Assembly: GCA_903907925.1 (NCBI GenBank)
Contig: CAIVQB010000143.1
Coordinates: 7,154-71,153 of the forward strand
Direction of reading: 5' to 3'
Source of the DNA: an uncultured Verrucomicrobiota bacterium
GTDB taxonomy: Bacteria > Verrucomicrobiota > Verrucomicrobiia > Limisphaerales > UBA9464
DNA length: 64,000 bases
The notes below the pieces were generated by a model. That model ran no database searches. It saw only the letters and a list, made by a program, of their open reading frames with translations, and was not told the origin of the DNA. The position numbers and the translations under genes were made by a program. This document shows, in pieces, positions 1 through 64,000 of the stretch. Position 1 is the first letter of the stretch. Every line of letters begins with the position of its first letter.

Positions 1-1035
1 TACAAGATCGGCACGGCCACCAACAAATGGCTCACCGATCCGGGCATGACCTTCAGTTTTGTCACGCCACCCCCGGCGGGTCCGCCCCGGCCGGTTCGGA
101 TCTGGGCGTTGGGGGATCCCGGAACCGGGAACACCAATCAGATCGCGGTTCGGGACGGATTCTACCGGTGGGCGGGTGATCGTCCGCCGGACGTGTGGTT
201 GATGCTCGGCGACAACGCTTATGCAACCGGCACCGACAAGGAGTACGGCAAAGTCGTGTTCGACATGTACGCCGCCGAACACCGCAGGAATCCGCTCTGG
301 CCGACCCTTGGAAATCATGACGCGATGAGCGCCAATTCCGGGACCCAGTCCGGTGTCTATTACGACGTCTTCACCCTGCCAACCTTGGGGCAATCGGGCG
401 GTCTCCCGAGCGGCACCGAGGCCTACTATTCCTTCGACTTCGCCCACGTTCACTTCGTCTGTCTGGATTCCCAGGACACCGATCGAAGCACCGGCGGCCT
501 GATGGCCACCTGGCTCCGGGCCGATCTCGCCGCGACGGCGCGCGATTGGATCATCTGTTTCTTTCATCACCCGCCTTACAGCAAAGGGGTCCACGATTCC
601 GACAAACGCACCGACAGCGGCGGGCGTCTCGTGGAAATGCGGGAAAACATCCTACCGATCCTGGAACAGGGAGGCGTCGACCTCGTCCTGACCGGCCACA
701 GCCACGACTACGAGCGAACCTTCCTGCTCGACGGTCACTACGGATCGAGCACCAACCTTCAGCCCTCCATGATCCTCAACCACGGCGACGGCCGCCCGGA
801 TGGAAACGGTCCCTACGAGAAACCGTTGAGCACCGCCCCCCATGGCGGCGCGGTGTACGTGGTGACCGGAAGCGCTGGCCAGGCGAGCGGTGGAAAACTC
901 AATCATCCGGCGATGTATCTTTCGCTGAACAAACTCGGATCGGTGGCGGTGGATGTCGACGCCCACGATCTCAAAGTCACCTTCGTCGGGAGCCAGGGAC
1001 AGGTCCGCGATTATTTCACTCTGCGAAAGAAATAG
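1..1035 (+). CDS. Metallophosphoesterase, purple-acid-phosphatase-like (5' end outside window)
   Basis: The reading frame is open from base 1, with no stop before the ATG at 46. The five PAP/calcineurin signature blocks occur in order: GDPG, GDNAY, GNHD, FFHHPPYS, GHSHDYER. Confidence 0.8.
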   Translation, partial: YKIGTATNKWLTDPGMTFSFVTPPPAGPPRPVRIWALGDPGTGNTNQIAVRDGFYRWAGDRPPDVWLMLGDNAYATGTDKEYGKVVFDMYAAEHRRNPLWPTLGNHDAMSANSGTQSGVYYDVFTLPTLGQSGGLPSGTEAYYSFDFAHVHFVCLDSQDTDRSTGGLMATWLRADLAATARDWIICFFHHPPYSKGVHDSDKRTDSGGRLVEMRENILPILEQGGVDLVLTGHSHDYERTFLLDGHYGSSTNLQPSMILNHGDGRPDGNGPYEKPLSTAPHGGAVYVVTGSAGQASGGKLNHPAMYLSLNKLGSVAVDVDAHDLKVTFVGSQGQVRDYFTLRKK

Positions 1036-1055
1036 GGGGCCGGGATCCTTTCCCA

Positions 1056-2474
1056 ATGAAGCCCGGACCCCGCGCGGCGTGCCGTCATTTGACCCCTGAC
1101 CCGGCGCCTTCTAGCCTGACGACCTCTTTGAACGCGATCTCCGCATCGACCGCCGCCGCTCGTGCGCGATTCATCCGCGAGGCCCTTCCCGCGGGCGGAT
1201 TGTTCGCCGGCCAGACCTGGCGAACCTCACCCACTCCATTTCCGATCGGCACTGCTCTCGCCGCGGATCTCGAATCGCTGGGACGGGTGCTTCTCCAGTT
1301 TTATCGGGCGGTCAATCTGCTCTATCGCCGGAGCGTTGATGGCAAGTCACCCGAATGGATCGCGCACCTGCTGGACCAGGGAAAACCGGCCGACCTCATC
1401 GCCCTTCAACGTCATCCCACCTTCAAGTCCGACACCCCCCGGGTTATTCGTCCGGACATCCTTTTGACCGAAGGCGGTTATGCGATCAGCGAACTCGACT
1501 CGGTGCCCGGCGGTATTGGGCTGACCCAGTGGCTCAACCAAACGTACACCGCGGCGGCTGGGATCGATCCGAACGACACGCCCGGAGTCATCGGTGGAAC
1601 AGACGGAATGAAGCACGGTTTTGCCTCCCTGTTCGGCGATGCCGCGCAGGTGCACCTCGTGGTTTCCGAGGAATCCGCGGGCTATCGGCCGGAGATGGAT
1701 TGGCTGGCCGGTGAATTGGGGCGGGAGCGTTTCGTGGTCCGTGACACCGCTTTCACCGGATTCCAATCCGGCGATGCGGCGTATCGTTTCTTCGAGTTGT
1801 TCGATCTGCCCAACATTGCCAGTGCCACCGCCCTCTTCGCGCAGGCGGCCGAGCGCACCGTGCGGGTGACGCCGCCGCCCAAGCCCATCTTCGAGGAGAA
1901 GTTGCTGTTCGCCCTGCTTTGGAATCGAAACCTGCGATCGTTCTGGCGCCAGGAGTTGGGCGAGGCGTTTTTCAACCGCTTGTTGAAGGTCATTCCGCAA
2001 ACCTGGGTGCTCGATCCAACGCCGTTGCCACCCCAGGCCGCCTATCCCGGGCTCGACCTCACCGACTGGTCACAATTGAAGGCACTCAGCCAAAAGGAAC
2101 GGGATCTCATCCTCAAGGTCTCGGGGTTCAACGCGAACGCCTGGGGTGCCCGCGGAGTGCATCTCGGGAGCGATCTGAGCACCGCGGAATGGAGCGCCGC
2201 CGTGGACGCCGCCTTGGCCGCCTTCCCGCAGTCGCCGTACATCCTGCAGCGGTTCCATCGTCCGCGGGTGGTGGAGTCCACCTACCTTGATGCCGCCTCG
2301 GATCTACCGGTGGCGATGCCGGGACGGGTCCGGTTGTGTCCGTATTATTTCGTCAGCGGCGACGGCGATGCGGCGCGGCCGTCGTTGGGGGGTGTCCTCG
2401 CGACCGTGGTGCCGTCGGACAAGAAGATCGTACACGGAATGACCGACGCCATCCTGGCACCGTGCTCGGCGTGA
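1056..2474 (+). CDS. Conserved hypothetical protein, ~472 aa; weak ATP-grasp / glutathionylspermidine-synthase-like look
   Basis: This is the in-frame ATG at 1056 of the 546..2474 ORF, just after the upstream gene's stop; the part before 1056 overlaps the phosphoesterase CDS. High GC3 coding pattern. Motifs RPDILLTEGGYAISELDSVPGG and RVRLCPYYF recall ATP-grasp-type enzymes, but I cannot assign a family. The start could instead be the in-frame TTG near 1128. Confidence 0.55.
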   Translation: MKPGPRAACRHLTPDPAPSSLTTSLNAISASTAAARARFIREALPAGGLFAGQTWRTSPTPFPIGTALAADLESLGRVLLQFYRAVNLLYRRSVDGKSPEWIAHLLDQGKPADLIALQRHPTFKSDTPRVIRPDILLTEGGYAISELDSVPGGIGLTQWLNQTYTAAAGIDPNDTPGVIGGTDGMKHGFASLFGDAAQVHLVVSEESAGYRPEMDWLAGELGRERFVVRDTAFTGFQSGDAAYRFFELFDLPNIASATALFAQAAERTVRVTPPPKPIFEEKLLFALLWNRNLRSFWRQELGEAFFNRLLKVIPQTWVLDPTPLPPQAAYPGLDLTDWSQLKALSQKERDLILKVSGFNANAWGARGVHLGSDLSTAEWSAAVDAALAAFPQSPYILQRFHRPRVVESTYLDAASDLPVAMPGRVRLCPYYFVSGDGDAARPSLGGVLATVVPSDKKIVHGMTDAILAPCSA

Positions 2475-2586
2475 ACCGAAACGACTCGAAACAGGGAAGC
2501 GGACACGGATTCACGGATTTTTATAGAGAGGATCGGCTTCGACTCACTCCGTTCCATTCTGTCTACATCCGTTTTCAATTGTTCAC

Positions 2587-5196
2587 TCAGGGCCAGAGCA
2601 GGCCGGGATACTTCGTTTTGATGGCGGCGCGGAGTTTGGGGTAGGCGGTTGCCTTCCATGCGGGGAAATCGGTGGTTCCGTCGATGCGTTTGCCGTCGGG
2701 TGACATCAGCCATAGTCGCACCGGAACGTGTCCCTCCGCCAGTCGCGGATGCTCCTTCATCGCCCAGCCCTCGCTGAGTTTGATCTGTACCGACGGCACC
2801 GGAAGCTCGTCTTCATCTTCCGCCGTCTCGACGTAAGACAGTTTGAGCGGACGCCCTTCTGGACCCGGGATCGACAGCGGCAGCAACTCGTCCAGCCACC
2901 CAAGTTGTTCGGGCGCCAGATGCCGGCGGAAATGCGGCCGAAGTTCGGCGGCCTGCGCCTCCTTCACCAATGTCAGTCCTTCAAACGCCGAGGCCAGCGC
3001 ACGGAGCAACGCGGTTCCGTCGAATGCGGGGAACTCCAACTCCGGCCTCGCCTGGACCAGGAGTTTGACGCGGGCGATGAACTGCTTGAGTTCGTGATCC
3101 AGCTTGGGCAGATCGAACCAGCCGCGGCTGAAGGCGTCCGCCAGAATCCGTCCCGAGGCTGCCGGATCGACGTCGCGCTGATGTTCCTGCCCGATGATCA
3201 ATCCCAGGCACCGGATCTGCCGGATGGCGGCAACGCGTTTGTGAGTCCGGTCAAAGACATGATCGAGCGTGGTGGTGACATGCTGGGGAAACATCTCGGC
3301 GATCCACTCACGCTTCACCGCCGTCGCCATGGCCAGCAACGTCATCCGCCCGGCACGACCGTCCACTTCCCGCAGCGAGGCGACGACCAACAACGGCGCG
3401 TCGACCACGCTTTCACGCACCAGGGTTCCGGTACGGCCTTCGGTGAGCAGGCATTCCAGCGAACCGGTGTCGCGCCGGACCGCCAGTTGATCAATAAATC
3501 CCGCCAGAAGACAGCGCGCCAACGCATCGTCGGAGGGTTCCTCGCCCGCCTCGTCGAGTCCTTCCCGTCCGGCGATCTCGATCACCTGCCGGAAGGTGTC
3601 TTCGATCTGCCGCGCCGTCTGACCGTGAACGCCGCGCCGCCGGCATTGGCCCGGATCAAACCGGCTGTTGCGGGCAAACTGTTGCGCCCGCATGAGGGTG
3701 TGGAAATCGCTCCCGGAACTGCCTTCGAACAATTCGCGGGCCTCCTTGAGATGGGCGTCATCCCGGCCCGGTCGCATCAGCAAATCGCGCCCGCTGACCA
3801 ACGCCGCGCATTGAGCCGCCGCGGGAACACATCCACGCCGGGCCGCTTCCACCAGCATCCGTGAAAACCGTGGATGCATCGGGAGCCGCAACATCTTCCG
3901 CCCGATCGCCGTCAGTTCGCCGCCCGCATCCCCCGCCGGCACCAGCGCGCCAAGGACGGTCAACAACCGCTCCGCCCGTTCCACCGCCTCGACATCCGGA
4001 CGATCCAGCCAGTCAAAGGTTGCCGCCCGCCGGATCCCGAGCGAATGCAACAACAACACCACTTCGGCCAAGTCCGCCCGTTGGATCTCCGGAGTATTCT
4101 TCGCCGGGCGATTCAAATGACTGCTTTCCGTCCACAGACGCCAACAGGTTCCCGGTGCCGTCCGTCCAGCCCTTCCCGCCCGTTGATCCGCACTCGCCCG
4201 GCTGATTTCCTCGACGGTCAACGTCTGGATTCCCCGCTCGGCATCGTAGCGGGCCACCCGGGCCAGTCCCGAATCCACCACGTGACAGATCCCATCGATC
4301 GTCACGCTGGTCTCGGCAACATTGGTGGCCACCACGATCTTCCGACGGTCGGACGGTTGAAAGGCGCGGTCCTGATCTTCCGGAGACAGATCACCGTGCA
4401 ACGGCAGAAACAGGCAGCGTTCGCCCAACGCGGCCGATTGCAGGGCATTGATCGTGGATTGGATTTCTCCCATGCCCGGCATGAACACCAGGATGTCCCC
4501 CGGATCCCCGTTGGCCACGATACGTTCCACGGCGTCGGCGGCCTGTTCCGACGGCGGGCGTTGATCGCCATACTCCGCCCACCGATGCGCCACCGGAAAA
4601 ACCCGTCCATCGGACACCAGCACCGGAGCCGCGGGCCGTTGCGCGTCGGCCGTGACGACTTCGATGCGTTCACCGGACGCGCAGAGATACTCCGCCACCG
4701 GTCCGGCATCCAATGTGGCCGACATCACCACGATCTTGAGATCTGGACGACGGGTTCGTTGAAGATCCTTCACCACCGCCAGCGCCACATCGCTGAGCAG
4801 GTTTCGTTCGTGGAATTCGTCGAACAGAAGGATCCCGATATCGCTCAGTTCGCGGTCATCCTGGAGCCAGCGCAGGAGAATGCCCTCGGTGACAAAACAC
4901 AGGCGGGAGGCGTCGGACAGGCGGTCATCGAACCGGACCTGATAGCCGACCTCGCCTCCAGGGACTCCGTTGCGCTCCCAGGCGACGCGCGTGGCGACGG
5001 TGCGCGCAGCGACCCGTCGGGGCTGGAGGATGACGATTCGTTTTGAACCGGCCAGACCGGCATCCAGGAGCATCTGCGGAACCTGGGTGGTCTTGCCCGA
5101 GCCGGTGGCGGCGACCAGGACCAGTTGGTTGCCATCGGTCAACGCGCGCAGAATGGAATCCTGCAACTGCCAGACCGGAAGAGCGGTATTCGGCAT
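2587..5196 (-). CDS. hrpB: ATP-dependent RNA helicase HrpB (DEAH-box)
   Basis: 869 aa. Helicase motifs ATGSGKTTQVP, DEFHERN, SATL, TNVAETSVTIDG and QRAGRAGR, followed by a long HrpB-type C-terminal region. Confidence 0.9.
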   Translation of the reverse strand: MPNTALPVWQLQDSILRALTDGNQLVLVAATGSGKTTQVPQMLLDAGLAGSKRIVILQPRRVAARTVATRVAWERNGVPGGEVGYQVRFDDRLSDASRLCFVTEGILLRWLQDDRELSDIGILLFDEFHERNLLSDVALAVVKDLQRTRRPDLKIVVMSATLDAGPVAEYLCASGERIEVVTADAQRPAAPVLVSDGRVFPVAHRWAEYGDQRPPSEQAADAVERIVANGDPGDILVFMPGMGEIQSTINALQSAALGERCLFLPLHGDLSPEDQDRAFQPSDRRKIVVATNVAETSVTIDGICHVVDSGLARVARYDAERGIQTLTVEEISRASADQRAGRAGRTAPGTCWRLWTESSHLNRPAKNTPEIQRADLAEVVLLLHSLGIRRAATFDWLDRPDVEAVERAERLLTVLGALVPAGDAGGELTAIGRKMLRLPMHPRFSRMLVEAARRGCVPAAAQCAALVSGRDLLMRPGRDDAHLKEARELFEGSSGSDFHTLMRAQQFARNSRFDPGQCRRRGVHGQTARQIEDTFRQVIEIAGREGLDEAGEEPSDDALARCLLAGFIDQLAVRRDTGSLECLLTEGRTGTLVRESVVDAPLLVVASLREVDGRAGRMTLLAMATAVKREWIAEMFPQHVTTTLDHVFDRTHKRVAAIRQIRCLGLIIGQEHQRDVDPAASGRILADAFSRGWFDLPKLDHELKQFIARVKLLVQARPELEFPAFDGTALLRALASAFEGLTLVKEAQAAELRPHFRRHLAPEQLGWLDELLPLSIPGPEGRPLKLSYVETAEDEDELPVPSVQIKLSEGWAMKEHPRLAEGHVPVRLWLMSPDGKRIDGTTDFPAWKATAYPKLRAAIKTKYPGLLWP

Positions 5197-5266
5197 GGGA
5201 ATGCGCGGTCAATCCTGGAGGGTCGGCCACCCAGGGAATCAAATCCCGAGGACCAGCGGAAACAGT

Positions 5267-5563
5267 TCAGGGGCGGGTCGAGAAGAACACCACCAACCCA
5301 ACCGCGAGGGATGCCACCGCCAGCAACCCGCCGGGCATGAACTTTTTCTTCCGGACAAATCGCATCGCGAAATACACGAAATGGATCGCCAGGAACGCCA
5401 GGGCCAGGTTGACGGGGCCTCCGAGGACCACGGTTAGAATCAGGGGGATCGCGAACAGGATCGAGGCGATGAGCGACGCCTTGCTCCCCGCCTTGAGAAA
5501 CCCGATCAGACCACCCACCAGGAGCAGCGCGAGATAAACCCAGATCCACGTATGCCAATTCAT
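5267..5563 (-). CDS. Small integral membrane protein, TMEM14/UPF0136-like
   Basis: Internal ATG (reverse complement at 5561-5563) of the 5267..5785 ORF gives 98 aa, almost entirely hydrophobic helices (MNWHTWIWVYLALLLVGGLIGFLKAG...). The longer ORF version would run across the divergent ppx promoter region. Confidence 0.6.
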   Translation of the reverse strand: MNWHTWIWVYLALLLVGGLIGFLKAGSKASLIASILFAIPLILTVVLGGPVNLALAFLAIHFVYFAMRFVRKKKFMPGGLLAVASLAVGLVVFFSTRP

Positions 5564-5680
5564 GAGAGCCCCAGCATAACGTATCTGTACGCCTCCGGCC
5601 ACCAACTTTCCCCCACGCCAGTGACGAGAGCCGAAACAGTCTTCCCCCCCATCGGATTCTACCGTCCAATCGGCGGACAC

Positions 5681-6607
5681 ATGCCGCTCCGCGCCATCAT
5701 CGATGTGGGCACCAATTCCGTGAAGATCCTGCTCGCGGAAGCCAACGGGCGGGAAGTGGTCCCCGTTTGGGAGAAGAGTGAACAAACCCGGCTGGGCCGC
5801 GGTTTTTACAATACACGGCGGCTCCAGCCGGCTGCGATTGAGGCCACCGCCGACGCGGTCGCCCGGTTCGCTGATCTCGCACGGAACTCAGGCGCGGTCT
5901 CCGTCCGCGTCGTGGCCACCTCCGCCGCCCGCGATGCGTTGAACGCGGATGCATTACTTGGCGCGATCCGATCCGCCGCCCAACTCGAAACCGAAGTCAT
6001 TTCTGGTGACACCGAAGCGGAATGGGCCTTCGCCGGAGTGGCTTCGACGCCCGGTTGGTCCCGCGAACGCATCCTGGTTCTCGATGTCGGCGGCGGCAGC
6101 ACGGAATTCATTCTCGGAACCGGCGGCCACGCTGAATTCCGCGCCAGCGTCGCGCTCGGCAGTGTCCGCTGGCTCGAACGGATCCAGCCCGGCGATGCCC
6201 CCGACGCCGCGGCTCTCGATGCCTGCCGGGCGGATCTGGCAGCCTTTCTCGAACGCGAAGTCGCCCCGTCGCTCAGTGCTGCGCTCCGTGCCGGGCCCCC
6301 ACCCGATCGCACCGTCGGCGTGGGCGGCAGCACCGCGCTGCTGGCCCTCATCCATCGCGGTCACCGTGACTTCGATCGGGACCTCATCGAATCAACCTGC
6401 TTCAGCCCCGACGACCTTTCCAGATTGGTCACCCGCCTGTGGTCGTTGCCACTCGATCAACGGCGTCAATTGCCCGGCCTCCCGCCCGAACGCGCCGACG
6501 TGATCCTGACCGGCGCAGCCATCTACGAAGCCGTGATCCGGACATTCCAACTCCCCGGCCTCGGCGTCAGCCTGCGCGGCCTCCGATTTGCGGCGTTGTT
6601 CTGTTGA
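5681..6607 (+). CDS. Ppx/GppA family phosphatase, short form (ASKHA ATPase-fold domains only)
   Basis: ATG at 5681 gives MPLRAIIDVGTNSVKILLAE, the typical Ppx/GppA N-terminus. 308 aa, with DVGGGSTEF and GVGGSTALL phosphate-binding loops. It has no HD domain. Confidence 0.85.
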   Translation: MPLRAIIDVGTNSVKILLAEANGREVVPVWEKSEQTRLGRGFYNTRRLQPAAIEATADAVARFADLARNSGAVSVRVVATSAARDALNADALLGAIRSAAQLETEVISGDTEAEWAFAGVASTPGWSRERILVLDVGGGSTEFILGTGGHAEFRASVALGSVRWLERIQPGDAPDAAALDACRADLAAFLEREVAPSLSAALRAGPPPDRTVGVGGSTALLALIHRGHRDFDRDLIESTCFSPDDLSRLVTRLWSLPLDQRRQLPGLPPERADVILTGAAIYEAVIRTFQLPGLGVSLRGLRFAALFC

Positions 6608-6625
6608 AGGAGGAAATGGACCGAA

Positions 6626-7153
6626 ATGAACGTTCTGGCGCTGTTCCTGACTCTCTTTTTGACGGTGCCGGTATTCGGAGCCGGGTTTCAGTTTCCTTCC
6701 CCTCGCTCCAGTCAGTCACCGGATGGAAGATGGAAATTGAGCTGCGAAACCTCCGAGGCTCAACCTGACGGTTTGCGGCATTCGATCGTGTTGACCGACA
6801 GCCACGGTGGAGTTTTCAAACTCTTAAGGTTTGGTCGCCATTGTGACGTACTTTGGTCTCGGGATAGTTCTCGGATCGCGCTGACCGATTGGTCAGGGAG
6901 CGACATTTCGGACATTCTGATTTGCTCGGCTACCAACTCGGTAGCGCTCACGTCACTCAGAGATCTTTGCGTCCGGTCAAGAACGTCCATTTCCTCGAAA
7001 GAGCTCAGCGGACATTCCTATTTTGAAGCCAGTAAGTGGCTAAACGGGCATCGCCTTCGGTTCAAGGTGTCTGGACATACAAATGAAAAGGTGTCTCGCA
7101 GTTTCAAACATCAATACGTATTCGATGCCGCACGAGGTTTGCTTGAGAATTGA
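6626..7153 (+). CDS. Hypothetical secreted protein (low-GC ORFan)
   Basis: 175 aa with an N-terminal signal-like segment MNVLALFLTLFLTVPVFGAG. Hand counts of sample lines give ~50% GC against clearly higher flanks. No motif I recognise. Confidence 0.6.
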   Translation: MNVLALFLTLFLTVPVFGAGFQFPSPRSSQSPDGRWKLSCETSEAQPDGLRHSIVLTDSHGGVFKLLRFGRHCDVLWSRDSSRIALTDWSGSDISDILICSATNSVALTSLRDLCVRSRTSISSKELSGHSYFEASKWLNGHRLRFKVSGHTNEKVSRSFKHQYVFDAARGLLEN

Positions 7154-7230
7154 GGAGCGAAGTAAGCCATTTCAACCGCCCGCCCCCGCAATTCGCTTGA
7201 AGCCGCATCGGTTGCGGAGATCAATCGGGG

Positions 7231-8580
7231 ATGTCGATTCCGAACGGTCTGCCTCGTCCCCGATTGGGATTCGGATTCCTGCTCATCCTGCTCGTCGCCT
7301 CCACGGTCCTGACCGCAGCCGCCCAGGAGAAACCCATCGCCTTCGTCGGCGGTCGCATCCTCCCCATCGCCGGTGACCCGATCGAGGATGGCGTCCTTCT
7401 GGTGCAGGGCGGGAAGATCCAGGCGGTCGGACCCAAAGCCTCGGTCACGCTGCCCGCTGACGCCGAACGTCGCGATGTGACGGGCAAGGTTCTGATGCCC
7501 GGATTGATCGACACCCATTCTCATATCGGAATCTACGGATCGGGCGTCAACGAACGTTCGGGACCCATCAATCCCGAGATGCGCGCCCTGGACGGTGTCG
7601 ACATCCGGGATCCGAGCCTCCAGCGCGCCCGCGCCGGCGGGATCACCACGGTCAACATTATGCCCGGTTCAGGCACCTTGATCGGGGGTCAGACCATCTA
7701 TCTCAAACTGCGCCAGGGGCGAACCATCGAGGATCTCACGATGCAGACCCGATCCAACCGCATCGCCGGCGGACTCAAGATGGCGAACGGCACCAATCCC
7801 CAGGGTGATCCCCCCTTCCCCGGCACCCGCGGCAAGGCGGCGGCCCTGGTGCGCGAACGCTACGTCGCGGCGCAAGTCTATCGGGACAAGATCGCCCGGG
7901 CCAAAGGCGATGCCGACAAGCTCCCTCCCCGCGACCTCGGCCTGGAATCACTGGGTGAGGTGTTGAGCGGTGACCGGGTGGTTCACCACCACACCCACCG
8001 CGCCGACGACATCATGACCGTCCTGCGACTGAAGCAGGAATTCGGATTCCGCCTCATTTTGCAGCACGTCAGCGAAGGCTACAAGGTGGCCGCTGAAATC
8101 GCCGCGGCCGGCGTTCCCTGCTCGGTGATCGTCATCGATAGCCCGGGCGGGAAGCTGGAGGCCCGCGACATGGATTGGAAGACCGCGGGAGTCCTCGAAC
8201 GCGCCGGGATTCTGGTGGGATTCCACACCGACGATCCGGTGACCGATTCCCGATTGTTCATGCGATCCGCCGCCCTCGCCGTCCGGGCTGGAATGACTCG
8301 AACTGGTGCGCTGAAGGCCCTCACCCAGGCAGGTGCCAGGATGTTGGATCTGGAAGAACGGACCGGAACGCTGGCAGCGGGCAAGGACGCCGATTTCCTC
8401 ATTCTCTCCGGCGATCCGCTGAGCGTTTACACGCATGTGGAGCAAACCTGGGTGGAAGGCGCCAAGGTGTTTGACCGGACTGATCCCAAGGACGCGGTGA
8501 TTGCCGAGGGCGGATACGGTGCCGGCAATCCCCGGGCCGCAAACCTCTGCTGCTTCGGAAACCACGGCGGTGACCAATGA
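7231..8580 (+). CDS. Secreted amidohydrolase-superfamily metallo-hydrolase
   Basis: 449 aa. Signal-like N-terminus LLILLVASTVLTAAAQ, and the amidohydrolase strand-1 motif PGLIDTHSHIG (HxH intact). Confidence 0.85.
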   Translation: MSIPNGLPRPRLGFGFLLILLVASTVLTAAAQEKPIAFVGGRILPIAGDPIEDGVLLVQGGKIQAVGPKASVTLPADAERRDVTGKVLMPGLIDTHSHIGIYGSGVNERSGPINPEMRALDGVDIRDPSLQRARAGGITTVNIMPGSGTLIGGQTIYLKLRQGRTIEDLTMQTRSNRIAGGLKMANGTNPQGDPPFPGTRGKAAALVRERYVAAQVYRDKIARAKGDADKLPPRDLGLESLGEVLSGDRVVHHHTHRADDIMTVLRLKQEFGFRLILQHVSEGYKVAAEIAAAGVPCSVIVIDSPGGKLEARDMDWKTAGVLERAGILVGFHTDDPVTDSRLFMRSAALAVRAGMTRTGALKALTQAGARMLDLEERTGTLAAGKDADFLILSGDPLSVYTHVEQTWVEGAKVFDRTDPKDAVIAEGGYGAGNPRAANLCCFGNHGGDQ

Positions 8581-9803
8581 ATCTTTTCGCTCGAATCCTG
8601 TTCGTGGTGGCGGGCCTCTGGATCGCTTCGATCGCTCCGTTGCAGGCCCAACTGGCCGTGCGCGGCGGCACCGTCTACACGTTGGACGGTGCGCCATTGA
8701 AGGACGGCGTGGTCCTCATCAAGGACGGCCGGATCGAGGCCGTGGGGCCTGCGGCCAGCACGCCCGTACCCGCCGGCTATCGGGTCCTGGAGGCCAAGGT
8801 GGTCACACCGGGGTTGATCGACGCGCATTCGACCGTCGGCGTTTCCGGAGTGCTGAACCAGAAGCAGGACCAGGATCAACTCGACAAGAGCGGCCCGATG
8901 CAGCCCGAACTGCGGGCAGTGGACAGCTACAACTCTCTCGATCCGCTGGTCGAGTACGTTCGGAATCTCGGCGTCACCACGCTTCATACCGGTCACGGTC
9001 CGGGTTCCCTGATTTCAGGACAAACCTCGATCCTGAAAACAGCGCCGCAGAATCTGGAGAAATCCTTGCTCGTCGCCGAGGCCGCGTTCGCCTGCAACGT
9101 CGGCCCTGAGGCCTTGAGCGCTGCCAAGGACAAGGCACCTGGTTCGATCGCCAAATCGATCGCCATGCTCCGCGCTGAATTCCTCAAGGCCGATGAGTAC
9201 CAGCAGAAGCTTAAGAAAACCGACGTCGAGAAACGACCGAGTCGCGATCTACACCTGGAGGCGATGGTCCGGGCGCTGACGGGAAAGCAACCGATGTTGT
9301 TCACCGTCCAGCGACATCAGGACATCCTCGCGGTACTCCGATTCGCCCGGGAATTCAAACTGAAGGTGATCCTCGACGGTGTCGCCGACGCGCCCCTGGT
9401 GCTGGACGAAATCAAGGCGAGCGGATTCCCGGTCATTCTCCATCCGACGATGGCCCGTCCGTCGGCGGAGATGGAAAATGCGAGCATGCGGACGGCTTCG
9501 AAGTTGCAGGCGGCCGGAATCCTGTTCGCGTTGCAGAGCGGCTTTGAATCCTACGTGCCGAAGACGCGGATCGTCCTGTTTGAGGCGGCGATTGCCGCGG
9601 CCAACGGGCTGACCTTTGAGCAGGCCCTGGCCTCAATCACCCTCAATGCGGCCAAGGTCCTCGGCGTCAGCGATCGCATCGGCTCGCTTCAAACCGGGAA
9701 GGATGCGGACCTCGCGTTGTTCGACGGCGACCCGTTTGAATACACCACGCACTGCGTCGGAACCGTGGTTTCCGGGACGGTGGTGAACGAATCGGTGAAA
9801 TAG
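8577..9803 (+). CDS. Secreted amidohydrolase-family paralog with degenerate HxH motif
   Basis: 408 aa, ATGA overlap with the upstream gene, signal-like N-terminus. The homologous motif reads PGLIDAHSTVG, so the second His is replaced by Thr. Confidence 0.8.
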   Translation: MNLFARILFVVAGLWIASIAPLQAQLAVRGGTVYTLDGAPLKDGVVLIKDGRIEAVGPAASTPVPAGYRVLEAKVVTPGLIDAHSTVGVSGVLNQKQDQDQLDKSGPMQPELRAVDSYNSLDPLVEYVRNLGVTTLHTGHGPGSLISGQTSILKTAPQNLEKSLLVAEAAFACNVGPEALSAAKDKAPGSIAKSIAMLRAEFLKADEYQQKLKKTDVEKRPSRDLHLEAMVRALTGKQPMLFTVQRHQDILAVLRFAREFKLKVILDGVADAPLVLDEIKASGFPVILHPTMARPSAEMENASMRTASKLQAAGILFALQSGFESYVPKTRIVLFEAAIAAANGLTFEQALASITLNAAKVLGVSDRIGSLQTGKDADLALFDGDPFEYTTHCVGTVVSGTVVNESVK

Positions 9804-9824
9804 GTCGGCACTTCACCTGCAGCG

Positions 9825-10418
9825 ATGGAAGCCCTGGCACGACATCCGGAGGTGGCAGTGTTGCTCGAACGGTTCGAGACCGAACCCGGCCATGTCCTCC
9901 ACGTGGCGGCATTGGCGGATCAACTGGCACTCACCGGCCTGATGTTGGCCGGGCAGGATCCATCCGACCGAGGATTGCTCCAGGTGGCGGCGCTATTGCA
10001 TGACATCGGTTGGGCCGTTGTTCCACCCGATGGCAAAGGGCACCACAAGGAATCGGCGCGGCTAATCCGTGAGTTCCCGTGGACGTCGCTGGACCCGGTT
10101 GAAGTCGAGCTGGTGGCCTTGACGGCCCGCTACCATCGCAAGGCGCTTCCGTCCGCGGATCACGGCGACTACGCCCGTCTCACCCCGGACGACCAACGAC
10201 GCGTGCGCCGGATGGCCGCCCTTTTGCGCGTCGCGGATGCCCTTGATCGACGCCATATCCAACGGGTGGATCGGGTCAGTCTTTTCGCATTGACCGACGG
10301 CCTGCAAATCCGGGTTCACAGCACCGATGAAATCGGAGCGGAACTGGCCGCCGCGGAAAAGAAGGGCGACCTGCTCCGCCTGGAAAGCCCCGGCCCTGTG
10401 AGCTTCATCGCGGGATAG
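9825..10418 (+). CDS. HD-domain protein resembling the C-terminal domain III of Ppx/GppA
   Basis: 197 aa with AALLHDIGWAV...GKGHHKESARLI...LTARYHRKAL, the HD/HHK/YHRK pattern seen in the helical HD domain of long Ppx/GppA enzymes. Confidence 0.75.
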   Translation: MEALARHPEVAVLLERFETEPGHVLHVAALADQLALTGLMLAGQDPSDRGLLQVAALLHDIGWAVVPPDGKGHHKESARLIREFPWTSLDPVEVELVALTARYHRKALPSADHGDYARLTPDDQRRVRRMAALLRVADALDRRHIQRVDRVSLFALTDGLQIRVHSTDEIGAELAAAEKKGDLLRLESPGPVSFIAG

Positions 10419-10431
10419 TCCCGCAACCTGT

Positions 10432-10587
10432 GGAGTGCGGCGGGAAGCGGAGCGCCACGCCGCTATGTAACCTGTGGCTTCCAGAACAGATGCAAACCTC
10501 GGCCGGGCGTGGTGAATGGATCCGCACCTTGCGATTCGATGTCCCGTTCCACAGCGGTGTCGACGCTTCGCTCTGCCCCCGCATTCC
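10432..10587. repeat. REP-like inverted pair of a ~34-nt GC-rich motif
   Basis: GGAGTGCGGCGGGAAGCGGAGCGCCACGCCGCT (10432-10464) is similar to the reverse complement of 10553-10587 (GGAATGCGGGGGCAGAGCGAAGCGTCGACACCGCT). The first arm is flanked by the 9-bp direct repeat AACCTGTGG (10425-10433 and 10469-10477). Confidence 0.6.
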
Positions 10588-10647
10588 AAAACCAGGCACC
10601 CAATGCCGCCTCTTTCCTTCCGCTGTCCTCCACGCCATGCTCCGCCC

Positions 10648-11133
10648 ATGCCAAGCTTCGACATCGTTTCAAAAGTCAATTCGATGGAAGTCGAAAACGC
10701 CGTGAATCAGGCGCAGAAGGAACTCGCCACCCGGTTCGATTTCAAAGGGTCCGGCGCCGAAATCGTCCTCGAAAAGAACGAGATCAAGTTGAAGGCGCTG
10801 GACAGCTTCAAGATCAAGGCGCTCGAGGAAATCGTCGTGGCCAAGCTGGCCAAGCGCGGCATCAGCATGAAGAGCATCGACCGGCAGGAGGCCGAACTCT
10901 CCCCGCTGGGTCACGCCCGCCAGTCGATCAAGATCAAGCAGGGCATCGACGGTCCCACCGCCAAGCAGATCAGCCAGTTCATCCGCGACAGCAAGCTCAA
11001 GGTGACCGCCGCGATTCAGGGCGACGAACTCCGGGTCACCGGCAAGAACCGGGATGATCTTCAGGAAGTCATCGCCGCCGTCCGGAACCACGACTTCCCG
11101 GTCGCGGTCGGCTTCGTCAATTTTCGGGACTGA
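10648..11133 (+). CDS. yajQ: YajQ family nucleotide/c-di-GMP-binding protein (UPF0234)
   Basis: ATG at 10648 gives MPSFDIVSKVNSMEVENAVNQAQKELATRFDFKG, the characteristic YajQ N-terminus. 161 aa. Confidence 0.9.
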   Translation: MPSFDIVSKVNSMEVENAVNQAQKELATRFDFKGSGAEIVLEKNEIKLKALDSFKIKALEEIVVAKLAKRGISMKSIDRQEAELSPLGHARQSIKIKQGIDGPTAKQISQFIRDSKLKVTAAIQGDELRVTGKNRDDLQEVIAAVRNHDFPVAVGFVNFRD

Positions 11134-12442
11134 CCACCACGTCACCGCGGTACGACTCGGCCAGAAGCGTCACCGGATGGACGATCCGAAGGTCGACACC
11201 GCGCTGCTTGCAGCCGGTCACCAATTGCAACAGACAGCCGGGATTGCCTGTCGCGACCACCGTTGCTCCGGTGGAAATCACGTGGTTCATTTTCCGATCC
11301 AGCAACTGACCGGCCATCTCCGGCTGGGTCAGGTTGTAAATGCCGGCGCTCCCGCAACACCACGTCGATTCCGGAAGCTCCACCAGCTTCAGTCCGGGAA
11401 TCGCCTTCAACAACTGGCGAGGTTGAGCGGTCACTTTCTGTCCGTGACACAAATGGCAGGACTCATGGTAGGTCACCACCGAGGTCGGCTGTCCGGCCGC
11501 GGCCACCGGAGGGGTGATGCCGATCTGCATCAGCCATTCGTGGATGTCCTTCACCTTGCGGTCCCATTCCTGGGCTCGGGTGAGATAGGTCGAATCCTCG
11601 GCCAAAAGATGGGAGTAGTGCTTGAGATGCGACCCGCAGCCACCGGCATTGGTGATGATGGCGTCGAACTGGTCCGGCGGAAACTGGTCGATGTTCCGGC
11701 GGGCCAACACCTGCGCCAGACCCCATTCACCGTTGTGAGCGTGAAGGGAGCCGCAGCAGTTCTGATCGGCCGGCGTCACCACTTCGCATCCGTTCCGCGC
11801 CAGCACCTCGACCGTGTCGCGATTGACGGTGGCAAAGGTGAGATCCTGGGCGCAGCCGGTGAGCATCGCGACGCGGTATCGGCGGGCGCCGGCGGGCGGC
11901 GTCACCGGTTCGATGAGATCCGACGAAAAGGCTTCCTCGACCGTCGGCGTCATCGCCTCCAATTCCTGCAGACGTTTGGGAAGAAATCGGAGAACGCCGC
12001 TGTTCCGCAACGCCGCTTGAAGCCCGGTCGACTGCCACAACCGCATGCCGAGGCCGAGCAATTTGAGCCGCTGGAGATCGTCGAACAACCAGCGGAGGGT
12101 GAAGGCCCGGATCAGTGAACGCTTCGGCGAGGCAAGTTTGCCGGAACGTTCCGCCTCGGCACGGGCGTGTTCGAAGAGCTCGGCATAGTTGACCCCGGCG
12201 GGACACGCCGTCATGCAGGCCAGACATCCGAGGCAGAAATACATCTCGTCGGCGAAAACCTTCGACGGCTCCAGGCGGTCATCGGCGATGGCCCGCATCA
12301 GGGCGATGCGGCCGCGCGGCGAATTCCGCTCCAGCTTGGTTGCGTCGTAGGTGGGACAGGTCGGCAGGCACAAGCCGCAGTGCATGCATTGCTGCACCAC
12401 CGAGTAGTCGAGGTTCTTGAGAAATGAGGGGGACGCCTTCAT
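11117..12442 (-). CDS. (Fe-S)-binding oxidoreductase subunit, GlcF / heterodisulfide-reductase-like
   Basis: Two 4Fe-4S ferredoxin motifs (CMHCGLCLPTCP, CLGCLACMTACP) followed by cysteine-rich CCG-type repeats (CCGS...). I took the start at MKASPSF (12442); the upstream in-frame start at 12502 is also possible. Confidence 0.8.
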   Translation of the reverse strand: MKASPSFLKNLDYSVVQQCMHCGLCLPTCPTYDATKLERNSPRGRIALMRAIADDRLEPSKVFADEMYFCLGCLACMTACPAGVNYAELFEHARAEAERSGKLASPKRSLIRAFTLRWLFDDLQRLKLLGLGMRLWQSTGLQAALRNSGVLRFLPKRLQELEAMTPTVEEAFSSDLIEPVTPPAGARRYRVAMLTGCAQDLTFATVNRDTVEVLARNGCEVVTPADQNCCGSLHAHNGEWGLAQVLARRNIDQFPPDQFDAIITNAGGCGSHLKHYSHLLAEDSTYLTRAQEWDRKVKDIHEWLMQIGITPPVAAAGQPTSVVTYHESCHLCHGQKVTAQPRQLLKAIPGLKLVELPESTWCCGSAGIYNLTQPEMAGQLLDRKMNHVISTGATVVATGNPGCLLQLVTGCKQRGVDLRIVHPVTLLAESYRGDVVVSPEN

Positions 12443-12567
12443 CCGGACGGTTTGCGTGACACGGCGGATCAAACCGGCAACCCCGGGTCGACTGAAAGCC
12501 AATTCGCATCGATCAAATTTCCTCCTTTCCCCGGGACGCCCGTCACCGCTCCATTCGCAGGCTTCCA

Positions 12568-15500
12568 GTGAGTTTTCATCTCCACACCAGCAACCGGCTC
12601 GACCGGCTCGCCCAACAGCTCGCGGAGATCCTCCGCATCCCGCAAGCCTCCCCGTTCACGCCGGAGACTGTCGTGGTGCAGAGCCTCGGGATGAGCCGCT
12701 GGCTGAAGCTGGAACTCGCCCGCCATCTTGGGATCTGCGCCCACGTCGCGTTTCCCTTCCCGCGCGCCTTCATCGACCAATTGCATCACGATCTCGTTCC
12801 CGACCCACTCAACGGCGATCTCCTGAGCCGGGAAACGATGCAATGGCGCCTGTTTGGTCTGCTCGGCTCTCTTTCGGATTCCGCAATCTTCTCCGAGCCG
12901 CGCCGGTATGTGGAGGGTGGCGACGCACGAAAACGGCTCCAACTGGCGACACGGGTGGCTCATCTGTTCGATCAATACCTCGTCTTCCGTCCCGACCTGA
13001 TCGAGCGGTGGGATTCGAACAGGGTTGAGTCCGACAATCCGACGAAACAACCGACTCCAGGCGAACGCTGGCAGTCGGAGCTCTGGCGGATGATGACCGC
13101 CGGCACAACCGCACGGCATCCCGCACGGAGGCACGCCGATCTGCTCCAGCGCCTGTCCACACCACCACCTCCGTCACTGCCTTCCCGCATCGCGGTGTTT
13201 GGCGTTTCGGCCCTTCCGCCGGTTTATCTGGATCTGTTCGCTGCTCTGGCGGAAACGATCGAGGTTCATTGTTTCCTCCTGCAACCGTGCGCGGAGTGGT
13301 GGGGTGATATCGTCACCGGACGGGAAACCGAACGCACGCTGCGGCGGATGGGTCGGCGGGCCGGCGATGCGGCGGAGGTTCACCTCGAACCAGGTCATCG
13401 ATTGCTGGGATCTCTGGGCACCCTGGGTCGCGATTTTCTTAAGCTGCTGTACGAACACACCAACCCGATTGAAGTCGCCGACTTTGCCGCACCCTCCGGC
13501 GACTCGCTGCTCCACCAGCTCCAACGCGATCTTCTCGAACTCAAGGACGGCAACCCGGGTGCGCGTCGGATCGTTGCCGCCGGAGACGATTCGATACGGC
13601 TCCATGTCTGCCATAGTCCGCTGCGGGAACTGGAGGTTCTGCACGACCACCTGCTCGACTGGTTCCAGCGGGATCCCACGCTGACCCCGCGGGACGTCCT
13701 CGTGATGGCACCCGATCTGGCGACCTATTCTCCGTTGGTGCACGCCGTCTTCGATGCGCCCGGTGAGGAGAATCAACGCATTCCCTACAGCCTTGCCGAT
13801 CAGGGACCGCTCCACACCGGCGGCATTTCTGAAACCTTCCTGAACCTGTTACGGCTCGCAAAAGGTCGTCTTGGTGTCACCGCCGTACTGGACCTGCTCG
13901 AATGCGCGGCGGTTCGCCAGCGCTTCGGTTTCGCCGAGGGCGATCTCCCGGTGCTGCGCCATTGGGTGACCGAGACGCGCATCCACTGGGGACGCGACGC
14001 GGCACATCGCGCCACATTCGGTCAGCCCGCCACCGACGCCCACACCTGGCGCGCGGGGCTGCAACGCCTGCTGCTCGGTCATGCGATGTCCGACGACGAC
14101 CAGCGCCTGTTTCAAGGGATCCTGCCCTTTCCCGACATTGAAGGTTCGATCGCCCAAACGCTGGGTCAGTTCGCGGGATTCATCGAACAACTCACCCGCA
14201 CGATCACGCAACTGGAGCAGCAGTATTCTCCCAGCGACTGGGTTCCGGTGCTGCTCGCCGTCGTCGACGCCTTCTTTTCAGCCGAATCCAACCAGGAAGA
14301 GGAACTCAAACAGCTCCGGCGACGTCTGGACGAACTTCGCCGACCGGCACTGGCCGCGGGAATCGCGGAACCGATCGATCTCGCCCTGCTGCTCGATCCG
14401 CTCACTGCGGCACTGGATGAGGATCTTCACGGGGCCGGCTTTCTGACCGGCGGCGTCACCTTCTGCGCCCTGAAACCGATGCGCAGCATTCCGTTCCGGG
14501 TGATCTGCCTGCTGGGCATGAACGACGGAGCCTTTCCGCGCGTTTCGCCGCACCTGAGTCTCGATCTGATGGCGGCGGATCCGCGTCTCGGCGATCGTTC
14601 CACCCGGGACGACGACCGCTACCTGTTCCTGGAAACGGTGATCAGCGCCCGCGATCGACTGCATCTCAGCCACGTCGGTCAGAGCCAGCGTGACAACCGT
14701 CCGATCCCGCCCAGCGTGGTCGTCAGCGAAGTGTTCGATCACCTGGATGAGGTCTTTGCGCCCGCGGAGTCCGCTGAAAAGATCAGTGAGGCCGCCCTGA
14801 TCGTGCGCCACCGTCTCCATGCGTTCAGTCCGGCCTATTTCACGTCGGACCCCGGGTCCGCATTGTTCTCCTATTCCTCAGAAAACAGCGCGACCGCCAC
14901 TCACGCCCTGGCGGCGCGGTTGGATGCCCTGCCCTTTCTTCCACAAGCCCTGCCCGAACCCGGACCGGAACGCCGGCAGGTGACGTTGAAGCAGCTCGCC
15001 GATTTTCTCTGTCATCCCGCGCGGTTTCTACTGCGGGAACGCCTCCAGATCGAACTGCCGCGTTCCACCGAAACCCTCGATGACGACGAACCTCTTTCCC
15101 TGGATGCGCGCGAGTCCTACAACCTGAAGCAGGACCTGGTCGCCTGGCGGCTCAAGGGCGGTGATTCGGCGGCGTTTGGCGCTGTGCTGACTGCGGAAGG
15201 CCGCCTCGCCCCCGGTCAACCGGGCGTGATGGAATTCCGCGATCTACGCGATGCCGCCGACCAATTCCGAAACCGGCTCGGTGAGATCCATCCCGGTGCG
15301 CCCGTTCGGGTTGACCTTGCGCTGGGCGACTTCCAACTGACAGGTCGGCTGGTTCCACAACGCAATGCCGGACTTCTCCACTACCGCTGCGCGACCCTCA
15401 AAGCTGCGGACCGCCTCCGTCTCTGGGTCGAACACCTCGCCTGGAATCTCACCGCCCTCTCCGAATCTTCGCTCGTCACTTCAACTCTGGTCGCCGAGGA

Positions 15501-15855
15501 TGTTCGACTCGTCTTTCGGCCCGTACCCGGGGCCAGCCGGTATCTTCAGGCGCTTCTCGACCTCTATTGGCGCGGCTTGCAAAGTCCGCTCCGATTTTTC
15601 CCCCGCACCGCGCTGGCCTTCATCGAGGCTGAACGAAAAGCCGCGGCTGGCGGGTCCCGTTCCAAGAAGACGCCATTGGAAATCGCGCGACCTCACTGGA
15701 TCGGCAGCGAGCTCAGTTCCATGCCCGCGGAAGGCGACGACGCCTGGTTCCGGCTCTGTTTCCGCCAGGAGGCCGATCCCCTCACCGATGAGTTCCAATC
15801 CCTGGCACGGGCCGTGTTCGGGCCGTTGCTGGATCATTGCGGGGAGGCGTCATGA
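12568..15855 (+). CDS. recC: Exodeoxyribonuclease V gamma subunit RecC
   Basis: 1095 aa with a GTG start. N-terminus SFHLHTSNRLDRLAQQL is RecC-like, and it heads a recC-recB-recD operon. Confidence 0.9.
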   Translation: MSFHLHTSNRLDRLAQQLAEILRIPQASPFTPETVVVQSLGMSRWLKLELARHLGICAHVAFPFPRAFIDQLHHDLVPDPLNGDLLSRETMQWRLFGLLGSLSDSAIFSEPRRYVEGGDARKRLQLATRVAHLFDQYLVFRPDLIERWDSNRVESDNPTKQPTPGERWQSELWRMMTAGTTARHPARRHADLLQRLSTPPPPSLPSRIAVFGVSALPPVYLDLFAALAETIEVHCFLLQPCAEWWGDIVTGRETERTLRRMGRRAGDAAEVHLEPGHRLLGSLGTLGRDFLKLLYEHTNPIEVADFAAPSGDSLLHQLQRDLLELKDGNPGARRIVAAGDDSIRLHVCHSPLRELEVLHDHLLDWFQRDPTLTPRDVLVMAPDLATYSPLVHAVFDAPGEENQRIPYSLADQGPLHTGGISETFLNLLRLAKGRLGVTAVLDLLECAAVRQRFGFAEGDLPVLRHWVTETRIHWGRDAAHRATFGQPATDAHTWRAGLQRLLLGHAMSDDDQRLFQGILPFPDIEGSIAQTLGQFAGFIEQLTRTITQLEQQYSPSDWVPVLLAVVDAFFSAESNQEEELKQLRRRLDELRRPALAAGIAEPIDLALLLDPLTAALDEDLHGAGFLTGGVTFCALKPMRSIPFRVICLLGMNDGAFPRVSPHLSLDLMAADPRLGDRSTRDDDRYLFLETVISARDRLHLSHVGQSQRDNRPIPPSVVVSEVFDHLDEVFAPAESAEKISEAALIVRHRLHAFSPAYFTSDPGSALFSYSSENSATATHALAARLDALPFLPQALPEPGPERRQVTLKQLADFLCHPARFLLRERLQIELPRSTETLDDDEPLSLDARESYNLKQDLVAWRLKGGDSAAFGAVLTAEGRLAPGQPGVMEFRDLRDAADQFRNRLGEIHPGAPVRVDLALGDFQLTGRLVPQRNAGLLHYRCATLKAADRLRLWVEHLAWNLTALSESSLVTSTLVAEDVRLVFRPVPGASRYLQALLDLYWRGLQSPLRFFPRTALAFIEAERKAAAGGSRSKKTPLEIARPHWIGSELSSMPAEGDDAWFRLCFRQEADPLTDEFQSLARAVFGPLLDHCGEAS

Positions 15856-18800
15856 CTCCGTCGCTCTTCCATCTTCCCACCACTCCATTGCCGCTCGGCC
15901 CGACGGTGATTGAGGCGAGTGCCGGTACTGGGAAAACCTTCACCCTCGCCGGATTGTTCCTCCGGCTGCTGCTCGAACACGGACTATCGCACCGCTCCAT
16001 TCTCATCGTCACCTACACCGAGGCGGCGACCGAAGAACTCCGCGGCCGGCTCCGGGCGCGGCTCGTCGAGGCCGATGCCGCCTTCGCCACTGATTCGGAA
16101 TCGAGTGATCCACTTTTCAGGGAATTGCAACGCCGGTTGGTGGTGAACGATCCGGGGCTGGTCCACGCCCGCGCCACCCTGCAACAGGCATTGACCCATT
16201 TCGACGAGACGCCCGTTCGGACGATCCATGGGTTCTGCCAGCGGGTGTTGCGCGACCACGCCTTCGAGAGCGGGAGTTTCTTCGACATGGAATTGGTGAC
16301 CGACCCCAGACCGCTTCTGGACGAGGTGGTCGCGGATTGGTGGCGCAGCCGTTTCGACACGGCCACCGACGCTGAAACGGGGTTCGCCCTCACCGCTGGA
16401 CTCACACCGAATCGCCTCATTCGAATGCTCGGGGAAACACAGCGGCATCCGGGCATTGAACTGCACGCCTGTGTCACGCCCGGGGAGTTGCCGCGGCTCC
16501 GCACCGTCCTGGTCGATCGATTCGCCGCCGCTGCCGAAACATGGCGTCGGGAGTCTGGAACGATTCGTTCCTTTTTCGGAACCGGAATCACCTGGGGCAA
16601 CAGGCCCTACAATCTTTCGACCGAAATGGACTCCCGGTTTGCCCAACTGGAGTCCTGCTTTGGCGGCACTGCGGGCAGTGAGGATTTTCGCGTCTTCAAC
16701 GACTTCACCCCGACGACATTGGAATCTCGCCGGAACCAGAAACGGAAGAATCAGATCGTTCCCTCCCATCCTTTCTTCGACCAGTGCGCCGCATTGATCG
16801 ATCTCCAGCGCCAACTACACGCCTCCTGGCAGCTCGATTTCAACGCCTGGGCCACGCTCGAACTGCAACGCCGCAAACAGGAACGCAAGGTCCAGTCGTT
16901 CGACGACCTGCTGACCCGACTGGATTCCGCCCTGACCGGCGAAGGTGGAGAGACCCTCGCTTCGACAATGCGCGGCCTGTATTCCGCGGCGCTGATCGAC
17001 GAATTCCAGGACACCGACCCCGTCCAGTGGCGCATCTTTCGGCGGCTGTTTGGCGCGGCCGATCAACGCCTGTTTCTCATCGGCGATCCCAAGCAGGCGA
17101 TCTACGGATTCCGCGGAGCCGACGTGTTTACCTACCTCGATGCCGCCGCCGGTGCGGCCCACGCTCATACGCTCGGCACGAACTGGCGTTCGGAATCCGG
17201 ATTGGTGACGGCGGTGAACGGACTGTTTCAACCCCATCCGTGTCCGTTCGTGGTCGGTGAAATCGCCTTTCGCGCCGTGGCTTCCGGAGGCCGGGCGGAC
17301 GTCAATCCACTCGTTGAATCGGGCCACCGACTCCCACCGCTGCAGCTCTGGTTCTGGGCGGAAGAGGAACCGCTCTCCAAGACACGTGCCGAACCGCAAT
17401 TGGCGGAAATGACGGCCACGGAAATCGTCCGTCTACTCGCACCCGCCACGAATACACGGATCGGCACGCGCACCCTCCGGCCGGGCGACATCGCGGTGTT
17501 GGTGGAGAATCATCGGCAGGCGGAACACGTCGCGGCGGCCCTGCGACAGCGCGGAGTTCCAAGCGTTCAACAAATCCAGCGGGGCATTTTTGCCAGCGAT
17601 GAGGCGGCGGAATTGACAACGTTGCTGGCGGCAATTGCGGAACCGTCGGCCGGACGTCGCCTTCGCGCCGCGCTCGCCGGCTATATCCTCGGATTGGATG
17701 CGCCACGGATCGCCGCCCTCGACTTGGACGAAATGGGTTGGGTCGCCTGGATCGAACGCTTCCACGGCTGGCTGGAACGCTGGAACACCGCCGGTTTCTT
17801 GCCGATGTTCCGCGAGCTGTTGCAGTCCCAACAAGTCCGCCGTCGCTGGCTCTCGCGGACCGACGGCGAACGTCGCCTCACCAACCTGCTGCACCTCGCC
17901 GAGCTTTTGCAGGATGCCGCCATCAAGCGCCGGCTGGGTGTGAACGGGCTTCGCCAACATCTTGCCCACCGCTGCGCGAATGCCGCGGAGGCCGGTGACG
18001 AGGAATTGCTGCGCCTGGAGCGCGACGACAATGCCGTCCAGTTGGTCACCATTCATCGCAGCAAGGGTCTCGAGTATCCGGTGACCTTCTGTCCGTTCAC
18101 CTTCCGGCCGGCCGAATCCTCCCGATCGAATAGCTCGGAGGATCTGGTCCTCTGTCACAATCCTGCCGCTCGGGGTCAGATGATCGGTGACCTGGGCTCG
18201 TCCCAACGCGAGCTCCACGAGCGCCTCGCCGCCACCGAACGCCTGGCGGAAAACGTCCGACTGCTGTACGTGGCGCTGACCCGAGCGCGCAATCGCTGTT
18301 ACTTCGCTTGGGGCCATTTCAGGGATCTCACGACAGCCGCCGGCTGGTTGTTCTTCCGTCCATCCATCGACGGAACGATTGCCCCGCTGGAAGCGCTCTC
18401 GGCGGCGGCTGGTGACCGAACCGCAGACAGCACCCGGGCGGTTGTAGATCGATACGCTGGGGAATGTGATTCCGTCAGCGTTGGGCCGCCTCCGATTCCC
18501 AATGCGATTCAATTCTCCACCCGGGTCGAATTGGAATCCGCCCTCGTCGCGCGGCGATTCACTGCGACTCTTCAACAGGTGTGGCGCTCGGCCAGTTTCT
18601 CCTGGCTCACGGCAGGCCGGCGTGACGAGGAACCGGATTATGACGGCGAATCCGTGACTCAGCCCGACGAGGCCGCCACTCCCGAACCGGGCAGCATCCA
18701 TGCCTTCCCACGCGGCACCCGGGCGGGCGTCTGCCTGCATCAGGTGTTCGAACGGATTGATTTTGCCGGCAGGAATCCCGCGGATTGGGCCGCCACAATC

Positions 18801-19448
18801 GAACTGCAACTCCGTGAAAATGGGATCGATGAATCCTTCGCTCCGGCCGTGGAACAGATGGTGCAATGGACGTGCCACGCACCGCTGGAATCGGGGCCGG
18901 AATCGGGTTTCTGCCTGGCGGACACCGGCGCGACGGAACGCCTCGTCGAATTGGAATTCTGTTTTCCGCTGCACCGGGTGACGCCGGGAGACCTGCGGGG
19001 CGTGCTGGTGCGACACGGTGCCACTTTGCCATCGGGATTTCCGCACGCGCTGGAGCGACTGGAATTCAATCCGGTTGAGGGCGTTCTGCGCGGTTTTATC
19101 GATCTGGTGTTCCGCGCCCGCGGGCGCTGGTGGCTGGTGGATTGGAAATCGAACTGGCTGGGTCCGAGCAGCGAAGATTACACACCAGCGGCGGTGGCTT
19201 CAGAAATGGCCGCTCATCTCTATCCGCTCCAATACCTGCTCTACACCCTCGCCCTCGACCGCTGGCTTTCGCTGCGGGTGCCGGGGTATTCCTATGAGCG
19301 GGATTTCGGAGGCGTCCGGTACCTTTTTCTTCGCGGCATCGATCCCGACCGACCCGGGCACGGCATTTACTCCGACCGGCCCTCACCGGAACTCCTTCGA
19401 GATTTGGGTGACCTCCTGCTGATGCCCGCCACGGAGGCAACGCGATGA
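15852..19448 (+). CDS. recB: Exodeoxyribonuclease V beta subunit RecB (helicase-nuclease)
   Basis: ATGA overlap with the recC stop (ATG 15852). UvrD-type motifs EASAGTGKTFT, IDEFQDTDP and SIHRSKGLEYP-like (TIHRSKGLEYPV), plus the C-terminal PD-(D/E)XK nuclease motif GFIDLVFRARGRWWLVDWKSN. Confidence 0.92.
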   Translation: MTPSLFHLPTTPLPLGPTVIEASAGTGKTFTLAGLFLRLLLEHGLSHRSILIVTYTEAATEELRGRLRARLVEADAAFATDSESSDPLFRELQRRLVVNDPGLVHARATLQQALTHFDETPVRTIHGFCQRVLRDHAFESGSFFDMELVTDPRPLLDEVVADWWRSRFDTATDAETGFALTAGLTPNRLIRMLGETQRHPGIELHACVTPGELPRLRTVLVDRFAAAAETWRRESGTIRSFFGTGITWGNRPYNLSTEMDSRFAQLESCFGGTAGSEDFRVFNDFTPTTLESRRNQKRKNQIVPSHPFFDQCAALIDLQRQLHASWQLDFNAWATLELQRRKQERKVQSFDDLLTRLDSALTGEGGETLASTMRGLYSAALIDEFQDTDPVQWRIFRRLFGAADQRLFLIGDPKQAIYGFRGADVFTYLDAAAGAAHAHTLGTNWRSESGLVTAVNGLFQPHPCPFVVGEIAFRAVASGGRADVNPLVESGHRLPPLQLWFWAEEEPLSKTRAEPQLAEMTATEIVRLLAPATNTRIGTRTLRPGDIAVLVENHRQAEHVAAALRQRGVPSVQQIQRGIFASDEAAELTTLLAAIAEPSAGRRLRAALAGYILGLDAPRIAALDLDEMGWVAWIERFHGWLERWNTAGFLPMFRELLQSQQVRRRWLSRTDGERRLTNLLHLAELLQDAAIKRRLGVNGLRQHLAHRCANAAEAGDEELLRLERDDNAVQLVTIHRSKGLEYPVTFCPFTFRPAESSRSNSSEDLVLCHNPAARGQMIGDLGSSQRELHERLAATERLAENVRLLYVALTRARNRCYFAWGHFRDLTTAAGWLFFRPSIDGTIAPLEALSAAAGDRTADSTRAVVDRYAGECDSVSVGPPPIPNAIQFSTRVELESALVARRFTATLQQVWRSASFSWLTAGRRDEEPDYDGESVTQPDEAATPEPGSIHAFPRGTRAGVCLHQVFERIDFAGRNPADWAATIELQLRENGIDESFAPAVEQMVQWTCHAPLESGPESGFCLADTGATERLVELEFCFPLHRVTPGDLRGVLVRHGATLPSGFPHALERLEFNPVEGVLRGFIDLVFRARGRWWLVDWKSNWLGPSSEDYTPAAVASEMAAHLYPLQYLLYTLALDRWLSLRVPGYSYERDFGGVRYLFLRGIDPDRPGHGIYSDRPSPELLRDLGDLLLMPATEATR

Positions 19449-21298
19449 AACGCGAACTCAACGCAGCGTCGGAGCCCGGTGCCCTCGCACCGGCCAACAT
19501 CGCCGGGTTTTCCGAACTGGACCGGCAGTTTGCTCAACTGCTGCAAACCCTGGCGACAACTCCCCATTCCGACCTCTTCCTCGCTGCCGCGCTGACCAGT
19601 CATCGCCGGGCCGAAGGTCACACCTGCCTTGATCTGGCCACGACGGCGGGATGTTTTCTTCACGAAGAGTTGCCGGAGGTCGAGGAGAGTGCCGCGAGGT
19701 TTCCTTCGCTCGACGTATGGGAAGAGATTCTTCGGCAGAGTGGTGTCGTCGGGCGGCCGGGAGATTTTTCACCGCTGATTCTCGATGACGCTCACCGTCT
19801 CTATCTCCACCGATACTGGCACTACGAACAGCGGCTGGCCGGATCGATCCGGAATCGCGCGCAGGAAACCATTCTCTGCGATCCGACAAAGCTCCGCGCG
19901 ATCCTCGACCGGTTGTTCCCCGGCGGCACGGATTCCATCGACTGGCAAAAGATCGCCGCCTTCACTGCGGCCACCCGGCGGTTGACCCTCATTACCGGCG
20001 GACCGGGAACCGGCAAGACTCGGACCGTGGTCTGGCTTCTCGCCGCCTTGCAAGAGCAGTCCGAGGACCTCCCGCTGCGAATCGCCTTGTGCGCACCCAC
20101 CGGCAAGGCGGCCGCGCGCATCGCCGAATCCATCCGCAAGGCGAAGACCGAACTGCCCTGCTCCGATGCGCTCAAATCCCGCTTGCCCGACGAAGCGACG
20201 ACCCTACACCGGTTGCTGGGGTCGATCGCAAACTCGGCCCGTTTCCGTCATGATGCCGCCAACCCACTCGCCGCGGATGTGGTGGTGGTGGACGAGGCCA
20301 GCATGGTCGACCTGGCGCTGATGGCCAAACTGTTGGACGCCTTGCGACCGGAGGCGCGATTGATCCTCGTGGGTGACAAGGATCAACTGGCCTCCGTTGA
20401 AGCGGGCAATGTTCTCGGTGAGCTCTGCGGCGCGGGTGCAGAACGGCAGCATTCGGTCGCGTTCGCCGAACAGGCCCGGCGCATGACCGGCATCCAGATT
20501 CCCAACGAACAAATCCAACCCACGGTTCCCGTGCTCGCCGACTGCATCGTTGAACTGAGGAAGAACTGGCGATTTGGATCGGCGGACGGACTCTCGCAAC
20601 TCAGCCGGGCGGTCAACGCCGGTGAGTCTGCCGAGGTGATGCAGCTCCTGCGCGGAGCGGGTTCCCTGTGGCGTCCCCTTCCACCAGCCCGACGATTGGA
20701 GTCCGAGCTTCGCGATCCGATTCTGGCGGAGTTCGGACCGGCCATACGGGGACGCGATCCCGCGACCGCCCTGGTGGCTTTGAATCGGTTTCGTATTCTT
20801 TCCGCGGTACGGCGGGGTCCGTTTGGCGTCGAACAATTAAACGCGCTCTGCGAACGCACTCTGGAACGTGAGGGATTCATTCAGAGGAACGGTCCGTGGT
20901 ATCCAGGTCGACCGGTCCTGATCACCCGAAACGATCCCGAGCTCCGATTGTTCAACGGCGATATCGGTGTGGCGTTGCCGGATGCATCGGGAAGTCTCCG
21001 GGTCTATTTCACTGATTCCGCCGGTGAGATTCGCGGTATTCCGACGGCGCGCCTTCCAGATCATGAGACCGCATTTGCGATGACAGTGCACAAAAGCCAG
21101 GGATCGGAATTCGACCGGGTTCTGCTGATGCTCCCCGATCGAGACAACCCCCTCCTGACGCGGGAATTGATCTACACCGGTCTCACCCGCGCGCGATCCA
21201 GCGTCGAACTCTGGGCCAACGAACCCATCCTGACCGCCGCCATCCAACGCCGTGTGGAGCGTGCCTCCGGCCTGCACGATGCCGTGTGGAATACATGA
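19445..21298 (+). CDS. recD: Exodeoxyribonuclease V alpha subunit RecD
   Basis: ATGA overlap with the recB stop. 617 aa with GGPGTGKT, VVVDEASMVD, LVGDKDQLASVEAG and MTVHKSQGSEF. Confidence 0.92.
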   Translation: MKRELNAASEPGALAPANIAGFSELDRQFAQLLQTLATTPHSDLFLAAALTSHRRAEGHTCLDLATTAGCFLHEELPEVEESAARFPSLDVWEEILRQSGVVGRPGDFSPLILDDAHRLYLHRYWHYEQRLAGSIRNRAQETILCDPTKLRAILDRLFPGGTDSIDWQKIAAFTAATRRLTLITGGPGTGKTRTVVWLLAALQEQSEDLPLRIALCAPTGKAAARIAESIRKAKTELPCSDALKSRLPDEATTLHRLLGSIANSARFRHDAANPLAADVVVVDEASMVDLALMAKLLDALRPEARLILVGDKDQLASVEAGNVLGELCGAGAERQHSVAFAEQARRMTGIQIPNEQIQPTVPVLADCIVELRKNWRFGSADGLSQLSRAVNAGESAEVMQLLRGAGSLWRPLPPARRLESELRDPILAEFGPAIRGRDPATALVALNRFRILSAVRRGPFGVEQLNALCERTLEREGFIQRNGPWYPGRPVLITRNDPELRLFNGDIGVALPDASGSLRVYFTDSAGEIRGIPTARLPDHETAFAMTVHKSQGSEFDRVLLMLPDRDNPLLTRELIYTGLTRARSSVELWANEPILTAAIQRRVERASGLHDAVWNT

Positions 21299-21307
21299 TC
21301 GCAAATT

Positions 21308-21609
21308 GGAGGGCCTGGTTCCACCCGCGCCCCATTTGCGTTTTTGAAGCGGGAAAGTCGGCCGCGGTTTCTCAGCACTGAGAATAGCCCAGGCGTTCAC
21401 GCCTGGGATACGCGCTCATCGAAGAAGTTGAGTCCCTTCGGGGACGGCAGAGTCTGTCGTCCCAACGGGACTTGCGTCATTTCTTCTCGGCCACCCCGGC
21501 CTGAAGTCCGGGGCTATTTTCGCGGAGACTTCGGTTCGCGGGTGGGTGCCGTGAAAATCCTTTCGCCCGGTTCGCGATGGATTGGGGCGCGGGTGGAACC
21601 GCGCCCTCC
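21308..21609. mobile_element. MITE-like structured repeat, copy A (~302 bp)
   Basis: The ends GGAGGGCCTGGTTCCACCCGCGCCCCA and TGGGGCGCGGGTGGAACCGCGCCCTCC are reverse complements (~29-bp TIR). The interior shares long identical blocks with copy B (e.g. GGGACGGCAGAGTCTGTCGTCCC, GGGACTTGCGTCATTTCTTC, CACCCCGGCCTGAAGT). No transposase. Confidence 0.7.
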
Positions 21610-21659
21610 ACCGTGCCGATGTTTCCACGGGTCATTCGGACGACGCGAAATCCCGCGCT

Positions 21660-22844
21660 TCAATGGGTCGGCGCGGGCCCATTCCCGTGAATGGAACTCA
21701 ACGCGTCGGTCGCCAACTGACGCAGCAACACCCGGGGATGATGGGTCATCCGTTCCAACGCGGGGACGGCGGCGGCGGCCGGTGGTCCAATCTCTGCCAA
21801 CGCCCGGAGGGACCCGAGCTGGGACCGTTGGACACCATGTTCGATGTCACAGGCCAGCGCTTCGATCATCGGTGGTGTCGTGGCCTTGCGGATGCGCCAC
21901 AACACCACGGCAGAGGCCCCGTGAAACATCTTGAGGTGCGGATCCGCCAGATCAGATTCGAGCTTCGGAACAGCGGCGTGCGCGGCGGGACCCAGGCGGG
22001 CGTACAAGCGGTGCGCGTAGTCACCCGTCCAGGCGGAGTTCGTTCGCTGCTGCTCCAGCATGCAGGCGACGGCTTCGTCGGCAAATTCCGGAGCGACAAA
22101 ACCGAGGGCGAAGGCCGCGTTGGGACGGACCTTCTTGTCCGGATCCGCGAGGTGCCGGCGCAGGATCGGCGCGGCGGCGCTCGCGTTCGTTCCATATCGC
22201 GCAATGGCCCGGGCCGCAAAGAGTCGGTCGTCTCCACGTTTTGTATCCAATCCAGCGATGAGGACTGGAATCAGCAATCCCGACGGAATCGTTCCAGCTC
22301 GGGCATCGATACTGGCGACTTGAATCCGCACCGAGTCGCTGGTCACGGCGAGCATGCGAGTAAGGTTGGAGATATAAGTCCCGTCCGGCGGGTGAATCTT
22401 GTTCCACGCAAACGATCGCATTTCAGCAGGATCAGAATAGGCGTAGTTGGTATAAATGCGGAAAACAGCGGGTTCCACGATACGAGCTCTTGGTCCGAGT
22501 AGTCCGAGGACCCGCAATGCCTGGGGTCGGCGGTCGGTCTGTCTGTAGACCGCCGATCTCATCCATTCTCTCGCAAGTGGAACATTCTGCCAGATCCAGG
22601 ATTCGGCAGGCTTCATCACACCTTCACCCCAATCCAGTTCCGCCGCGATCCGGCGAATGGCCCGATCATCGAGTGACGGAAGTTCGGCCTGAATGACCTC
22701 GTCCTCGATCGCCGCATCGGGAAGTGTGGGAGACAGCAGTGCCTCGATCCGCGGGTCAGGCCGCCTCTGCAGCCACAGCATCAGGAATAGGACCGCAAAA
22801 ACGGCAACCGTCCCGGCAACCATGCAGCGCCAGCGGGTGAACAT
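21660..22844 (-). CDS. Membrane-anchored HEAT-repeat protein
   Basis: ATG at 22844 gives MFTRWRCMVAGTVAVFAVLFLMLWL (N-terminal TM helix). HEAT-like repeats follow (DPDKKVRPNAAFALGFVAPE, LRALAEIGPPAAAAVPAL...). The TTG at 22901 is an alternative start. Confidence 0.7.
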   Translation of the reverse strand: MFTRWRCMVAGTVAVFAVLFLMLWLQRRPDPRIEALLSPTLPDAAIEDEVIQAELPSLDDRAIRRIAAELDWGEGVMKPAESWIWQNVPLAREWMRSAVYRQTDRRPQALRVLGLLGPRARIVEPAVFRIYTNYAYSDPAEMRSFAWNKIHPPDGTYISNLTRMLAVTSDSVRIQVASIDARAGTIPSGLLIPVLIAGLDTKRGDDRLFAARAIARYGTNASAAAPILRRHLADPDKKVRPNAAFALGFVAPEFADEAVACMLEQQRTNSAWTGDYAHRLYARLGPAAHAAVPKLESDLADPHLKMFHGASAVVLWRIRKATTPPMIEALACDIEHGVQRSQLGSLRALAEIGPPAAAAVPALERMTHHPRVLLRQLATDALSSIHGNGPAPTH

Positions 22845-22911
22845 GAGGCCACGATAGCCACGGAGCCCATCAGGTTCCACAACCAGGTGAAGAGCGTGCA
22901 AACCTCAGCGT

Positions 22912-23210
22912 GGAGGGCGCGGTTCCACGCGAGCCCCATCTACGTCTTTGTTGCGGGAAAGACGGCCGCGGTTCCTCGCGACATGGCCCAGGCGTTCACG
23001 TCTGGGTTGCAGGTTCACCGGGGAATTCGAGTCCCGACCGGGACGGCAGAGTCTGTCGTCCCTGGCGGGACTTGCGTCATTTCTTCCCCAACACCCCGGC
23101 CTGAAGTTCGGGGCTATTTTCGCAGCAGCCGCGGTGCGTGGGTTGCAAGCGGTAGAAATCCTCACGTCCGGTTCGCGATTGATTGGGGCGCGGGTGGAAC
23201 CGCGCCCTCC
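22912..23210. mobile_element. MITE-like structured repeat, copy B (~299 bp)
   Basis: Same TIRs as copy A (GGAGGGCGCGGTTCCACGCGAGCCCCA ... TGGGGCGCGGGTGGAACCGCGCCCTCC), same orientation, and roughly three-quarters identical to copy A by eye. Confidence 0.7.
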
Positions 23211-23233
23211 GATTTTACGGCCCGTTCGAAATG

Positions 23234-23256
23234 AAAAAACCCCGCCGGAGCGGGGC
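23234..23256 (-). terminator. Rho-independent terminator of rpoD
   Basis: On the minus strand: GCCCCGC-TCCG-GCGGGG followed by TTTTTT, about 25 nt after the rpoD stop. Confidence 0.75.
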
Positions 23257-23279
23257 TTTCGAAACTGGAAACCGAACTA

Positions 23280-25250
<1,971 letters not shown>

Positions 25251-25398
25251 AGGGTAGGACCGGGTGTCCCAGGCCGGACACGAGCGGGCCACTATCGAAA
25301 TGTCGGGGGTTCAAGTCAAGGGACGGAGTTGACGGATCATCGAAGCCGTTTCGGTCGGATCGGTCGATTCCGGGGAGGAAAACCGCTCCGCCGGGCGT

Positions 25399-26154
25399 TC
25401 AAAGGTGCCGAATCTGGCTGCGATACTTCCGAAGCAGGCGGTCGTTGTGGTCATCTCCCGAAGTGTTGCTGCTGATGAAAACCTCGGGTTGGCCGCCGTT
25501 TTCGACCACGTATTCCACCGCCTGGATGACGATCAGGTTGATGATGAGCATGCCGGTAATGCTGGACGGCGGACCCAGTCGATGAGGAAAACCGGGGATT
25601 TCCACCGACGCATCGCCGTCGACGCCGCAATTGTCGATCGCCATATCCGCCACCTCGGCCAGACGTTTTCCCGAGGCATGACGGGACGGCCAGCGAAAGG
25701 ACTGGGCCCGATTGGTGATCGCCACGGTGCGGAGTCCCCGCGCACGGGCTTCCAACGCCAGTTCGATCGGCACCGCGTTCCGACCGCCATTGGAAGCGAT
25801 CACCAGCACGTCGCCGGCCGCCACGGGATAGGCATTCAAAATCCGCGCGGCGTAACCCGTTTCGCGTTCCTTGTAGGTCGCTTCGATCGCGTTCTCGTGA
25901 AGCATCAGCGGTTCCTCGAGCATCGGCACGCCGCGCGCCAGTCCACCGGCGCGGTAGAAGATCTCCTCTGCGATCATGTGGGAATGTCCGGTCCCGAACG
26001 CGTAGAGAAACCGGTCGCCGCACAGCGCCTCCGAAACCCAGCGGGCGGCTTGTTCAATGGCGGAACGCTGGGTGAGGGCGACCTGGTCGAACTGGGATCG
26101 CGCGACGGTCACGAAGGAATCGTAGGCGGACATGGAGTAAAAGGACGTTGCCAA
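25399..26154 (-). CDS. SIS (sugar isomerase) domain protein, UPF0309-like
   Basis: 251 aa. FGTGHSHMIAEE and VIASNGGRNAVPIELA are typical SIS-domain phosphosugar-binding segments. Confidence 0.7.
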   Translation of the reverse strand: MATSFYSMSAYDSFVTVARSQFDQVALTQRSAIEQAARWVSEALCGDRFLYAFGTGHSHMIAEEIFYRAGGLARGVPMLEEPLMLHENAIEATYKERETGYAARILNAYPVAAGDVLVIASNGGRNAVPIELALEARARGLRTVAITNRAQSFRWPSRHASGKRLAEVADMAIDNCGVDGDASVEIPGFPHRLGPPSSITGMLIINLIVIQAVEYVVENGGQPEVFISSNTSGDDHNDRLLRKYRSQIRHL

Positions 26155-26217
26155 AAAGGCCGGCTGCGGATCATCCGAAGCCGGCCCAAATCAGAAGCCA
26201 GTCTTATCCGAGGCCGG

Positions 26218-27144
26218 CTATTTTGCGCCAGCGGCCTTGGCCTTGTCGGCCTCCGCCTTCTGAAGTTTATCGAGATCCGACTGCTTGAGCACTTCGATCT
26301 TGGCTCCCTTCTTCATCTCGTCGGCGCTGGGCACCTTGATGATGTCGCTGGTGACCGCGGGCGACGGAGGCGGGGTGTTCTTCGGCGGTTCCTGGATGCC
26401 GACCAGTTCGATTTCGAAGATGAGGGCGGAATTCGGACCGATCTTGCGCCCCTGACCCGTCGGGCCGTACGCCAGTTCGGCGGGAACGAACAACTGCCAC
26501 TTGGAGCCGACGGCCATCAACTGAAGCGCTTCGGTCCAGCCCTTGATCACCCGGTTGGCGGCGAACTTCGCGGGTTCACCGCGGGAATACGAACTGTCGA
26601 ACTCGGTGCCGTCGATCAAGGTGCCCTTGTACTGGGTCAGGACGACATCCGTGGCCTTGGGTTTGGCACCTTCACCCTGCTTGATCACCTTGTATTGAAG
26701 TCCGCTGGGAAGCGCGGTGACGCCGGGCTTCGACTTGTTGGCGGCGAGAAATTCTTCGCCGGCCTTCTTGTTCGTTTCGGCCTCCATCTTCCGCTTTTCC
26801 TCGGCGACCTTGCGCATCTCGCCCTGATAGGCCACGACGATTTTCCGCGCTTCCGGCGCGGTGATGAGTGCCGGTTTTCCAGTGAAGACCTCCTGGAATG
26901 CTTTCGCGAGCGCTTCTCCGTCGATGTCGTACCCGGCATTTCCCAGGTTGGTCTTCATGTCGGTGGCCAGCACCACTCCCATGGCGTAGGAGCGTTCGTC
27001 CTTGGGAGTGGCGAACTTGGACGCCGCCGGTGCGGCAGCCGTGGTCGCCAGGGCAGGAGTGGCAGGAGTCGCGGGCTTGGGGTCCTCGGCGAATGCCCCG
27101 AAGGAAACCAGGCCCGCCGCGATCAAGAACTTCGTGTGTTTCAT
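26218..27144 (-). CDS. FKBP-type peptidyl-prolyl cis-trans isomerase (Mip/FkpA-like), secreted
   Basis: Signal peptide MKHTKFLIAAGLVSFGAFA, an N-terminal dimerisation-type helical region, then the FKBP core (YKGTLIDGTEFDSSY...VIKGWTEALQLM...LIFEIELV). Confidence 0.88.
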   Translation of the reverse strand: MKHTKFLIAAGLVSFGAFAEDPKPATPATPALATTAAAPAASKFATPKDERSYAMGVVLATDMKTNLGNAGYDIDGEALAKAFQEVFTGKPALITAPEARKIVVAYQGEMRKVAEEKRKMEAETNKKAGEEFLAANKSKPGVTALPSGLQYKVIKQGEGAKPKATDVVLTQYKGTLIDGTEFDSSYSRGEPAKFAANRVIKGWTEALQLMAVGSKWQLFVPAELAYGPTGQGRKIGPNSALIFEIELVGIQEPPKNTPPPSPAVTSDIIKVPSADEMKKGAKIEVLKQSDLDKLQKAEADKAKAAGAK

Positions 27145-27314
27145 GATTAAAAAATGTTTCGCAACCCCTCCCGAGTGGGAGGTTCAGGCTGCGGAAACCC
27201 CGGGTTCCTAGCAGCAGATTTGCCGGAAGTCCAGTGGCGGCCATGCGCGAGCGGGCATTGGAATCGAACGCCGCACGGGGCTCCAAGGCCGCCTGGAGGC
27301 GGGACTCCGGCGGG

Positions 27315-27965
27315 TCAATCCCACTCCCGCTTCAATCGGACGAGGGCTCGGGCGCGGTGGCTGAGCTGGTTTTTAACCGATTCACCCAGCTCTGCAAACG
27401 AGACGGAATAACCCTCGGGAATGAACACCGGGTCATAGCCAAATCCGCCCCCGCCCGACCCCTGGCGCGCGATTCGTCCCTCACAAGCCCCGTCGAAATA
27501 ACGGGTTTGCGCCGCCAATTCGTCGGGTGAAGACCCCGGCTGTACCGGCGTCAATGCCAATGCGCAACGGAAGCGGGCGGTTCGACCGGCATCAGGCACG
27601 GCCTCAAGAAGCCGCAACACCTTGGCCGTATTCTCGGCATCCGGAGTATTCCCCCGCCGCCCATCGTCCAATCCGGCAAACCGCGCCGAGTACACCCCCG
27701 GTGCTCCGCCCAAGGCATCGACTTCCAACCCCGAATCATCGGCCAACACCCAACCGGCGCCCAGTGTGCAAACCTCGGTTCCAAAGAATGCCGCCCAGGT
27801 AACCGCCTTGATCAGGGCGTTTTCGGCGAAAGTCGCTCCGGTCTCGTCCGGATTCAGCACCGCGTTGGTGTCTTTTTGCGAAAAAAAAGAATACGACGCC
27901 CCCAGCACGGCCCGAATCTCCCCGACCTTGTGGGCGTTACCGGTGGCGATGAAGACGGTGCGCAT
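27315..27965 (-). CDS. rdgB: RdgB/HAM1 non-canonical purine NTP pyrophosphatase
   Basis: MRTVFIATGNAHKVGEI..., then ...GFGYDPVFIPEGY...ELG...KNQLSHRARAL. Classic HAM1 motifs. Confidence 0.9.
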   Translation of the reverse strand: MRTVFIATGNAHKVGEIRAVLGASYSFFSQKDTNAVLNPDETGATFAENALIKAVTWAAFFGTEVCTLGAGWVLADDSGLEVDALGGAPGVYSARFAGLDDGRRGNTPDAENTAKVLRLLEAVPDAGRTARFRCALALTPVQPGSSPDELAAQTRYFDGACEGRIARQGSGGGGFGYDPVFIPEGYSVSFAELGESVKNQLSHRARALVRLKREWD

Positions 27966-28121
27966 GGTCCGCGGAGCAAATCGGGAACCCGATCGGGAAT
28001 CCAGTCAAAGAGCGGGAGTTCATCCTGCCGCCCCACGCCACCGGCCTGCGAAGAATTGAAGAATTCCTTTTTGAACACCTTGCCCGCCACGGTGTCCGTG
28101 CGGCATACACGCGTTCGCCAA

Positions 28122-29108
28122 ATGAACTCAGTCACCGCACTCACTGCTGCCGTCCAGGAAGCCGGGGGATTCCTCAATCCTCTGTACACCGAAATCAACC
28201 GCTGCGTTGTCGGCCAGAAATACCTGGTCGAACGCCTGGTCATCGGACTTTTGGCCAATGGCCACGTCCTGCTCGAAGGTGTTCCCGGTCTGGCCAAGAC
28301 GCTCTCGGTCAAAACCCTGGCCACCGCACTTCACGTCCGCTTCAGCCGGATCCAGTTCACGCCGGACATGCTCCCCGCCGATGTCGTCGGCACCCAGGTC
28401 TACAATCCAGCCGCCGGCTCATTCTCCATCCGGCGCGGACCGGTGTTTGCCAACCTGGTCCTGGCCGATGAAATCAATCGCGCCCCGGCCAAGGTTCAAT
28501 CGGCACTGCTCGAAGCCATGCAGGAACGCCAGGTGACCATCGGCGACCAGACCTTTCCCCTGCCCGATCCCTTCCTGGTCCTCGCCACCCAGAACCCGAT
28601 CGAACAGGAAGGCACCTACGTCCTGCCCGAGGCGCAGGTCGACCGCTTCCTGCTCAAGCTCAAGATCGGTTACCCGTCGCGCGATGAGGAACGCCAGATC
28701 CTCGACCTGATGGCCCGCACCAGCGGACAACCCTCCGCCTCGGCGGTCGTGACCTCGGAGCAAATCTTGCGCGCCCGCGAAGTGATCAACGACCTCTACA
28801 TCGACGACAAGGTGAAGGACTACATCGTCGACGTGGTCTGCGCGACCCGTGATCCGGACGCCTACAAGATCAAGGTGAAGGAATTCATCCAATTGGGAGC
28901 GAGTCCGCGCGCCACCATCGGTTTGACCCTGGCGGCAAAGGCGCACGCCTTCATCCGCGGCCGCGGCTACGTGACGCCCCAGGACGTGAAGAGCATCGGT
29001 CTCGATGTCCTGCGCCATCGCGTGACGTTAACCTACGAGGCCGACGCCGAGGAAAAGACCGCCGAAGACATCGTCCAAAAGATCTTCGACGAACTCCCGG
29101 TGCCATGA
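28122..29108 (+). CDS. moxR: MoxR-family AAA+ ATPase
   Basis: ATG at 28122. VVGQKYLVERLVIGLLANGHVLLEGVPGLAKT (Walker A), LADEINRAPAKVQSALLEAMQE (Walker B/sensor). 328 aa. Confidence 0.92.
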   Translation: MNSVTALTAAVQEAGGFLNPLYTEINRCVVGQKYLVERLVIGLLANGHVLLEGVPGLAKTLSVKTLATALHVRFSRIQFTPDMLPADVVGTQVYNPAAGSFSIRRGPVFANLVLADEINRAPAKVQSALLEAMQERQVTIGDQTFPLPDPFLVLATQNPIEQEGTYVLPEAQVDRFLLKLKIGYPSRDEERQILDLMARTSGQPSASAVVTSEQILRAREVINDLYIDDKVKDYIVDVVCATRDPDAYKIKVKEFIQLGASPRATIGLTLAAKAHAFIRGRGYVTPQDVKSIGLDVLRHRVTLTYEADAEEKTAEDIVQKIFDELPVP

Positions 29109-29211
29109 TTTTCCGCCAGTGGAGACGGTGGCACGAGACTTCGGTCCCGCGCGCCGCACTCATCCCGACCCCGTACGCGAGACTATTGGCGACACCCGTC
29201 AGCATCGCCCG

Positions 29212-30168
29212 ATGATCCCGAAGGAACTCCTCAAGAAGATCCGCCAGATCGAGATCCGCACCAAGCGGCTCGTCAGCGAATCCCTCGCGGGCCAGTATCA
29301 TTCGGCCTTCAAGGGCCAGGGCATGGACTTCGATGAGGTCCGTGAATACCAGCCCGGCGACGAAGTGCGGGCCATCGACTGGAACGTCACCGCGCGGATG
29401 AATCATCCGTTCGTGAAGAAATTCCGCGAAGAACGCGAACTCACCGTAATGCTGGTGGTGGACCTCAGCGCTTCGGGTTTGTTTGGTTCCACCGACCAGT
29501 CGAAGCGGGAACTGGCCGCCGAGCTCGCCTCGGTCCTCGCCTTTTCCGCCATTCGCAACCAGGACAAGGTGGGACTCGTGCTCTTCTCGGAGGAGGTTGA
29601 AAAATACATCCCGCCCCGGAAGGGCCGCCGCCATGTGCTGCGGGTCATCCGCGACATCCTGTATTGCCAGCCGAAATGGCGCGGAACCTCGCTCAACGGG
29701 GCGCTGGAGTTCGTCAATCGCATCCTGCCCCATCGTTCGGTGGTGGTCGTGGTTTCTGATTTCCTCGGCGAAACACGTCCCAGCCGGGCGGCCATGATTT
29801 CGCATCTTCGCGGACGCGCCGTCCACAGCGAGACTCTGGGTCGGATGTCGGTGACCACTCTCCGGCAGACCAGCCGTCGACACGATCTGGTCGCGGTCCA
29901 GATCACCGATCCGTACGAACGGGTGCTGCCCGGTCTCGGTCGACTGGTCCTGCAGGACGCTGAAACCGGCGAACGGGTCGAGATCAACACCTCCGACGAA
30001 CGCCGACGGACGGCCTTTGCCCGGCGTCAGGTGAAGACCCAGGAGGAACTCGATCGCGTGTTCCGTGGTGCACGGGTGGATGCCATTCAGATTCACACCG
30101 ACCAACCGTACGACCGCGCGTTGGCTCAATTCTTCGACACCCGTGAAAAGCGGAGGCGCCACGGATGA
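29212..30168 (+). CDS. DUF58 domain protein (MoxR partner)
   Basis: ATG at 29212. GQYHSAFKGQGMDFDEVREYQPGDEVRAIDWNVTAR is the hallmark DUF58 motif. Confidence 0.9.
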   Translation: MIPKELLKKIRQIEIRTKRLVSESLAGQYHSAFKGQGMDFDEVREYQPGDEVRAIDWNVTARMNHPFVKKFREERELTVMLVVDLSASGLFGSTDQSKRELAAELASVLAFSAIRNQDKVGLVLFSEEVEKYIPPRKGRRHVLRVIRDILYCQPKWRGTSLNGALEFVNRILPHRSVVVVVSDFLGETRPSRAAMISHLRGRAVHSETLGRMSVTTLRQTSRRHDLVAVQITDPYERVLPGLGRLVLQDAETGERVEINTSDERRRTAFARRQVKTQEELDRVFRGARVDAIQIHTDQPYDRALAQFFDTREKRRRHG

Positions 30169-30902
30169 ACCATTCGAAGCCATCCTCCATCGCGAAACGC
30201 ATCGTCCGGTCGCACTTGTCGATGCCGGTTGGATTCGCGGCTGTGTTGGGATTCGTGTCGACGGCCCATGCGCTGACGGTGACGAATCGCCCCGCGGGCA
30301 CGTCGTCCGGAGCACCGACACCGCCGCAGTTTCTGCACGACATCCGGGACCCGGTGACCATCCAGACCCTCGCCACGTGGCTGGTCCGGATCCTGGTGAT
30401 CCTCATTCTGGGAGCCCTGTTGTGGTGGGCCTGGAATCGCTGGCGTCGTCGTCGCCCGACCATCGCCGCCCCGGCACCGCCGCCTCCCGACGCGCGTGCA
30501 CTGAAGCGTTTGACCGAGGCGTTGCAATGGATCGAACAACCGGAGCGCTTTTGCACCACGGTGTCCGAGATCCTGCGCACTTATCTTGAGGAACGCTTCG
30601 GATTGCGCGCACCGGAACGGACGACCGAGGAGTTCCTCTTCGAACTCCAGAACAGCATCAGTCTGGATCTGAAACACAAGCAGGTGCTGGGCGATTTTCT
30701 GACCCGTTGCGACCTGGTGAAGTTCGCCCGCGCCGAGCCCGGTCGGACCGAACTCGAGGACCTCCACGCGGCGGCCGTCCGGTTGGTCGAAGAATCCGCG
30801 CACCGCGTGGCGGCACCGCCCCTCCTGCCGACCCTCGCCGCGTCATCGTTGCCCGCACCGGCCAACCCGGCTCCGCCAAAACTGGAGGAACCACTGCCAT
30901 GA
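30165..30902 (+). CDS. DUF4381-like membrane protein of the bat operon
   Basis: ATGA overlap with the DUF58 gene. Single TM segment (WLVRILVILILGALLWWAW) followed by an LKRL...FLFEL...C DLVKFA type helical region. Its position between DUF58 and batA is typical. Confidence 0.65.
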   Translation: MNHSKPSSIAKRIVRSHLSMPVGFAAVLGFVSTAHALTVTNRPAGTSSGAPTPPQFLHDIRDPVTIQTLATWLVRILVILILGALLWWAWNRWRRRRPTIAAPAPPPPDARALKRLTEALQWIEQPERFCTTVSEILRTYLEERFGLRAPERTTEEFLFELQNSISLDLKHKQVLGDFLTRCDLVKFARAEPGRTELEDLHAAAVRLVEESAHRVAAPPLLPTLAASSLPAPANPAPPKLEEPLP

Positions 30903-31897
30903 GTTTTGGTTCTCCGTGGTGGCTTCTGGGGCTGCTGCTCCTGCCGGTGCTGTCCTGGCTTCGCAGTCGGGCCGGCCGCGAAGGTGCCTTCATCTATTCG
31001 AGTCTCAGCCTGATGAAGGGCATCACCGAACTCAGCCGGAGCCGCGCCGGAACCATCCTCATCAACCTGCGCTGGCTCGGCCTCATCCTGCTCCTCATCG
31101 GCATGGCCCGGCCGCGTCTGGGCGGCGGACAGGCACCGCTCAAAGCCAGCGGCATCGACATCGCGGTGGCCGTCGATCTCTCGGGCAGCATGGCCGCCGA
31201 GGATTTCGAACTCCGTGGCGAACGGGTAAATCGGATCACCATGCTTCGGGAGGTTCTCCGCAACTTCATCGATCACCGGCCGGCCGACCGCATCGGCTTG
31301 GTTGCCTTCGCCACGCAGGCCTTCATCGCGGCACCGCCGACGCTGGATCATGATTTTCTGCACCGGGTTCTCAACCGGCTTGAACTCGGCTCCATCGACG
31401 GAAATCAGACCGCCATCGGCTCCGCGCTGAGTGCCGCGGTCAATCGCCTGCGCGAACTCAAATCCAAGTCCCGCATCGTCATCCTGATGACCGACGGCCA
31501 GAACAACGCCGGCAAGATCCCGCCCCTGACCGCCGCCGAAGCCGCACAGGCGCTGGGGGTGAAGGTCTACACGATCGGCGTGGGCACCCACGGGTTCGCA
31601 CCGATGCCGGTGCGCGATGCCTTCGGACGAAAGGTGTACGTCAAGCAGGCGGTCGACATCGATGAGGACACCCTCCAAAAGATCGCCGACAAGACCGGCG
31701 GAAAGTATTTTCGCGCCGACAGCACTGAGACGCTTCGCCGCATTTATTCGGAGATCGACCGGTTGGAAAAATCGGAAATGGAGACGCGCAAACATGCCTA
31801 CTACGAGGAATTGATGGCGCTCTTTGTGGCTCCGGGGCTGGGTCTGATCGTGCTCGAGTTGTTGCTCAGTCAAACGGTCTGGAGAAAGCTTCCATGA
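30899..31897 (+). CDS. batA: VWA-domain membrane protein BatA
   Basis: ATGA overlap. N-terminus MSFGSPWWLLGLLLLPVL, VWA MIDAS motif DLSGSM, C-terminal TM segment. Confidence 0.88.
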   Translation: MSFGSPWWLLGLLLLPVLSWLRSRAGREGAFIYSSLSLMKGITELSRSRAGTILINLRWLGLILLLIGMARPRLGGGQAPLKASGIDIAVAVDLSGSMAAEDFELRGERVNRITMLREVLRNFIDHRPADRIGLVAFATQAFIAAPPTLDHDFLHRVLNRLELGSIDGNQTAIGSALSAAVNRLRELKSKSRIVILMTDGQNNAGKIPPLTAAEAAQALGVKVYTIGVGTHGFAPMPVRDAFGRKVYVKQAVDIDEDTLQKIADKTGGKYFRADSTETLRRIYSEIDRLEKSEMETRKHAYYEELMALFVAPGLGLIVLELLLSQTVWRKLP

Positions 31898-32958
31898 ACT
31901 ACGCCACGCCCCAGTTTCTCTGGCTTGCGGCGTTTTTCACCCCGCTGCTGACGGTATTCCTGTGGTGGACCTGGCGTCGAAAACAATGGGCGGCCGCCCA
32001 GTTCATCCGCAGCCGGCTCTGGGCGCAATTGACGGTCGGCGTCTCGCCGGCGCGACAGATCGCCAAACGGGTGTTGATCGCGGTGGCGCTGGTGCTCCTG
32101 ATTGTTTCGCTCGCGCGGCCTCAATATGGGTTCACCGAAGAGGAGGCGCGCGCCAGCGGACTCGACATCGTGGTCTGCTTCGATGTGTCCCGTTCCATGC
32201 TCGGAACCGACGTCGCCCCCAGCCGTCTCGCTAAGGCCAAACTCGCCGCCTACGACCTTGCGGCGATTGCCCGCACCGATCGGCTGGGTTTGGTGGCCTT
32301 CGCCGGCACCGCGTTTTTGCAGGTGCCGCTGGCGCTCGACGACGAGGCCTTTCTCCAGAGCGTCCGCGCCCTCGACACCGACGTGATTCCCGAGCAGGGC
32401 ACCTCGCTGGCCGACGCCATCCGTGAGGCGGCGGCGGCGTTTGGCAAGGACAGCACCGGTGCCCGCGCGGTGGTGATTTTGACCGACGGCGAGGATCACG
32501 AGGAAGGCGCATTGGTGGCGGCCAAAAAAGCTGCGCTCGAAGGAGTGCGCATTTTCACCATCGGCGTCGGAACCGCCCAAGGCGCACTGCTTCAGGCCAG
32601 CGATCCGTATGGCAATCCGGTGTTCATCAAGGACGCCGACGGCAATGCGGTCAAATCCCGCCTGAACGAACCCGCGTTGAAGGAAATCGCCGAGGCGGGC
32701 GGCGGATTTTACCTGCCGTTGCAAGGACGCCGGACCCTGCAAACCCTCTACGAACGTGGACTGGCCCCGCTGCCGAAGACCGAGTTCCAGGCCGGCCGCA
32801 CCCGCGAATGGATTGAGCGCTTCCAGTGGCCGCTCGGGATTGCGATTCTCCTGCTGATGATTGAGATTGTCCTGCCGGAGCAGGCGGGATCGGCCCCGCG
32901 CCGGCCAGCAAGTCCGCCCGCCGGAAGTTTGGCGAGGCCCGGAATGGCAGCCCCATGA
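31894..32958 (+). CDS. batB: VWA-domain membrane protein BatB
   Basis: ATGA overlap. N-terminal TMs and VWA MIDAS motif DVSRSM...TDGEDHE. Confidence 0.85.
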   Translation: MNYATPQFLWLAAFFTPLLTVFLWWTWRRKQWAAAQFIRSRLWAQLTVGVSPARQIAKRVLIAVALVLLIVSLARPQYGFTEEEARASGLDIVVCFDVSRSMLGTDVAPSRLAKAKLAAYDLAAIARTDRLGLVAFAGTAFLQVPLALDDEAFLQSVRALDTDVIPEQGTSLADAIREAAAAFGKDSTGARAVVILTDGEDHEEGALVAAKKAALEGVRIFTIGVGTAQGALLQASDPYGNPVFIKDADGNAVKSRLNEPALKEIAEAGGGFYLPLQGRRTLQTLYERGLAPLPKTEFQAGRTREWIERFQWPLGIAILLLMIEIVLPEQAGSAPRRPASPPAGSLARPGMAAP

Positions 32959-33989
32959 TGACCGCATTCTCCTCAACTGCATCCCGCGCCCATCAGGACG
33001 CGGACTCCTGCAGAACGGTCATGGATTGCTTCGGCAGTCGGGCGGCCCTGTGGATGCGTTTCGCAGGGATCGTCATGGTGGCGGGCCGGCTCTCCGCGGC
33101 ATCCCCCGACGACGCCCTGCGGTCCTACCAAAAAGGCGATTACAAAGCGTCCCGCCAGGAATACGAAGCGCTGGCCCGCTCCACGCCCGACGATCCGCGC
33201 TATCGCTTCAACGCCGGTGCGGCCGCCTACCGCCAGCTCGACTTCACCAACGCCGCGAGCCATTTTGAGTCGGCCATCGCCTCCCGCGATCTTCATCTCC
33301 AGGAGCAGGCCTACTACAATCTGGGAAACACACTGTACCAGATGGGATCCCGCGCTCCGGATTCGCAGACCAAACTGCAGCAATGGGAGCAGGCCCTCAC
33401 CCATTTCAATTCCGCGCTGAAGCTGGAGGGAACCGACACCAACGCCGCCGCCAACCTGCAGTACGTGAAGTCACGGGTGGAGGAATTGCGAAAGCAGCAG
33501 CCACCGCAGCAGCAACAACAGAAAAAAGATTCGAAAGACTCCAAGGATTCGAAGGATCAACAGGATCAGAAACCCAATCCGTCCGGCGGCAAGGACCAGA
33601 AATCGAACGACAAGAAACAGTCCGGCCAAAAAGGTTCCGAAGAAAAAGACGCGCAGGGTGCCAACGATCCCAAGGATTCGAAGGACGGCGCTGCCAAGGA
33701 CGAACAGGCCCAATCCAAGCCAAACCCGAAGGACGCCGCCGCCGGCAAGGACAAGGATTCCGGCGGCGATTCCAAGAACGGCAGTCAGGCGGGACGCCAG
33801 GGCGATCCGAAGAACGGCAAGGGCCAGGCGGCTGGAATCGAGGACGGCAAGGCCGGTGAAATGAGCGCCGCCCAGGCCGCGCGCCTGTTGGACGAACAGA
33901 AGGGCGACGAGAAAGCGCTGGTCTTTCAACCGGGCGGTCAGGGTCAAAAACCCCACGACCCCGCCCAACGCAGCCGCAAGACCTGGTGA
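32955..33989 (+). CDS. batC: TPR protein BatC-like with K/D/S/Q-rich low-complexity tail
   Basis: ATGA overlap. TPR-like N-terminal half (YQKGDYKASRQEYEALA...AYYNLGNTLYQMG), then KDSKDSKDSKDQQDQK... low-complexity sequence. Confidence 0.75.
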   Translation: MMTAFSSTASRAHQDADSCRTVMDCFGSRAALWMRFAGIVMVAGRLSAASPDDALRSYQKGDYKASRQEYEALARSTPDDPRYRFNAGAAAYRQLDFTNAASHFESAIASRDLHLQEQAYYNLGNTLYQMGSRAPDSQTKLQQWEQALTHFNSALKLEGTDTNAAANLQYVKSRVEELRKQQPPQQQQQKKDSKDSKDSKDQQDQKPNPSGGKDQKSNDKKQSGQKGSEEKDAQGANDPKDSKDGAAKDEQAQSKPNPKDAAAGKDKDSGGDSKNGSQAGRQGDPKNGKGQAAGIEDGKAGEMSAAQAARLLDEQKGDEKALVFQPGGQGQKPHDPAQRSRKTW

Positions 33990-33996
33990 TCTGATC

Positions 33997-35796
33997 ATGC
34001 GCTCCGTCCTTTCATTCGCATCGTTGACGCGCCGCCTCCCGGTGTGGGCATGCCTTTGGGTGCTGGCCTTCGGATTCCATCGCCTCGACGCCGGCACCGT
34101 CACCGCGCGGCTGGAGCCCGATTCCATCGCCGTCGGCGAGACCGCCACGCTGCAACTCATCTTCAAGGATATGGGGAGTGTCGCGGCTCCGGAACTTCCG
34201 GCGTTGCCCAACTGCTCGATCCAACACGCCGGAAGTTCGGTCCAATTCGTCGTCGGCACCGAGGGAACCTTCCGCGCTGAGATTCACAGCTACACCCTTC
34301 AACCCACCACGGCGGGAATCATCGACATCCCGGCGTATGCCATCGAGGTCGATGGCCAGAAGGTCACCACCAACCCGCTCCGACTGAAGGTGGGAAAGGG
34401 CATGGAACTTTCGGACATCGGTTTTCTCAAGGTGACGCTCCCCAAACAGGAGGCGTATCTCGGCGAGACGATGTCGGCGGAAGTGCGATTCTACTTCAAG
34501 TCGGCTCCACAGGAAGTCGCGCCGGTGCCCACCCTGAAACTCGACGGCTTCGTGATCAACCGTCAGGGCGAACGGCGTCAGGATAATGAACGGGTGGGTG
34601 CCGACATTTACAGCGTGGTGATCTGGCGACTGGCGCTGACCGCGGTGAAAACCGGCGACTTGAGCGCGGGACCGGCCGAATTGGAAACCATCTACAACCT
34701 GCAGTCGCGAGGCCGCCGGCGCGGGGCGTTTGACGATCCGTTTTTTGATCGCGTGTTCGGCGGTGGCGGTGAACGACGCAAGCTGACCTTCACCAGCGAG
34801 ACCAACCGAATCCACGTGATCGCCCCTCCCGCTGCCGGACGGCCGCCCGGCTTCAACGGCGCGGTGGGCCGCTTCGCCCTCGACATCACCGCCTCGCCCA
34901 CCAATGTCAACGTGGGTGATCCCGTCACGGTTCGCGTCCGCATTTCCGGTCGGGGAGCGTTCGACGGCTTGCGTCTGCCGGAATTCCCCGCCAACAGCGG
35001 GTTCCAAATCTATCCCGGAACAAACCAGTTTGAACCCGCCGAGGATCTCGGATTGACCGGGGTGAAGACCTTCGAACAGATCCTAGTGCCCGAACGCGGC
35101 GACCTGAAGGAAATCGCGTGGCCGTCGTTTTCCTTCTGGAATCCAGAATCCAAGGTCTACGAAACGCTCGATGTCCGCCCCGTCCCATTGAACGTCCGCG
35201 GCGGTGCGTTGGTTCAGGCCGCCCCCTCGGGCCGGTTGCCCGCTGGAGGTCCAGTTGCGGTGACGCCCGCGTCGCCGGCGTCGGATTTTCGTCCTCCGAC
35301 CCTGCGGAGCGATGCGACCGTGACGCTGCGCGGACCGCGAATCACCGAGCCCTGGTTCGTGGGACTGTTCCTCTTCCCGGGGATTGCCTGGGCCGCGATC
35401 GCCGGCGTGCTGCGCTGGCGGGCACGTCCGCGCGATGAAGTCCGGTTGATCCGCGACCGCAGAGCGAACGAAGCCGCCCAAGCCCTGCAGGCCGTGGGTG
35501 AGTCGGCCCGGACGCGAAACGCCGCCGCATTTTTCGAGGCGCTGAACCGCTGGCTGCAATTGCGCCTCGCGCTGACCGTCGGTGGCCAGCCCGGCGTCTT
35601 CACCAGCGAAGTCATCGACGGCCGTTTGAGCGACCACGGACTTTCCACCGACACGGCCGATCAACTGCGCCGGCTGTTCGCGGCGCTCGATCAGGCACGC
35701 TATTCGGTCGAGGCCAGCCCGGACCGGCTCGAGTCCCTTCAAGCCGACGCGGAAGCAGTCAACAGCGTCCTGCAGGCGTTGAATCCCACCCGATGA
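33997..35796 (+). CDS. batD: BatD-like oxygen-tolerance protein
   Basis: 599 aa. Signal-like N-terminus, repeated Ig-like beta-rich segments, and a C-terminal TM segment (WFVGLFLFPGIAWAAIAGVL). Its operon position after batC fits BatD. Confidence 0.7.
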   Translation: MRSVLSFASLTRRLPVWACLWVLAFGFHRLDAGTVTARLEPDSIAVGETATLQLIFKDMGSVAAPELPALPNCSIQHAGSSVQFVVGTEGTFRAEIHSYTLQPTTAGIIDIPAYAIEVDGQKVTTNPLRLKVGKGMELSDIGFLKVTLPKQEAYLGETMSAEVRFYFKSAPQEVAPVPTLKLDGFVINRQGERRQDNERVGADIYSVVIWRLALTAVKTGDLSAGPAELETIYNLQSRGRRRGAFDDPFFDRVFGGGGERRKLTFTSETNRIHVIAPPAAGRPPGFNGAVGRFALDITASPTNVNVGDPVTVRVRISGRGAFDGLRLPEFPANSGFQIYPGTNQFEPAEDLGLTGVKTFEQILVPERGDLKEIAWPSFSFWNPESKVYETLDVRPVPLNVRGGALVQAAPSGRLPAGGPVAVTPASPASDFRPPTLRSDATVTLRGPRITEPWFVGLFLFPGIAWAAIAGVLRWRARPRDEVRLIRDRRANEAAQALQAVGESARTRNAAAFFEALNRWLQLRLALTVGGQPGVFTSEVIDGRLSDHGLSTDTADQLRRLFAALDQARYSVEASPDRLESLQADAEAVNSVLQALNPTR

Positions 35797-36548
35797 AAAT
35801 CCACCTCCCCCACTGGATCGCGTGGTTCGTCTGCATGCTGACGGTGGCCGTACGATCAGTCGCGGCCGACGATGCCACTGCGTTTGAGGCGGCGGCGCGG
35901 TTGCTGGCCGCGGGTCGGGCCGAGGAGGCGACCCGGGCCTACGAACATCTGGTGCAGTCGGGACGCACCTCACCGGCTATCGAACGCAATTGGGCGCTGG
36001 CCTGCGAACAGGTCGGCCTCAACGCGCACGCACTCCTTCATTTCCGGCGGGCGGCGTGGCTGGCCCCGCGGGACGCGGACATTCGCGCCGATCTGAAAAC
36101 CCTGCGCTCAAAACTCGGTGTCCCGGCGGGAACAGAAACCGCGGACGACCGCTGGATCCACCGGCTCGGCGTGGACGAATGGGGCTGGCTGGCCTTCGCG
36201 TCCCAATGGATCTGGTGCGGCTGCCTCATCGCCGGACTTCTGGTGCCGTCGATCAAGACTGCGCTCCGCGGGTTCACCGTCGCCTGCGGAACGGTGACTC
36301 TGGTTCTGGTGGCCCTGACGGTTGCCGCATTGCTGGAGTTCCGCTCGCGACCGGATGCGATCGTGCTCAAGGCCGACACCGTCCTCCGCCAAAGCCCGAT
36401 CGACGAAGCCCGGCCGGCCTTCACCGCACCGATGGCCGCGGAACTCAAAATTCGGGATTCGCGTCCGGGCTGGGTGATGGGCGAGGACCCGGCGTCCGGC
36501 CGGTTCGGCTGGGTGCCGCGTCAACAGCTCGGTTTTGTGATTCCCTGA
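35793..36548 (+). CDS. batE: BatE-like TPR/SH3-type membrane protein
   Basis: ATGA overlap. One TPR-like region, TM helices, and a C-terminal SH3-like segment (LRQSPIDEARPAFTAPMAAELKIRDSRPGWVMG). Confidence 0.65.
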   Translation: MKIHLPHWIAWFVCMLTVAVRSVAADDATAFEAAARLLAAGRAEEATRAYEHLVQSGRTSPAIERNWALACEQVGLNAHALLHFRRAAWLAPRDADIRADLKTLRSKLGVPAGTETADDRWIHRLGVDEWGWLAFASQWIWCGCLIAGLLVPSIKTALRGFTVACGTVTLVLVALTVAALLEFRSRPDAIVLKADTVLRQSPIDEARPAFTAPMAAELKIRDSRPGWVMGEDPASGRFGWVPRQQLGFVIP

Positions 36549-36571
36549 ACCGAATCCAGAGGAAGAGATTC

Positions 36572-36730
36572 AGACGGAATGAACGGAATGGAACGAATCC
36601 GATTCGTTCATCTGGACTCCGAGAGCGCGTCTGACAATTAGACAAAGCGGCACGGAGGGCGGGCATTGCCACCGATGCCAGAAGACCCGATCCCATCCGA
36701 CTCATTCCGTTCATTCTGTCCATTCCGTCT
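36572..36730. repeat. Inverted pair of GGAATG-rich 27-nt arms downstream of the bat operon
   Basis: AGACGGAATGAACGGAATGGAACGAAT (36572-36598) against the reverse complement of 36704-36730, AGACGGAATGGACAGAATGAACGGAAT (23 of 27 match). A 19-nt perfect palindrome GAACGAATCCGATTCGTTC lies at 36591-36609. Confidence 0.6.
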
Positions 36731-36915
36731 TCATCAGGGAATCCGCAGTCCGACTCCGACTGCTTCCGTATGGTTCCGACTGCGGACGCAGCGGTACGAA
36801 CCTTCCGAAACGCTCTATTCCTGCGGTTGGACCGGGCATTCGCAATGACGGCAGGCCCGGGTTCCCCGAGTAATTCCTTGCCCGAACGCGGTGGGTCTCG
36901 TTATCTGGTCAGCCG

Positions 36916-37947
36916 ATGATTTCCCCGCAGTCGCGCGTTCTCGTGCTCATGGCATTCCTTGCCGGCGCTGCGCTGATTTACTTCCCAGGCTGCGCGACTC
37001 CAGAACACTCCGGAGGCTGGCCACCCGCAACCCAGACCGGGGTTCATCTCTACGAAGCGGACGATGCGATCCGGATCGACATCGATGGACGGCTCTTCAC
37101 GAAGTACCAGTTCCGCTACGGCTCGCGCCCCTTTCTCTATCCGATCCTCGGATCACACGGGGAGCACTACACCCGACGCTGGCCGCAGGACGACGTTCCG
37201 GGTGAGGAACACGATCATCCGCATCACCACGCGCTGTGGTGGGCACACGGAAATGTCAACGGCGTGGATTTTTGGAGTGAGGAAAAGAACGCTGGAAGGA
37301 CGGTCCATCAATCCTTCGCCAAGATGGAATCCGGCCCGCGGGTGGGGACCCTGACCAGCCGCAATCGTTGGATCGCCAAGGACGGCAAGGTGATCGCCGA
37401 CGACGAGCGGACGATGCGGTTCCAAAAAGGTCCGAACGGCAGCCGGTTCATTGACTTTTCCATCACCGTGACCGCGACACATGGCGAACTGGTTCTCGGT
37501 GACACCAAGGAGGGCACGATGGCCATCCGCCTTGCAGAATCCATGCGCGTCGCGTTGCCCGACAAGAAGGCCGGTCTGGGACACATCGTGAATTCCGAGG
37601 GCGTTCGGGACGCCGCAGCTTGGGGACAACGCGCTGCCTGGTGCGATTATTTTGGACCCGTCGACGGGCGGACAATCGGCGTCGCCCTGTTTGATCATCC
37701 CCAGAATCCACGGTACCCGACCTGGTGGCATGTCCGGGATTACGGGTTGTTCGCCGCCAATCCGTTTGGGCTCCACGACTTCACCAAGGCCGACAAGGGG
37801 GCTGGTGATTTCCGGATTCCAGCCGGCGACCAGGCGACCTTCAGTTACCGCTTCTATTTCCATTCCGGGGATACCCAGGCCGCCGGGGTGGCGGCCGCGG
37901 CCCGTGATTTCCAAAAGACTCCTCACCTTCCCTCAACACAGCGCTAG
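36916..37947 (+). CDS. PmoA-family (DUF6807) protein, lipoprotein-like
   Basis: 343 aa with a lipobox-like FPGC. FTKYQFRYGSRPFLYPILG and the His-rich EEHDHPHHHALWWAHGNVNGVDFW are typical of the DUF6807/PmoA-like family that pairs with Gfo/Idh/MocA oxidoreductases. Confidence 0.7.
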   Translation: MISPQSRVLVLMAFLAGAALIYFPGCATPEHSGGWPPATQTGVHLYEADDAIRIDIDGRLFTKYQFRYGSRPFLYPILGSHGEHYTRRWPQDDVPGEEHDHPHHHALWWAHGNVNGVDFWSEEKNAGRTVHQSFAKMESGPRVGTLTSRNRWIAKDGKVIADDERTMRFQKGPNGSRFIDFSITVTATHGELVLGDTKEGTMAIRLAESMRVALPDKKAGLGHIVNSEGVRDAAAWGQRAAWCDYFGPVDGRTIGVALFDHPQNPRYPTWWHVRDYGLFAANPFGLHDFTKADKGAGDFRIPAGDQATFSYRFYFHSGDTQAAGVAAAARDFQKTPHLPSTQR

Positions 37948-37954
37948 TCATCGC

Positions 37955-39415
37955 ATGAAAACCACACGCCGTTCCTTCCTAAAATCGTCCGCGATCGCCG
38001 CGGGCGGCCTCGCCCTTCCCGCCCGCTCCTGGGCCCGCGTCGTCGGAGCCAACGAAGATCTCCGCGTCGCCGTAATCGGCTTCAACGGCCGCGGCAAGGA
38101 CCACATCGAAGGGTTTCGCCGGTTGAAAGGCGTACGCCTGGTGGCCTTGTGCGATGTCGACAAGAAGGTCCTGGAGAAGGAAGCCACCACTCTCAACGAC
38201 GCCGGCAACCCGGTGCAGACCTTTGTCGACGCCCGGAAACTGCTGGAGCGCGACGACATTGATGCCGTCTCGATCGCCACGCCGAATCACTGGCACGCCC
38301 TCCTCGCCATTTGGGCCTGCCAGCACGGCAAGGATGTTTATGTGGAGAAGCCGGTTTCTCACAATGTGTTTGAAGGCCGCCAGATCGTCCACGCCGCGCG
38401 CAAATACGGCCGGATCGTCCAGACCGGCACCCAGAGCCGGTCGAATCCCGGCCTCCGCGAAGCCGTCGCCTGGATCCACGCAGGCGGTCTGGGAGAGATC
38501 AAGGTCGTCCATGGTCTCTGCTACAAACCCCGCATGAGCATCGGCCGGACCTCCGGACCGCAACCCATTCCCGAGCACATCGACTATGACCTGTGGTGCG
38601 GACCGTCCCCAAAGCGGGAACTTCGCCGGACGAATCTGCACTACGACTGGCACTGGGACTTCGACACTGGTTGCGGTGACCTCGGCAACCAGGGCATCCA
38701 CCAGATGGACATCGCCCGCTGGGTCCTGCGCCAGGACGCCGTCAGTCCGCGCGTGGTGAGCATCGGCGGCCGCGTTGGCTACGTGGACGACGGCAACACC
38801 CCCAACACCCAGGTGGTGCTGCACCACTATCCCGAGGCCCCGTTGATCTTCGAAGTGCGCGGCCTGCCCAAGGCGCGCTCGTTCCAGAGCCCGGCGCTGT
38901 GGTCCAAGAACATGCCCGACTTCAACGGCGCGCAGATCGGTGTGATCGTCAAATGCGATGCCGGCACGATGGTGATCCCCTCCTACGACAGCGCGACGGC
39001 CTACGACGAAAAGGGCAATGTCATCCGCGTGTTCAAGGGCGGTGCCGATCACTATGCCAATTTCGTCGCCGCGGTGCGAAGCCGGAATGCCGGCCAATTG
39101 AACGCCGAAATCGCCCAGGGACATCTGAGCAGCGCACTCTGCCATACCGGAAACATCAGCTATCAACTCGGACAACACCTCACACCCGAGGCGATCCGTG
39201 AACGACTGGCCTACAATGCCCCCGGTCGTGAAGCCTTCGGACGCGTCGTCGAACATCTGGAAGCCAACGGCGTCGACCTGCAACGGCAACGCCTCGTCTT
39301 CGGCGCCTGGTTGGAAATGAATCCCGCCACCGAACGCTTCACCAACAACGAACGCGCGAATCAACTGTTGCGTCGGGAATATCGTTTCCCCTTCATCGTG
39401 CCCGAAAAAGTTTGA
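37955..39415 (+). CDS. Gfo/Idh/MocA family oxidoreductase with Tat signal
   Basis: ATG at 37955. Twin-arginine signal MKTTRRSFLKSSAIAAGGLALPA and Rossmann motif RVAVIGFNGRGKDH. 486 aa. Confidence 0.88.
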   Translation: MKTTRRSFLKSSAIAAGGLALPARSWARVVGANEDLRVAVIGFNGRGKDHIEGFRRLKGVRLVALCDVDKKVLEKEATTLNDAGNPVQTFVDARKLLERDDIDAVSIATPNHWHALLAIWACQHGKDVYVEKPVSHNVFEGRQIVHAARKYGRIVQTGTQSRSNPGLREAVAWIHAGGLGEIKVVHGLCYKPRMSIGRTSGPQPIPEHIDYDLWCGPSPKRELRRTNLHYDWHWDFDTGCGDLGNQGIHQMDIARWVLRQDAVSPRVVSIGGRVGYVDDGNTPNTQVVLHHYPEAPLIFEVRGLPKARSFQSPALWSKNMPDFNGAQIGVIVKCDAGTMVIPSYDSATAYDEKGNVIRVFKGGADHYANFVAAVRSRNAGQLNAEIAQGHLSSALCHTGNISYQLGQHLTPEAIRERLAYNAPGREAFGRVVEHLEANGVDLQRQRLVFGAWLEMNPATERFTNNERANQLLRREYRFPFIVPEKV

Positions 39416-39435
39416 ACCCCACGGAAAAAACCAGA

Positions 39436-39467
39436 ACGGACAGGCCCCGGGCCTGTCCGTTTTTTTG
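39436..39467 (+). terminator. Rho-independent terminator after the oxidoreductase gene
   Basis: An 11-bp perfect stem ACGGACAGGCC / GGCCTGTCCGT with a 3-nt loop, followed by TTTTTTT. Confidence 0.8.
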
Positions 39468-39489
39468 TCCGCACGGACGGACCCGCCGG

Positions 39490-40758
39490 ATGTTCCGGGC
39501 AGTCGTTGGCGTCCTCGTCTGGTGGAGCCTGACCGGCGGGGCGATTCCAGCGTCAGCCCATCCGTTCCTGCAGGATTCCTGGTGGGTGCTGGTCGAAACC
39601 AACCGGCTGGTCATGCGGGTAAGTGCCACGCTCCGTGAAGTGGCGATCGCCCAGAATCTTGGCGCCGCCACCAACACCCCGCCCAATCTGCCCCGCTTCC
39701 AGCAGGCCCTTGAACGACACGGCACTTACCTTCTGCATTCGCTTCACCTGAAGGCCGACGGCGTGCCGCTCAACGGTGAAGTTCTCGACTGGCAACTGGT
39801 CACCGATGCTGGCGCGGGCGAAGCGACAACCGGGACTCCGACCGACTCGGCCTTGTACCTGGACCAGACCCACGCCGCGTTCGACCTCGAATTCCGATTC
39901 CCGGCGGGCCGGCAACCCCGGGAGATCACCTTTGGCCAGGCCACGTTGAAGGAGTTTAACTACGCCCCGGGCATGGCCTGGGATGTCACCTATGCGCTTT
40001 CGGTGAAGGGCGCGGATCGAAAAGACATGGCCGCCGGAATCGTTCGCACCGATCTCCCGTTCACGCTCCAGTTGACCGCCGCCGCGGCCACCAACTCACC
40101 CTCATCCCCCGCCGGGACCGCGGTGGCGCAGGGCGTGGGTCGTGCGGCGGATCTGGGCACCGCGGGATTTGAATCGAAGCCCACCCCACCCTTCACCAGC
40201 TACCTCCGACTCGGCGTTCATCACATTCTGACCGGGTATGATCATCTCCTGTTCCTGGCCGCGCTCGCACTGGCCGCCCGTCGCGCGGTGGATTTCTTCA
40301 AGCTGATCGCCACCTTCACGGCGGCGCATTCCCTCACCGTGACGGCATCGGCCCTCAACTGGGTGCGACTCCCGCCGTGGTTCGTCGAACCGTTCATCGC
40401 GGGTAGCATTGTGTTCGTCGCACTCGAGAATCTGCTGGCTCCGCGTCGGGCGGGCGCGCGTTCGCGGCTCCTGCTGGCGTTCGGATTCGGACTGGTCCAC
40501 GGACTCGGATTTGCCGGCGGCCTCAACGAAGCCATTGGCGGGGCCGGCGGATCCGCCCTGGCCTGGGCCATTCTCGCCTTCTGCCTCGGTGTGGAACTCG
40601 GCCATCTCCTGGTCGGCCTGCCCTTCTGGAGCCTCCTCCGCGCCGGCCGCACCGAATTCGGCGAACCCTTCGCCCGACGCTCCCTGGCCATCGGTTCCAT
40701 GGTTGTCGCTTCGGGAGGGCTGTTCTTCCTGATCGCCGCACTGCGGCAGTACACGTAG
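39490..40758 (+). CDS. HupE/UreJ-family membrane protein with ~230-aa N-terminal periplasmic domain
   Basis: ATG at 39490 and signal-like VLVWWSLTGGAIPASA. The C-terminal half has HHILTGYDHLLFLAALAL and TFTAAHSLT motifs plus multiple TM helices. Confidence 0.7.
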   Translation: MFRAVVGVLVWWSLTGGAIPASAHPFLQDSWWVLVETNRLVMRVSATLREVAIAQNLGAATNTPPNLPRFQQALERHGTYLLHSLHLKADGVPLNGEVLDWQLVTDAGAGEATTGTPTDSALYLDQTHAAFDLEFRFPAGRQPREITFGQATLKEFNYAPGMAWDVTYALSVKGADRKDMAAGIVRTDLPFTLQLTAAAATNSPSSPAGTAVAQGVGRAADLGTAGFESKPTPPFTSYLRLGVHHILTGYDHLLFLAALALAARRAVDFFKLIATFTAAHSLTVTASALNWVRLPPWFVEPFIAGSIVFVALENLLAPRRAGARSRLLLAFGFGLVHGLGFAGGLNEAIGGAGGSALAWAILAFCLGVELGHLLVGLPFWSLLRAGRTEFGEPFARRSLAIGSMVVASGGLFFLIAALRQYT

Positions 40759-40833
40759 CGGGATCGCTTCAGCTCCACCGCCTTGGCCTGATCGAAAAAT
40801 CCGTTCGCTGTGCGGCTCTTCGGAAGCTCGTCC

Positions 40834-43800
40834 CTACGGCGCGTTGACTCGAAGAAATCCAGTCCCGTCGCCGATCTCCACGACCCGGATGACCTCTGAT
40901 CCGTCACCCGTCACGGGTGTCCCGAGCACCGTCCAACCGGCTGCGTCCGTGAGCGACGTCGCCCGTTCCAGTCGGCTCGCTGTTCCTGGGGGCGTGGTCC
41001 ACCTGATTTCCAGCGCCGTTGCCGAACTTCGACGGACCGTGGGGTTCAGCCACTGGGGAACCGTCGCCACGAACACGTCTTCGAGTTGATTCAAATCACC
41101 CGAAACAAAATCATCGGCAAATGTCAGGAAGACCACGCGACTTCCATCGGCGCTGATCGACGGCTGCACGGAGATGTTGTTGCCCGCCCGTCCGGTCAGC
41201 GGCGACCGGGAAAGCAGTGTGACCGTGCCAAAGATCAGGTCCTTCACAAATACATCCGAACCGCCGTTGTCGTCACCCGGTGAGAGGTCGGACCCGGTTC
41301 CACGAAACGCAACGAAACGACCGTCCGCACTGATTGACGGGGAATCGACACCGCCTGCGGTCGGTGTACCGGCTGGAGTCGTTCCCACTCGGATCAACTG
41401 GTTCGCCGAGATATCGAAAGCGAACAGCAGTTTCACGCCGGGTGACGGAATCGCCCCGAGCGCATCGAAACTCGTTTGGAAAACCAGGCTTCTTCCGTTT
41501 TGCGAGATGAGGACGTTGGAGATCGTCGATTTGGCATCCGGCGCGGTGAGGACCAGGTGCCCCGTTGCGGACGCCACATCCCACCAATACAACGAGAGCG
41601 GGGTTCCTGAGTCTGGGGCGAGGGTGAAAAATGCGCGGCTGCCATTTCCACTCAAGCCGACCTGACGATACCCAAAATTCACGCCAGCCAAGCCCATCCT
41701 CGAAAGTTTGAGGGAAGGAATCGGGCAAAGGTACGCGGACAGGCTGTTGGGACCCGATCCGGCGAGAAATGCCGCCATCGATCCGTCTGAGCTGAGCGCG
41801 CCCGATCCGAGCGAGTAGTTTCCGGGATAGATTGCCTGGTCAAAATCGTTGTGAACCAGCGCGTAGGTCCTGCGCAGCCCAATATCCCGGATAAAAACAT
41901 TTCTGGAACTGTCCAGATTGGGAACCAGGTCCCTGGCCGAATAGTCGAAGAGCAATCGGTTGCCGTCCTGACTCAACACCGGATTTGAGGCCTCACCCGT
42001 CCCGCCCAAGTCCTGCTGATCCGGTGCACCTCCCAGCACGGTGATTCCGGTGTCCAGGTCCCGGACAAACACCTTCGCCAGTCGATTGGAATCACCGGGA
42101 ATAATCTGGAGCGATGTGGAAAGAAACGCCGCCCGGCGTCCGGAACCACTCAGGATCACGCCACGGGCTCCCTGATCGGACACTCTTCCATCCGGTCCGA
42201 CACTGACCGCCGAGGTCACGCCCGCGCCGAGATCCCGGACAAAGGCGTCGTTCCGTAAATTCCCATCGCCGGCGATGAGATTGTCCGCCACGCTGGTAAA
42301 CACCACCCGTCTTCCGTCATCGCTGATCGCTCCGTGAGTCGTCGAAATCAAACTGGAACTATTTCCCATGCGCGGTGCCGCTCCCATGCCGGTGGTGATC
42401 AGGTCCAGGCGATCCGAGTCGACGGACCCGAGATAGAGATCAAGTTGGCGGTTCAGATCGACTGTATCGGATTCCACATCCACCGTTTGAAAGACAAACC
42501 GTGTCCCGTCCGGACTGAACTCGACAAACGGCGAAACCCACGAGCCCGACGGATCCAATCCCACCCACCGGGTCAACCCGGTCGCCAGCGTTCGGACATA
42601 GAGATGGACGACACCGGCATTCGTGATCCCCGCTGCGGGATGAGCCTCCGCGGAAAGGTAGGCCAGTCGCGTTCCATCCGGACTGAGGACCGGCTCCATC
42701 GCGGTCGCCGGATCACGCACCGATACTCCGCCATCCAACCCGTCGGACAACAAATGGATCCCGGTGTCGGCATTCCACGTGCGGAGCGAGGTTTTCGTGC
42801 CGTCGGTAGTCCAGATCTGGAACGCCAGGGTCCGCCCATCCGCGGTCATCTCCGGACCACTGGCATCATCCTCTCCCGCGTTGAACGAGGCCAGCCGGGC
42901 GGAGGCATGGGAATTCGTGGCGGCCGTCAGGTCATACCACCAAACACCCTCGTAGGTCTGACTGGTGGTCGCCTGGGAGCCGGTGCGGAACGCGAGGTAC
43001 CGGCCGTCCGCACTTAATACCACATTGAACGTGCGAATGGGGACCAGGACTCCGTTTGTCGCACCGGGCACCACGATCTGCGACAAGTTGGGACTCCCGT
43101 CCCGGTGGACGAACAGATCCGTGTAGAGCCCGGCCGGTTTCGGGACCAGATCGGAGGCATCGGATCTGAACACCACCACCGTTCCATTGGTGTTTTGGGC
43201 CGCCGAGGTCGAAGGTCCGTTCGGCAGGCCACCGTCGGGTCGAACATCCAACCGTCGAATCTCTCCCGAACCCAGCACCGTCTGGAACACCCCCAACTGC
43301 GTTCCGGTGGGGGAAGCCACCAGATTGGAAGCGAGACTTTCAAACACCACCGACCGGCCATCGGCCGAAACCGAAGGATTGCTTGAGGAACCGTCCGCCT
43401 GAACACCACCCGGTCCGACGCTCAGGATCCGCGTTTCGCCCTTTTCGAGATCACGCAGGAAAATATCAGCAACGCCATTGGTATCACCCGCCACCAAGTT
43501 GCTGGCCGAGCTTGCGAAGACCACCTGACGTCCGTCCCAAGAGATGGAAGCCGGTCCGGACGCCGCATTACCGCTGTTCGTACCGTCCGGAATCACGCTG
43601 ACGAGAGTTATCCCACCGGTCGCGCCGTCCTGCACAAACACATCGTTCAGAATTCCGTTGTGGTCGTTTGACACCAGATTTTCAGCATCGCTGAGGAACA
43701 GGAGGCGCCGCCCGTCGCCACTGAACGACGCCGCACCGGAACTCCCGTTGGCGGCCAATGGACTTTTCGGTGTGGAAACCGCCACCGAAACCGGTTGAAC

Positions 43801-43902
43801 GATTGCCACCGGGTCCGCCGCAACCATTACCGCACCCAGAAACGGCGCCCAAAAGTGTGGAGCGACGCTGTGAACGATTGTGCGCAGGGATCGGTGTTTC
43901 AT
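40834..43902 (-). CDS. Large secreted PD40/TolB-like beta-propeller repeat protein
   Basis: ATG at 43902 (MKHRSLRTIVHS...). At least 8 copies of the motif S.DGR.V.F.S.A.NLV.GD.N...D(V/I)F(V/L)RDL. 1022 aa. Confidence 0.8.
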   Translation of the reverse strand: MKHRSLRTIVHSVAPHFWAPFLGAVMVAADPVAIVQPVSVAVSTPKSPLAANGSSGAASFSGDGRRLLFLSDAENLVSNDHNGILNDVFVQDGATGGITLVSVIPDGTNSGNAASGPASISWDGRQVVFASSASNLVAGDTNGVADIFLRDLEKGETRILSVGPGGVQADGSSSNPSVSADGRSVVFESLASNLVASPTGTQLGVFQTVLGSGEIRRLDVRPDGGLPNGPSTSAAQNTNGTVVVFRSDASDLVPKPAGLYTDLFVHRDGSPNLSQIVVPGATNGVLVPIRTFNVVLSADGRYLAFRTGSQATTSQTYEGVWWYDLTAATNSHASARLASFNAGEDDASGPEMTADGRTLAFQIWTTDGTKTSLRTWNADTGIHLLSDGLDGGVSVRDPATAMEPVLSPDGTRLAYLSAEAHPAAGITNAGVVHLYVRTLATGLTRWVGLDPSGSWVSPFVEFSPDGTRFVFQTVDVESDTVDLNRQLDLYLGSVDSDRLDLITTGMGAAPRMGNSSSLISTTHGAISDDGRRVVFTSVADNLIAGDGNLRNDAFVRDLGAGVTSAVSVGPDGRVSDQGARGVILSGSGRRAAFLSTSLQIIPGDSNRLAKVFVRDLDTGITVLGGAPDQQDLGGTGEASNPVLSQDGNRLLFDYSARDLVPNLDSSRNVFIRDIGLRRTYALVHNDFDQAIYPGNYSLGSGALSSDGSMAAFLAGSGPNSLSAYLCPIPSLKLSRMGLAGVNFGYRQVGLSGNGSRAFFTLAPDSGTPLSLYWWDVASATGHLVLTAPDAKSTISNVLISQNGRSLVFQTSFDALGAIPSPGVKLLFAFDISANQLIRVGTTPAGTPTAGGVDSPSISADGRFVAFRGTGSDLSPGDDNGGSDVFVKDLIFGTVTLLSRSPLTGRAGNNISVQPSISADGSRVVFLTFADDFVSGDLNQLEDVFVATVPQWLNPTVRRSSATALEIRWTTPPGTASRLERATSLTDAAGWTVLGTPVTGDGSEVIRVVEIGDGTGFLRVNAP

Positions 43903-44013
43903 AGGAATGGATCGCAACCTTGAACGGAAAGCGGCCCGTGTTTCTCCCACAGTTGGCGTCTGCGGCGGGAGGGGCACTTGGTGTGGACAGAGAACATCGC
44001 GTTTTCCGGCGAT

Positions 44014-44067
44014 TGTAAAGGGATTTGTTTACACATGTTATTGTTTGTTGGTTTACAGATGTTTACA
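44014..44067. repeat. AT-rich divergent intergenic region with three GTTTACA heptamers
   Basis: GTTTACA at 44027, 44051 and 44061, plus an inverted TGTAAA at 44014. The region lies between the PD40 gene (-) and the MOSC gene (+). Confidence 0.5.
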
Positions 44068-44157
44068 TCGTTTCCTTTTGCGCCCGGTGGAATGCGATGG
44101 ATCTGTGGACGGACGGAAGCCACTTGATCCCGGGCGCCGGCGGAGGATTCTTCGGCC

Positions 44158-44622
44158 ATGTTGACCGGACGGGTGGTGTCATTGCATCTGCATCCTGATC
44201 GGGGCGGGGATCCTCTGATATCCGTGGACCGCATCGAACTTCATGCCGACGCTGGCATCGTCGGCAACACGCGGTACTACGGCCGATCCAGCCGCCGACA
44301 GGTATCACTCATCGAGCGCGAGCAACTGGCCGAACACGCCGCCCGTCTGGGTTTGGACTGCATTCCGCCCGGCGCAGCCCGGGCCGACATCGAGACCGAG
44401 GGGATTGCACTCGTTCCCCTGGCGGGACAACGCATTCAAATCGGCACCGCGATTCTCGAAATCTATCAACCCCGGGATCCCTGCTACAAAATGGACGCCG
44501 TCGCCCCCGGGCTCTGCAATCTGATGAAGCCCCAAAAGCAGGGCGTCATGGCCACCATCATTCACTCGGGCGGGGCCTGCTGCGGCGATGGAATCCGGAT
44601 TCTCGCCCCACCGGGCGCGTGA
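44158..44622 (+). CDS. MOSC domain protein
   Basis: 154 aa. Beta-barrel MOSC pattern with ...QVSLIEREQL... and the conserved Cys context PRDPCYKMD. Confidence 0.8.
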   Translation: MLTGRVVSLHLHPDRGGDPLISVDRIELHADAGIVGNTRYYGRSSRRQVSLIEREQLAEHAARLGLDCIPPGAARADIETEGIALVPLAGQRIQIGTAILEIYQPRDPCYKMDAVAPGLCNLMKPQKQGVMATIIHSGGACCGDGIRILAPPGA

Positions 44623-45047
44623 ACGGTGTTGGGGGAACTGGCCGACCGATACGGAGCAGGCGCGGCCGAGGCCGGAACGGCGTCGGGCGCTTGGGCAGCC
44701 GGGACCAGCCGGACATCGCCCGTTTGAGGATTATAGACAAACCGCATGCCGGTCGGTGCCTCCGGCATGGACTGGAGATAATGTTGCTGGACCAGTTCGA
44801 CAAAACTGCGCGGATACCGATCCTCCATGCCCTGAAACTTTTGAATCGCCGAGTTGAGTTCGACCATGTTGATGGTCTTTTCGGCGAACTTCTTGGCCTT
44901 TCCCTGGGCTGCCAAGTAGTCCAGCGGCGCCATGGCGGGGTTGGCCCCCAACGCGTCGGGTTTGTCGGTCGCTTCCTTCTTGCGACACCCGGTTTCCAGT
45001 CCGAGGAGGCCCAAAACCACGGCAAACATCAGCACGCGGGATTTCAT
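44562..45047 (-). CDS. Hypothetical lipoprotein
   Basis: ATG at 45047. Lipobox MKSRVLMFAVVLGLLGLETGC. 161 aa with no recognised domain. Its 3' end overlaps the MOSC 3' end by 61 nt. Confidence 0.6.
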   Translation of the reverse strand: MKSRVLMFAVVLGLLGLETGCRKKEATDKPDALGANPAMAPLDYLAAQGKAKKFAEKTINMVELNSAIQKFQGMEDRYPRSFVELVQQHYLQSMPEAPTGMRFVYNPQTGDVRLVPAAQAPDAVPASAAPAPYRSASSPNTVHAPGGARIRIPSPQQAPPE

Positions 45048-45094
45048 GAGCGGAAGCTGACACAACCCGGCTCACTTTGCCACACTGACGCGGC

Positions 45095-46180
45095 ATGAGT
45101 TGGTTTTACAAAAACGTGGCCCGCCCGGTCCTCTTTTCCCAGGACTCCGAGGCGATCCACAATCGCACGCTCACTGCGCTCGCCGGGGTGAGCCGCTGCC
45201 CCCTGCTCTGCCGGGTGATGGAGGGCCTTGCCGATGTCCCGGATCTGCCGGTGACCGTGGCCGGCCTGCATTTTCAAAATCCGCTGGGACTGGCCGCCGG
45301 CATGGACAAGCAGGCGGTCGCTGTACCAGCCTGGAAGGCGATGGGATTCGGATTCAGCGAACTGGGCGGAGTGACCTGGCACGGTCAGACTGGAAATCCC
45401 CAGCCGCGCATGTTCCGGGCGGTGGCCGAGGATGCCCTGATCAACCGGATGGGATTCAACAACGGTGGGGCCCCGGCGCTGGCTCTGCGCCTGGCGGACT
45501 GGCGAAAGCGCGGGCTGTGGCCGGCGCACCCCGTCGGGGTCAATCTGGGCAAATCCAAGATCACTCCGCTCGCCGACGCTCCCGGCGACTATGCGTCCTC
45601 CTTCAATGCCCTGCGGGACCTTGCCGATTTCTTCGTGGTCAACGTGAGTTCACCCAACACGCCAAATCTCCGGCAACTCCAGGACAAGGCCGCGCTCGAT
45701 GAAATCCTCGCCGCCCTGCAGGAACTGAACAGCACCGCCCGCCGTCCGATCTGGGTCAAGGTCGCCCCGGATCTTTCGTTCGATGCCTTGGACGAAATCC
45801 TCGAACTGGCCGGCCCCCGCAATCTCGCCGGCGTGGTCGCGACCAATACCACGATCACACGCCCGGAAACCCGGGATCCGGTGGCGGCACAAATCTATCG
45901 GGAGACCGGTGGCCTCAGTGGCGCCCCGTTGGCCCGTCGCAGCACCGAAGTCATCCGGCATCTTTACCGCCAAAGCCGCGGAACACTTCCCATCATCGGC
46001 GTCGGGGGCATCTTCACCGCCGCTGATGCGTGGGAAAAAGTGACGGCGGGCGCGTCGCTCGTTCAGATCTATTCCGGATTGGTCTATGAAGGCCCGGGCA
46101 TCGTCCGATCCATTGTGGAAGGACTGAGGGACCGATTGGGCGGTGGACCGTGGGCTGACGCCGTGGGCTCGGAGAGGTGA
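45095..46180 (+). CDS. pyrD: Dihydroorotate dehydrogenase (quinone), class 2
   Basis: 361 aa. N-terminal membrane-association helix, GFNNGG, VNLGKSK, NVSSPNTPNLR and IIGVGGI motifs. Confidence 0.92.
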   Translation: MSWFYKNVARPVLFSQDSEAIHNRTLTALAGVSRCPLLCRVMEGLADVPDLPVTVAGLHFQNPLGLAAGMDKQAVAVPAWKAMGFGFSELGGVTWHGQTGNPQPRMFRAVAEDALINRMGFNNGGAPALALRLADWRKRGLWPAHPVGVNLGKSKITPLADAPGDYASSFNALRDLADFFVVNVSSPNTPNLRQLQDKAALDEILAALQELNSTARRPIWVKVAPDLSFDALDEILELAGPRNLAGVVATNTTITRPETRDPVAAQIYRETGGLSGAPLARRSTEVIRHLYRQSRGTLPIIGVGGIFTAADAWEKVTAGASLVQIYSGLVYEGPGIVRSIVEGLRDRLGGGPWADAVGSER

Positions 46181-46533
46181 ATGAAGCGGGTTGAAATGTT
46201 GAAGAGGTGCCCGTTGTCCCGCTGGCTTCTCAATCATTCTCTCAGTCTTCCTCTTAATCCGAATCGCAATCCTCTTCCGGCTCGAGGCTCTTGAAGCGCC
46301 AACGGTGCGTTCCATACCAGCCCTACAGGGTTCACACCGTGAATGGGACGCTCCTTCAGAGCTGAGTTGGGTGCCGAAACGGGGTCCCAGGGCGACGCCC
46401 TGGGCTGGCATGGGACGGGCCGTCAGCCCTGAGAAACGGGCGGCCAAAGTTCAATGGTTGAGCGGCCCAACCAAGTTCGCGATGCCCGTTTTCTCGCGCA
46501 CCCGTCTTCCCGTTTTCCAATTTTGCCCGTCGC

Positions 46534-46567
46534 CAATTTTCAATTTCAAATTTGAAATCGAAAATTG
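46534..46567. repeat. 34-nt AT-rich near-perfect palindrome just downstream of the agmatine deiminase stop
   Basis: CAATTTTCAATTTCAAATTTGAAATCGAAAATTG, with 16 of 17 arm positions complementary. A striking AT island in a GC-rich genome. It may be a terminator hairpin or a protein-binding site. Confidence 0.55.
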
Positions 46568-46574
46568 CCCCATC

Positions 46575-47624
46575 TCACTCCGGTTCCTGTTGCGAAATGC
46601 AGTGGAACGATCCCAACCCCCAGATCAATTCGGTGGAATCCAGCCCAATGACCCGGCGGTCCGGAAACGCCTTCTGCAACACCGCCACAGCGACGGCATC
46701 CTTGGGATCGCGATAGGTCGGGACGAGGACGATGCCGTTGGCGATGTAGAAGTTGGCGTAGCTTGCGGGAAGCCGCTGGCCCTCGTGCTCCAACAGGCCC
46801 GGCATCGGCAACTCCAGCACACGCAACGGGCGTCCGTCCTGATCGGTCATTCGTTTCAGCCGCTCGGAGTTCTCCTTCAACGGTTCGAAGTTCGCGTCGG
46901 TTGGGTCGTTCTCGACGACCGTGACCACGGTGGTCGGATCGACGAAACGGGTCAGGTCATCGACATGGCCATCGGTGTCATCCCCCACGATGCCGTCGCC
47001 GAGCCAGAGGATGTGTCGCACTCCGAGAAAATCGCGAAGGTACTGCTCGATCTCCGTCCGCGTGAGATCCGGATTGCGGTTCGGGTTCAGCAGGCAGGCT
47101 TCGGTGGTGAGGAGCGTGCCACAGCCGTTCACATCCAGTGATCCGCCCTCCATGACAATGCCGGGCGAAAACAACGGCAGATTGCGGAATCGGGCCACGT
47201 GTTGCGGCACGGCGTCATCCAGATCGAACGGCGGATACTTCCCGCCCCAGGCGTTGTAACCCCAATCCACCACGGCGCGTTCCCGCACTCCGTCTTGGTC
47301 GCGGACCAGGAAGATCGGGCCATGGTCACGGCACCAGGGTTCGTAAGCCGGGAAATGATGAAAATGCACCCGTTCGAGGGGTGTTTGATGTTGGCGCAAC
47401 AGGCCGCGGACCCATTCCTCCATCTCGCGGTTCCAGACGTTGATGTGAACCTCCTCCACTGCGACGAGGTGCCGGATCAGGGCGGCATAGACGGGCGGAA
47501 CGGTGTCGTACTTGCCGGGAAAACTGATGCCCTCAGGACGGGGCCAGGAGAACCAGGTGCCCACGTGGGGCTCCCATTCGGCCGGCATGCGGTATCCGGA
47601 GGCGGCGGGGGTCGGACTTTTCAT
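46575..47624 (-). CDS. aguA: Agmatine deiminase
   Basis: ATG at 47624. YRMPAEWEPH at the N-terminus and the catalytic-Cys C-terminus GLGSFHCISQQEP. 349 aa. Confidence 0.9.
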   Translation of the reverse strand: MKSPTPAASGYRMPAEWEPHVGTWFSWPRPEGISFPGKYDTVPPVYAALIRHLVAVEEVHINVWNREMEEWVRGLLRQHQTPLERVHFHHFPAYEPWCRDHGPIFLVRDQDGVRERAVVDWGYNAWGGKYPPFDLDDAVPQHVARFRNLPLFSPGIVMEGGSLDVNGCGTLLTTEACLLNPNRNPDLTRTEIEQYLRDFLGVRHILWLGDGIVGDDTDGHVDDLTRFVDPTTVVTVVENDPTDANFEPLKENSERLKRMTDQDGRPLRVLELPMPGLLEHEGQRLPASYANFYIANGIVLVPTYRDPKDAVAVAVLQKAFPDRRVIGLDSTELIWGLGSFHCISQQEPE

Positions 47625-47669
47625 GAGTGGCGGCGGGCAGTGAACCTGATGGCTGGGCGGAGGCAAGCG

Positions 47670-48353
47670 ATGAGTCCAAAGAGACATCACTTCGGCTTGG
47701 CTCCGGTGCGGCGGGATGTTGATCTCAACGGAGTGTCAACCGGCTCCCTCACGATTTTTGTCAAAGCCCCGCGCCTGGGAACCGTAAAAACCCGGCTGGC
47801 GGAAAGGGTCGGCGCGGAGGCCGCACTGGGAATCTATCGCGAACTGGTCGCCACCACCCTGGCTCAAGTTGCATCGCCGGACATCCCGCCGAATGCCGTT
47901 TCGCTGTGGTTCGCCCCCGATGACGCGGGATCTGAAATCCAATCGTGGCTGCGACCAGGCTGGACCGCGCATCCGCAGGGTAACGGGGACTTGGGAACCC
48001 GCCTTGCCCGGGCAGTGACGGCGGCCTTCGACCAAGGTGCCCGGCGTTTGGTGGTCGTCGGATCCGATTGTCCCTGGCAGACGGCGGACGACATTCGTAC
48101 GGCTTGGAAAGAACTCGAGTCGTCCGACGTGGTACTCGGGCCCGCGGAAGATGGCGGCTACTGGCTGATCGGCCTGCGGTCGCCGTGGGTGTCGCTATTC
48201 CGCGACATCTCCTGGAGTCAATCGACCGTTCTTCGCGAAACCCTCGACCGCATCCAAGAGGCCGGCCTCAGCTTCAAACTGCTGCGAATACTACCCGACG
48301 TTGACACCGAAGCCGACTGGCTACGCTGGCGGCCCGATGGCCCTTCAATGTGA
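47670..48353 (+). CDS. DUF2064 / TIGR04282-type glycosyltransferase-like protein
   Basis: SLTIFVKAPRLGTVKTRL is the family hallmark. The start is uncertain: ATG 47670 was chosen, and ATG 47649 is also in frame. Confidence 0.7.
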   Translation: MSPKRHHFGLAPVRRDVDLNGVSTGSLTIFVKAPRLGTVKTRLAERVGAEAALGIYRELVATTLAQVASPDIPPNAVSLWFAPDDAGSEIQSWLRPGWTAHPQGNGDLGTRLARAVTAAFDQGARRLVVVGSDCPWQTADDIRTAWKELESSDVVLGPAEDGGYWLIGLRSPWVSLFRDISWSQSTVLRETLDRIQEAGLSFKLLRILPDVDTEADWLRWRPDGPSM

Positions 48354-48373
48354 CAGAGGCGCGGGGCGCCGAA

Positions 48374-49363
48374 TCAAGGTTCCACCCAGAGACTGCGAAA
48401 GGTTCGCAGCGAGGGAGGCCGCCATTGGTTTCCCGGATGGTTTCCATCGTCGCTGACAATCAGGAGATGTGGCCGCTCACGGGTGCCGAAATTGGCGATC
48501 CCCTCGGAGTTGAGTTTCCTTAATCCGGACCGTTCGAGCTTCTCGGGAACCGCAGAACCACCCGCCCAGCGAAAGAGATGAGACGTCCCTCCGTGTCCGG
48601 TGCGGCCCCCGATCACAAAATACTCGAGCCCGGTGAAGGTGATGTCCCGAATCCCGAGGCCGCCGAGGTCGAGCAGCACCGGCTCACCCAGACGCGGCGC
48701 GACTCCCTGCACGCACTCCGCCGGATTGAGAAGCGGCACCAACAGCGCCTTCTCGTCGACCAGGGGACTTCGAAACCCAATCAGGAGCGATCCGTCCGGA
48801 GCCGCTGCGATTCCCTCGATGTTCAGTCCCCCCTCCTCTTCCGGCGCCTTAGTCGCGGCTTCCGCCAAATGAAATCGGGCCAACTGCGGATCCTTTAGCA
48901 ACGCTCCGAGCAGGGTCTGACACGGATGCCCGATCCGTTCGAGGGTGACTCCATTGGTTCCCTCATGAATCCGGGTAGCCAGCAAGCGCTCGTGATTGGG
49001 ACGCGACCGGCCATCCTTGGACCGGCTGTGTGAACCGATCCAATAAACCGTGTCGTCCACGCGGGCCGCACCCTCGATGTCGGCGTCCGCGGGATGCCCG
49101 TGCAATTCCAACCAGCGGGAGAGGTTGAACTCCGCCAGCGGCGAACCCGAGGCCCCGGCCTTGTACAATTTGACCACATTGTCCTCATCGCAGCCGGTGA
49201 GAAATCGGTTGGTTCCGACCCGGACCGCCAGCGAAGCGTTGGCCATTCCCGAATGCACCCAGGCCGGTCGTTCCGCCGCCGGACAGCGTCCGGGAAGAAC
49301 GACGAGGCCGGCGAGGATCACCAGCCAGCCTGCCACCCGGAAAGGATGCCAAAGAGGGTTCAC
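48374..49363 (-). CDS. Secreted hypothetical protein, possibly DUF3616/phytase-like beta-propeller family
   Basis: 329 aa with an N-terminal TM/signal segment (VAGWLVILAGLVVLPG). Segments such as DIEGAARVDDTVYWIGSHSRSKDG and LNIEGIAAAPDGSLLIGFRSPL resemble that family. The family call is from memory only. Confidence 0.55.
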   Translation of the reverse strand: MNPLWHPFRVAGWLVILAGLVVLPGRCPAAERPAWVHSGMANASLAVRVGTNRFLTGCDEDNVVKLYKAGASGSPLAEFNLSRWLELHGHPADADIEGAARVDDTVYWIGSHSRSKDGRSRPNHERLLATRIHEGTNGVTLERIGHPCQTLLGALLKDPQLARFHLAEAATKAPEEEGGLNIEGIAAAPDGSLLIGFRSPLVDEKALLVPLLNPAECVQGVAPRLGEPVLLDLGGLGIRDITFTGLEYFVIGGRTGHGGTSHLFRWAGGSAVPEKLERSGLRKLNSEGIANFGTRERPHLLIVSDDGNHPGNQWRPPSLRTFRSLWVEP

Positions 49364-49609
49364 CGCTCCAACCTGCCCTGTTCGATGACGTTCGTCAAAG
49401 CGGCGTCACTTCCCGGGATTTCGAAAATAGTCTGCTCTTTTTCCCTGATTCCCCGGTTTTCCGAACGTGTTGCTGCTTCGGCTGCGATCTCAAAGGCGGG
49501 CCAGGGACGGCTCCCGTCAGCAGGGATTCAGGCGGGATGGATCGAATGAACCGGATCCGATCGACCCTTCAGGAATCCGTCTGAATCCGTGAAGGCAGTG
49601 TCTTCCATC

Positions 49610-49889
49610 TCTTAAGAGCCTGTCTGAAAATTGGGAAGGGTCCTGCGGCGAGGGATTTTGTCTTCTGCCGAGGCGACGAGGCCCGAGCATCCCAAAGTGG
49701 GCTGTAAGGGCCGAGTCAACGAAGGCAGAAGACAAAAGCACTGCCGCCCGGAGGGTTGTCGAGGAAAAGGCCGACTGGCTTCGTTGCTCCTCGGTCACAG
49801 CCCAAAAAGGGCTGCTCCCTCGTCGCGCCTCGCCATCCAGCCTTTTCCTCGACAACAGGACCCTTCCCCATTTTCAGACAGGCTCTAAG
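49610..49889. mobile_element. 280-bp imperfect palindromic (MITE/REP-like) element
   Basis: Ends are CTTAAGAGCCTGTCTGAAAATTGGGAAGGGTCCTG (49610-49644) and the reverse complement of 49856-49889, CTTAGAGCCTGTCTGAAAATGGGGAAGGGTCCTG. Internal inverted pairs at 49655-49668/49723-49736 and 49754-49770/49840-49856. Confidence 0.65.
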
Positions 49890-49935
49890 CAGAATCGTTC
49901 CAGCTTACATCTGTAAATCCAACCGCATTGCCAGA

Positions 49936-51351
49936 ATGTCGCTCTTCAGTTATCTTTTTCGCATGCCAGAAAAAGAGGTCAGTGAGGTTCCCTTTGCCCA
50001 GCAGGATCTCTACGAAAAAGGGGTCGCGGCGCTGAAGAAGAACAACCTCGACTATGCCATCACGCTGTTCATGACGGTGCTGAGGTCCGAGCCAGGATTC
50101 TACCCGGCGCGCGAGGCGCTGCGGGCCACCCAGCACAAGCGCGCCACGGGCAAGACCAGCTTCTTCAAGAAGTTCGTCGGCTCGGCGAGCAGCCTCACTC
50201 GCGGTCAAATGGCTCTCCGATCGAATCCCGTCGAGGCGCTCCAGGTCGCCGAGGAGGTTCTCAATGACGATCCCGGCAACGTGGCCGCCCACGAACTTCT
50301 CGCCGCCGCCGCCATTGCCGCCGATCTTCCCAAGACCGCGGTCCTGTCCCTGGAAGTGGCCTTCAAAGGCAAGCCGGGTGACCGCCGCCTCGCGCTCCAG
50401 CTCGCTGAAGCGCTGGCCCGGTTGGGCAACCGGGCTCGTGCGGAAAAGATCCTTCACGAGTTGATGCGGTCGAATCCCAATGATCCCGACCTCAATGAAC
50501 GGCTCAAGAACCTCCTCGCCAACCGCACCATGGCGGAACAGGGCTATGGCGCGCTGGAAGGCGGACAGGGCAGCTACCGGGACATCATCCGCGACAAGGA
50601 GGAGGCCGTGTCACTCGAACAGGAAAAGCGCGCGGTCAAGGACGTCGATGTCGCGGCACGGCTGATCGCCGAGTTCGAGAAACGCCTGGCCACGGAAGGC
50701 AACAACCTCAAGTTGATGCGCGACATCGCCGAGTTGTATCGCAAGAAGAACGAATTCGACCGGGCGATCGAGTATTACGAACGCATCAATTCGACCAGCG
50801 GGATCAACGATCCCCTGATTCTCGAATTCATCCGGGAGACCCGCTCGGCCCGTTTCGATCATGAGGAACGGCAACTGGACACCACCGCCCCCGGTCATGC
50901 CGAACGCCTCGCCGAGATCCGTTCACGCCGCCAGCAGTGGCGGCTGGACGACACCAAGAACCGGGCGGATCTCAACCCGAGCGATCTTCACCTGCGGTAC
51001 GAACTGGGTGAATTGTATCTCGCCGAGGGACGGCTGGGCGAGGCCATCGCGGAGCTGCAAAAGGCGCAGAACAATCCGAACCGCCGCATCGCCGCCATGA
51101 ACCTCCTGGCCCAAGCCTTTGCCCGGCGAGGAATGAACGATCTGGCCGCCCGCAAGTTTCAGGAGGCGTTGAAGGAAAAGCAGATCTTCGACGACGAAGC
51201 CAAGGAGCTCCGCTACCAGCTCGGCTGTGTCCTGGAAAAGATCGGGAAACCACAAGACGCCATCGAGCAGTTCAAGTTGATCTACGAGCAGGACGTGGCC
51301 TACCGCGACGTCATGGCCCGGGTCGACAGCTTCTACGCCGCGCAGGGTTGA
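49936..51351 (+). CDS. TPR-repeat protein
   Basis: ATG at 49936 (MSLFSYLFRM...), immediately after the palindromic element. Multiple TPR-like helical pairs (e.g. LRYELGELYLAEGRLGEAIAELQKAQ). 471 aa. Confidence 0.75.
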   Translation: MSLFSYLFRMPEKEVSEVPFAQQDLYEKGVAALKKNNLDYAITLFMTVLRSEPGFYPAREALRATQHKRATGKTSFFKKFVGSASSLTRGQMALRSNPVEALQVAEEVLNDDPGNVAAHELLAAAAIAADLPKTAVLSLEVAFKGKPGDRRLALQLAEALARLGNRARAEKILHELMRSNPNDPDLNERLKNLLANRTMAEQGYGALEGGQGSYRDIIRDKEEAVSLEQEKRAVKDVDVAARLIAEFEKRLATEGNNLKLMRDIAELYRKKNEFDRAIEYYERINSTSGINDPLILEFIRETRSARFDHEERQLDTTAPGHAERLAEIRSRRQQWRLDDTKNRADLNPSDLHLRYELGELYLAEGRLGEAIAELQKAQNNPNRRIAAMNLLAQAFARRGMNDLAARKFQEALKEKQIFDDEAKELRYQLGCVLEKIGKPQDAIEQFKLIYEQDVAYRDVMARVDSFYAAQG

Positions 51352-51399
51352 GCCCGTCTCGTCCGGAACGATTCGGAAGAAGCAGAGAGGACACTGATT

Positions 51400-51819
51400 T
51401 CACGGATTTACACGGATTCCTGAAGAGTCGATTGAATCTGGCGGTGGTTCCACCTCACGCCCGGTCGCCATCTTCACCCGTCGCTTCCATTCGACGACCC
51501 CCACCTTCCGAGGGCGGGCGCGGCAATGCTGTTCGAAGCCGGGGAAGTTCCAAAGATTGGGAAAATCCCGACACTGCTGCGGCTTCACCGGATTCACCCG
51601 GCAATCATTCCCTTCAAGAAAAACACAGGCGCCACCAAGCTGGTCGACGAGCGCCAGTCCGTTCCGCGCCGCATTCAAGCGGGTGTAACGTTCGATAAAC
51701 TCGGGTTCATCGAGTTTCAGATAGGCCGAAAGGCGTGTAATCTCGACATCGGTCAGCCGGACCTGTCCCGGCCAGCGGCAACAGGCGGTGCAGCGATCGC
51801 ATTCGAGAAAGATCGGCAT
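51400..51819 (-). CDS. YkgJ-family cysteine-cluster (zinc/iron-chelating) protein
   Basis: N-terminal CDRCTACCRWPG cluster and a later C..FLEGNDC.V motif. 139 aa. Confidence 0.8.
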   Translation of the reverse strand: MPIFLECDRCTACCRWPGQVRLTDVEITRLSAYLKLDEPEFIERYTRLNAARNGLALVDQLGGACVFLEGNDCRVNPVKPQQCRDFPNLWNFPGFEQHCRARPRKVGVVEWKRRVKMATGREVEPPPDSIDSSGIRVNP

Positions 51820-51828
51820 CGCGGGTCC

Positions 51829-52467
51829 TCAGACTTCCATTCCTGGAATCGACCGGACGGGTCCCGAACGGACGAAGGCCGCTTCCCGCAGATATAACGG
51901 CGCCAACTGTTCGGCCTCGATCCATTCCCCGGCTTCAACGGCGATTCGTCCAATATCCGCAGCCGTCGGTGAAAGGGAAAGGCCGGAGCCGAGTCGCCGG
52001 ACCACTTCCGGACCGGCGACCGGTTGCCCCGCATCCACGCGGCGTTGAAGTTCGGCCCGGGACACCAATTCGATGGGGCCAATCCGGCTCCCTCCGGCAG
52101 CAGGTGCCACGGCGAACTCATCGCGCTGCGCATCGACCGCGAGCCAGGTCGTTTCCGGTGTGGTGATCTGACGGGCCAGCGCGTCGAAGCTGTTGATCCC
52201 GGCGACGCGGCATTCACGCCCGAGCCGCCATCCCTGAACCGCCGAAATGGCGATGCGAACGCCGGTGTAGCTCCCCGGCCCAAGACCCACGGCAAGATGA
52301 TCGACCAACCTACGCTCCACGCCCGCCTCCGCGAGGACGCGCGACACGAGTTCAAACACCGGCGTATGCCGCGAGCCTTCGTGCACCGCCTCGGCCAAAA
52401 CGATCCCGGAACGAAGCAGCGCGACACTCCGTCGGTCGGTTGAAAATTCAAAGGCCAGCAGGTTCAT
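51829..52467 (-). CDS. tsaB: tRNA t6A37 biosynthesis protein TsaB
   Basis: ATG at 52467 gives MNLLAFEFSTDRRSVALL. GLGPGSYTGVRIAISAVQG is the TsaB signature. The longer ORF version would overlap all of tsaE. Confidence 0.88.
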   Translation of the reverse strand: MNLLAFEFSTDRRSVALLRSGIVLAEAVHEGSRHTPVFELVSRVLAEAGVERRLVDHLAVGLGPGSYTGVRIAISAVQGWRLGRECRVAGINSFDALARQITTPETTWLAVDAQRDEFAVAPAAGGSRIGPIELVSRAELQRRVDAGQPVAGPEVVRRLGSGLSLSPTAADIGRIAVEAGEWIEAEQLAPLYLREAAFVRSGPVRSIPGMEV

Positions 52468-52936
52468 GGCGGATCTCGCGTTCCTCTTCTGAAACCGTTG
52501 TGAACTGCAACCGATGCAACCGCACTCCCCGGGGTGGCGTCGGATCGGTGCCGAACCATCGCTCAATCCATTCCACGACCGCGATGCCATCGGGACGAGT
52601 GAGTATCTCTTCCAACCCCGCCGACTGCACCTCGGCTGGAGAACCCAGGCGGTAGAGGTCGAGGTGATAAATCGGACAGCGTCCGCCCTCGTAAAGGTTG
52701 AGCAGGGCGAAGGTGGGGGAATGAACCCGGCCTTTGAAATCGAGGCCGCGGGCAAATCCACGCACCCAGGCGGTCTTCCCGGCTCCGAGATCACCACTCA
52801 ATCCAAACACTTCGCCCGACTGCGCCCGCCGGGCCAGCGCCTCGCCCAGCGCCTCGGTCTCAGCGACGGAACGACAACGCCAAACGGTCGCCATCGGTTG
52901 CAAACGGGAACGCGCCGGATCAGCGGAAGTGTTCAT
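52448..52936 (-). CDS. tsaE: tRNA t6A37 biosynthesis ATPase TsaE
   Basis: LSGDLGAGKTAWVRGF (P-loop), SPTFALLNLY, HLDLYRL. Overlaps the tsaB start by 20 nt. Confidence 0.88.
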   Translation of the reverse strand: MNTSADPARSRLQPMATVWRCRSVAETEALGEALARRAQSGEVFGLSGDLGAGKTAWVRGFARGLDFKGRVHSPTFALLNLYEGGRCPIYHLDLYRLGSPAEVQSAGLEEILTRPDGIAVVEWIERWFGTDPTPPRGVRLHRLQFTTVSEEEREIRHEPAGL

Positions 52937-53867
52937 ATCCCTTTCCAATCATGGGCCGCATCCCATCCTCACCGCACAGCCAGATCCCGGGGCGATCGGT
53001 GATCTTCCCGATGCAGGCGAGCGGCACGTCGGGGAACGCGGACCGCCAACCGTCCAAAATATCCACCGCATCGCGCGGAGCCACCGTGAACAACAGTTCA
53101 AAATCCTCGCCGTCGGTCAGCGCCGCCACGATGGGCGGCTTTGCTGAATCGCTCGATCGAGCGCCGAGCCGGGCCGCCCGTCGAATGGGGATGGCGCTCT
53201 TCAGCAACTCCGCCCCGATAACAGGTTCTCCCGGCGCGCCCGACCCCAGCAGATGCGGGAGGTCTCCGGCGAGTCCATCGCTGACATCGATCATTGAATG
53301 AATCATTCCGGAACCGGCGAGCCATCGCCCTTCCCGGAGACGCGGTTCAAAATCGAGATGATGGCCATGAATGGATCCCCCGAGTTCGCCGGTGACAAAC
53401 AGCGCGTCCCCCGGTCGCGCACCGGTCCGGAGCACCGCGCGCCCGGCGGCGACCGTTCCGAGTAGCGAGATGCTGATAAGCAACCGGTCCGGATTCGTGG
53501 TCGTTTCGCCGCCGACGATGGCGACGTCGTGGGCTTCGGCGAGTGCCCGCAATCCCCGATAGATTCCCTCCACACGATCCGGATTGTAGCCGGGGGGAAG
53601 TCCGAGCGTGACAACCGCAGCCGTCGGCGTGCCTCCCATCGCCGCGATGTCGCTGAGACAACGGGCGAGGGCCTTGCGTCCGACGCGTTCGGGTTCCGTG
53701 TCGGCCAGAAAATGAAACCCCTCCACCACCGCGTCGGTTTTGAAGAGCAGTTCGTTTCCGGGAAGCGGCGCGGAAAGGACGGCGCAGTCGTCGCCCGCCC
53801 CGTGCACCACCAAAGGCGTCCGGGGCAGGAGCGGCTTCAAACGGGAGATGAGTTCGAATTCCGTCAT
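52920..53867 (-). CDS. thiL: Thiamine-monophosphate kinase ThiL
   Basis: ATG at 53867 gives MTEFELISRL...GAGDDCAVL, followed by the AIR-synthase-like fold motifs DIAAMGG and GGDTT-like (VGGETTTN). 315 aa. Confidence 0.9.
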   Translation of the reverse strand: MTEFELISRLKPLLPRTPLVVHGAGDDCAVLSAPLPGNELLFKTDAVVEGFHFLADTEPERVGRKALARCLSDIAAMGGTPTAAVVTLGLPPGYNPDRVEGIYRGLRALAEAHDVAIVGGETTTNPDRLLISISLLGTVAAGRAVLRTGARPGDALFVTGELGGSIHGHHLDFEPRLREGRWLAGSGMIHSMIDVSDGLAGDLPHLLGSGAPGEPVIGAELLKSAIPIRRAARLGARSSDSAKPPIVAALTDGEDFELLFTVAPRDAVDILDGWRSAFPDVPLACIGKITDRPGIWLCGEDGMRPMIGKGYEHFR

Positions 53868-54622
53868 GGCGTCCCTCCAGCGTCGCCAAAGTGCCAGCCG
53901 AGGGCCAGCACCACGAAGGGCACGAGATTGAACAACGCATGCGCGGCGATGCAGGCCAGGAGATTCCCGCTGCGGTTGTAGAGCCAGGCCAGCGCCGCGC
54001 CAAACACCGTTAGCGGAAGAAACGCCGGCAGATTGGTGTGAACCAGTCCAAAAAACACCGCAGTCACCCAGAGGGCGGCACGGGGATGCCCGAGATCGCG
54101 CAGGCAGGTGAAGAACACACCGCGGAACAGCATCTCCTCGACGGCCGGCGCCACGCCGACCGCGAACACCGCCAGGCCGGCCCGCTGCCAGACGCTCCCG
54201 TTGGCCAGCAGGTGTTCGACGGCCGCCTGGGGTGCCGCTGGAAGTCCGGTTTTTTTGAGCACGACGATGCTCAACCACTGGAGGGAATACGCCACCGGCA
54301 GGACGATCAACGCCAGTCCGACGCCCTGCATCACGGCAGGAAGAACCGGCCCGCGGCGCCAGCCAAAGGCGTCAGCCCACTTGCGATCATGGGTGTGGAG
54401 GAACCAGGCCAGACCCGCCAGCAGGGCTGCTTGGAATCCGAGCGTGCCCCCCATGACTTCGCGGAAGCTCAACGCGGGTGGTGGCGGTGCTCCCGCCCGT
54501 TCGAACAGGCGCGCTCCCATGCCCATCACCGCGAGGATGATGAGGGGAACGGCAAACGCGGCGACCCGTTCCGGGCGCCAATCCTTGCGCGACAACACCC
54601 CGGAACCGTGGCCTTCCCACAC
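53864..54622 (-). CDS. CPBP-family intramembrane glutamic endopeptidase (CAAX protease-like)
   Basis: Polytopic membrane protein with EEMLFRGVFF, FGLVH and AHALFN motifs. ATGA overlap with thiL. Confidence 0.85.
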   Translation of the reverse strand: MWEGHGSGVLSRKDWRPERVAAFAVPLIILAVMGMGARLFERAGAPPPPALSFREVMGGTLGFQAALLAGLAWFLHTHDRKWADAFGWRRGPVLPAVMQGVGLALIVLPVAYSLQWLSIVVLKKTGLPAAPQAAVEHLLANGSVWQRAGLAVFAVGVAPAVEEMLFRGVFFTCLRDLGHPRAALWVTAVFFGLVHTNLPAFLPLTVFGAALAWLYNRSGNLLACIAAHALFNLVPFVVLALGWHFGDAGGTP

Positions 54623-54725
54623 CGGTTGACGCCAGAAAGTTCCGTTTGGAGCCGCTTTCGGATTGGTGTTACATCCCGCCCGTTCGCAGTCGAATCATCC
54701 GATCCAACCCCTCCGCCCGCACCTC

Positions 54726-56961
54726 ATGACCCAACCCGCTCACGTCTGGCATTTTTTTTCGCGCCGGCGGCTTCGACCAGGTCCGCCTCGACTCAGGCGC
54801 CGATCTCCTCGCCCTCGACCAGCTCGATCAAAAGCTCTGGACCGCCCTAGCCTGTCCCACCACCGGACTCGAATTCGACAAGCAAACCCTTGCGCTCATC
54901 GACACCGACAAGGACGGACGGGTCCGCGCTCCGGAATTGATCGCCGCCGTGCGTTGGGCGGCCGGACTGCTCAAGAACCCCGATGAACTCGTCAAAGGCC
55001 AGGCCACCCTGCCGCTGGCCTCGATCAATGACGCGACTCCGGAAGGCCACACCGTGCTGGCCTCGGCCCGGACGATCCTCGCCAGCCTCGGCCAATCCGC
55101 CGCCACCGAAATCTCCCTCGACGACACCGGAAACACCGCCCGCATCTTCGCCCAGACCGCCTTTAACGGCGACGGTATCATCGTCGCCGAATCCGCCGAA
55201 GACGACGCCACCCGCGCCGTAGTGGCCGACATCATCGCCACTCACGGCTCCGATGTGGATCGCTCCGGCAAGCCGGGAATCAGCCAGGCCCGCGTGGACG
55301 CCTTCTTCACCGATGCCGCGGCGTTTGACGGCTGGACCCGCATCGCGGAATCCAATGCCGCCACCGTCCTCCCGATCGGTCCCGGCACCGCCGCCGCCAG
55401 CGCCGCGGTGAAGGCGGTTCGGACCAAGATCGACGACTTTTTTGGCCGGTGCCGGTTGGCCGCCTTCGATCCCCGCGCCACCGCCGCCCTCAATCGCGAG
55501 GAGAAGGAATACCTCGTCCTTGCGACGAAGGATCTGACCATTACCGCCGCGGAAGTGGCCGGATTCCCGCTGTTTCAGATCGCACCCGGCCGGGCGCTGC
55601 CGCTGGGTACGGGCGTCAACCCCGCCTGGGCGGCCGCTGTCGACACCTTCCGCGCCGCCGCGGCCGTTCCGCTCCTCGGGGATCGCGGTGAACTGACCGA
55701 ATCCGATTGGGCCATGCTCCAGGCGCGTCTCGCGCCGTACGATGCCTGGATCGCCGCCAAGGCCGGAGCCGGCGTGGAGAAGCTCGGCATCGAACGCATT
55801 CGCGCCATTCTCGCCGGCACCGCCCGCGAAACCCTCACTGCCCTGATCGCCCGCGACAAAGCCCTCGAAGGCGAAGTCAGCGCCGTGGGTACGGTGGAGA
55901 AATTGATCCGCTACCATCGGGACCTCGGGAAACTCTGCCGAAATTTCGTCAATTTCGCCGACTTCTACGGCCGGCCTCACAAGGCGATCTTTCAATCGGG
56001 AACCCTGTTTCTCGACCAGCGCAGTTGCGAACTCTGCCTCGACGTCACCGAAGCCGGCCGTCACGCCAGCATGGCCGGAATGGCGGGAACCTATCTCGCC
56101 TATGTGGATTGCGTCCGGAAGGGGACGGGGGAAAAACGCAGCATCGTCGCCGCTTTTACCGACGGAGATTCCGACAACCTGATGGTCGGTCGAAACGGCC
56201 TGTTCTATGACCGCCAGGGCCTCGACTACGACGCGACCATCACCAAAATCATCGAGAACCCGATCAGCATCCGCCAGGCGTTCTGGTCGCCCTACAAGAA
56301 ATTGGTGCGCCTGATTGAGGAACAAGTGGCCAAACGCGCCGCGGCGGCCGATGCCGACGCCAGCGCCCAACTCGCCGCCGCCGCCGACACGGCGGCCAAC
56401 CTCGACAAGACCAAGCCGGTGGATCCCAAGAAGCCCGACGCGGGCAAGATCGACGTCGGCACCGTCGCGGCGATGGGCGTCGCCGTCGGTGCCATCGGCA
56501 CCGCCTTCGCCACCCTGTTCGCAAAGATGACGGGGCTGTTTGAATTGCCGTTCTGGAAGATGACCATCGCCCTCTCTGGGCTGATGCTGCTGATTTCGGG
56601 ACCGTCGATGCTGATCGCCTTGCTGAAGCTGCGGAAGCGCAACCTCGGCCCGATTCTGGACGCCAACGGTTGGGCGGTGAACGCCAAGGCCAAGGTCAAC
56701 GTGCCCTTCGGCACCTCACTCACCGGTGTGGCCCAACTTCCGCCGGGATCGGTTGCGTCCGCTGTTGACGATTCCTTTGCCGAGACACCGGCGAAGTGGC
56801 CAAAACTGGTTCTGGCCGCCTGGGTGGTGATCTTCATCCTCAGTCTCGCCAACGAGTTCGGATTTGTTCCGGAGAACTTCGGAGGAACGCCCAAAAAGAA
56901 GGTAACAACCGAGAAGACGGTCCTCGTTGACGTTTCCACCAACGCGCCGGCCTCCAAATAG
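54726..56961 (+). CDS. Uncharacterised ~745-aa protein with a canonical EF-hand loop and C-terminal TM segments; apparent +1 frameshift in a T8 tract
   Basis: The long ORF frame is open from 54730 but has no ATG/GTG/TTG before the TTG at 54937. The ATG at 54726 lies one frame off and joins the long frame if one T of the T8 run (54752-54759) is skipped. The EF-hand loop DTDKDGRVRAPE (54904-54939) ends at that TTG codon, so it would be lost with a TTG start. Hydrophobic helices near the C-terminus. Confidence 0.65.
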
Positions 56962-56998
56962 GATTCGATCCCGCCAGCCTCGCAGCCCCCATTTCATG

Positions 56999-57035
56999 CC
57001 CGGCCGGACGCCCCTCCAGCCGGGTTTTTGTTTTT
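56999..57035 (+). terminator. Putative rho-independent terminator
   Basis: CCCGGC...GCCGGG stem followed by TTTTTGTTTTT, about 40 nt after the stop at 56961. Confidence 0.6.
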
Positions 57036-57069
57036 GGACCCGGAGGAATTCCGCCTAGAGTTCCGACCC

Positions 57070-59175
57070 GTGAGCACCGCCAGCCCCACCCCTCCGTCCA
57101 CGCCGTCGCCCTCGTCTTCCGCGACGCCCGCGCATACCAATCATCTGGCGACGGAACATTCCCCCTACCTGCTGCAACACGCCCACAATCCGGTCGAATG
57201 GTATCCGTGGGGTGACGCCGCCTTCATCCGCGCCAAGGCCGAGGACAAACCCATCCTGCTCAGCATCGGCTATTCCACCTGCCATTGGTGTCATGTGATG
57301 GAGCGCGAATCCTTCGAGGACGAAAAGGTCGGTGCCTATCTCCGCGATCATTTTATCAGCATCAAGGTCGATCGCGAGGAACGTCCGGACGTGGACAAGA
57401 TTTACATGAACTTCGTGCAGATCACCACCGGTGGCGGTGGCTGGCCGCTCAACGTGTTTCTGACGCCGGATCTCAAGCCCTTCTACGGAGGTACCTACTG
57501 GCCACCGCAATCGAGACAGGGTCGTCCGGGGTTCCTGGCGGTTCTGGAGCGCGTGGTGGAATTGTGGACCACGCGCCGACACGATCTCGATGCCTCAGCG
57601 AACGAACTCGCCGCCAAGCTACAATCGATGGCCGAGCACGAGGCGGCCAATGCCTTCCCGGCCGGTGAACGCGAACTGCGCGGCGCCGGCGAAAGTTTTC
57701 TACACGAGTTCGACTCGATCCACGGTGGTTTCGGCGGCGCGCCGAAGTTTCCACGGCCCAGTCAGCCGCTGTACCTGCTGCGATACGCGCGGCGGTTCGA
57801 CAGCGCGGACGCCCGGAAGGCGGTGTTGAAGACCTGCGACGGAATGGCGGCCGGCGGCATGAACGATCAATTGGGCGGCGGCTTTGCCCGCTACAGCGTC
57901 GATGAACGCTGGCTGGTCCCTCATTTCGAAAAGATGCTCTACGACAACGCCCAGCTCGTGCAGCTCTATCTCGACGCCTACCAGACGGCGAAACTGCCCC
58001 GGCACGCGGCGGTCGTGCGCGCCACCCTGGGTTATGTACTGCGGGACATGACCCATCCCGAGGGTGGATTCTTTTCCGCCGAGGACGCCGACAGCGAAGG
58101 GCAGGAGGGCAAGTTCTATTGCTGGACCCGGAAGGAACTCAGCGCGTTGCTGACCCCGGAGGAATTCAACGTGACGGTGAAGCATTTCGGCATCACCGAG
58201 GCGGGCAACTTCGTCGATCACAGCCATCCTCATCCGCTGCCCCACCTCAACGTCCTCAGCCTCGTCGGCCCCGCACTGTCGGCCCACGACCAGACGATTC
58301 TGGATTCGGCGACCCGCAAGATGATCGAGGTCCGATCGCATCGCATCCGGCCGCATCGCGATGACAAGGTATTGGCGTCATGGAACGGCATGATGCTGGG
58401 GGCCTTCGCCCGGGCGTGGGTTGTGCTGCAGGACGAGGAATATCGGACCGCAGCCGAACGAAACCTCGCTTTCATCAAGAGCCATCTCTGGGATGCCACC
58501 ACCAAAACCCTGGCGCATCGATGGCGTGAGGGACATGTCGAGGCCGTGCAGATCGTCGACAGCTACGCCAACGTCCTGGCCGGTGTGGTGGATCTGTACG
58601 AGGCCACGGTGGATCCGCGCCATTTGGAGTTCGCCATCAGTCTGGCCAACGCGTTGATCGAGCGGTTCTACGATCCGAAGGACGGTGGATTCTGGCAAAG
58701 CGCACCCGGCACTCCGCACCTGCTTGTGCGTCACAAGGAGGACTACGACGGCGCGGAACCCTCGGGCAATAGCGTCGCCGCCCTGGCCCTGCTGAAGCTG
58801 GCGGCCATCTGCGATCGAAAGGACTGGCGCGAAGCAGCGGAGAAGACCATCCGACTATTCGCACAACGCCTGCATCAGACACCGCAGGCCGTACCGCATT
58901 TGCTGCTCGCCTTGGATTTCGCGCTGCAGGAGCCCAAGCGGGTGGTGCTGGCCGGCGATTGGACCTGCGGCAGCACCGCGGCACTACTGCATGCCGCCCA
59001 TTCCGGATTCCAACCCCACAAGGTCGTTCTCGGAAACCGCGGACCAGTCGATGCCTTTTCCCGCACGCTTCCGGAGAACGAAGAATTCACCCAGGCCTAC
59101 TGCTGCACGGGAACCGCCTGTCAGCCGCCCACGCGGGAAGCGGCCAAGGTGGAGGCTTTTCTGGCGGCGAAGTGA
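57070..59175 (+). CDS. Thioredoxin-domain protein, DUF255/YyaL family (N-acylglucosamine-epimerase-like C-terminal domain)
   Basis: [22 protein letters not shown]...[10 protein letters not shown] is the family hallmark. The start is uncertain: I chose GTG 57070 because the TTG codons at 57028/57034 lie inside the upstream terminator T-run. Confidence 0.85.
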
Positions 59176-59321
59176 ACCCACCACGGTTTCCCACAAAATC
59201 GACGCATCGGCGACGGAGGCGAAATCGGCTAAAAACCACTCAATGCCGGCCCATTTCTTCCATTCCGGGCCGACGGGCGGCCATCGGCTTGCCGGCAACC
59301 GTTTATAAAATGAAAAACCCA

Positions 59322-59349
59322 TTGACCTTTCCCCCCCATTTCCTAGAGT
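59322..59349 (+). promoter_or_regulatory. Candidate sigma-70 promoter of rplM-rpsI
   Basis: TTGACC (59322-59327), a 16-nt spacer, then TAGAGT (59344-59349), about 25 nt upstream of the rplM ATG. Sequence pattern only. Confidence 0.35.
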
Positions 59350-59374
59350 TTCCGCTCCTTTGTCTGGGAAACTG

Positions 59375-59809
59375 ATGAAAACTTTTTTGCCGAAAGTAGA
59401 TGTGCAGCGACGCAAGTGGCGCGTGATTGATGCCAATGGCGCTGTGCTCGGCCGTCTCGCCGTCCAAGTCGCCGATGCCCTCCGTGGCAAGGACAAGCCC
59501 ATTTTTACCGCGCACCTCGACGCGGGAGACTTCGTTGTCGTGATCAATGCCGAGAAGGTCGTCCTGACCGGCAAGAAGGAATCCGACAAGGAGTTCATGA
59601 GCTATTCCGGATGGAAGGGCGGCGAAAGCTACCGGACCGTCGCCCAGGTCCGTGCCGCTCATCCCGAGCGGTTGGTCATGCACGCCGTCAAGGGCATGCT
59701 GCCCAAGAACCGGCTTGGCGATCAGCTCCTGACCAAGCTCAAAGTTTACGTCGGTGAGACTCATCCTCACACCGCGCAGAATCCGGACAAAATGACCTAC
59801 ACCGGCTGA
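59375..59809 (+). CDS. rplM: 50S ribosomal protein L13
   Basis: [29 protein letters not shown]..., canonical L13. 144 aa. Confidence 0.95.
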
Positions 59810-59846
59810 CCGGTTTCGGACTTCCGTTCGCAATCCCTTTTCAAAC

Positions 59847-60242
59847 ATGGCTCAAGTCGTCGAATTCCTCGGTACCGGCCGCCGCAAGACCAGCGTCGCC
59901 CGCGTTCGCATCACCCCGGGCACCGGCAAGATTGTCGTCAATCGCCGCACGTTCGAGGGGTATTTCCCCCTTGAATCGCAGCGCATGACCGTCCAGCAGC
60001 CGTTTGTCGCCACCGCGACCACCGGCAAGTTCGACGTGAAGATCAATGTAAATGGTGGTGGTCCTGCCGGCCAGGCCGGTGCCGTCCGCCATGGCATTGC
60101 CCGCGCCCTGCTCTCCAGTGATGTGGCCTTCAAGCCCGCTCTGCGCGCTGAAATGCTGCTGACCCGCGATCCTCGTATGAAGGAACGCAAGAAGTACGGC
60201 CAGCCCGGCGCCCGCAAGCGGTTCCAGTTCAGCAAACGTTGA
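59847..60242 (+). CDS. rpsI: 30S ribosomal protein S9
   Basis: [13 protein letters not shown]...[19 protein letters not shown]...[25 protein letters not shown], canonical S9. Confidence 0.95.
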
Positions 60243-60260
60243 TCGGACCTTCCCTTTCGA

Positions 60261-60296
60261 AAACCCCGCTGGCTCACGCCGGTGGGGTTTTTTGTT
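60261..60296 (+). terminator. Rho-independent terminator after rpsI
   Basis: AAACCCCGCTGG-loop-CCGGTGGGGTTT stem (with G-U pairs) followed by a T-run. Confidence 0.7.
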
Positions 60297-60344
60297 GTCT
60301 TTACCCCGACCTCACGTCATCCGCTGGTCCCTCCATTCATCGCC

Positions 60345-60986
60345 ATGTACATCCCGTCCGCCTATGCCCCGGATCTTCCCGGCACCGCCGCCGCCGTGAT
60401 GGCCCGTTTTCCGTTCGCCACCCTGGTCAGTCAGGACAACGGCCACCTCTGCGCCACCCACGTGCCGCTGAGATTCGAAGCGAAGGCCGGAACCTACGGA
60501 TCCCTCTTCGGCCACGTCGCGCGCGCCAATCCCCAGGGGCTCATCCTCCAGCCCGACCGCGAAACACTCGCCATCTTCCACGGCCCGCACGCCTACGTTT
60601 CCCCGACGCTCTACGCCCAGCATCCGGCAGTTCCGACCTGGCATCACGTTACGGTTCATGCCACCGGATTCCCGCGAGTGCTGACCGATCCCGCCGAAAT
60701 TCTCCGGCACCTTGCCGCGCTGGTCGGTGATTTCGAGTCGGGGCCCAATTCCTGGTCGATGAACGGCATTCCGACCGAATACCTCGATCGCATGCTGGGC
60801 GGCATTGTGGCCTTCGAACTCGTCCTCTGTCGGATCGAAACCCAGTGCAAGCTGGGCCAGAAACGTTCCGACACCGACCGGACTCAGGTCGCTCAGGGGC
60901 TGCGCGCCACCGGAAACCCCATGGACGCCGCGGTCGCCGATTGGATGGAATCCTTTCCCTCAGCGCCGGCCCTTCTCCAACCATGA
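60345..60986 (+). CDS. paiB: FMN-binding negative transcriptional regulator PaiB family
   Basis: ATG at 60345 gives MYIPSAYAPD...FPFATLVS. HGPHAYVSPTLY and KLGQKRS are typical PaiB segments. Confidence 0.8.
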   Translation: MYIPSAYAPDLPGTAAAVMARFPFATLVSQDNGHLCATHVPLRFEAKAGTYGSLFGHVARANPQGLILQPDRETLAIFHGPHAYVSPTLYAQHPAVPTWHHVTVHATGFPRVLTDPAEILRHLAALVGDFESGPNSWSMNGIPTEYLDRMLGGIVAFELVLCRIETQCKLGQKRSDTDRTQVAQGLRATGNPMDAAVADWMESFPSAPALLQP

Positions 60987-61462
60987 ATCCCGACGCCTCA
61001 TCATTGGAATGGGAGCACGACGGCTTCCTGGTCTCCACCGATCCAGCCCGATTGGACGTCGCGGCGATTCACGCCTTCCTCTCGAGATCCTACTGGGCCG
61101 CCGGTATTCCGCTCGAAGTCCTCGAACGTTCGCTCCGAAACTCTCTGTGTTTCGGCCTGTATACGCCCGGTTCTCTGCTTCGGCCGCAGATCGGCCTCGC
61201 CCGGGTGGTGACCGATCGCGCGACCTTCGCCTATGTGTGCGACGTGTATGTCCTTTCGGAATATCGCGGTCGTGGCCTGGGCAAATGGCTGTTGTCGTGT
61301 TTCCAATCCCATCCTGATCTTCAGGGATTGCGGCGTTTCAATCTGGTGACCCGCGACGCCCATTCGCTCTACGCGCCGTTGGGATTCCGCCCGATCGCGC
61401 ACCCCGATCGCTACATGGAGAAACTGGACCCCGATGTTTACAAACGGGCCGCATCCGCGTGA
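60983..61462 (+). CDS. GNAT family N-acetyltransferase
   Basis: ATGA overlap with paiB. Acetyl-CoA binding motif VLSEYRGRGLGKWLL. 159 aa. Confidence 0.85.
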   Translation: MNPDASSLEWEHDGFLVSTDPARLDVAAIHAFLSRSYWAAGIPLEVLERSLRNSLCFGLYTPGSLLRPQIGLARVVTDRATFAYVCDVYVLSEYRGRGLGKWLLSCFQSHPDLQGLRRFNLVTRDAHSLYAPLGFRPIAHPDRYMEKLDPDVYKRAASA

Positions 61463-61508
61463 ACTCCCTCCCCATTCGCATCATGCGCACGTTTCCCAAT
61501 CCTGTTCG
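61432..61508 (+). repeat. 77-bp direct repeat, copy 1 (GNAT 3' end plus a truncated argC start)
   Basis: Matches 61968-62044 except for two substitutions and a fully different 18-nt central spacer. Contains a pseudo-start, ATG 61483, giving MRTFPNPVRHDRR-stop. Confidence 0.85.
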
Positions 61509-61542
61509 GCACGACCGTCGATAAAACCAGGTTGAGCACCGA

Positions 61543-61830
61543 CTACTTCGGTCGAATGATGCCTATACCGCTTTTCGCAAATTGGATCGACAGAGCGACG
61601 TACACAAAAGCGATGCCAGCCCAAGCATAATAAGCGGCATCGTGCTTTCTTTTTTCGGCCAGCGTCACGTAAACCGTCTTGTTATAGAATCCCTCGATTG
61701 GGACCGTTCGATTTTCCCTTACTTGCGGAACACTCGGCATGTTACGAGTGTAATACTCAGTTAATGAATTGGCGTACCAATAGATTCCGAAAAACAATAC
61801 AACCAACGATATTAACAGATATCTTTTCAT
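61543..61830 (-). CDS. Small two-TM membrane protein (low-GC ORFan) inside the inserted segment
   Basis: 95 aa. Hydrophobic helices at both ends (YLLISLVVLFFGIYWY and AAYYAWAGIAFVYVALSIQF). Local GC is ~40-50% by hand count. Confidence 0.55.
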   Translation of the reverse strand: MKRYLLISLVVLFFGIYWYANSLTEYYTRNMPSVPQVRENRTVPIEGFYNKTVYVTLAEKRKHDAAYYAWAGIAFVYVALSIQFAKSGIGIIRPK

Positions 61831-61967
61831 TGCGGCCAGTTACCAAACGACGCATTCGATCTTCCAAATCCGCCACCGGGCCTCGCGTCAGCAGTGAACC
61901 CTCCCTAATCGTTCTTGGCAACACGGACCCCGGGCCACGAATCCTGCCAATCGGACGAGCAGAAGCT

Positions 61968-62044
61968 CGATGTTTACAAACGGACCGCATCCGCGTGAAC
62001 TGAACCGCCTTTCGAAACATGCGCACGTTCCCCAATCCTGTTCG
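61968..62044 (+). repeat. 77-bp direct repeat, copy 2 (GNAT 3' remnant plus the genuine argC start)
   Basis: See copy 1. Here the ATG at 62019 continues into full-length argC. Confidence 0.85.
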
Positions 62045-63092
62045 CGTCGCCATCGTCGGAGCCTCCGGGTATTCCGGCGAGGAACTGGTCCGGCTGCTGT
62101 TGAATCATCCCCACGCCCGGCTCGTGGCCGTGACCTCGCGGCAATACGCCGGACAGCCCCTGGCACAGATTTTCCCGCGCTTCGCCAGTCACCCCTTGTC
62201 GCGCACGCTGCGGTTCACCGAACCCAACGCCGAAACGCTCGCACGCGAGGCCAACGTGGTCTTCCTCGCCCTGCCGCACGGCGTTGCTGCTGAATTCGCC
62301 ATCCCATTGATCGCCGCCGGCGCGGTGGTCATTGATCTCAGCGCCGATTTCCGCCTGCGCAGCGCAGCGGTGTACCAGGAATTCTACGCTCACGAACATC
62401 CGGCACCCCACCTTCTGGCACAGGCCGTGTACGGTCTTCCCGAGGTCTATCGCGATCGCATCCGCGAATCGTCGCTGATCGCTTCGCCCGGATGCTATCC
62501 AACGAGCATCCTTCTCCCCACCCTGCCCTTGTTGAAAGCCGGTCTCATCAAGTCCTCCGGAATCATCGCCGATTCCATGAGCGGCGTGAGTGGTGCGGGT
62601 CGGAAAGCGGAACTGGATTATCTCTTCTGCGAATGCAACGAAAGCGTCCGGCCCTACGGCGTTCCCAAGCACCGACATCTTTCCGAAATCGAACAGGAAC
62701 TGGCGATCGCCGCCGGTGAACCGGTCACGATCCAATTCACGCCCCATCTGATTCCGGTGAATCGCGGCATCCTGACCACGTTGTACCTGGCCCCCACCCG
62801 GCATTTCAGTGACCCAGCCTCGACGGCGGCGCTCCACGACGACATCGCGGCTTGTTACCGTGCAGCCTATTCCAACGAACCGTTCGTCCGCGTACTCGAA
62901 GGAAAATCACTGCCCGACACCAAAAACGTCGTCGGCACCAACACGCTGGAACTCGCCTGGCGACTGGATCCCCGCACTGGACGTCTCCTGGTTATGAGTG
63001 CCGAGGATAACATCGTCAAAGGCGCCAGCGGTCAGGCCGTGCAAAGCCTGAACATCGTGTGTGGTTTTCCGGAGACGGCGGGATTGGTCTGA
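62019..63092 (+). CDS. argC: N-acetyl-gamma-glutamyl-phosphate reductase
   Basis: VAIVGASGYSGEELVRLL, catalytic-Cys context SPGCYPTS, and C-terminus DNIVKGASGQAVQSLN. 357 aa. Confidence 0.93.
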   Translation: MRTFPNPVRVAIVGASGYSGEELVRLLLNHPHARLVAVTSRQYAGQPLAQIFPRFASHPLSRTLRFTEPNAETLAREANVVFLALPHGVAAEFAIPLIAAGAVVIDLSADFRLRSAAVYQEFYAHEHPAPHLLAQAVYGLPEVYRDRIRESSLIASPGCYPTSILLPTLPLLKAGLIKSSGIIADSMSGVSGAGRKAELDYLFCECNESVRPYGVPKHRHLSEIEQELAIAAGEPVTIQFTPHLIPVNRGILTTLYLAPTRHFSDPASTAALHDDIAACYRAAYSNEPFVRVLEGKSLPDTKNVVGTNTLELAWRLDPRTGRLLVMSAEDNIVKGASGQAVQSLNIVCGFPETAGLV

Positions 63093-63206
63093 GTCGAATC
63101 CCTGCCGTTGAAACCGCTTCAGAAGAATCTTGGCCGATTTCCGCGGTGTATTTGAATCAAAAGCGAGGCCGGATGACGGGCACGTGTCAGTGACCGTGGA
63201 GCGCCG

Positions 63207-63268
63207 CCTCTCCCCATCCCTCCCCTCCATTCCGAATGAAGGGGAGGGTGCCCGTAGGGCGGGAGAGG
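63207..63268. other. Nested GC-rich hairpin between convergent argC and rsmE
   Basis: CCTCTCCC (63207-63214) pairs with GGGAGAGG (63261-63268). The inner CCCTCCCCT (63218-63226) pairs with AGGGGAGGG (63240-63248). No T-run. Confidence 0.5.
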
Positions 63269-63331
63269 TGGAGCCCCACTTCGATGCATCGCCGCTTCAA
63301 AACACGTTCCAAAGTGCGGCCGGACTCCAGT

Positions 63332-64000
63332 TCAACCCGCGGTCAACTCGTGTTGAACCACTGCGACGAATGCCGCGACGGCCGTTTCCACACGGAGCAC
63401 CAGCGGTCCAAGGGTGATCGATTGCGCCCCGGCGGCGCGAAATGCCGCATATTCCGCAGCTGAAAAATCGCCTTCCGGTCCGACCAGAATTCCCACCGAA
63501 ACCGGCTTCCGACCGTGTTGGGCTACGAAGGCGTCAAACACCGCACGCGGATGCTGGGGCGGATCGATCAACGAACCGATCAGCAGCAAATCAAAGGATT
63601 CCCTCCGCTGCAGCCAGTGCGCGGGTGTCAGCGGTTCTTCGATCTTGGTGAGCCAGGGATTGCCACATTGCTTCGCGGCCTCGATGGCGAGGGTTTGCCA
63701 TTTCGCCTGTTTATCGCCGGGAGCGTCGGGTTGGCTGACGCAATGGGCGGCCATCAACGGAACCGCCCGTGCCACACCCAGTTCGACCGCCTTTTGCAAC
63801 AGGCCGTCCATTGCCTTGGTCTTGGCGACGGCTTGAATCAGGGTGATCTCCGCCGTTCGCCGTGGATGCCGCCGACGCTGTTGAATCGTCACCGATACTT
63901 CGCGGCGTCCGCACGATTCCACCACACCGCCGAGTTCACCTCCCGCGCCGTCGAGGATCACGACCGGATCGCCGGGTTGCAACCGAAGCACTCGGGCCGC
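63332..64000 (-). CDS. rsmE: 16S rRNA (uracil1498-N3)-methyltransferase RsmE (5' end outside window)
   Basis: VLRLQPGDPVVILDGAGG near the N-terminus and ILVGPEGDFSAAE...ITLGPLVLRVETA at the C-terminus. The frame stays open to base 64000. Confidence 0.85.
   Translation of the reverse strand, partial: AARVLRLQPGDPVVILDGAGGELGGVVESCGRREVSVTIQQRRRHPRRTAEITLIQAVAKTKAMDGLLQKAVELGVARAVPLMAAHCVSQPDAPGDKQAKWQTLAIEAAKQCGNPWLTKIEEPLTPAHWLQRRESFDLLLIGSLIDPPQHPRAVFDAFVAQHGRKPVSVGILVGPEGDFSAAEYAAFRAAGAQSITLGPLVLRVETAVAAFVAVVQHELTAG

Follow-up and report, generated by a model that had tools for sequence, protein, structure and literature searches.

We interpret a 459-bp insert between a GNAT acetyltransferase gene and argC as the recent, lineage-specific gain of a probable orphan immunity gene, brought in by homologous recombination with junction DNA of a related lineage; we put the probability of this reading at roughly 0.55. 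The locus would represent a clean natural gene gain, in which a defense-type gene occupies a 20-nt gap and both essential-pathway genes are left undamaged. The scars of the event still show DNA from a related lineage, in that the junction copies flanking the insert are different alleles.

The insert and its flanking repeats

Within the window (the whole 64-kb stretch of DNA that we analyzed), the locus comprises the following features:

60983-61462 (+): GNAT acetyltransferase gene, intact, with its last 9 codons and stop inside copy 1; Pfam Acetyltransf_7 and Acetyltransf_1
61432-61508: junction copy 1, with the 33-nt GNAT tail, spacer TCCCTCCCCATTCGCATC and the first 26 nt of argC; resident-type allele
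61483-61524 (+): dead argC start, 13 codons MRTFPNPVRHDRR followed by a stop, crossing from copy 1 into the insert
61509-61967: insert, 459 bp, GC 0.49, absent from all related lineages examined
61531-61537 (-): GTTGAGC (GCTCAAC on the ORF95 strand, 5 nt past the ORF95 stop), the sole integron core-site-like 7-mer; a weak lead
61543-61830 (-): ORF95, 95 aa with two membrane helices, GC 0.44
61831-61967 (-): 137-nt segment upstream of ORF95, GC 0.60, a host-like value
61968-62044: junction copy 2, with a GNAT-tail remnant (61968-62000), spacer TGAACCGCCTTTCGAAAC and the true argC start; foreign-type allele
62019-63092 (+): argC (N-acetyl-gamma-glutamyl-phosphate reductase), intact; Pfam Semialdhyde_dh and Semialdhyde_dhC_1

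The insert is bracketed by direct repeats of 77 nt each, which lie 536 nt apart and are identical at 67/77 positions. Both copies consist of the GNAT tail and stop codon (33 nt), an 18-nt spacer, and the start of argC (26 nt), with the argC ATG located 51 nt into each copy. The mismatches comprise one in the tail block, one in the argC block, and eight of the 18 spacer positions, and the identical runs common to the two copies are only 11-17 nt long. Barring one unrelated pair of ~226 nt, the window contains no longer direct repeat with its copies within 5 kb of each other. A sequence-only reading of the same DNA had placed the repeats at exactly these positions, with one substitution per coding block and the ATG 51 nt from the start of either copy, and the dead argC start and GNAT-tail remnant that it assigned to copy 1 and copy 2, respectively, can both be read directly from the sequence. 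Its description of the two spacers as “entirely different” needs correction, as they share 10 of 18 positions.

Homology stops sharply at both inner borders of the repeats. The argC homology of copy 1 ends at 61508, where every relative goes on with CGTCGCCATCGTCGG. When we compared the sequences for homology past the 77 nt, the 15 nt to the left of copy 2 gave 8/15 matches, and TCGTTCTTGGCAACACGGACCCC (61908-61930), a possible extension of the homology, aligned only marginally with the GNAT tail, 11-25 of 300 shuffles scoring equally.

Because 77 nt of the junction are present on each side of the insert, GNAT and argC both survive: copy 1 completes GNAT, and copy 2 supplies argC with its start codon and 51 nt of its usual upstream sequence. 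The encoded ArgC shows 80-100% amino acid identity to ArgC of relatives. Within the conserved GNAT tail, we considered TTTACA-N17-TGAACT as a candidate sigma-70 promoter, but it failed a consensus scan, and no terminator turned up. Rfam searches returned nothing at E<=1 in the junction region save a chance snoRNA-like match, and nothing at gathering score across the whole window.

The insert has a GC content of 0.49 versus 0.625 for the window, and the 400-nt bin spanning 61601-62000 is the lowest in GC of the 160 window bins. The low GC noted in the sequence-only reading belongs to ORF95 itself (0.44, with GC3 of 0.51 versus 0.62-0.81 in host genes) and does not extend to the 137 nt at 61831-61967, which match the host at 0.60. 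That reading's single two-transmembrane ORF on the opposite strand is confirmed, ORF95 being hydrophobic at residues ~4-23 and 66-89. Apart from a coding motif of the ORF95 family, the insert DNA has no match elsewhere in the window, in the loci of relatives or homologues, or in plasmid or phage records. We found no attC-like or other structure in the insert (z ~+0.8), and no significant fold in the 137-nt segment.

At least four further metagenome assemblies show this structure at >=99.97% identity (99.97-100%). Five other samples yielded contigs with the insert and both of its flanks, although some of those contigs could stem from the same reads assembled again, and the insert is present in every contig that carries exactly this GNAT protein. 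Two co-occurring strains could in principle have been stitched together at their shared junction during assembly: the DNA comes from a metagenome, relatives whose junction blocks are almost identical are present in the same sample types, and contigs L003 and L125 both end at base 62130. Against such stitching stand the concordant contigs at 99.97-100% identity from the five other samples and the consistent association of the insert with the exact GNAT protein. Moreover, a 141-nt assembly word (a length suggested by the k141 names of two contigs) or a single read exceeds either 77-nt copy in length, so that each copy should have been spanned together with unique flanking sequence. We consider an artefact extremely improbable, and reject an assembly chimera on the strength of several concordant assemblies.

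Empty sites and junction alleles in related lineages

All 15 related lineages that we examined contain a single GNAT-argC junction, with GNAT followed directly by argC; the single junction is seen at loci L004-L015, L073, and L090-L093. In closer relatives, 20 nt separate the GNAT stop from the argC ATG, a distance that widens to as much as ~37 nt among the remotest ones. An empty site with one junction copy and a ~20-nt spacer had been predicted from the sequence alone; its presence in every relative examined bears out that prediction and rules out an ancient stable structure. The closest relative shows ~90% nucleotide identity, and the closest relatives are known from contigs of 700-1500 nt only. 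The insertion is seen in one lineage of freshwater Verrucomicrobia. Our searches found no donor lineage with the insert, and ORF95 itself is seen only in the GNAT-argC context.

The two junction copies resemble different relatives. The copy 1 spacer matches that of the closest relatives (L092/L093) at 17/18 positions, while the copy 2 spacer matches that of a more distant lineage (L004) at 16/18 and those of L090/L091 at 14/18; between the two copies, the figure is 10/18. Six of the eight spacer differences between the copies show the L004 state, and the lone mismatch in each coding block corresponds to a polymorphism found among relatives. Differences between the copies fall at 8/18 spacer positions versus 2/59 positions in the coding blocks (Fisher p = 7e-5), and among nine relatives the variable columns number 6/33 in the tail, 12/18 in the spacer, and 5/26 in the argC start. 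Conserved blocks around a variable spacer are the ordinary variation of this junction across the whole clade, and copies 1 and 2 are different natural junction alleles. Copy 1 is the putative resident allele, an assignment based on short contigs of one closest relative that is only ~90% identical.

Since copies 1 and 2 match the alleles of different lineages in our allele matrix, we reject duplication in place followed by drift. The sequence-only reading had likewise argued against a simple target-site duplication, and the finding of two different natural alleles upholds its argument. On the same finding, the insert most likely arrived joined to the junction of another lineage. Acquisition by homology from a relative thus appears to be the best fit, with integration of a Campbell-type circle as one version of it. 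In this model, a foreign 459-bp fragment would have entered the 20-nt GNAT-argC gap, bringing a single gene with it, and host homologous recombination would have placed it by way of the near-invariant coding blocks of the junction. The incoming DNA may have been a circle that integrated by a single crossover, or a linear piece with one homologous and one illegitimate end.

Direct repeats of a shared homologous segment flank the insert, as in Campbell-type integration, and the two spacer allele types are predicted by the Campbell model; linear one-sided recombination or later conversion predict the same. The sequence-only reading had proposed Campbell-type integration of a small circular DNA or a cassette-like exchange, and is borne out in part. 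The circle is not singled out, as a linear fragment with one homologous arm yields the same product. That product is also expected if an insertion with its duplication already in place was transferred. Identical runs of 11-17 nt are short for RecA-driven crossing-over, and a pure recombination model needs an earlier event to account for the sharp inner borders of the repeats.

Those borders bear on an alternative route, in which insertion of the fragment at a staggered break or by replication template switching duplicated the 77 nt in place, yielding identical copies, and the copy 2 spacer was subsequently overwritten by a tract from a relative's empty site. Sharp inner borders are what a target duplication would give, and the dead pieces of the junction (the argC start in copy 1 and the GNAT tail in copy 2) are undecayed. 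In addition, junction alleles are clearly shared between lineages (17/18 and 16/18 spacer matches) despite overall identities of 82-90%, so exchange at the junction locus does happen. This route nonetheless calls for two rare events at one spot rather than one, and the overwriting patch is tightly constrained: because an empty-site donor has no homology to the insert, the left crossover must fall inside the 33-nt tail block. We also know of no bacterial insertion mechanism that yields a 77-nt target duplication. We judge in-place duplication and patching to be unlikely.

Our preferred reading, acquisition by homology from a relative, has precedents in suicide-plasmid single crossover and in two other types of homology-driven insertion with duplication, homology-facilitated illegitimate recombination (PMC3240628) and transformation-generated merodiploids (PMC3784515). 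As in these cases, the locus shows direct repeats in which resident/incoming hybrids are possible, and only host recombination functions are needed; genes for RecBCD are found in the window (12568-21298). Unlike Campbell-type cases, the homology here is only 77 nt, and neither a circle nor a donor was seen.

Mobile elements and cassettes as alternative routes

Insertion of a transposon or IS element leaves a short duplication that is identical when formed, and involves terminal inverted repeats and a transposase. Here, the repeats are 77 nt long and of different alleles, the insert has no terminal inverted repeats, and the window contains no transposase, leading us to reject this route. Among the 46 long ORFs of the 64-kb window, none matches an integrase, transposase, or Rhs family, in agreement with the sequence-only reading, which had noted no integrase or transposase nearby. 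There is no second copy of the insert in the window, in plasmids, or in phages.

The locus shares with integron cassettes a single small ORF in a unit of 459-536 bp. It differs from them in that the window lacks attC, attI, and intI, the borders of the insert are not at GTT core sites, and the target is duplicated; integron insertion does not duplicate its target. With a single core-like 7-mer, and with no hairpin, partner site, or intI in the window, we reject an integron cassette as such. Related genes do occur in such cassettes, with attC-like sites accompanying ORF95 family members at six loci (L108-L112 and L121).

A broader version of this idea invokes site-specific recombination of a 536-bp non-autonomous cassette, either cis-mobilizable or inserted at an integron secondary site, by a recombinase acting in trans on a 77-nt att site. 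It is well known that the att sites of integrative elements can bring along the target gene end of an earlier host. The 536-bp unit is cassette-sized, the family members at the six loci just named reside in integron-type cassettes of 370-450 nt, and 5 nt separate the ORF95 stop from the core-site-like GCTCAAC beyond it. We nevertheless give this route a slim chance: the 46 ORFs of the window include no recombinase family match, the insert has neither an attC-like hairpin nor a second core site to pair with the first, and lacks terminal inverted repeats, its borders are not of the G/TT type, and ORF95 has a 137-nt leader, unlike the cassettes of L110.

There is also a small chance that the 536-bp unit is an enzyme-free mobile cassette that uses its junction copy as a homing arm. 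The copied housekeeping junction is unusually conserved, so such a unit could loop out and re-enter that junction in any clade member via host recombination alone, rebuilding both genes at every integration and spreading the immunity gene across species. If this were true, single genes could move between species without a mobility enzyme of their own.

The ORF95 family and its putative glycine-rich partner domain

ORF95 is a real gene. A protein search, as proposed in the sequence-only reading, identified 35 remote homologues at E<=1e-3, with lengths of 52-162 aa (mostly 85-121 aa). The family alignment reveals a conserved core, YYTRxMPxxPQxxxGRTxPxxVNYGKTVYVTxxEK, between two hydrophobic helices. 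An AlphaFold model of ORF95 (pLDDT 93.8) predicts a helix, a beta-hairpin, and a second helix (H2-30, E43-46, E52-55, H57-86), and a PDB fold search with this model gave no match below E = 1.

We located family loci with an 11-sequence alignment. In 11 loci (L094, L095, L101-L104, L113-L116, and L119), the family gene lies directly 3' of another gene on the same strand, with an overlap or a gap of a few nucleotides. In 11/11 of these loci, the upstream gene ends in one glycine-rich domain of ~110 aa (mean column identity 63%). Neither this domain nor the ORF95 family has a match in Pfam, NCBIfam, PHROGs, PADLOC, or PDB. In two loci, the glycine-rich domain can be seen to form the tip of an Rhs (YD-repeat) protein: L095 encodes a 1593-aa protein (RHS_repeat, 1.4e-69) in which the domain is placed after ...DPFGLW (a DPxGL motif, past which Rhs toxin domains are located) and which also carries a C39 peptidase domain, and in L102 an RHS_repeat-positive protein of at least 1331 aa ends in the same domain.

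Family members also occur in other arrangements. L094 contains two tandem ORF95 paralogues after the toxin gene, the integron-type cassettes of L108-L112 and L121 carry their family members with attC-like sites of ~125 nt, and L098, L100, L105, and L107 each have a lone orphan. Overall, about half of the family loci have no adjoining toxin gene. Of 16 loci compared for GC content, most have a family gene that is lower in GC than the DNA around it. No junction duplication is found around other orphan family members (L098-L100, L105, L107, L118, L120, and L122).

In the 11 loci, the family genes lie directly 3' of the variable toxin tip, in many cases with an overlap, which is how a cognate immunity gene is usually recognized. 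Immunity genes also tend to occur as tandem paralogues and as single copies within cassette arrays. Because the family sits at the cognate-immunity position and no toxin gene adjoins ORF95 here, ORF95 is probably an orphan immunity gene. Its role would be to guard the inner membrane when competitors deliver a membrane-acting Rhs toxin. Alternatively, ORF95 could be some other small membrane protein unlinked to competition, such as a toxin accessory or export factor, or a stress protein. It resembles no named immunity family, roughly half of the loci lack an adjoining toxin gene, and the immunity role of the family is predicted from sequence context. We view this alternative as somewhat unlikely, given the 11 loci in which a family gene follows the same C-terminal domain family, the tandem paralogues of L094, and the lone copies in cassette arrays. 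Moreover, the pairing of a two-helix protein with a glycine-rich, probably membrane-acting toxin would parallel that of Tsi5 with Tse5.

Tse5 is a pore-forming Rhs toxin of Pseudomonas aeruginosa; for Tsi5, the protein that confers immunity to it, two transmembrane regions are predicted (PMC9637101). As in Tse5/Tsi5 (PMC9637101, PMC10684867), a glycine-rich domain at an Rhs tip is here coupled with a small two-helix membrane partner, and by analogy with Tse5 the glycine-rich domain could plausibly be a toxin that acts without enzymatic activity, probably on membranes. The resemblance is one of architecture only, because no sequence similarity to any PDB chain was detected for either the glycine-rich domain or the ORF95 family. 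The C39 peptidase domain of the L095 Rhs protein is a further difference from Tse5. Together, the glycine-rich Rhs C-terminal domain and its two-helix partner are two undescribed families that, judging from their gene neighborhoods, would constitute a new toxin-immunity pair. Both circulate near Rhs genes, in integron-type arrays, and as orphans in soil, peat, and lake bacteria.

[quoted passage not shown] Like the orphan immunity genes of V. cholerae T6SS arrays (PMC5361080) and of Bacteroidales (PMC12247911, PMC10470768), ORF95 stands alone while its family elsewhere follows a toxin tip. It also shares with them a low GC content, a patchy distribution, and an apparent horizontal gain without the toxin, for which recombination with relatives is invoked. 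Those genes occupy the 3' end of a toxin cluster or adjoin a recombinase; ORF95, by contrast, has a housekeeping gene on either side, is enclosed by two copies of a host junction that represent different alleles, and has an immunity role that is predicted.

The 137-nt segment upstream of ORF95 contains one frame whose closing TGA overlaps the start codon of ORF95; this frame bears a weak resemblance to the C-terminal end of the glycine-rich domain. As a candidate toxin 3' remnant, the segment reached only p ~0.04-0.05 in pairwise and end-anchored comparisons and scored at background with a profile HMM, and we treat it as a weak lead only. Short of proving a toxin remnant, the GC pattern of the insert, 0.60 upstream and 0.44 within the gene, is like that of the toxin-linked loci L095 and L104.

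A lineage-specific insert between two junction copies

Sequence comparison places two 77-nt direct repeats, spaced 536 nt apart and identical at 67 of 77 positions, around the 459-bp insert. Each repeat comprises three blocks: the last nine codons and stop of the GNAT gene, an 18-nt spacer, and the first 26 nt of argC. Through this duplication of the junction, both flanking genes are preserved.

Features of the locus:
60983-61462: GNAT acetyltransferase gene (identity backed by Pfam)
61432-61508: junction copy 1
61483-61524: dead argC start of 13 codons, left by copy 1
61509-61967: insert
61543-61830, minus strand: ORF95, encoding a 95-aa protein with two membrane helices
61968-62044: junction copy 2, carrying a dead GNAT tail
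62019-63092: argC (identity backed by Pfam)

The repeats, dead argC start and GNAT-tail remnant are present as the sequence-only reading described them; the two spacers, which it called entirely different, share 10 of 18 positions.

The insert is a real, lineage-specific gain. Assemblies of five other samples show the same arrangement, matching at 99.97-100% (L001, L002, L003, L125 and an ENA/NCBI contig represented by its gene calls alone), some of which may reuse the same reads, and the insert is present in every contig encoding exactly this GNAT protein. Two insert-bearing contigs have k141 names, from which we infer that one assembly word would be long enough to cross a whole 77-nt copy and reach unique sequence on either side. 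We reached related Verrucomicrobia contigs through GNAT homologues (89, 85, 74 and ~71% amino acid identity, plus two variants above 90%), and all those examined contain a single junction copy, the empty site that had been predicted. The gap from GNAT stop to argC ATG is 20 nt in closer relatives and up to ~37 nt in the most distant. An ancient, stable arrangement is ruled out by these empty sites.

The ends of four short contigs coincide to within 2 nt in argC: L003 and L125, which carry the insert, at window position 62130, and the empty-site relatives L092 and L093 at the equivalent of 62132. These are four assembly accessions, and each pair may be re-assemblies of one sample. The shared ends suggest an assembly-graph branch, with co-occurring strains or lineages alike at the conserved argC start and then diverging. 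In the related lineage L090 (ERZ28573524; 1098-1541), argC aligns to the window over ~224 nt (75 codons) before unrelated sequence begins, reflecting either a chimeric contig or another argC interruption.

The low GC content attributed to the insert applies to ORF95 (0.44; third codon positions 0.51 versus 0.62-0.81 in host genes) but not to the 137 nt between ORF95 and copy 2, which are host-like (0.60). The lowest-GC 400-nt bin in the whole window is 61601-62000. The second-lowest, 6801-7200 (0.507), falls in the intergenic space that separates a Ppx/GppA-family gene (5552-6607) from an amidohydrolase gene (7231-8580).

Two junction alleles and a proposed route of acquisition

Across nine empty-site relatives, variable columns make up 6 of 33 in the GNAT tail, 5 of 26 in the argC start and 12 of 18 in the spacer. 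Since the coding blocks are near-invariant and the spacer is variable, conserved blocks with a divergent spacer are the normal between-lineage pattern of this junction. Copies 1 and 2 differ at 8 of 18 spacer positions versus 2 of 59 coding-block positions (Fisher p = 7e-5), with one difference in each coding block, both also polymorphic among relatives. The L004 state accounts for six of the eight spacer differences.

Table. Spacer positions shared by the junction copies and empty-site relatives.
Copy 1 and L092/L093: 17/18 (closest relatives, ~90% nucleotide identity in GNAT)
Copy 2 and L004: 16/18 (~82% nucleotide identity in GNAT)
Copy 2 and L090/L091: 14/18
Copy 1 and copy 2: 10/18

This comparison rejects duplication in place followed by drift. 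Judged by its allele states, one junction copy is derived from another lineage of the clade. It is unusual for a housekeeping gene junction to be duplicated as two different alleles, yet known processes can account for it.

Homology-driven acquisition from another lineage would be the simplest account, with a probability we put at about 0.55. The insert would have come in attached to a junction copy of another lineage, and host homologous recombination would have positioned it through homology in the near-invariant coding blocks. If the incoming DNA were a 536-bp circle, one crossover inside the argC-start block would give the product observed, with resident tail and spacer in copy 1 and incoming tail and spacer in copy 2. 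A linear fragment would give the same product if it recombined homologously on the argC side while its other end joined illegitimately or by way of the 26-nt block; a linear route of this kind has been considered in connection with the orphan immunity arrays of Vibrio (PMC5361080; PMC3240628). The Campbell-type circle proposed from sequence alone is a more specific and less probable version: its structural hallmark, direct repeats flanking the insert, is present, whereas the decisive sign would be a circle or excision product. Against homology-driven acquisition stand the identical runs between the copies, which span only 11-17 nt, and the donor, which was looked for and not found; the account also leaves the first joining of insert to junction unexplained. 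Its main rival retains a 77-nt duplication in place, by staggered break or template switch, and adds a later patch from a brief tract of conversion.

Searches of the window's 46 long ORFs, some of which lack any Pfam match, gave no match to integrase, transposase or Rhs families, in line with the earlier observation that no integrase or transposase lies nearby; placement by a recombinase acting in trans is a less probable alternative. Transposon insertion failed as a candidate, the copies being different alleles, with no terminal inverted repeats and no transposase-family match in the window. An integron cassette at this site failed likewise, as the insert holds no attC-like hairpin. The insert region also lacks promoter or terminator consensus and any Rfam family, and the insert matches no plasmid or phage record.

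At the DNA level, synonymous sites included, conservation of the final 33 nt of GNAT and the opening ~100 nt of argC (window 61432-61464 and 61483-61508; likewise in L004-L012 and L090-L093) is far above that of the remainder of GNAT, where amino acid identity is only 71-89%. The two stretches could possibly contain an overlapping signal for argC expression. The GNAT tail holds TTTACA-N17-TGAACT, which fails a sigma-70 consensus scan. At the 3' end of the copy 2 spacer, two copy-specific changes (GCATC to GAAAC) make a perfect 8-nt palindrome, TTTCGAAA (62010-62017), directly before the argC ATG and seen in no relative.

The ORF95 family and its genomic contexts

Among 5.8 billion proteins ORF95 has no close relative besides itself, and a HMMER search through all 1.84 billion representatives identified 35 homologues of similar size. 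Their alignment shows an N-terminal hydrophobic helix, a core of YYTRxMPxxPQxxxGRTxPxxVNYGKTVYVTxxEK and a C-terminal hydrophobic helix. The AlphaFold model of ORF95 is confident (pLDDT 93.8; helix 2-30, beta-hairpin 43-55, helix 57-86), with no significant match in the PDB. Family genes are lower in GC than their surroundings in most of 16 loci checked, and the loci sort into three contexts: toxin-linked, cassette arrays and lone copies. Lone copies lie behind a glutamine-amidotransferase-like gene, behind a beta-lactamase-family gene, or amid IS elements.

On six soil metagenome contigs (L108-L112 and L121), the family gene is one unit within arrays of 370-450-nt single-ORF cassettes (for example, L110 2936-4354 and L121 1437-4863), one cassette in each array encoding the family protein. 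Between cassettes lie ~125-nt YYYTAAC...GTTAG elements whose inner arms pair and which include an extra-helical base; integron attC sites have this architecture. No integrase is present on these fragments.

In 11 loci, the gene directly upstream of the family gene, adjoining or overlapping it, ends in a single conserved glycine-rich domain of ~110 aa (...DLAGPF...GSQGQ..GGGF..G.GGG....QTYIHPLW). In L095 (241-5022) the upstream gene encodes a protein of 1593 aa that includes RHS repeats (1.4e-69), a C39 peptidase domain and TPR repeats, with the glycine-rich domain placed after the DPxGL motif. The L102 copy (3-3995) forms the end of an RHS protein at least 1331 aa long; the others are 3' ends of upstream genes in L094, L101, L103, L104, L113-L116 and L119. 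Neither the domain nor the ORF95 family matched Pfam, NCBIfam, PHROGs, PADLOC or PDB sequences. The domain is probably an undescribed membrane-acting toxin domain, and with the ORF95 family appears to form an undescribed toxin-immunity pair. L094 has two tandem family paralogues (310-585 and 582-944) behind the toxin gene. Behind the L095 family member lie a perfect 24-nt tandem duplication (5537-5584) and an IS200/IS605-type (Y1) transposase gene (5741-6658).

By position and behavior, the family resembles a polymorphic-toxin immunity gene; because no toxin gene is attached in the window, ORF95 is best read as a putative orphan immunity gene. By architecture, the nearest studied analogue is the Rhs pore-forming toxin Tse5 with its immunity protein Tsi5, which has two predicted transmembrane regions (PMC9637101). 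The window locus would work as an orphan immunity islet gained by recombination does. No homologue was detected for the 137 nt upstream of ORF95; one frame there reads GGFTADARPGGGFGRSNASFGNWPQ to a terminal TGA that overlaps the ORF95 ATG. Its resemblance to the toxin C-terminus (p ~0.04-0.05 in shuffles; no signal with a profile HMM) is a weak lead toward a toxin remnant.

A second repeat pair beside recD

Just past recD in the RecC, RecB and RecD gene cluster (12568-21298), a second direct repeat of ~226-230 nt (21384-21612 and 22983-23213, 1600 nt apart, 81-89% identical across three blocks) encloses a HEAT-repeat gene on the minus strand (21660-22901). It matches no Rfam family. Both copies fold alike into several hairpins (-92 kcal/mol, plus strand), and most substitutions between them retain pairs, G-C becoming G-U on the plus strand. 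The repeat may represent an undescribed structured RNA or repeat element.
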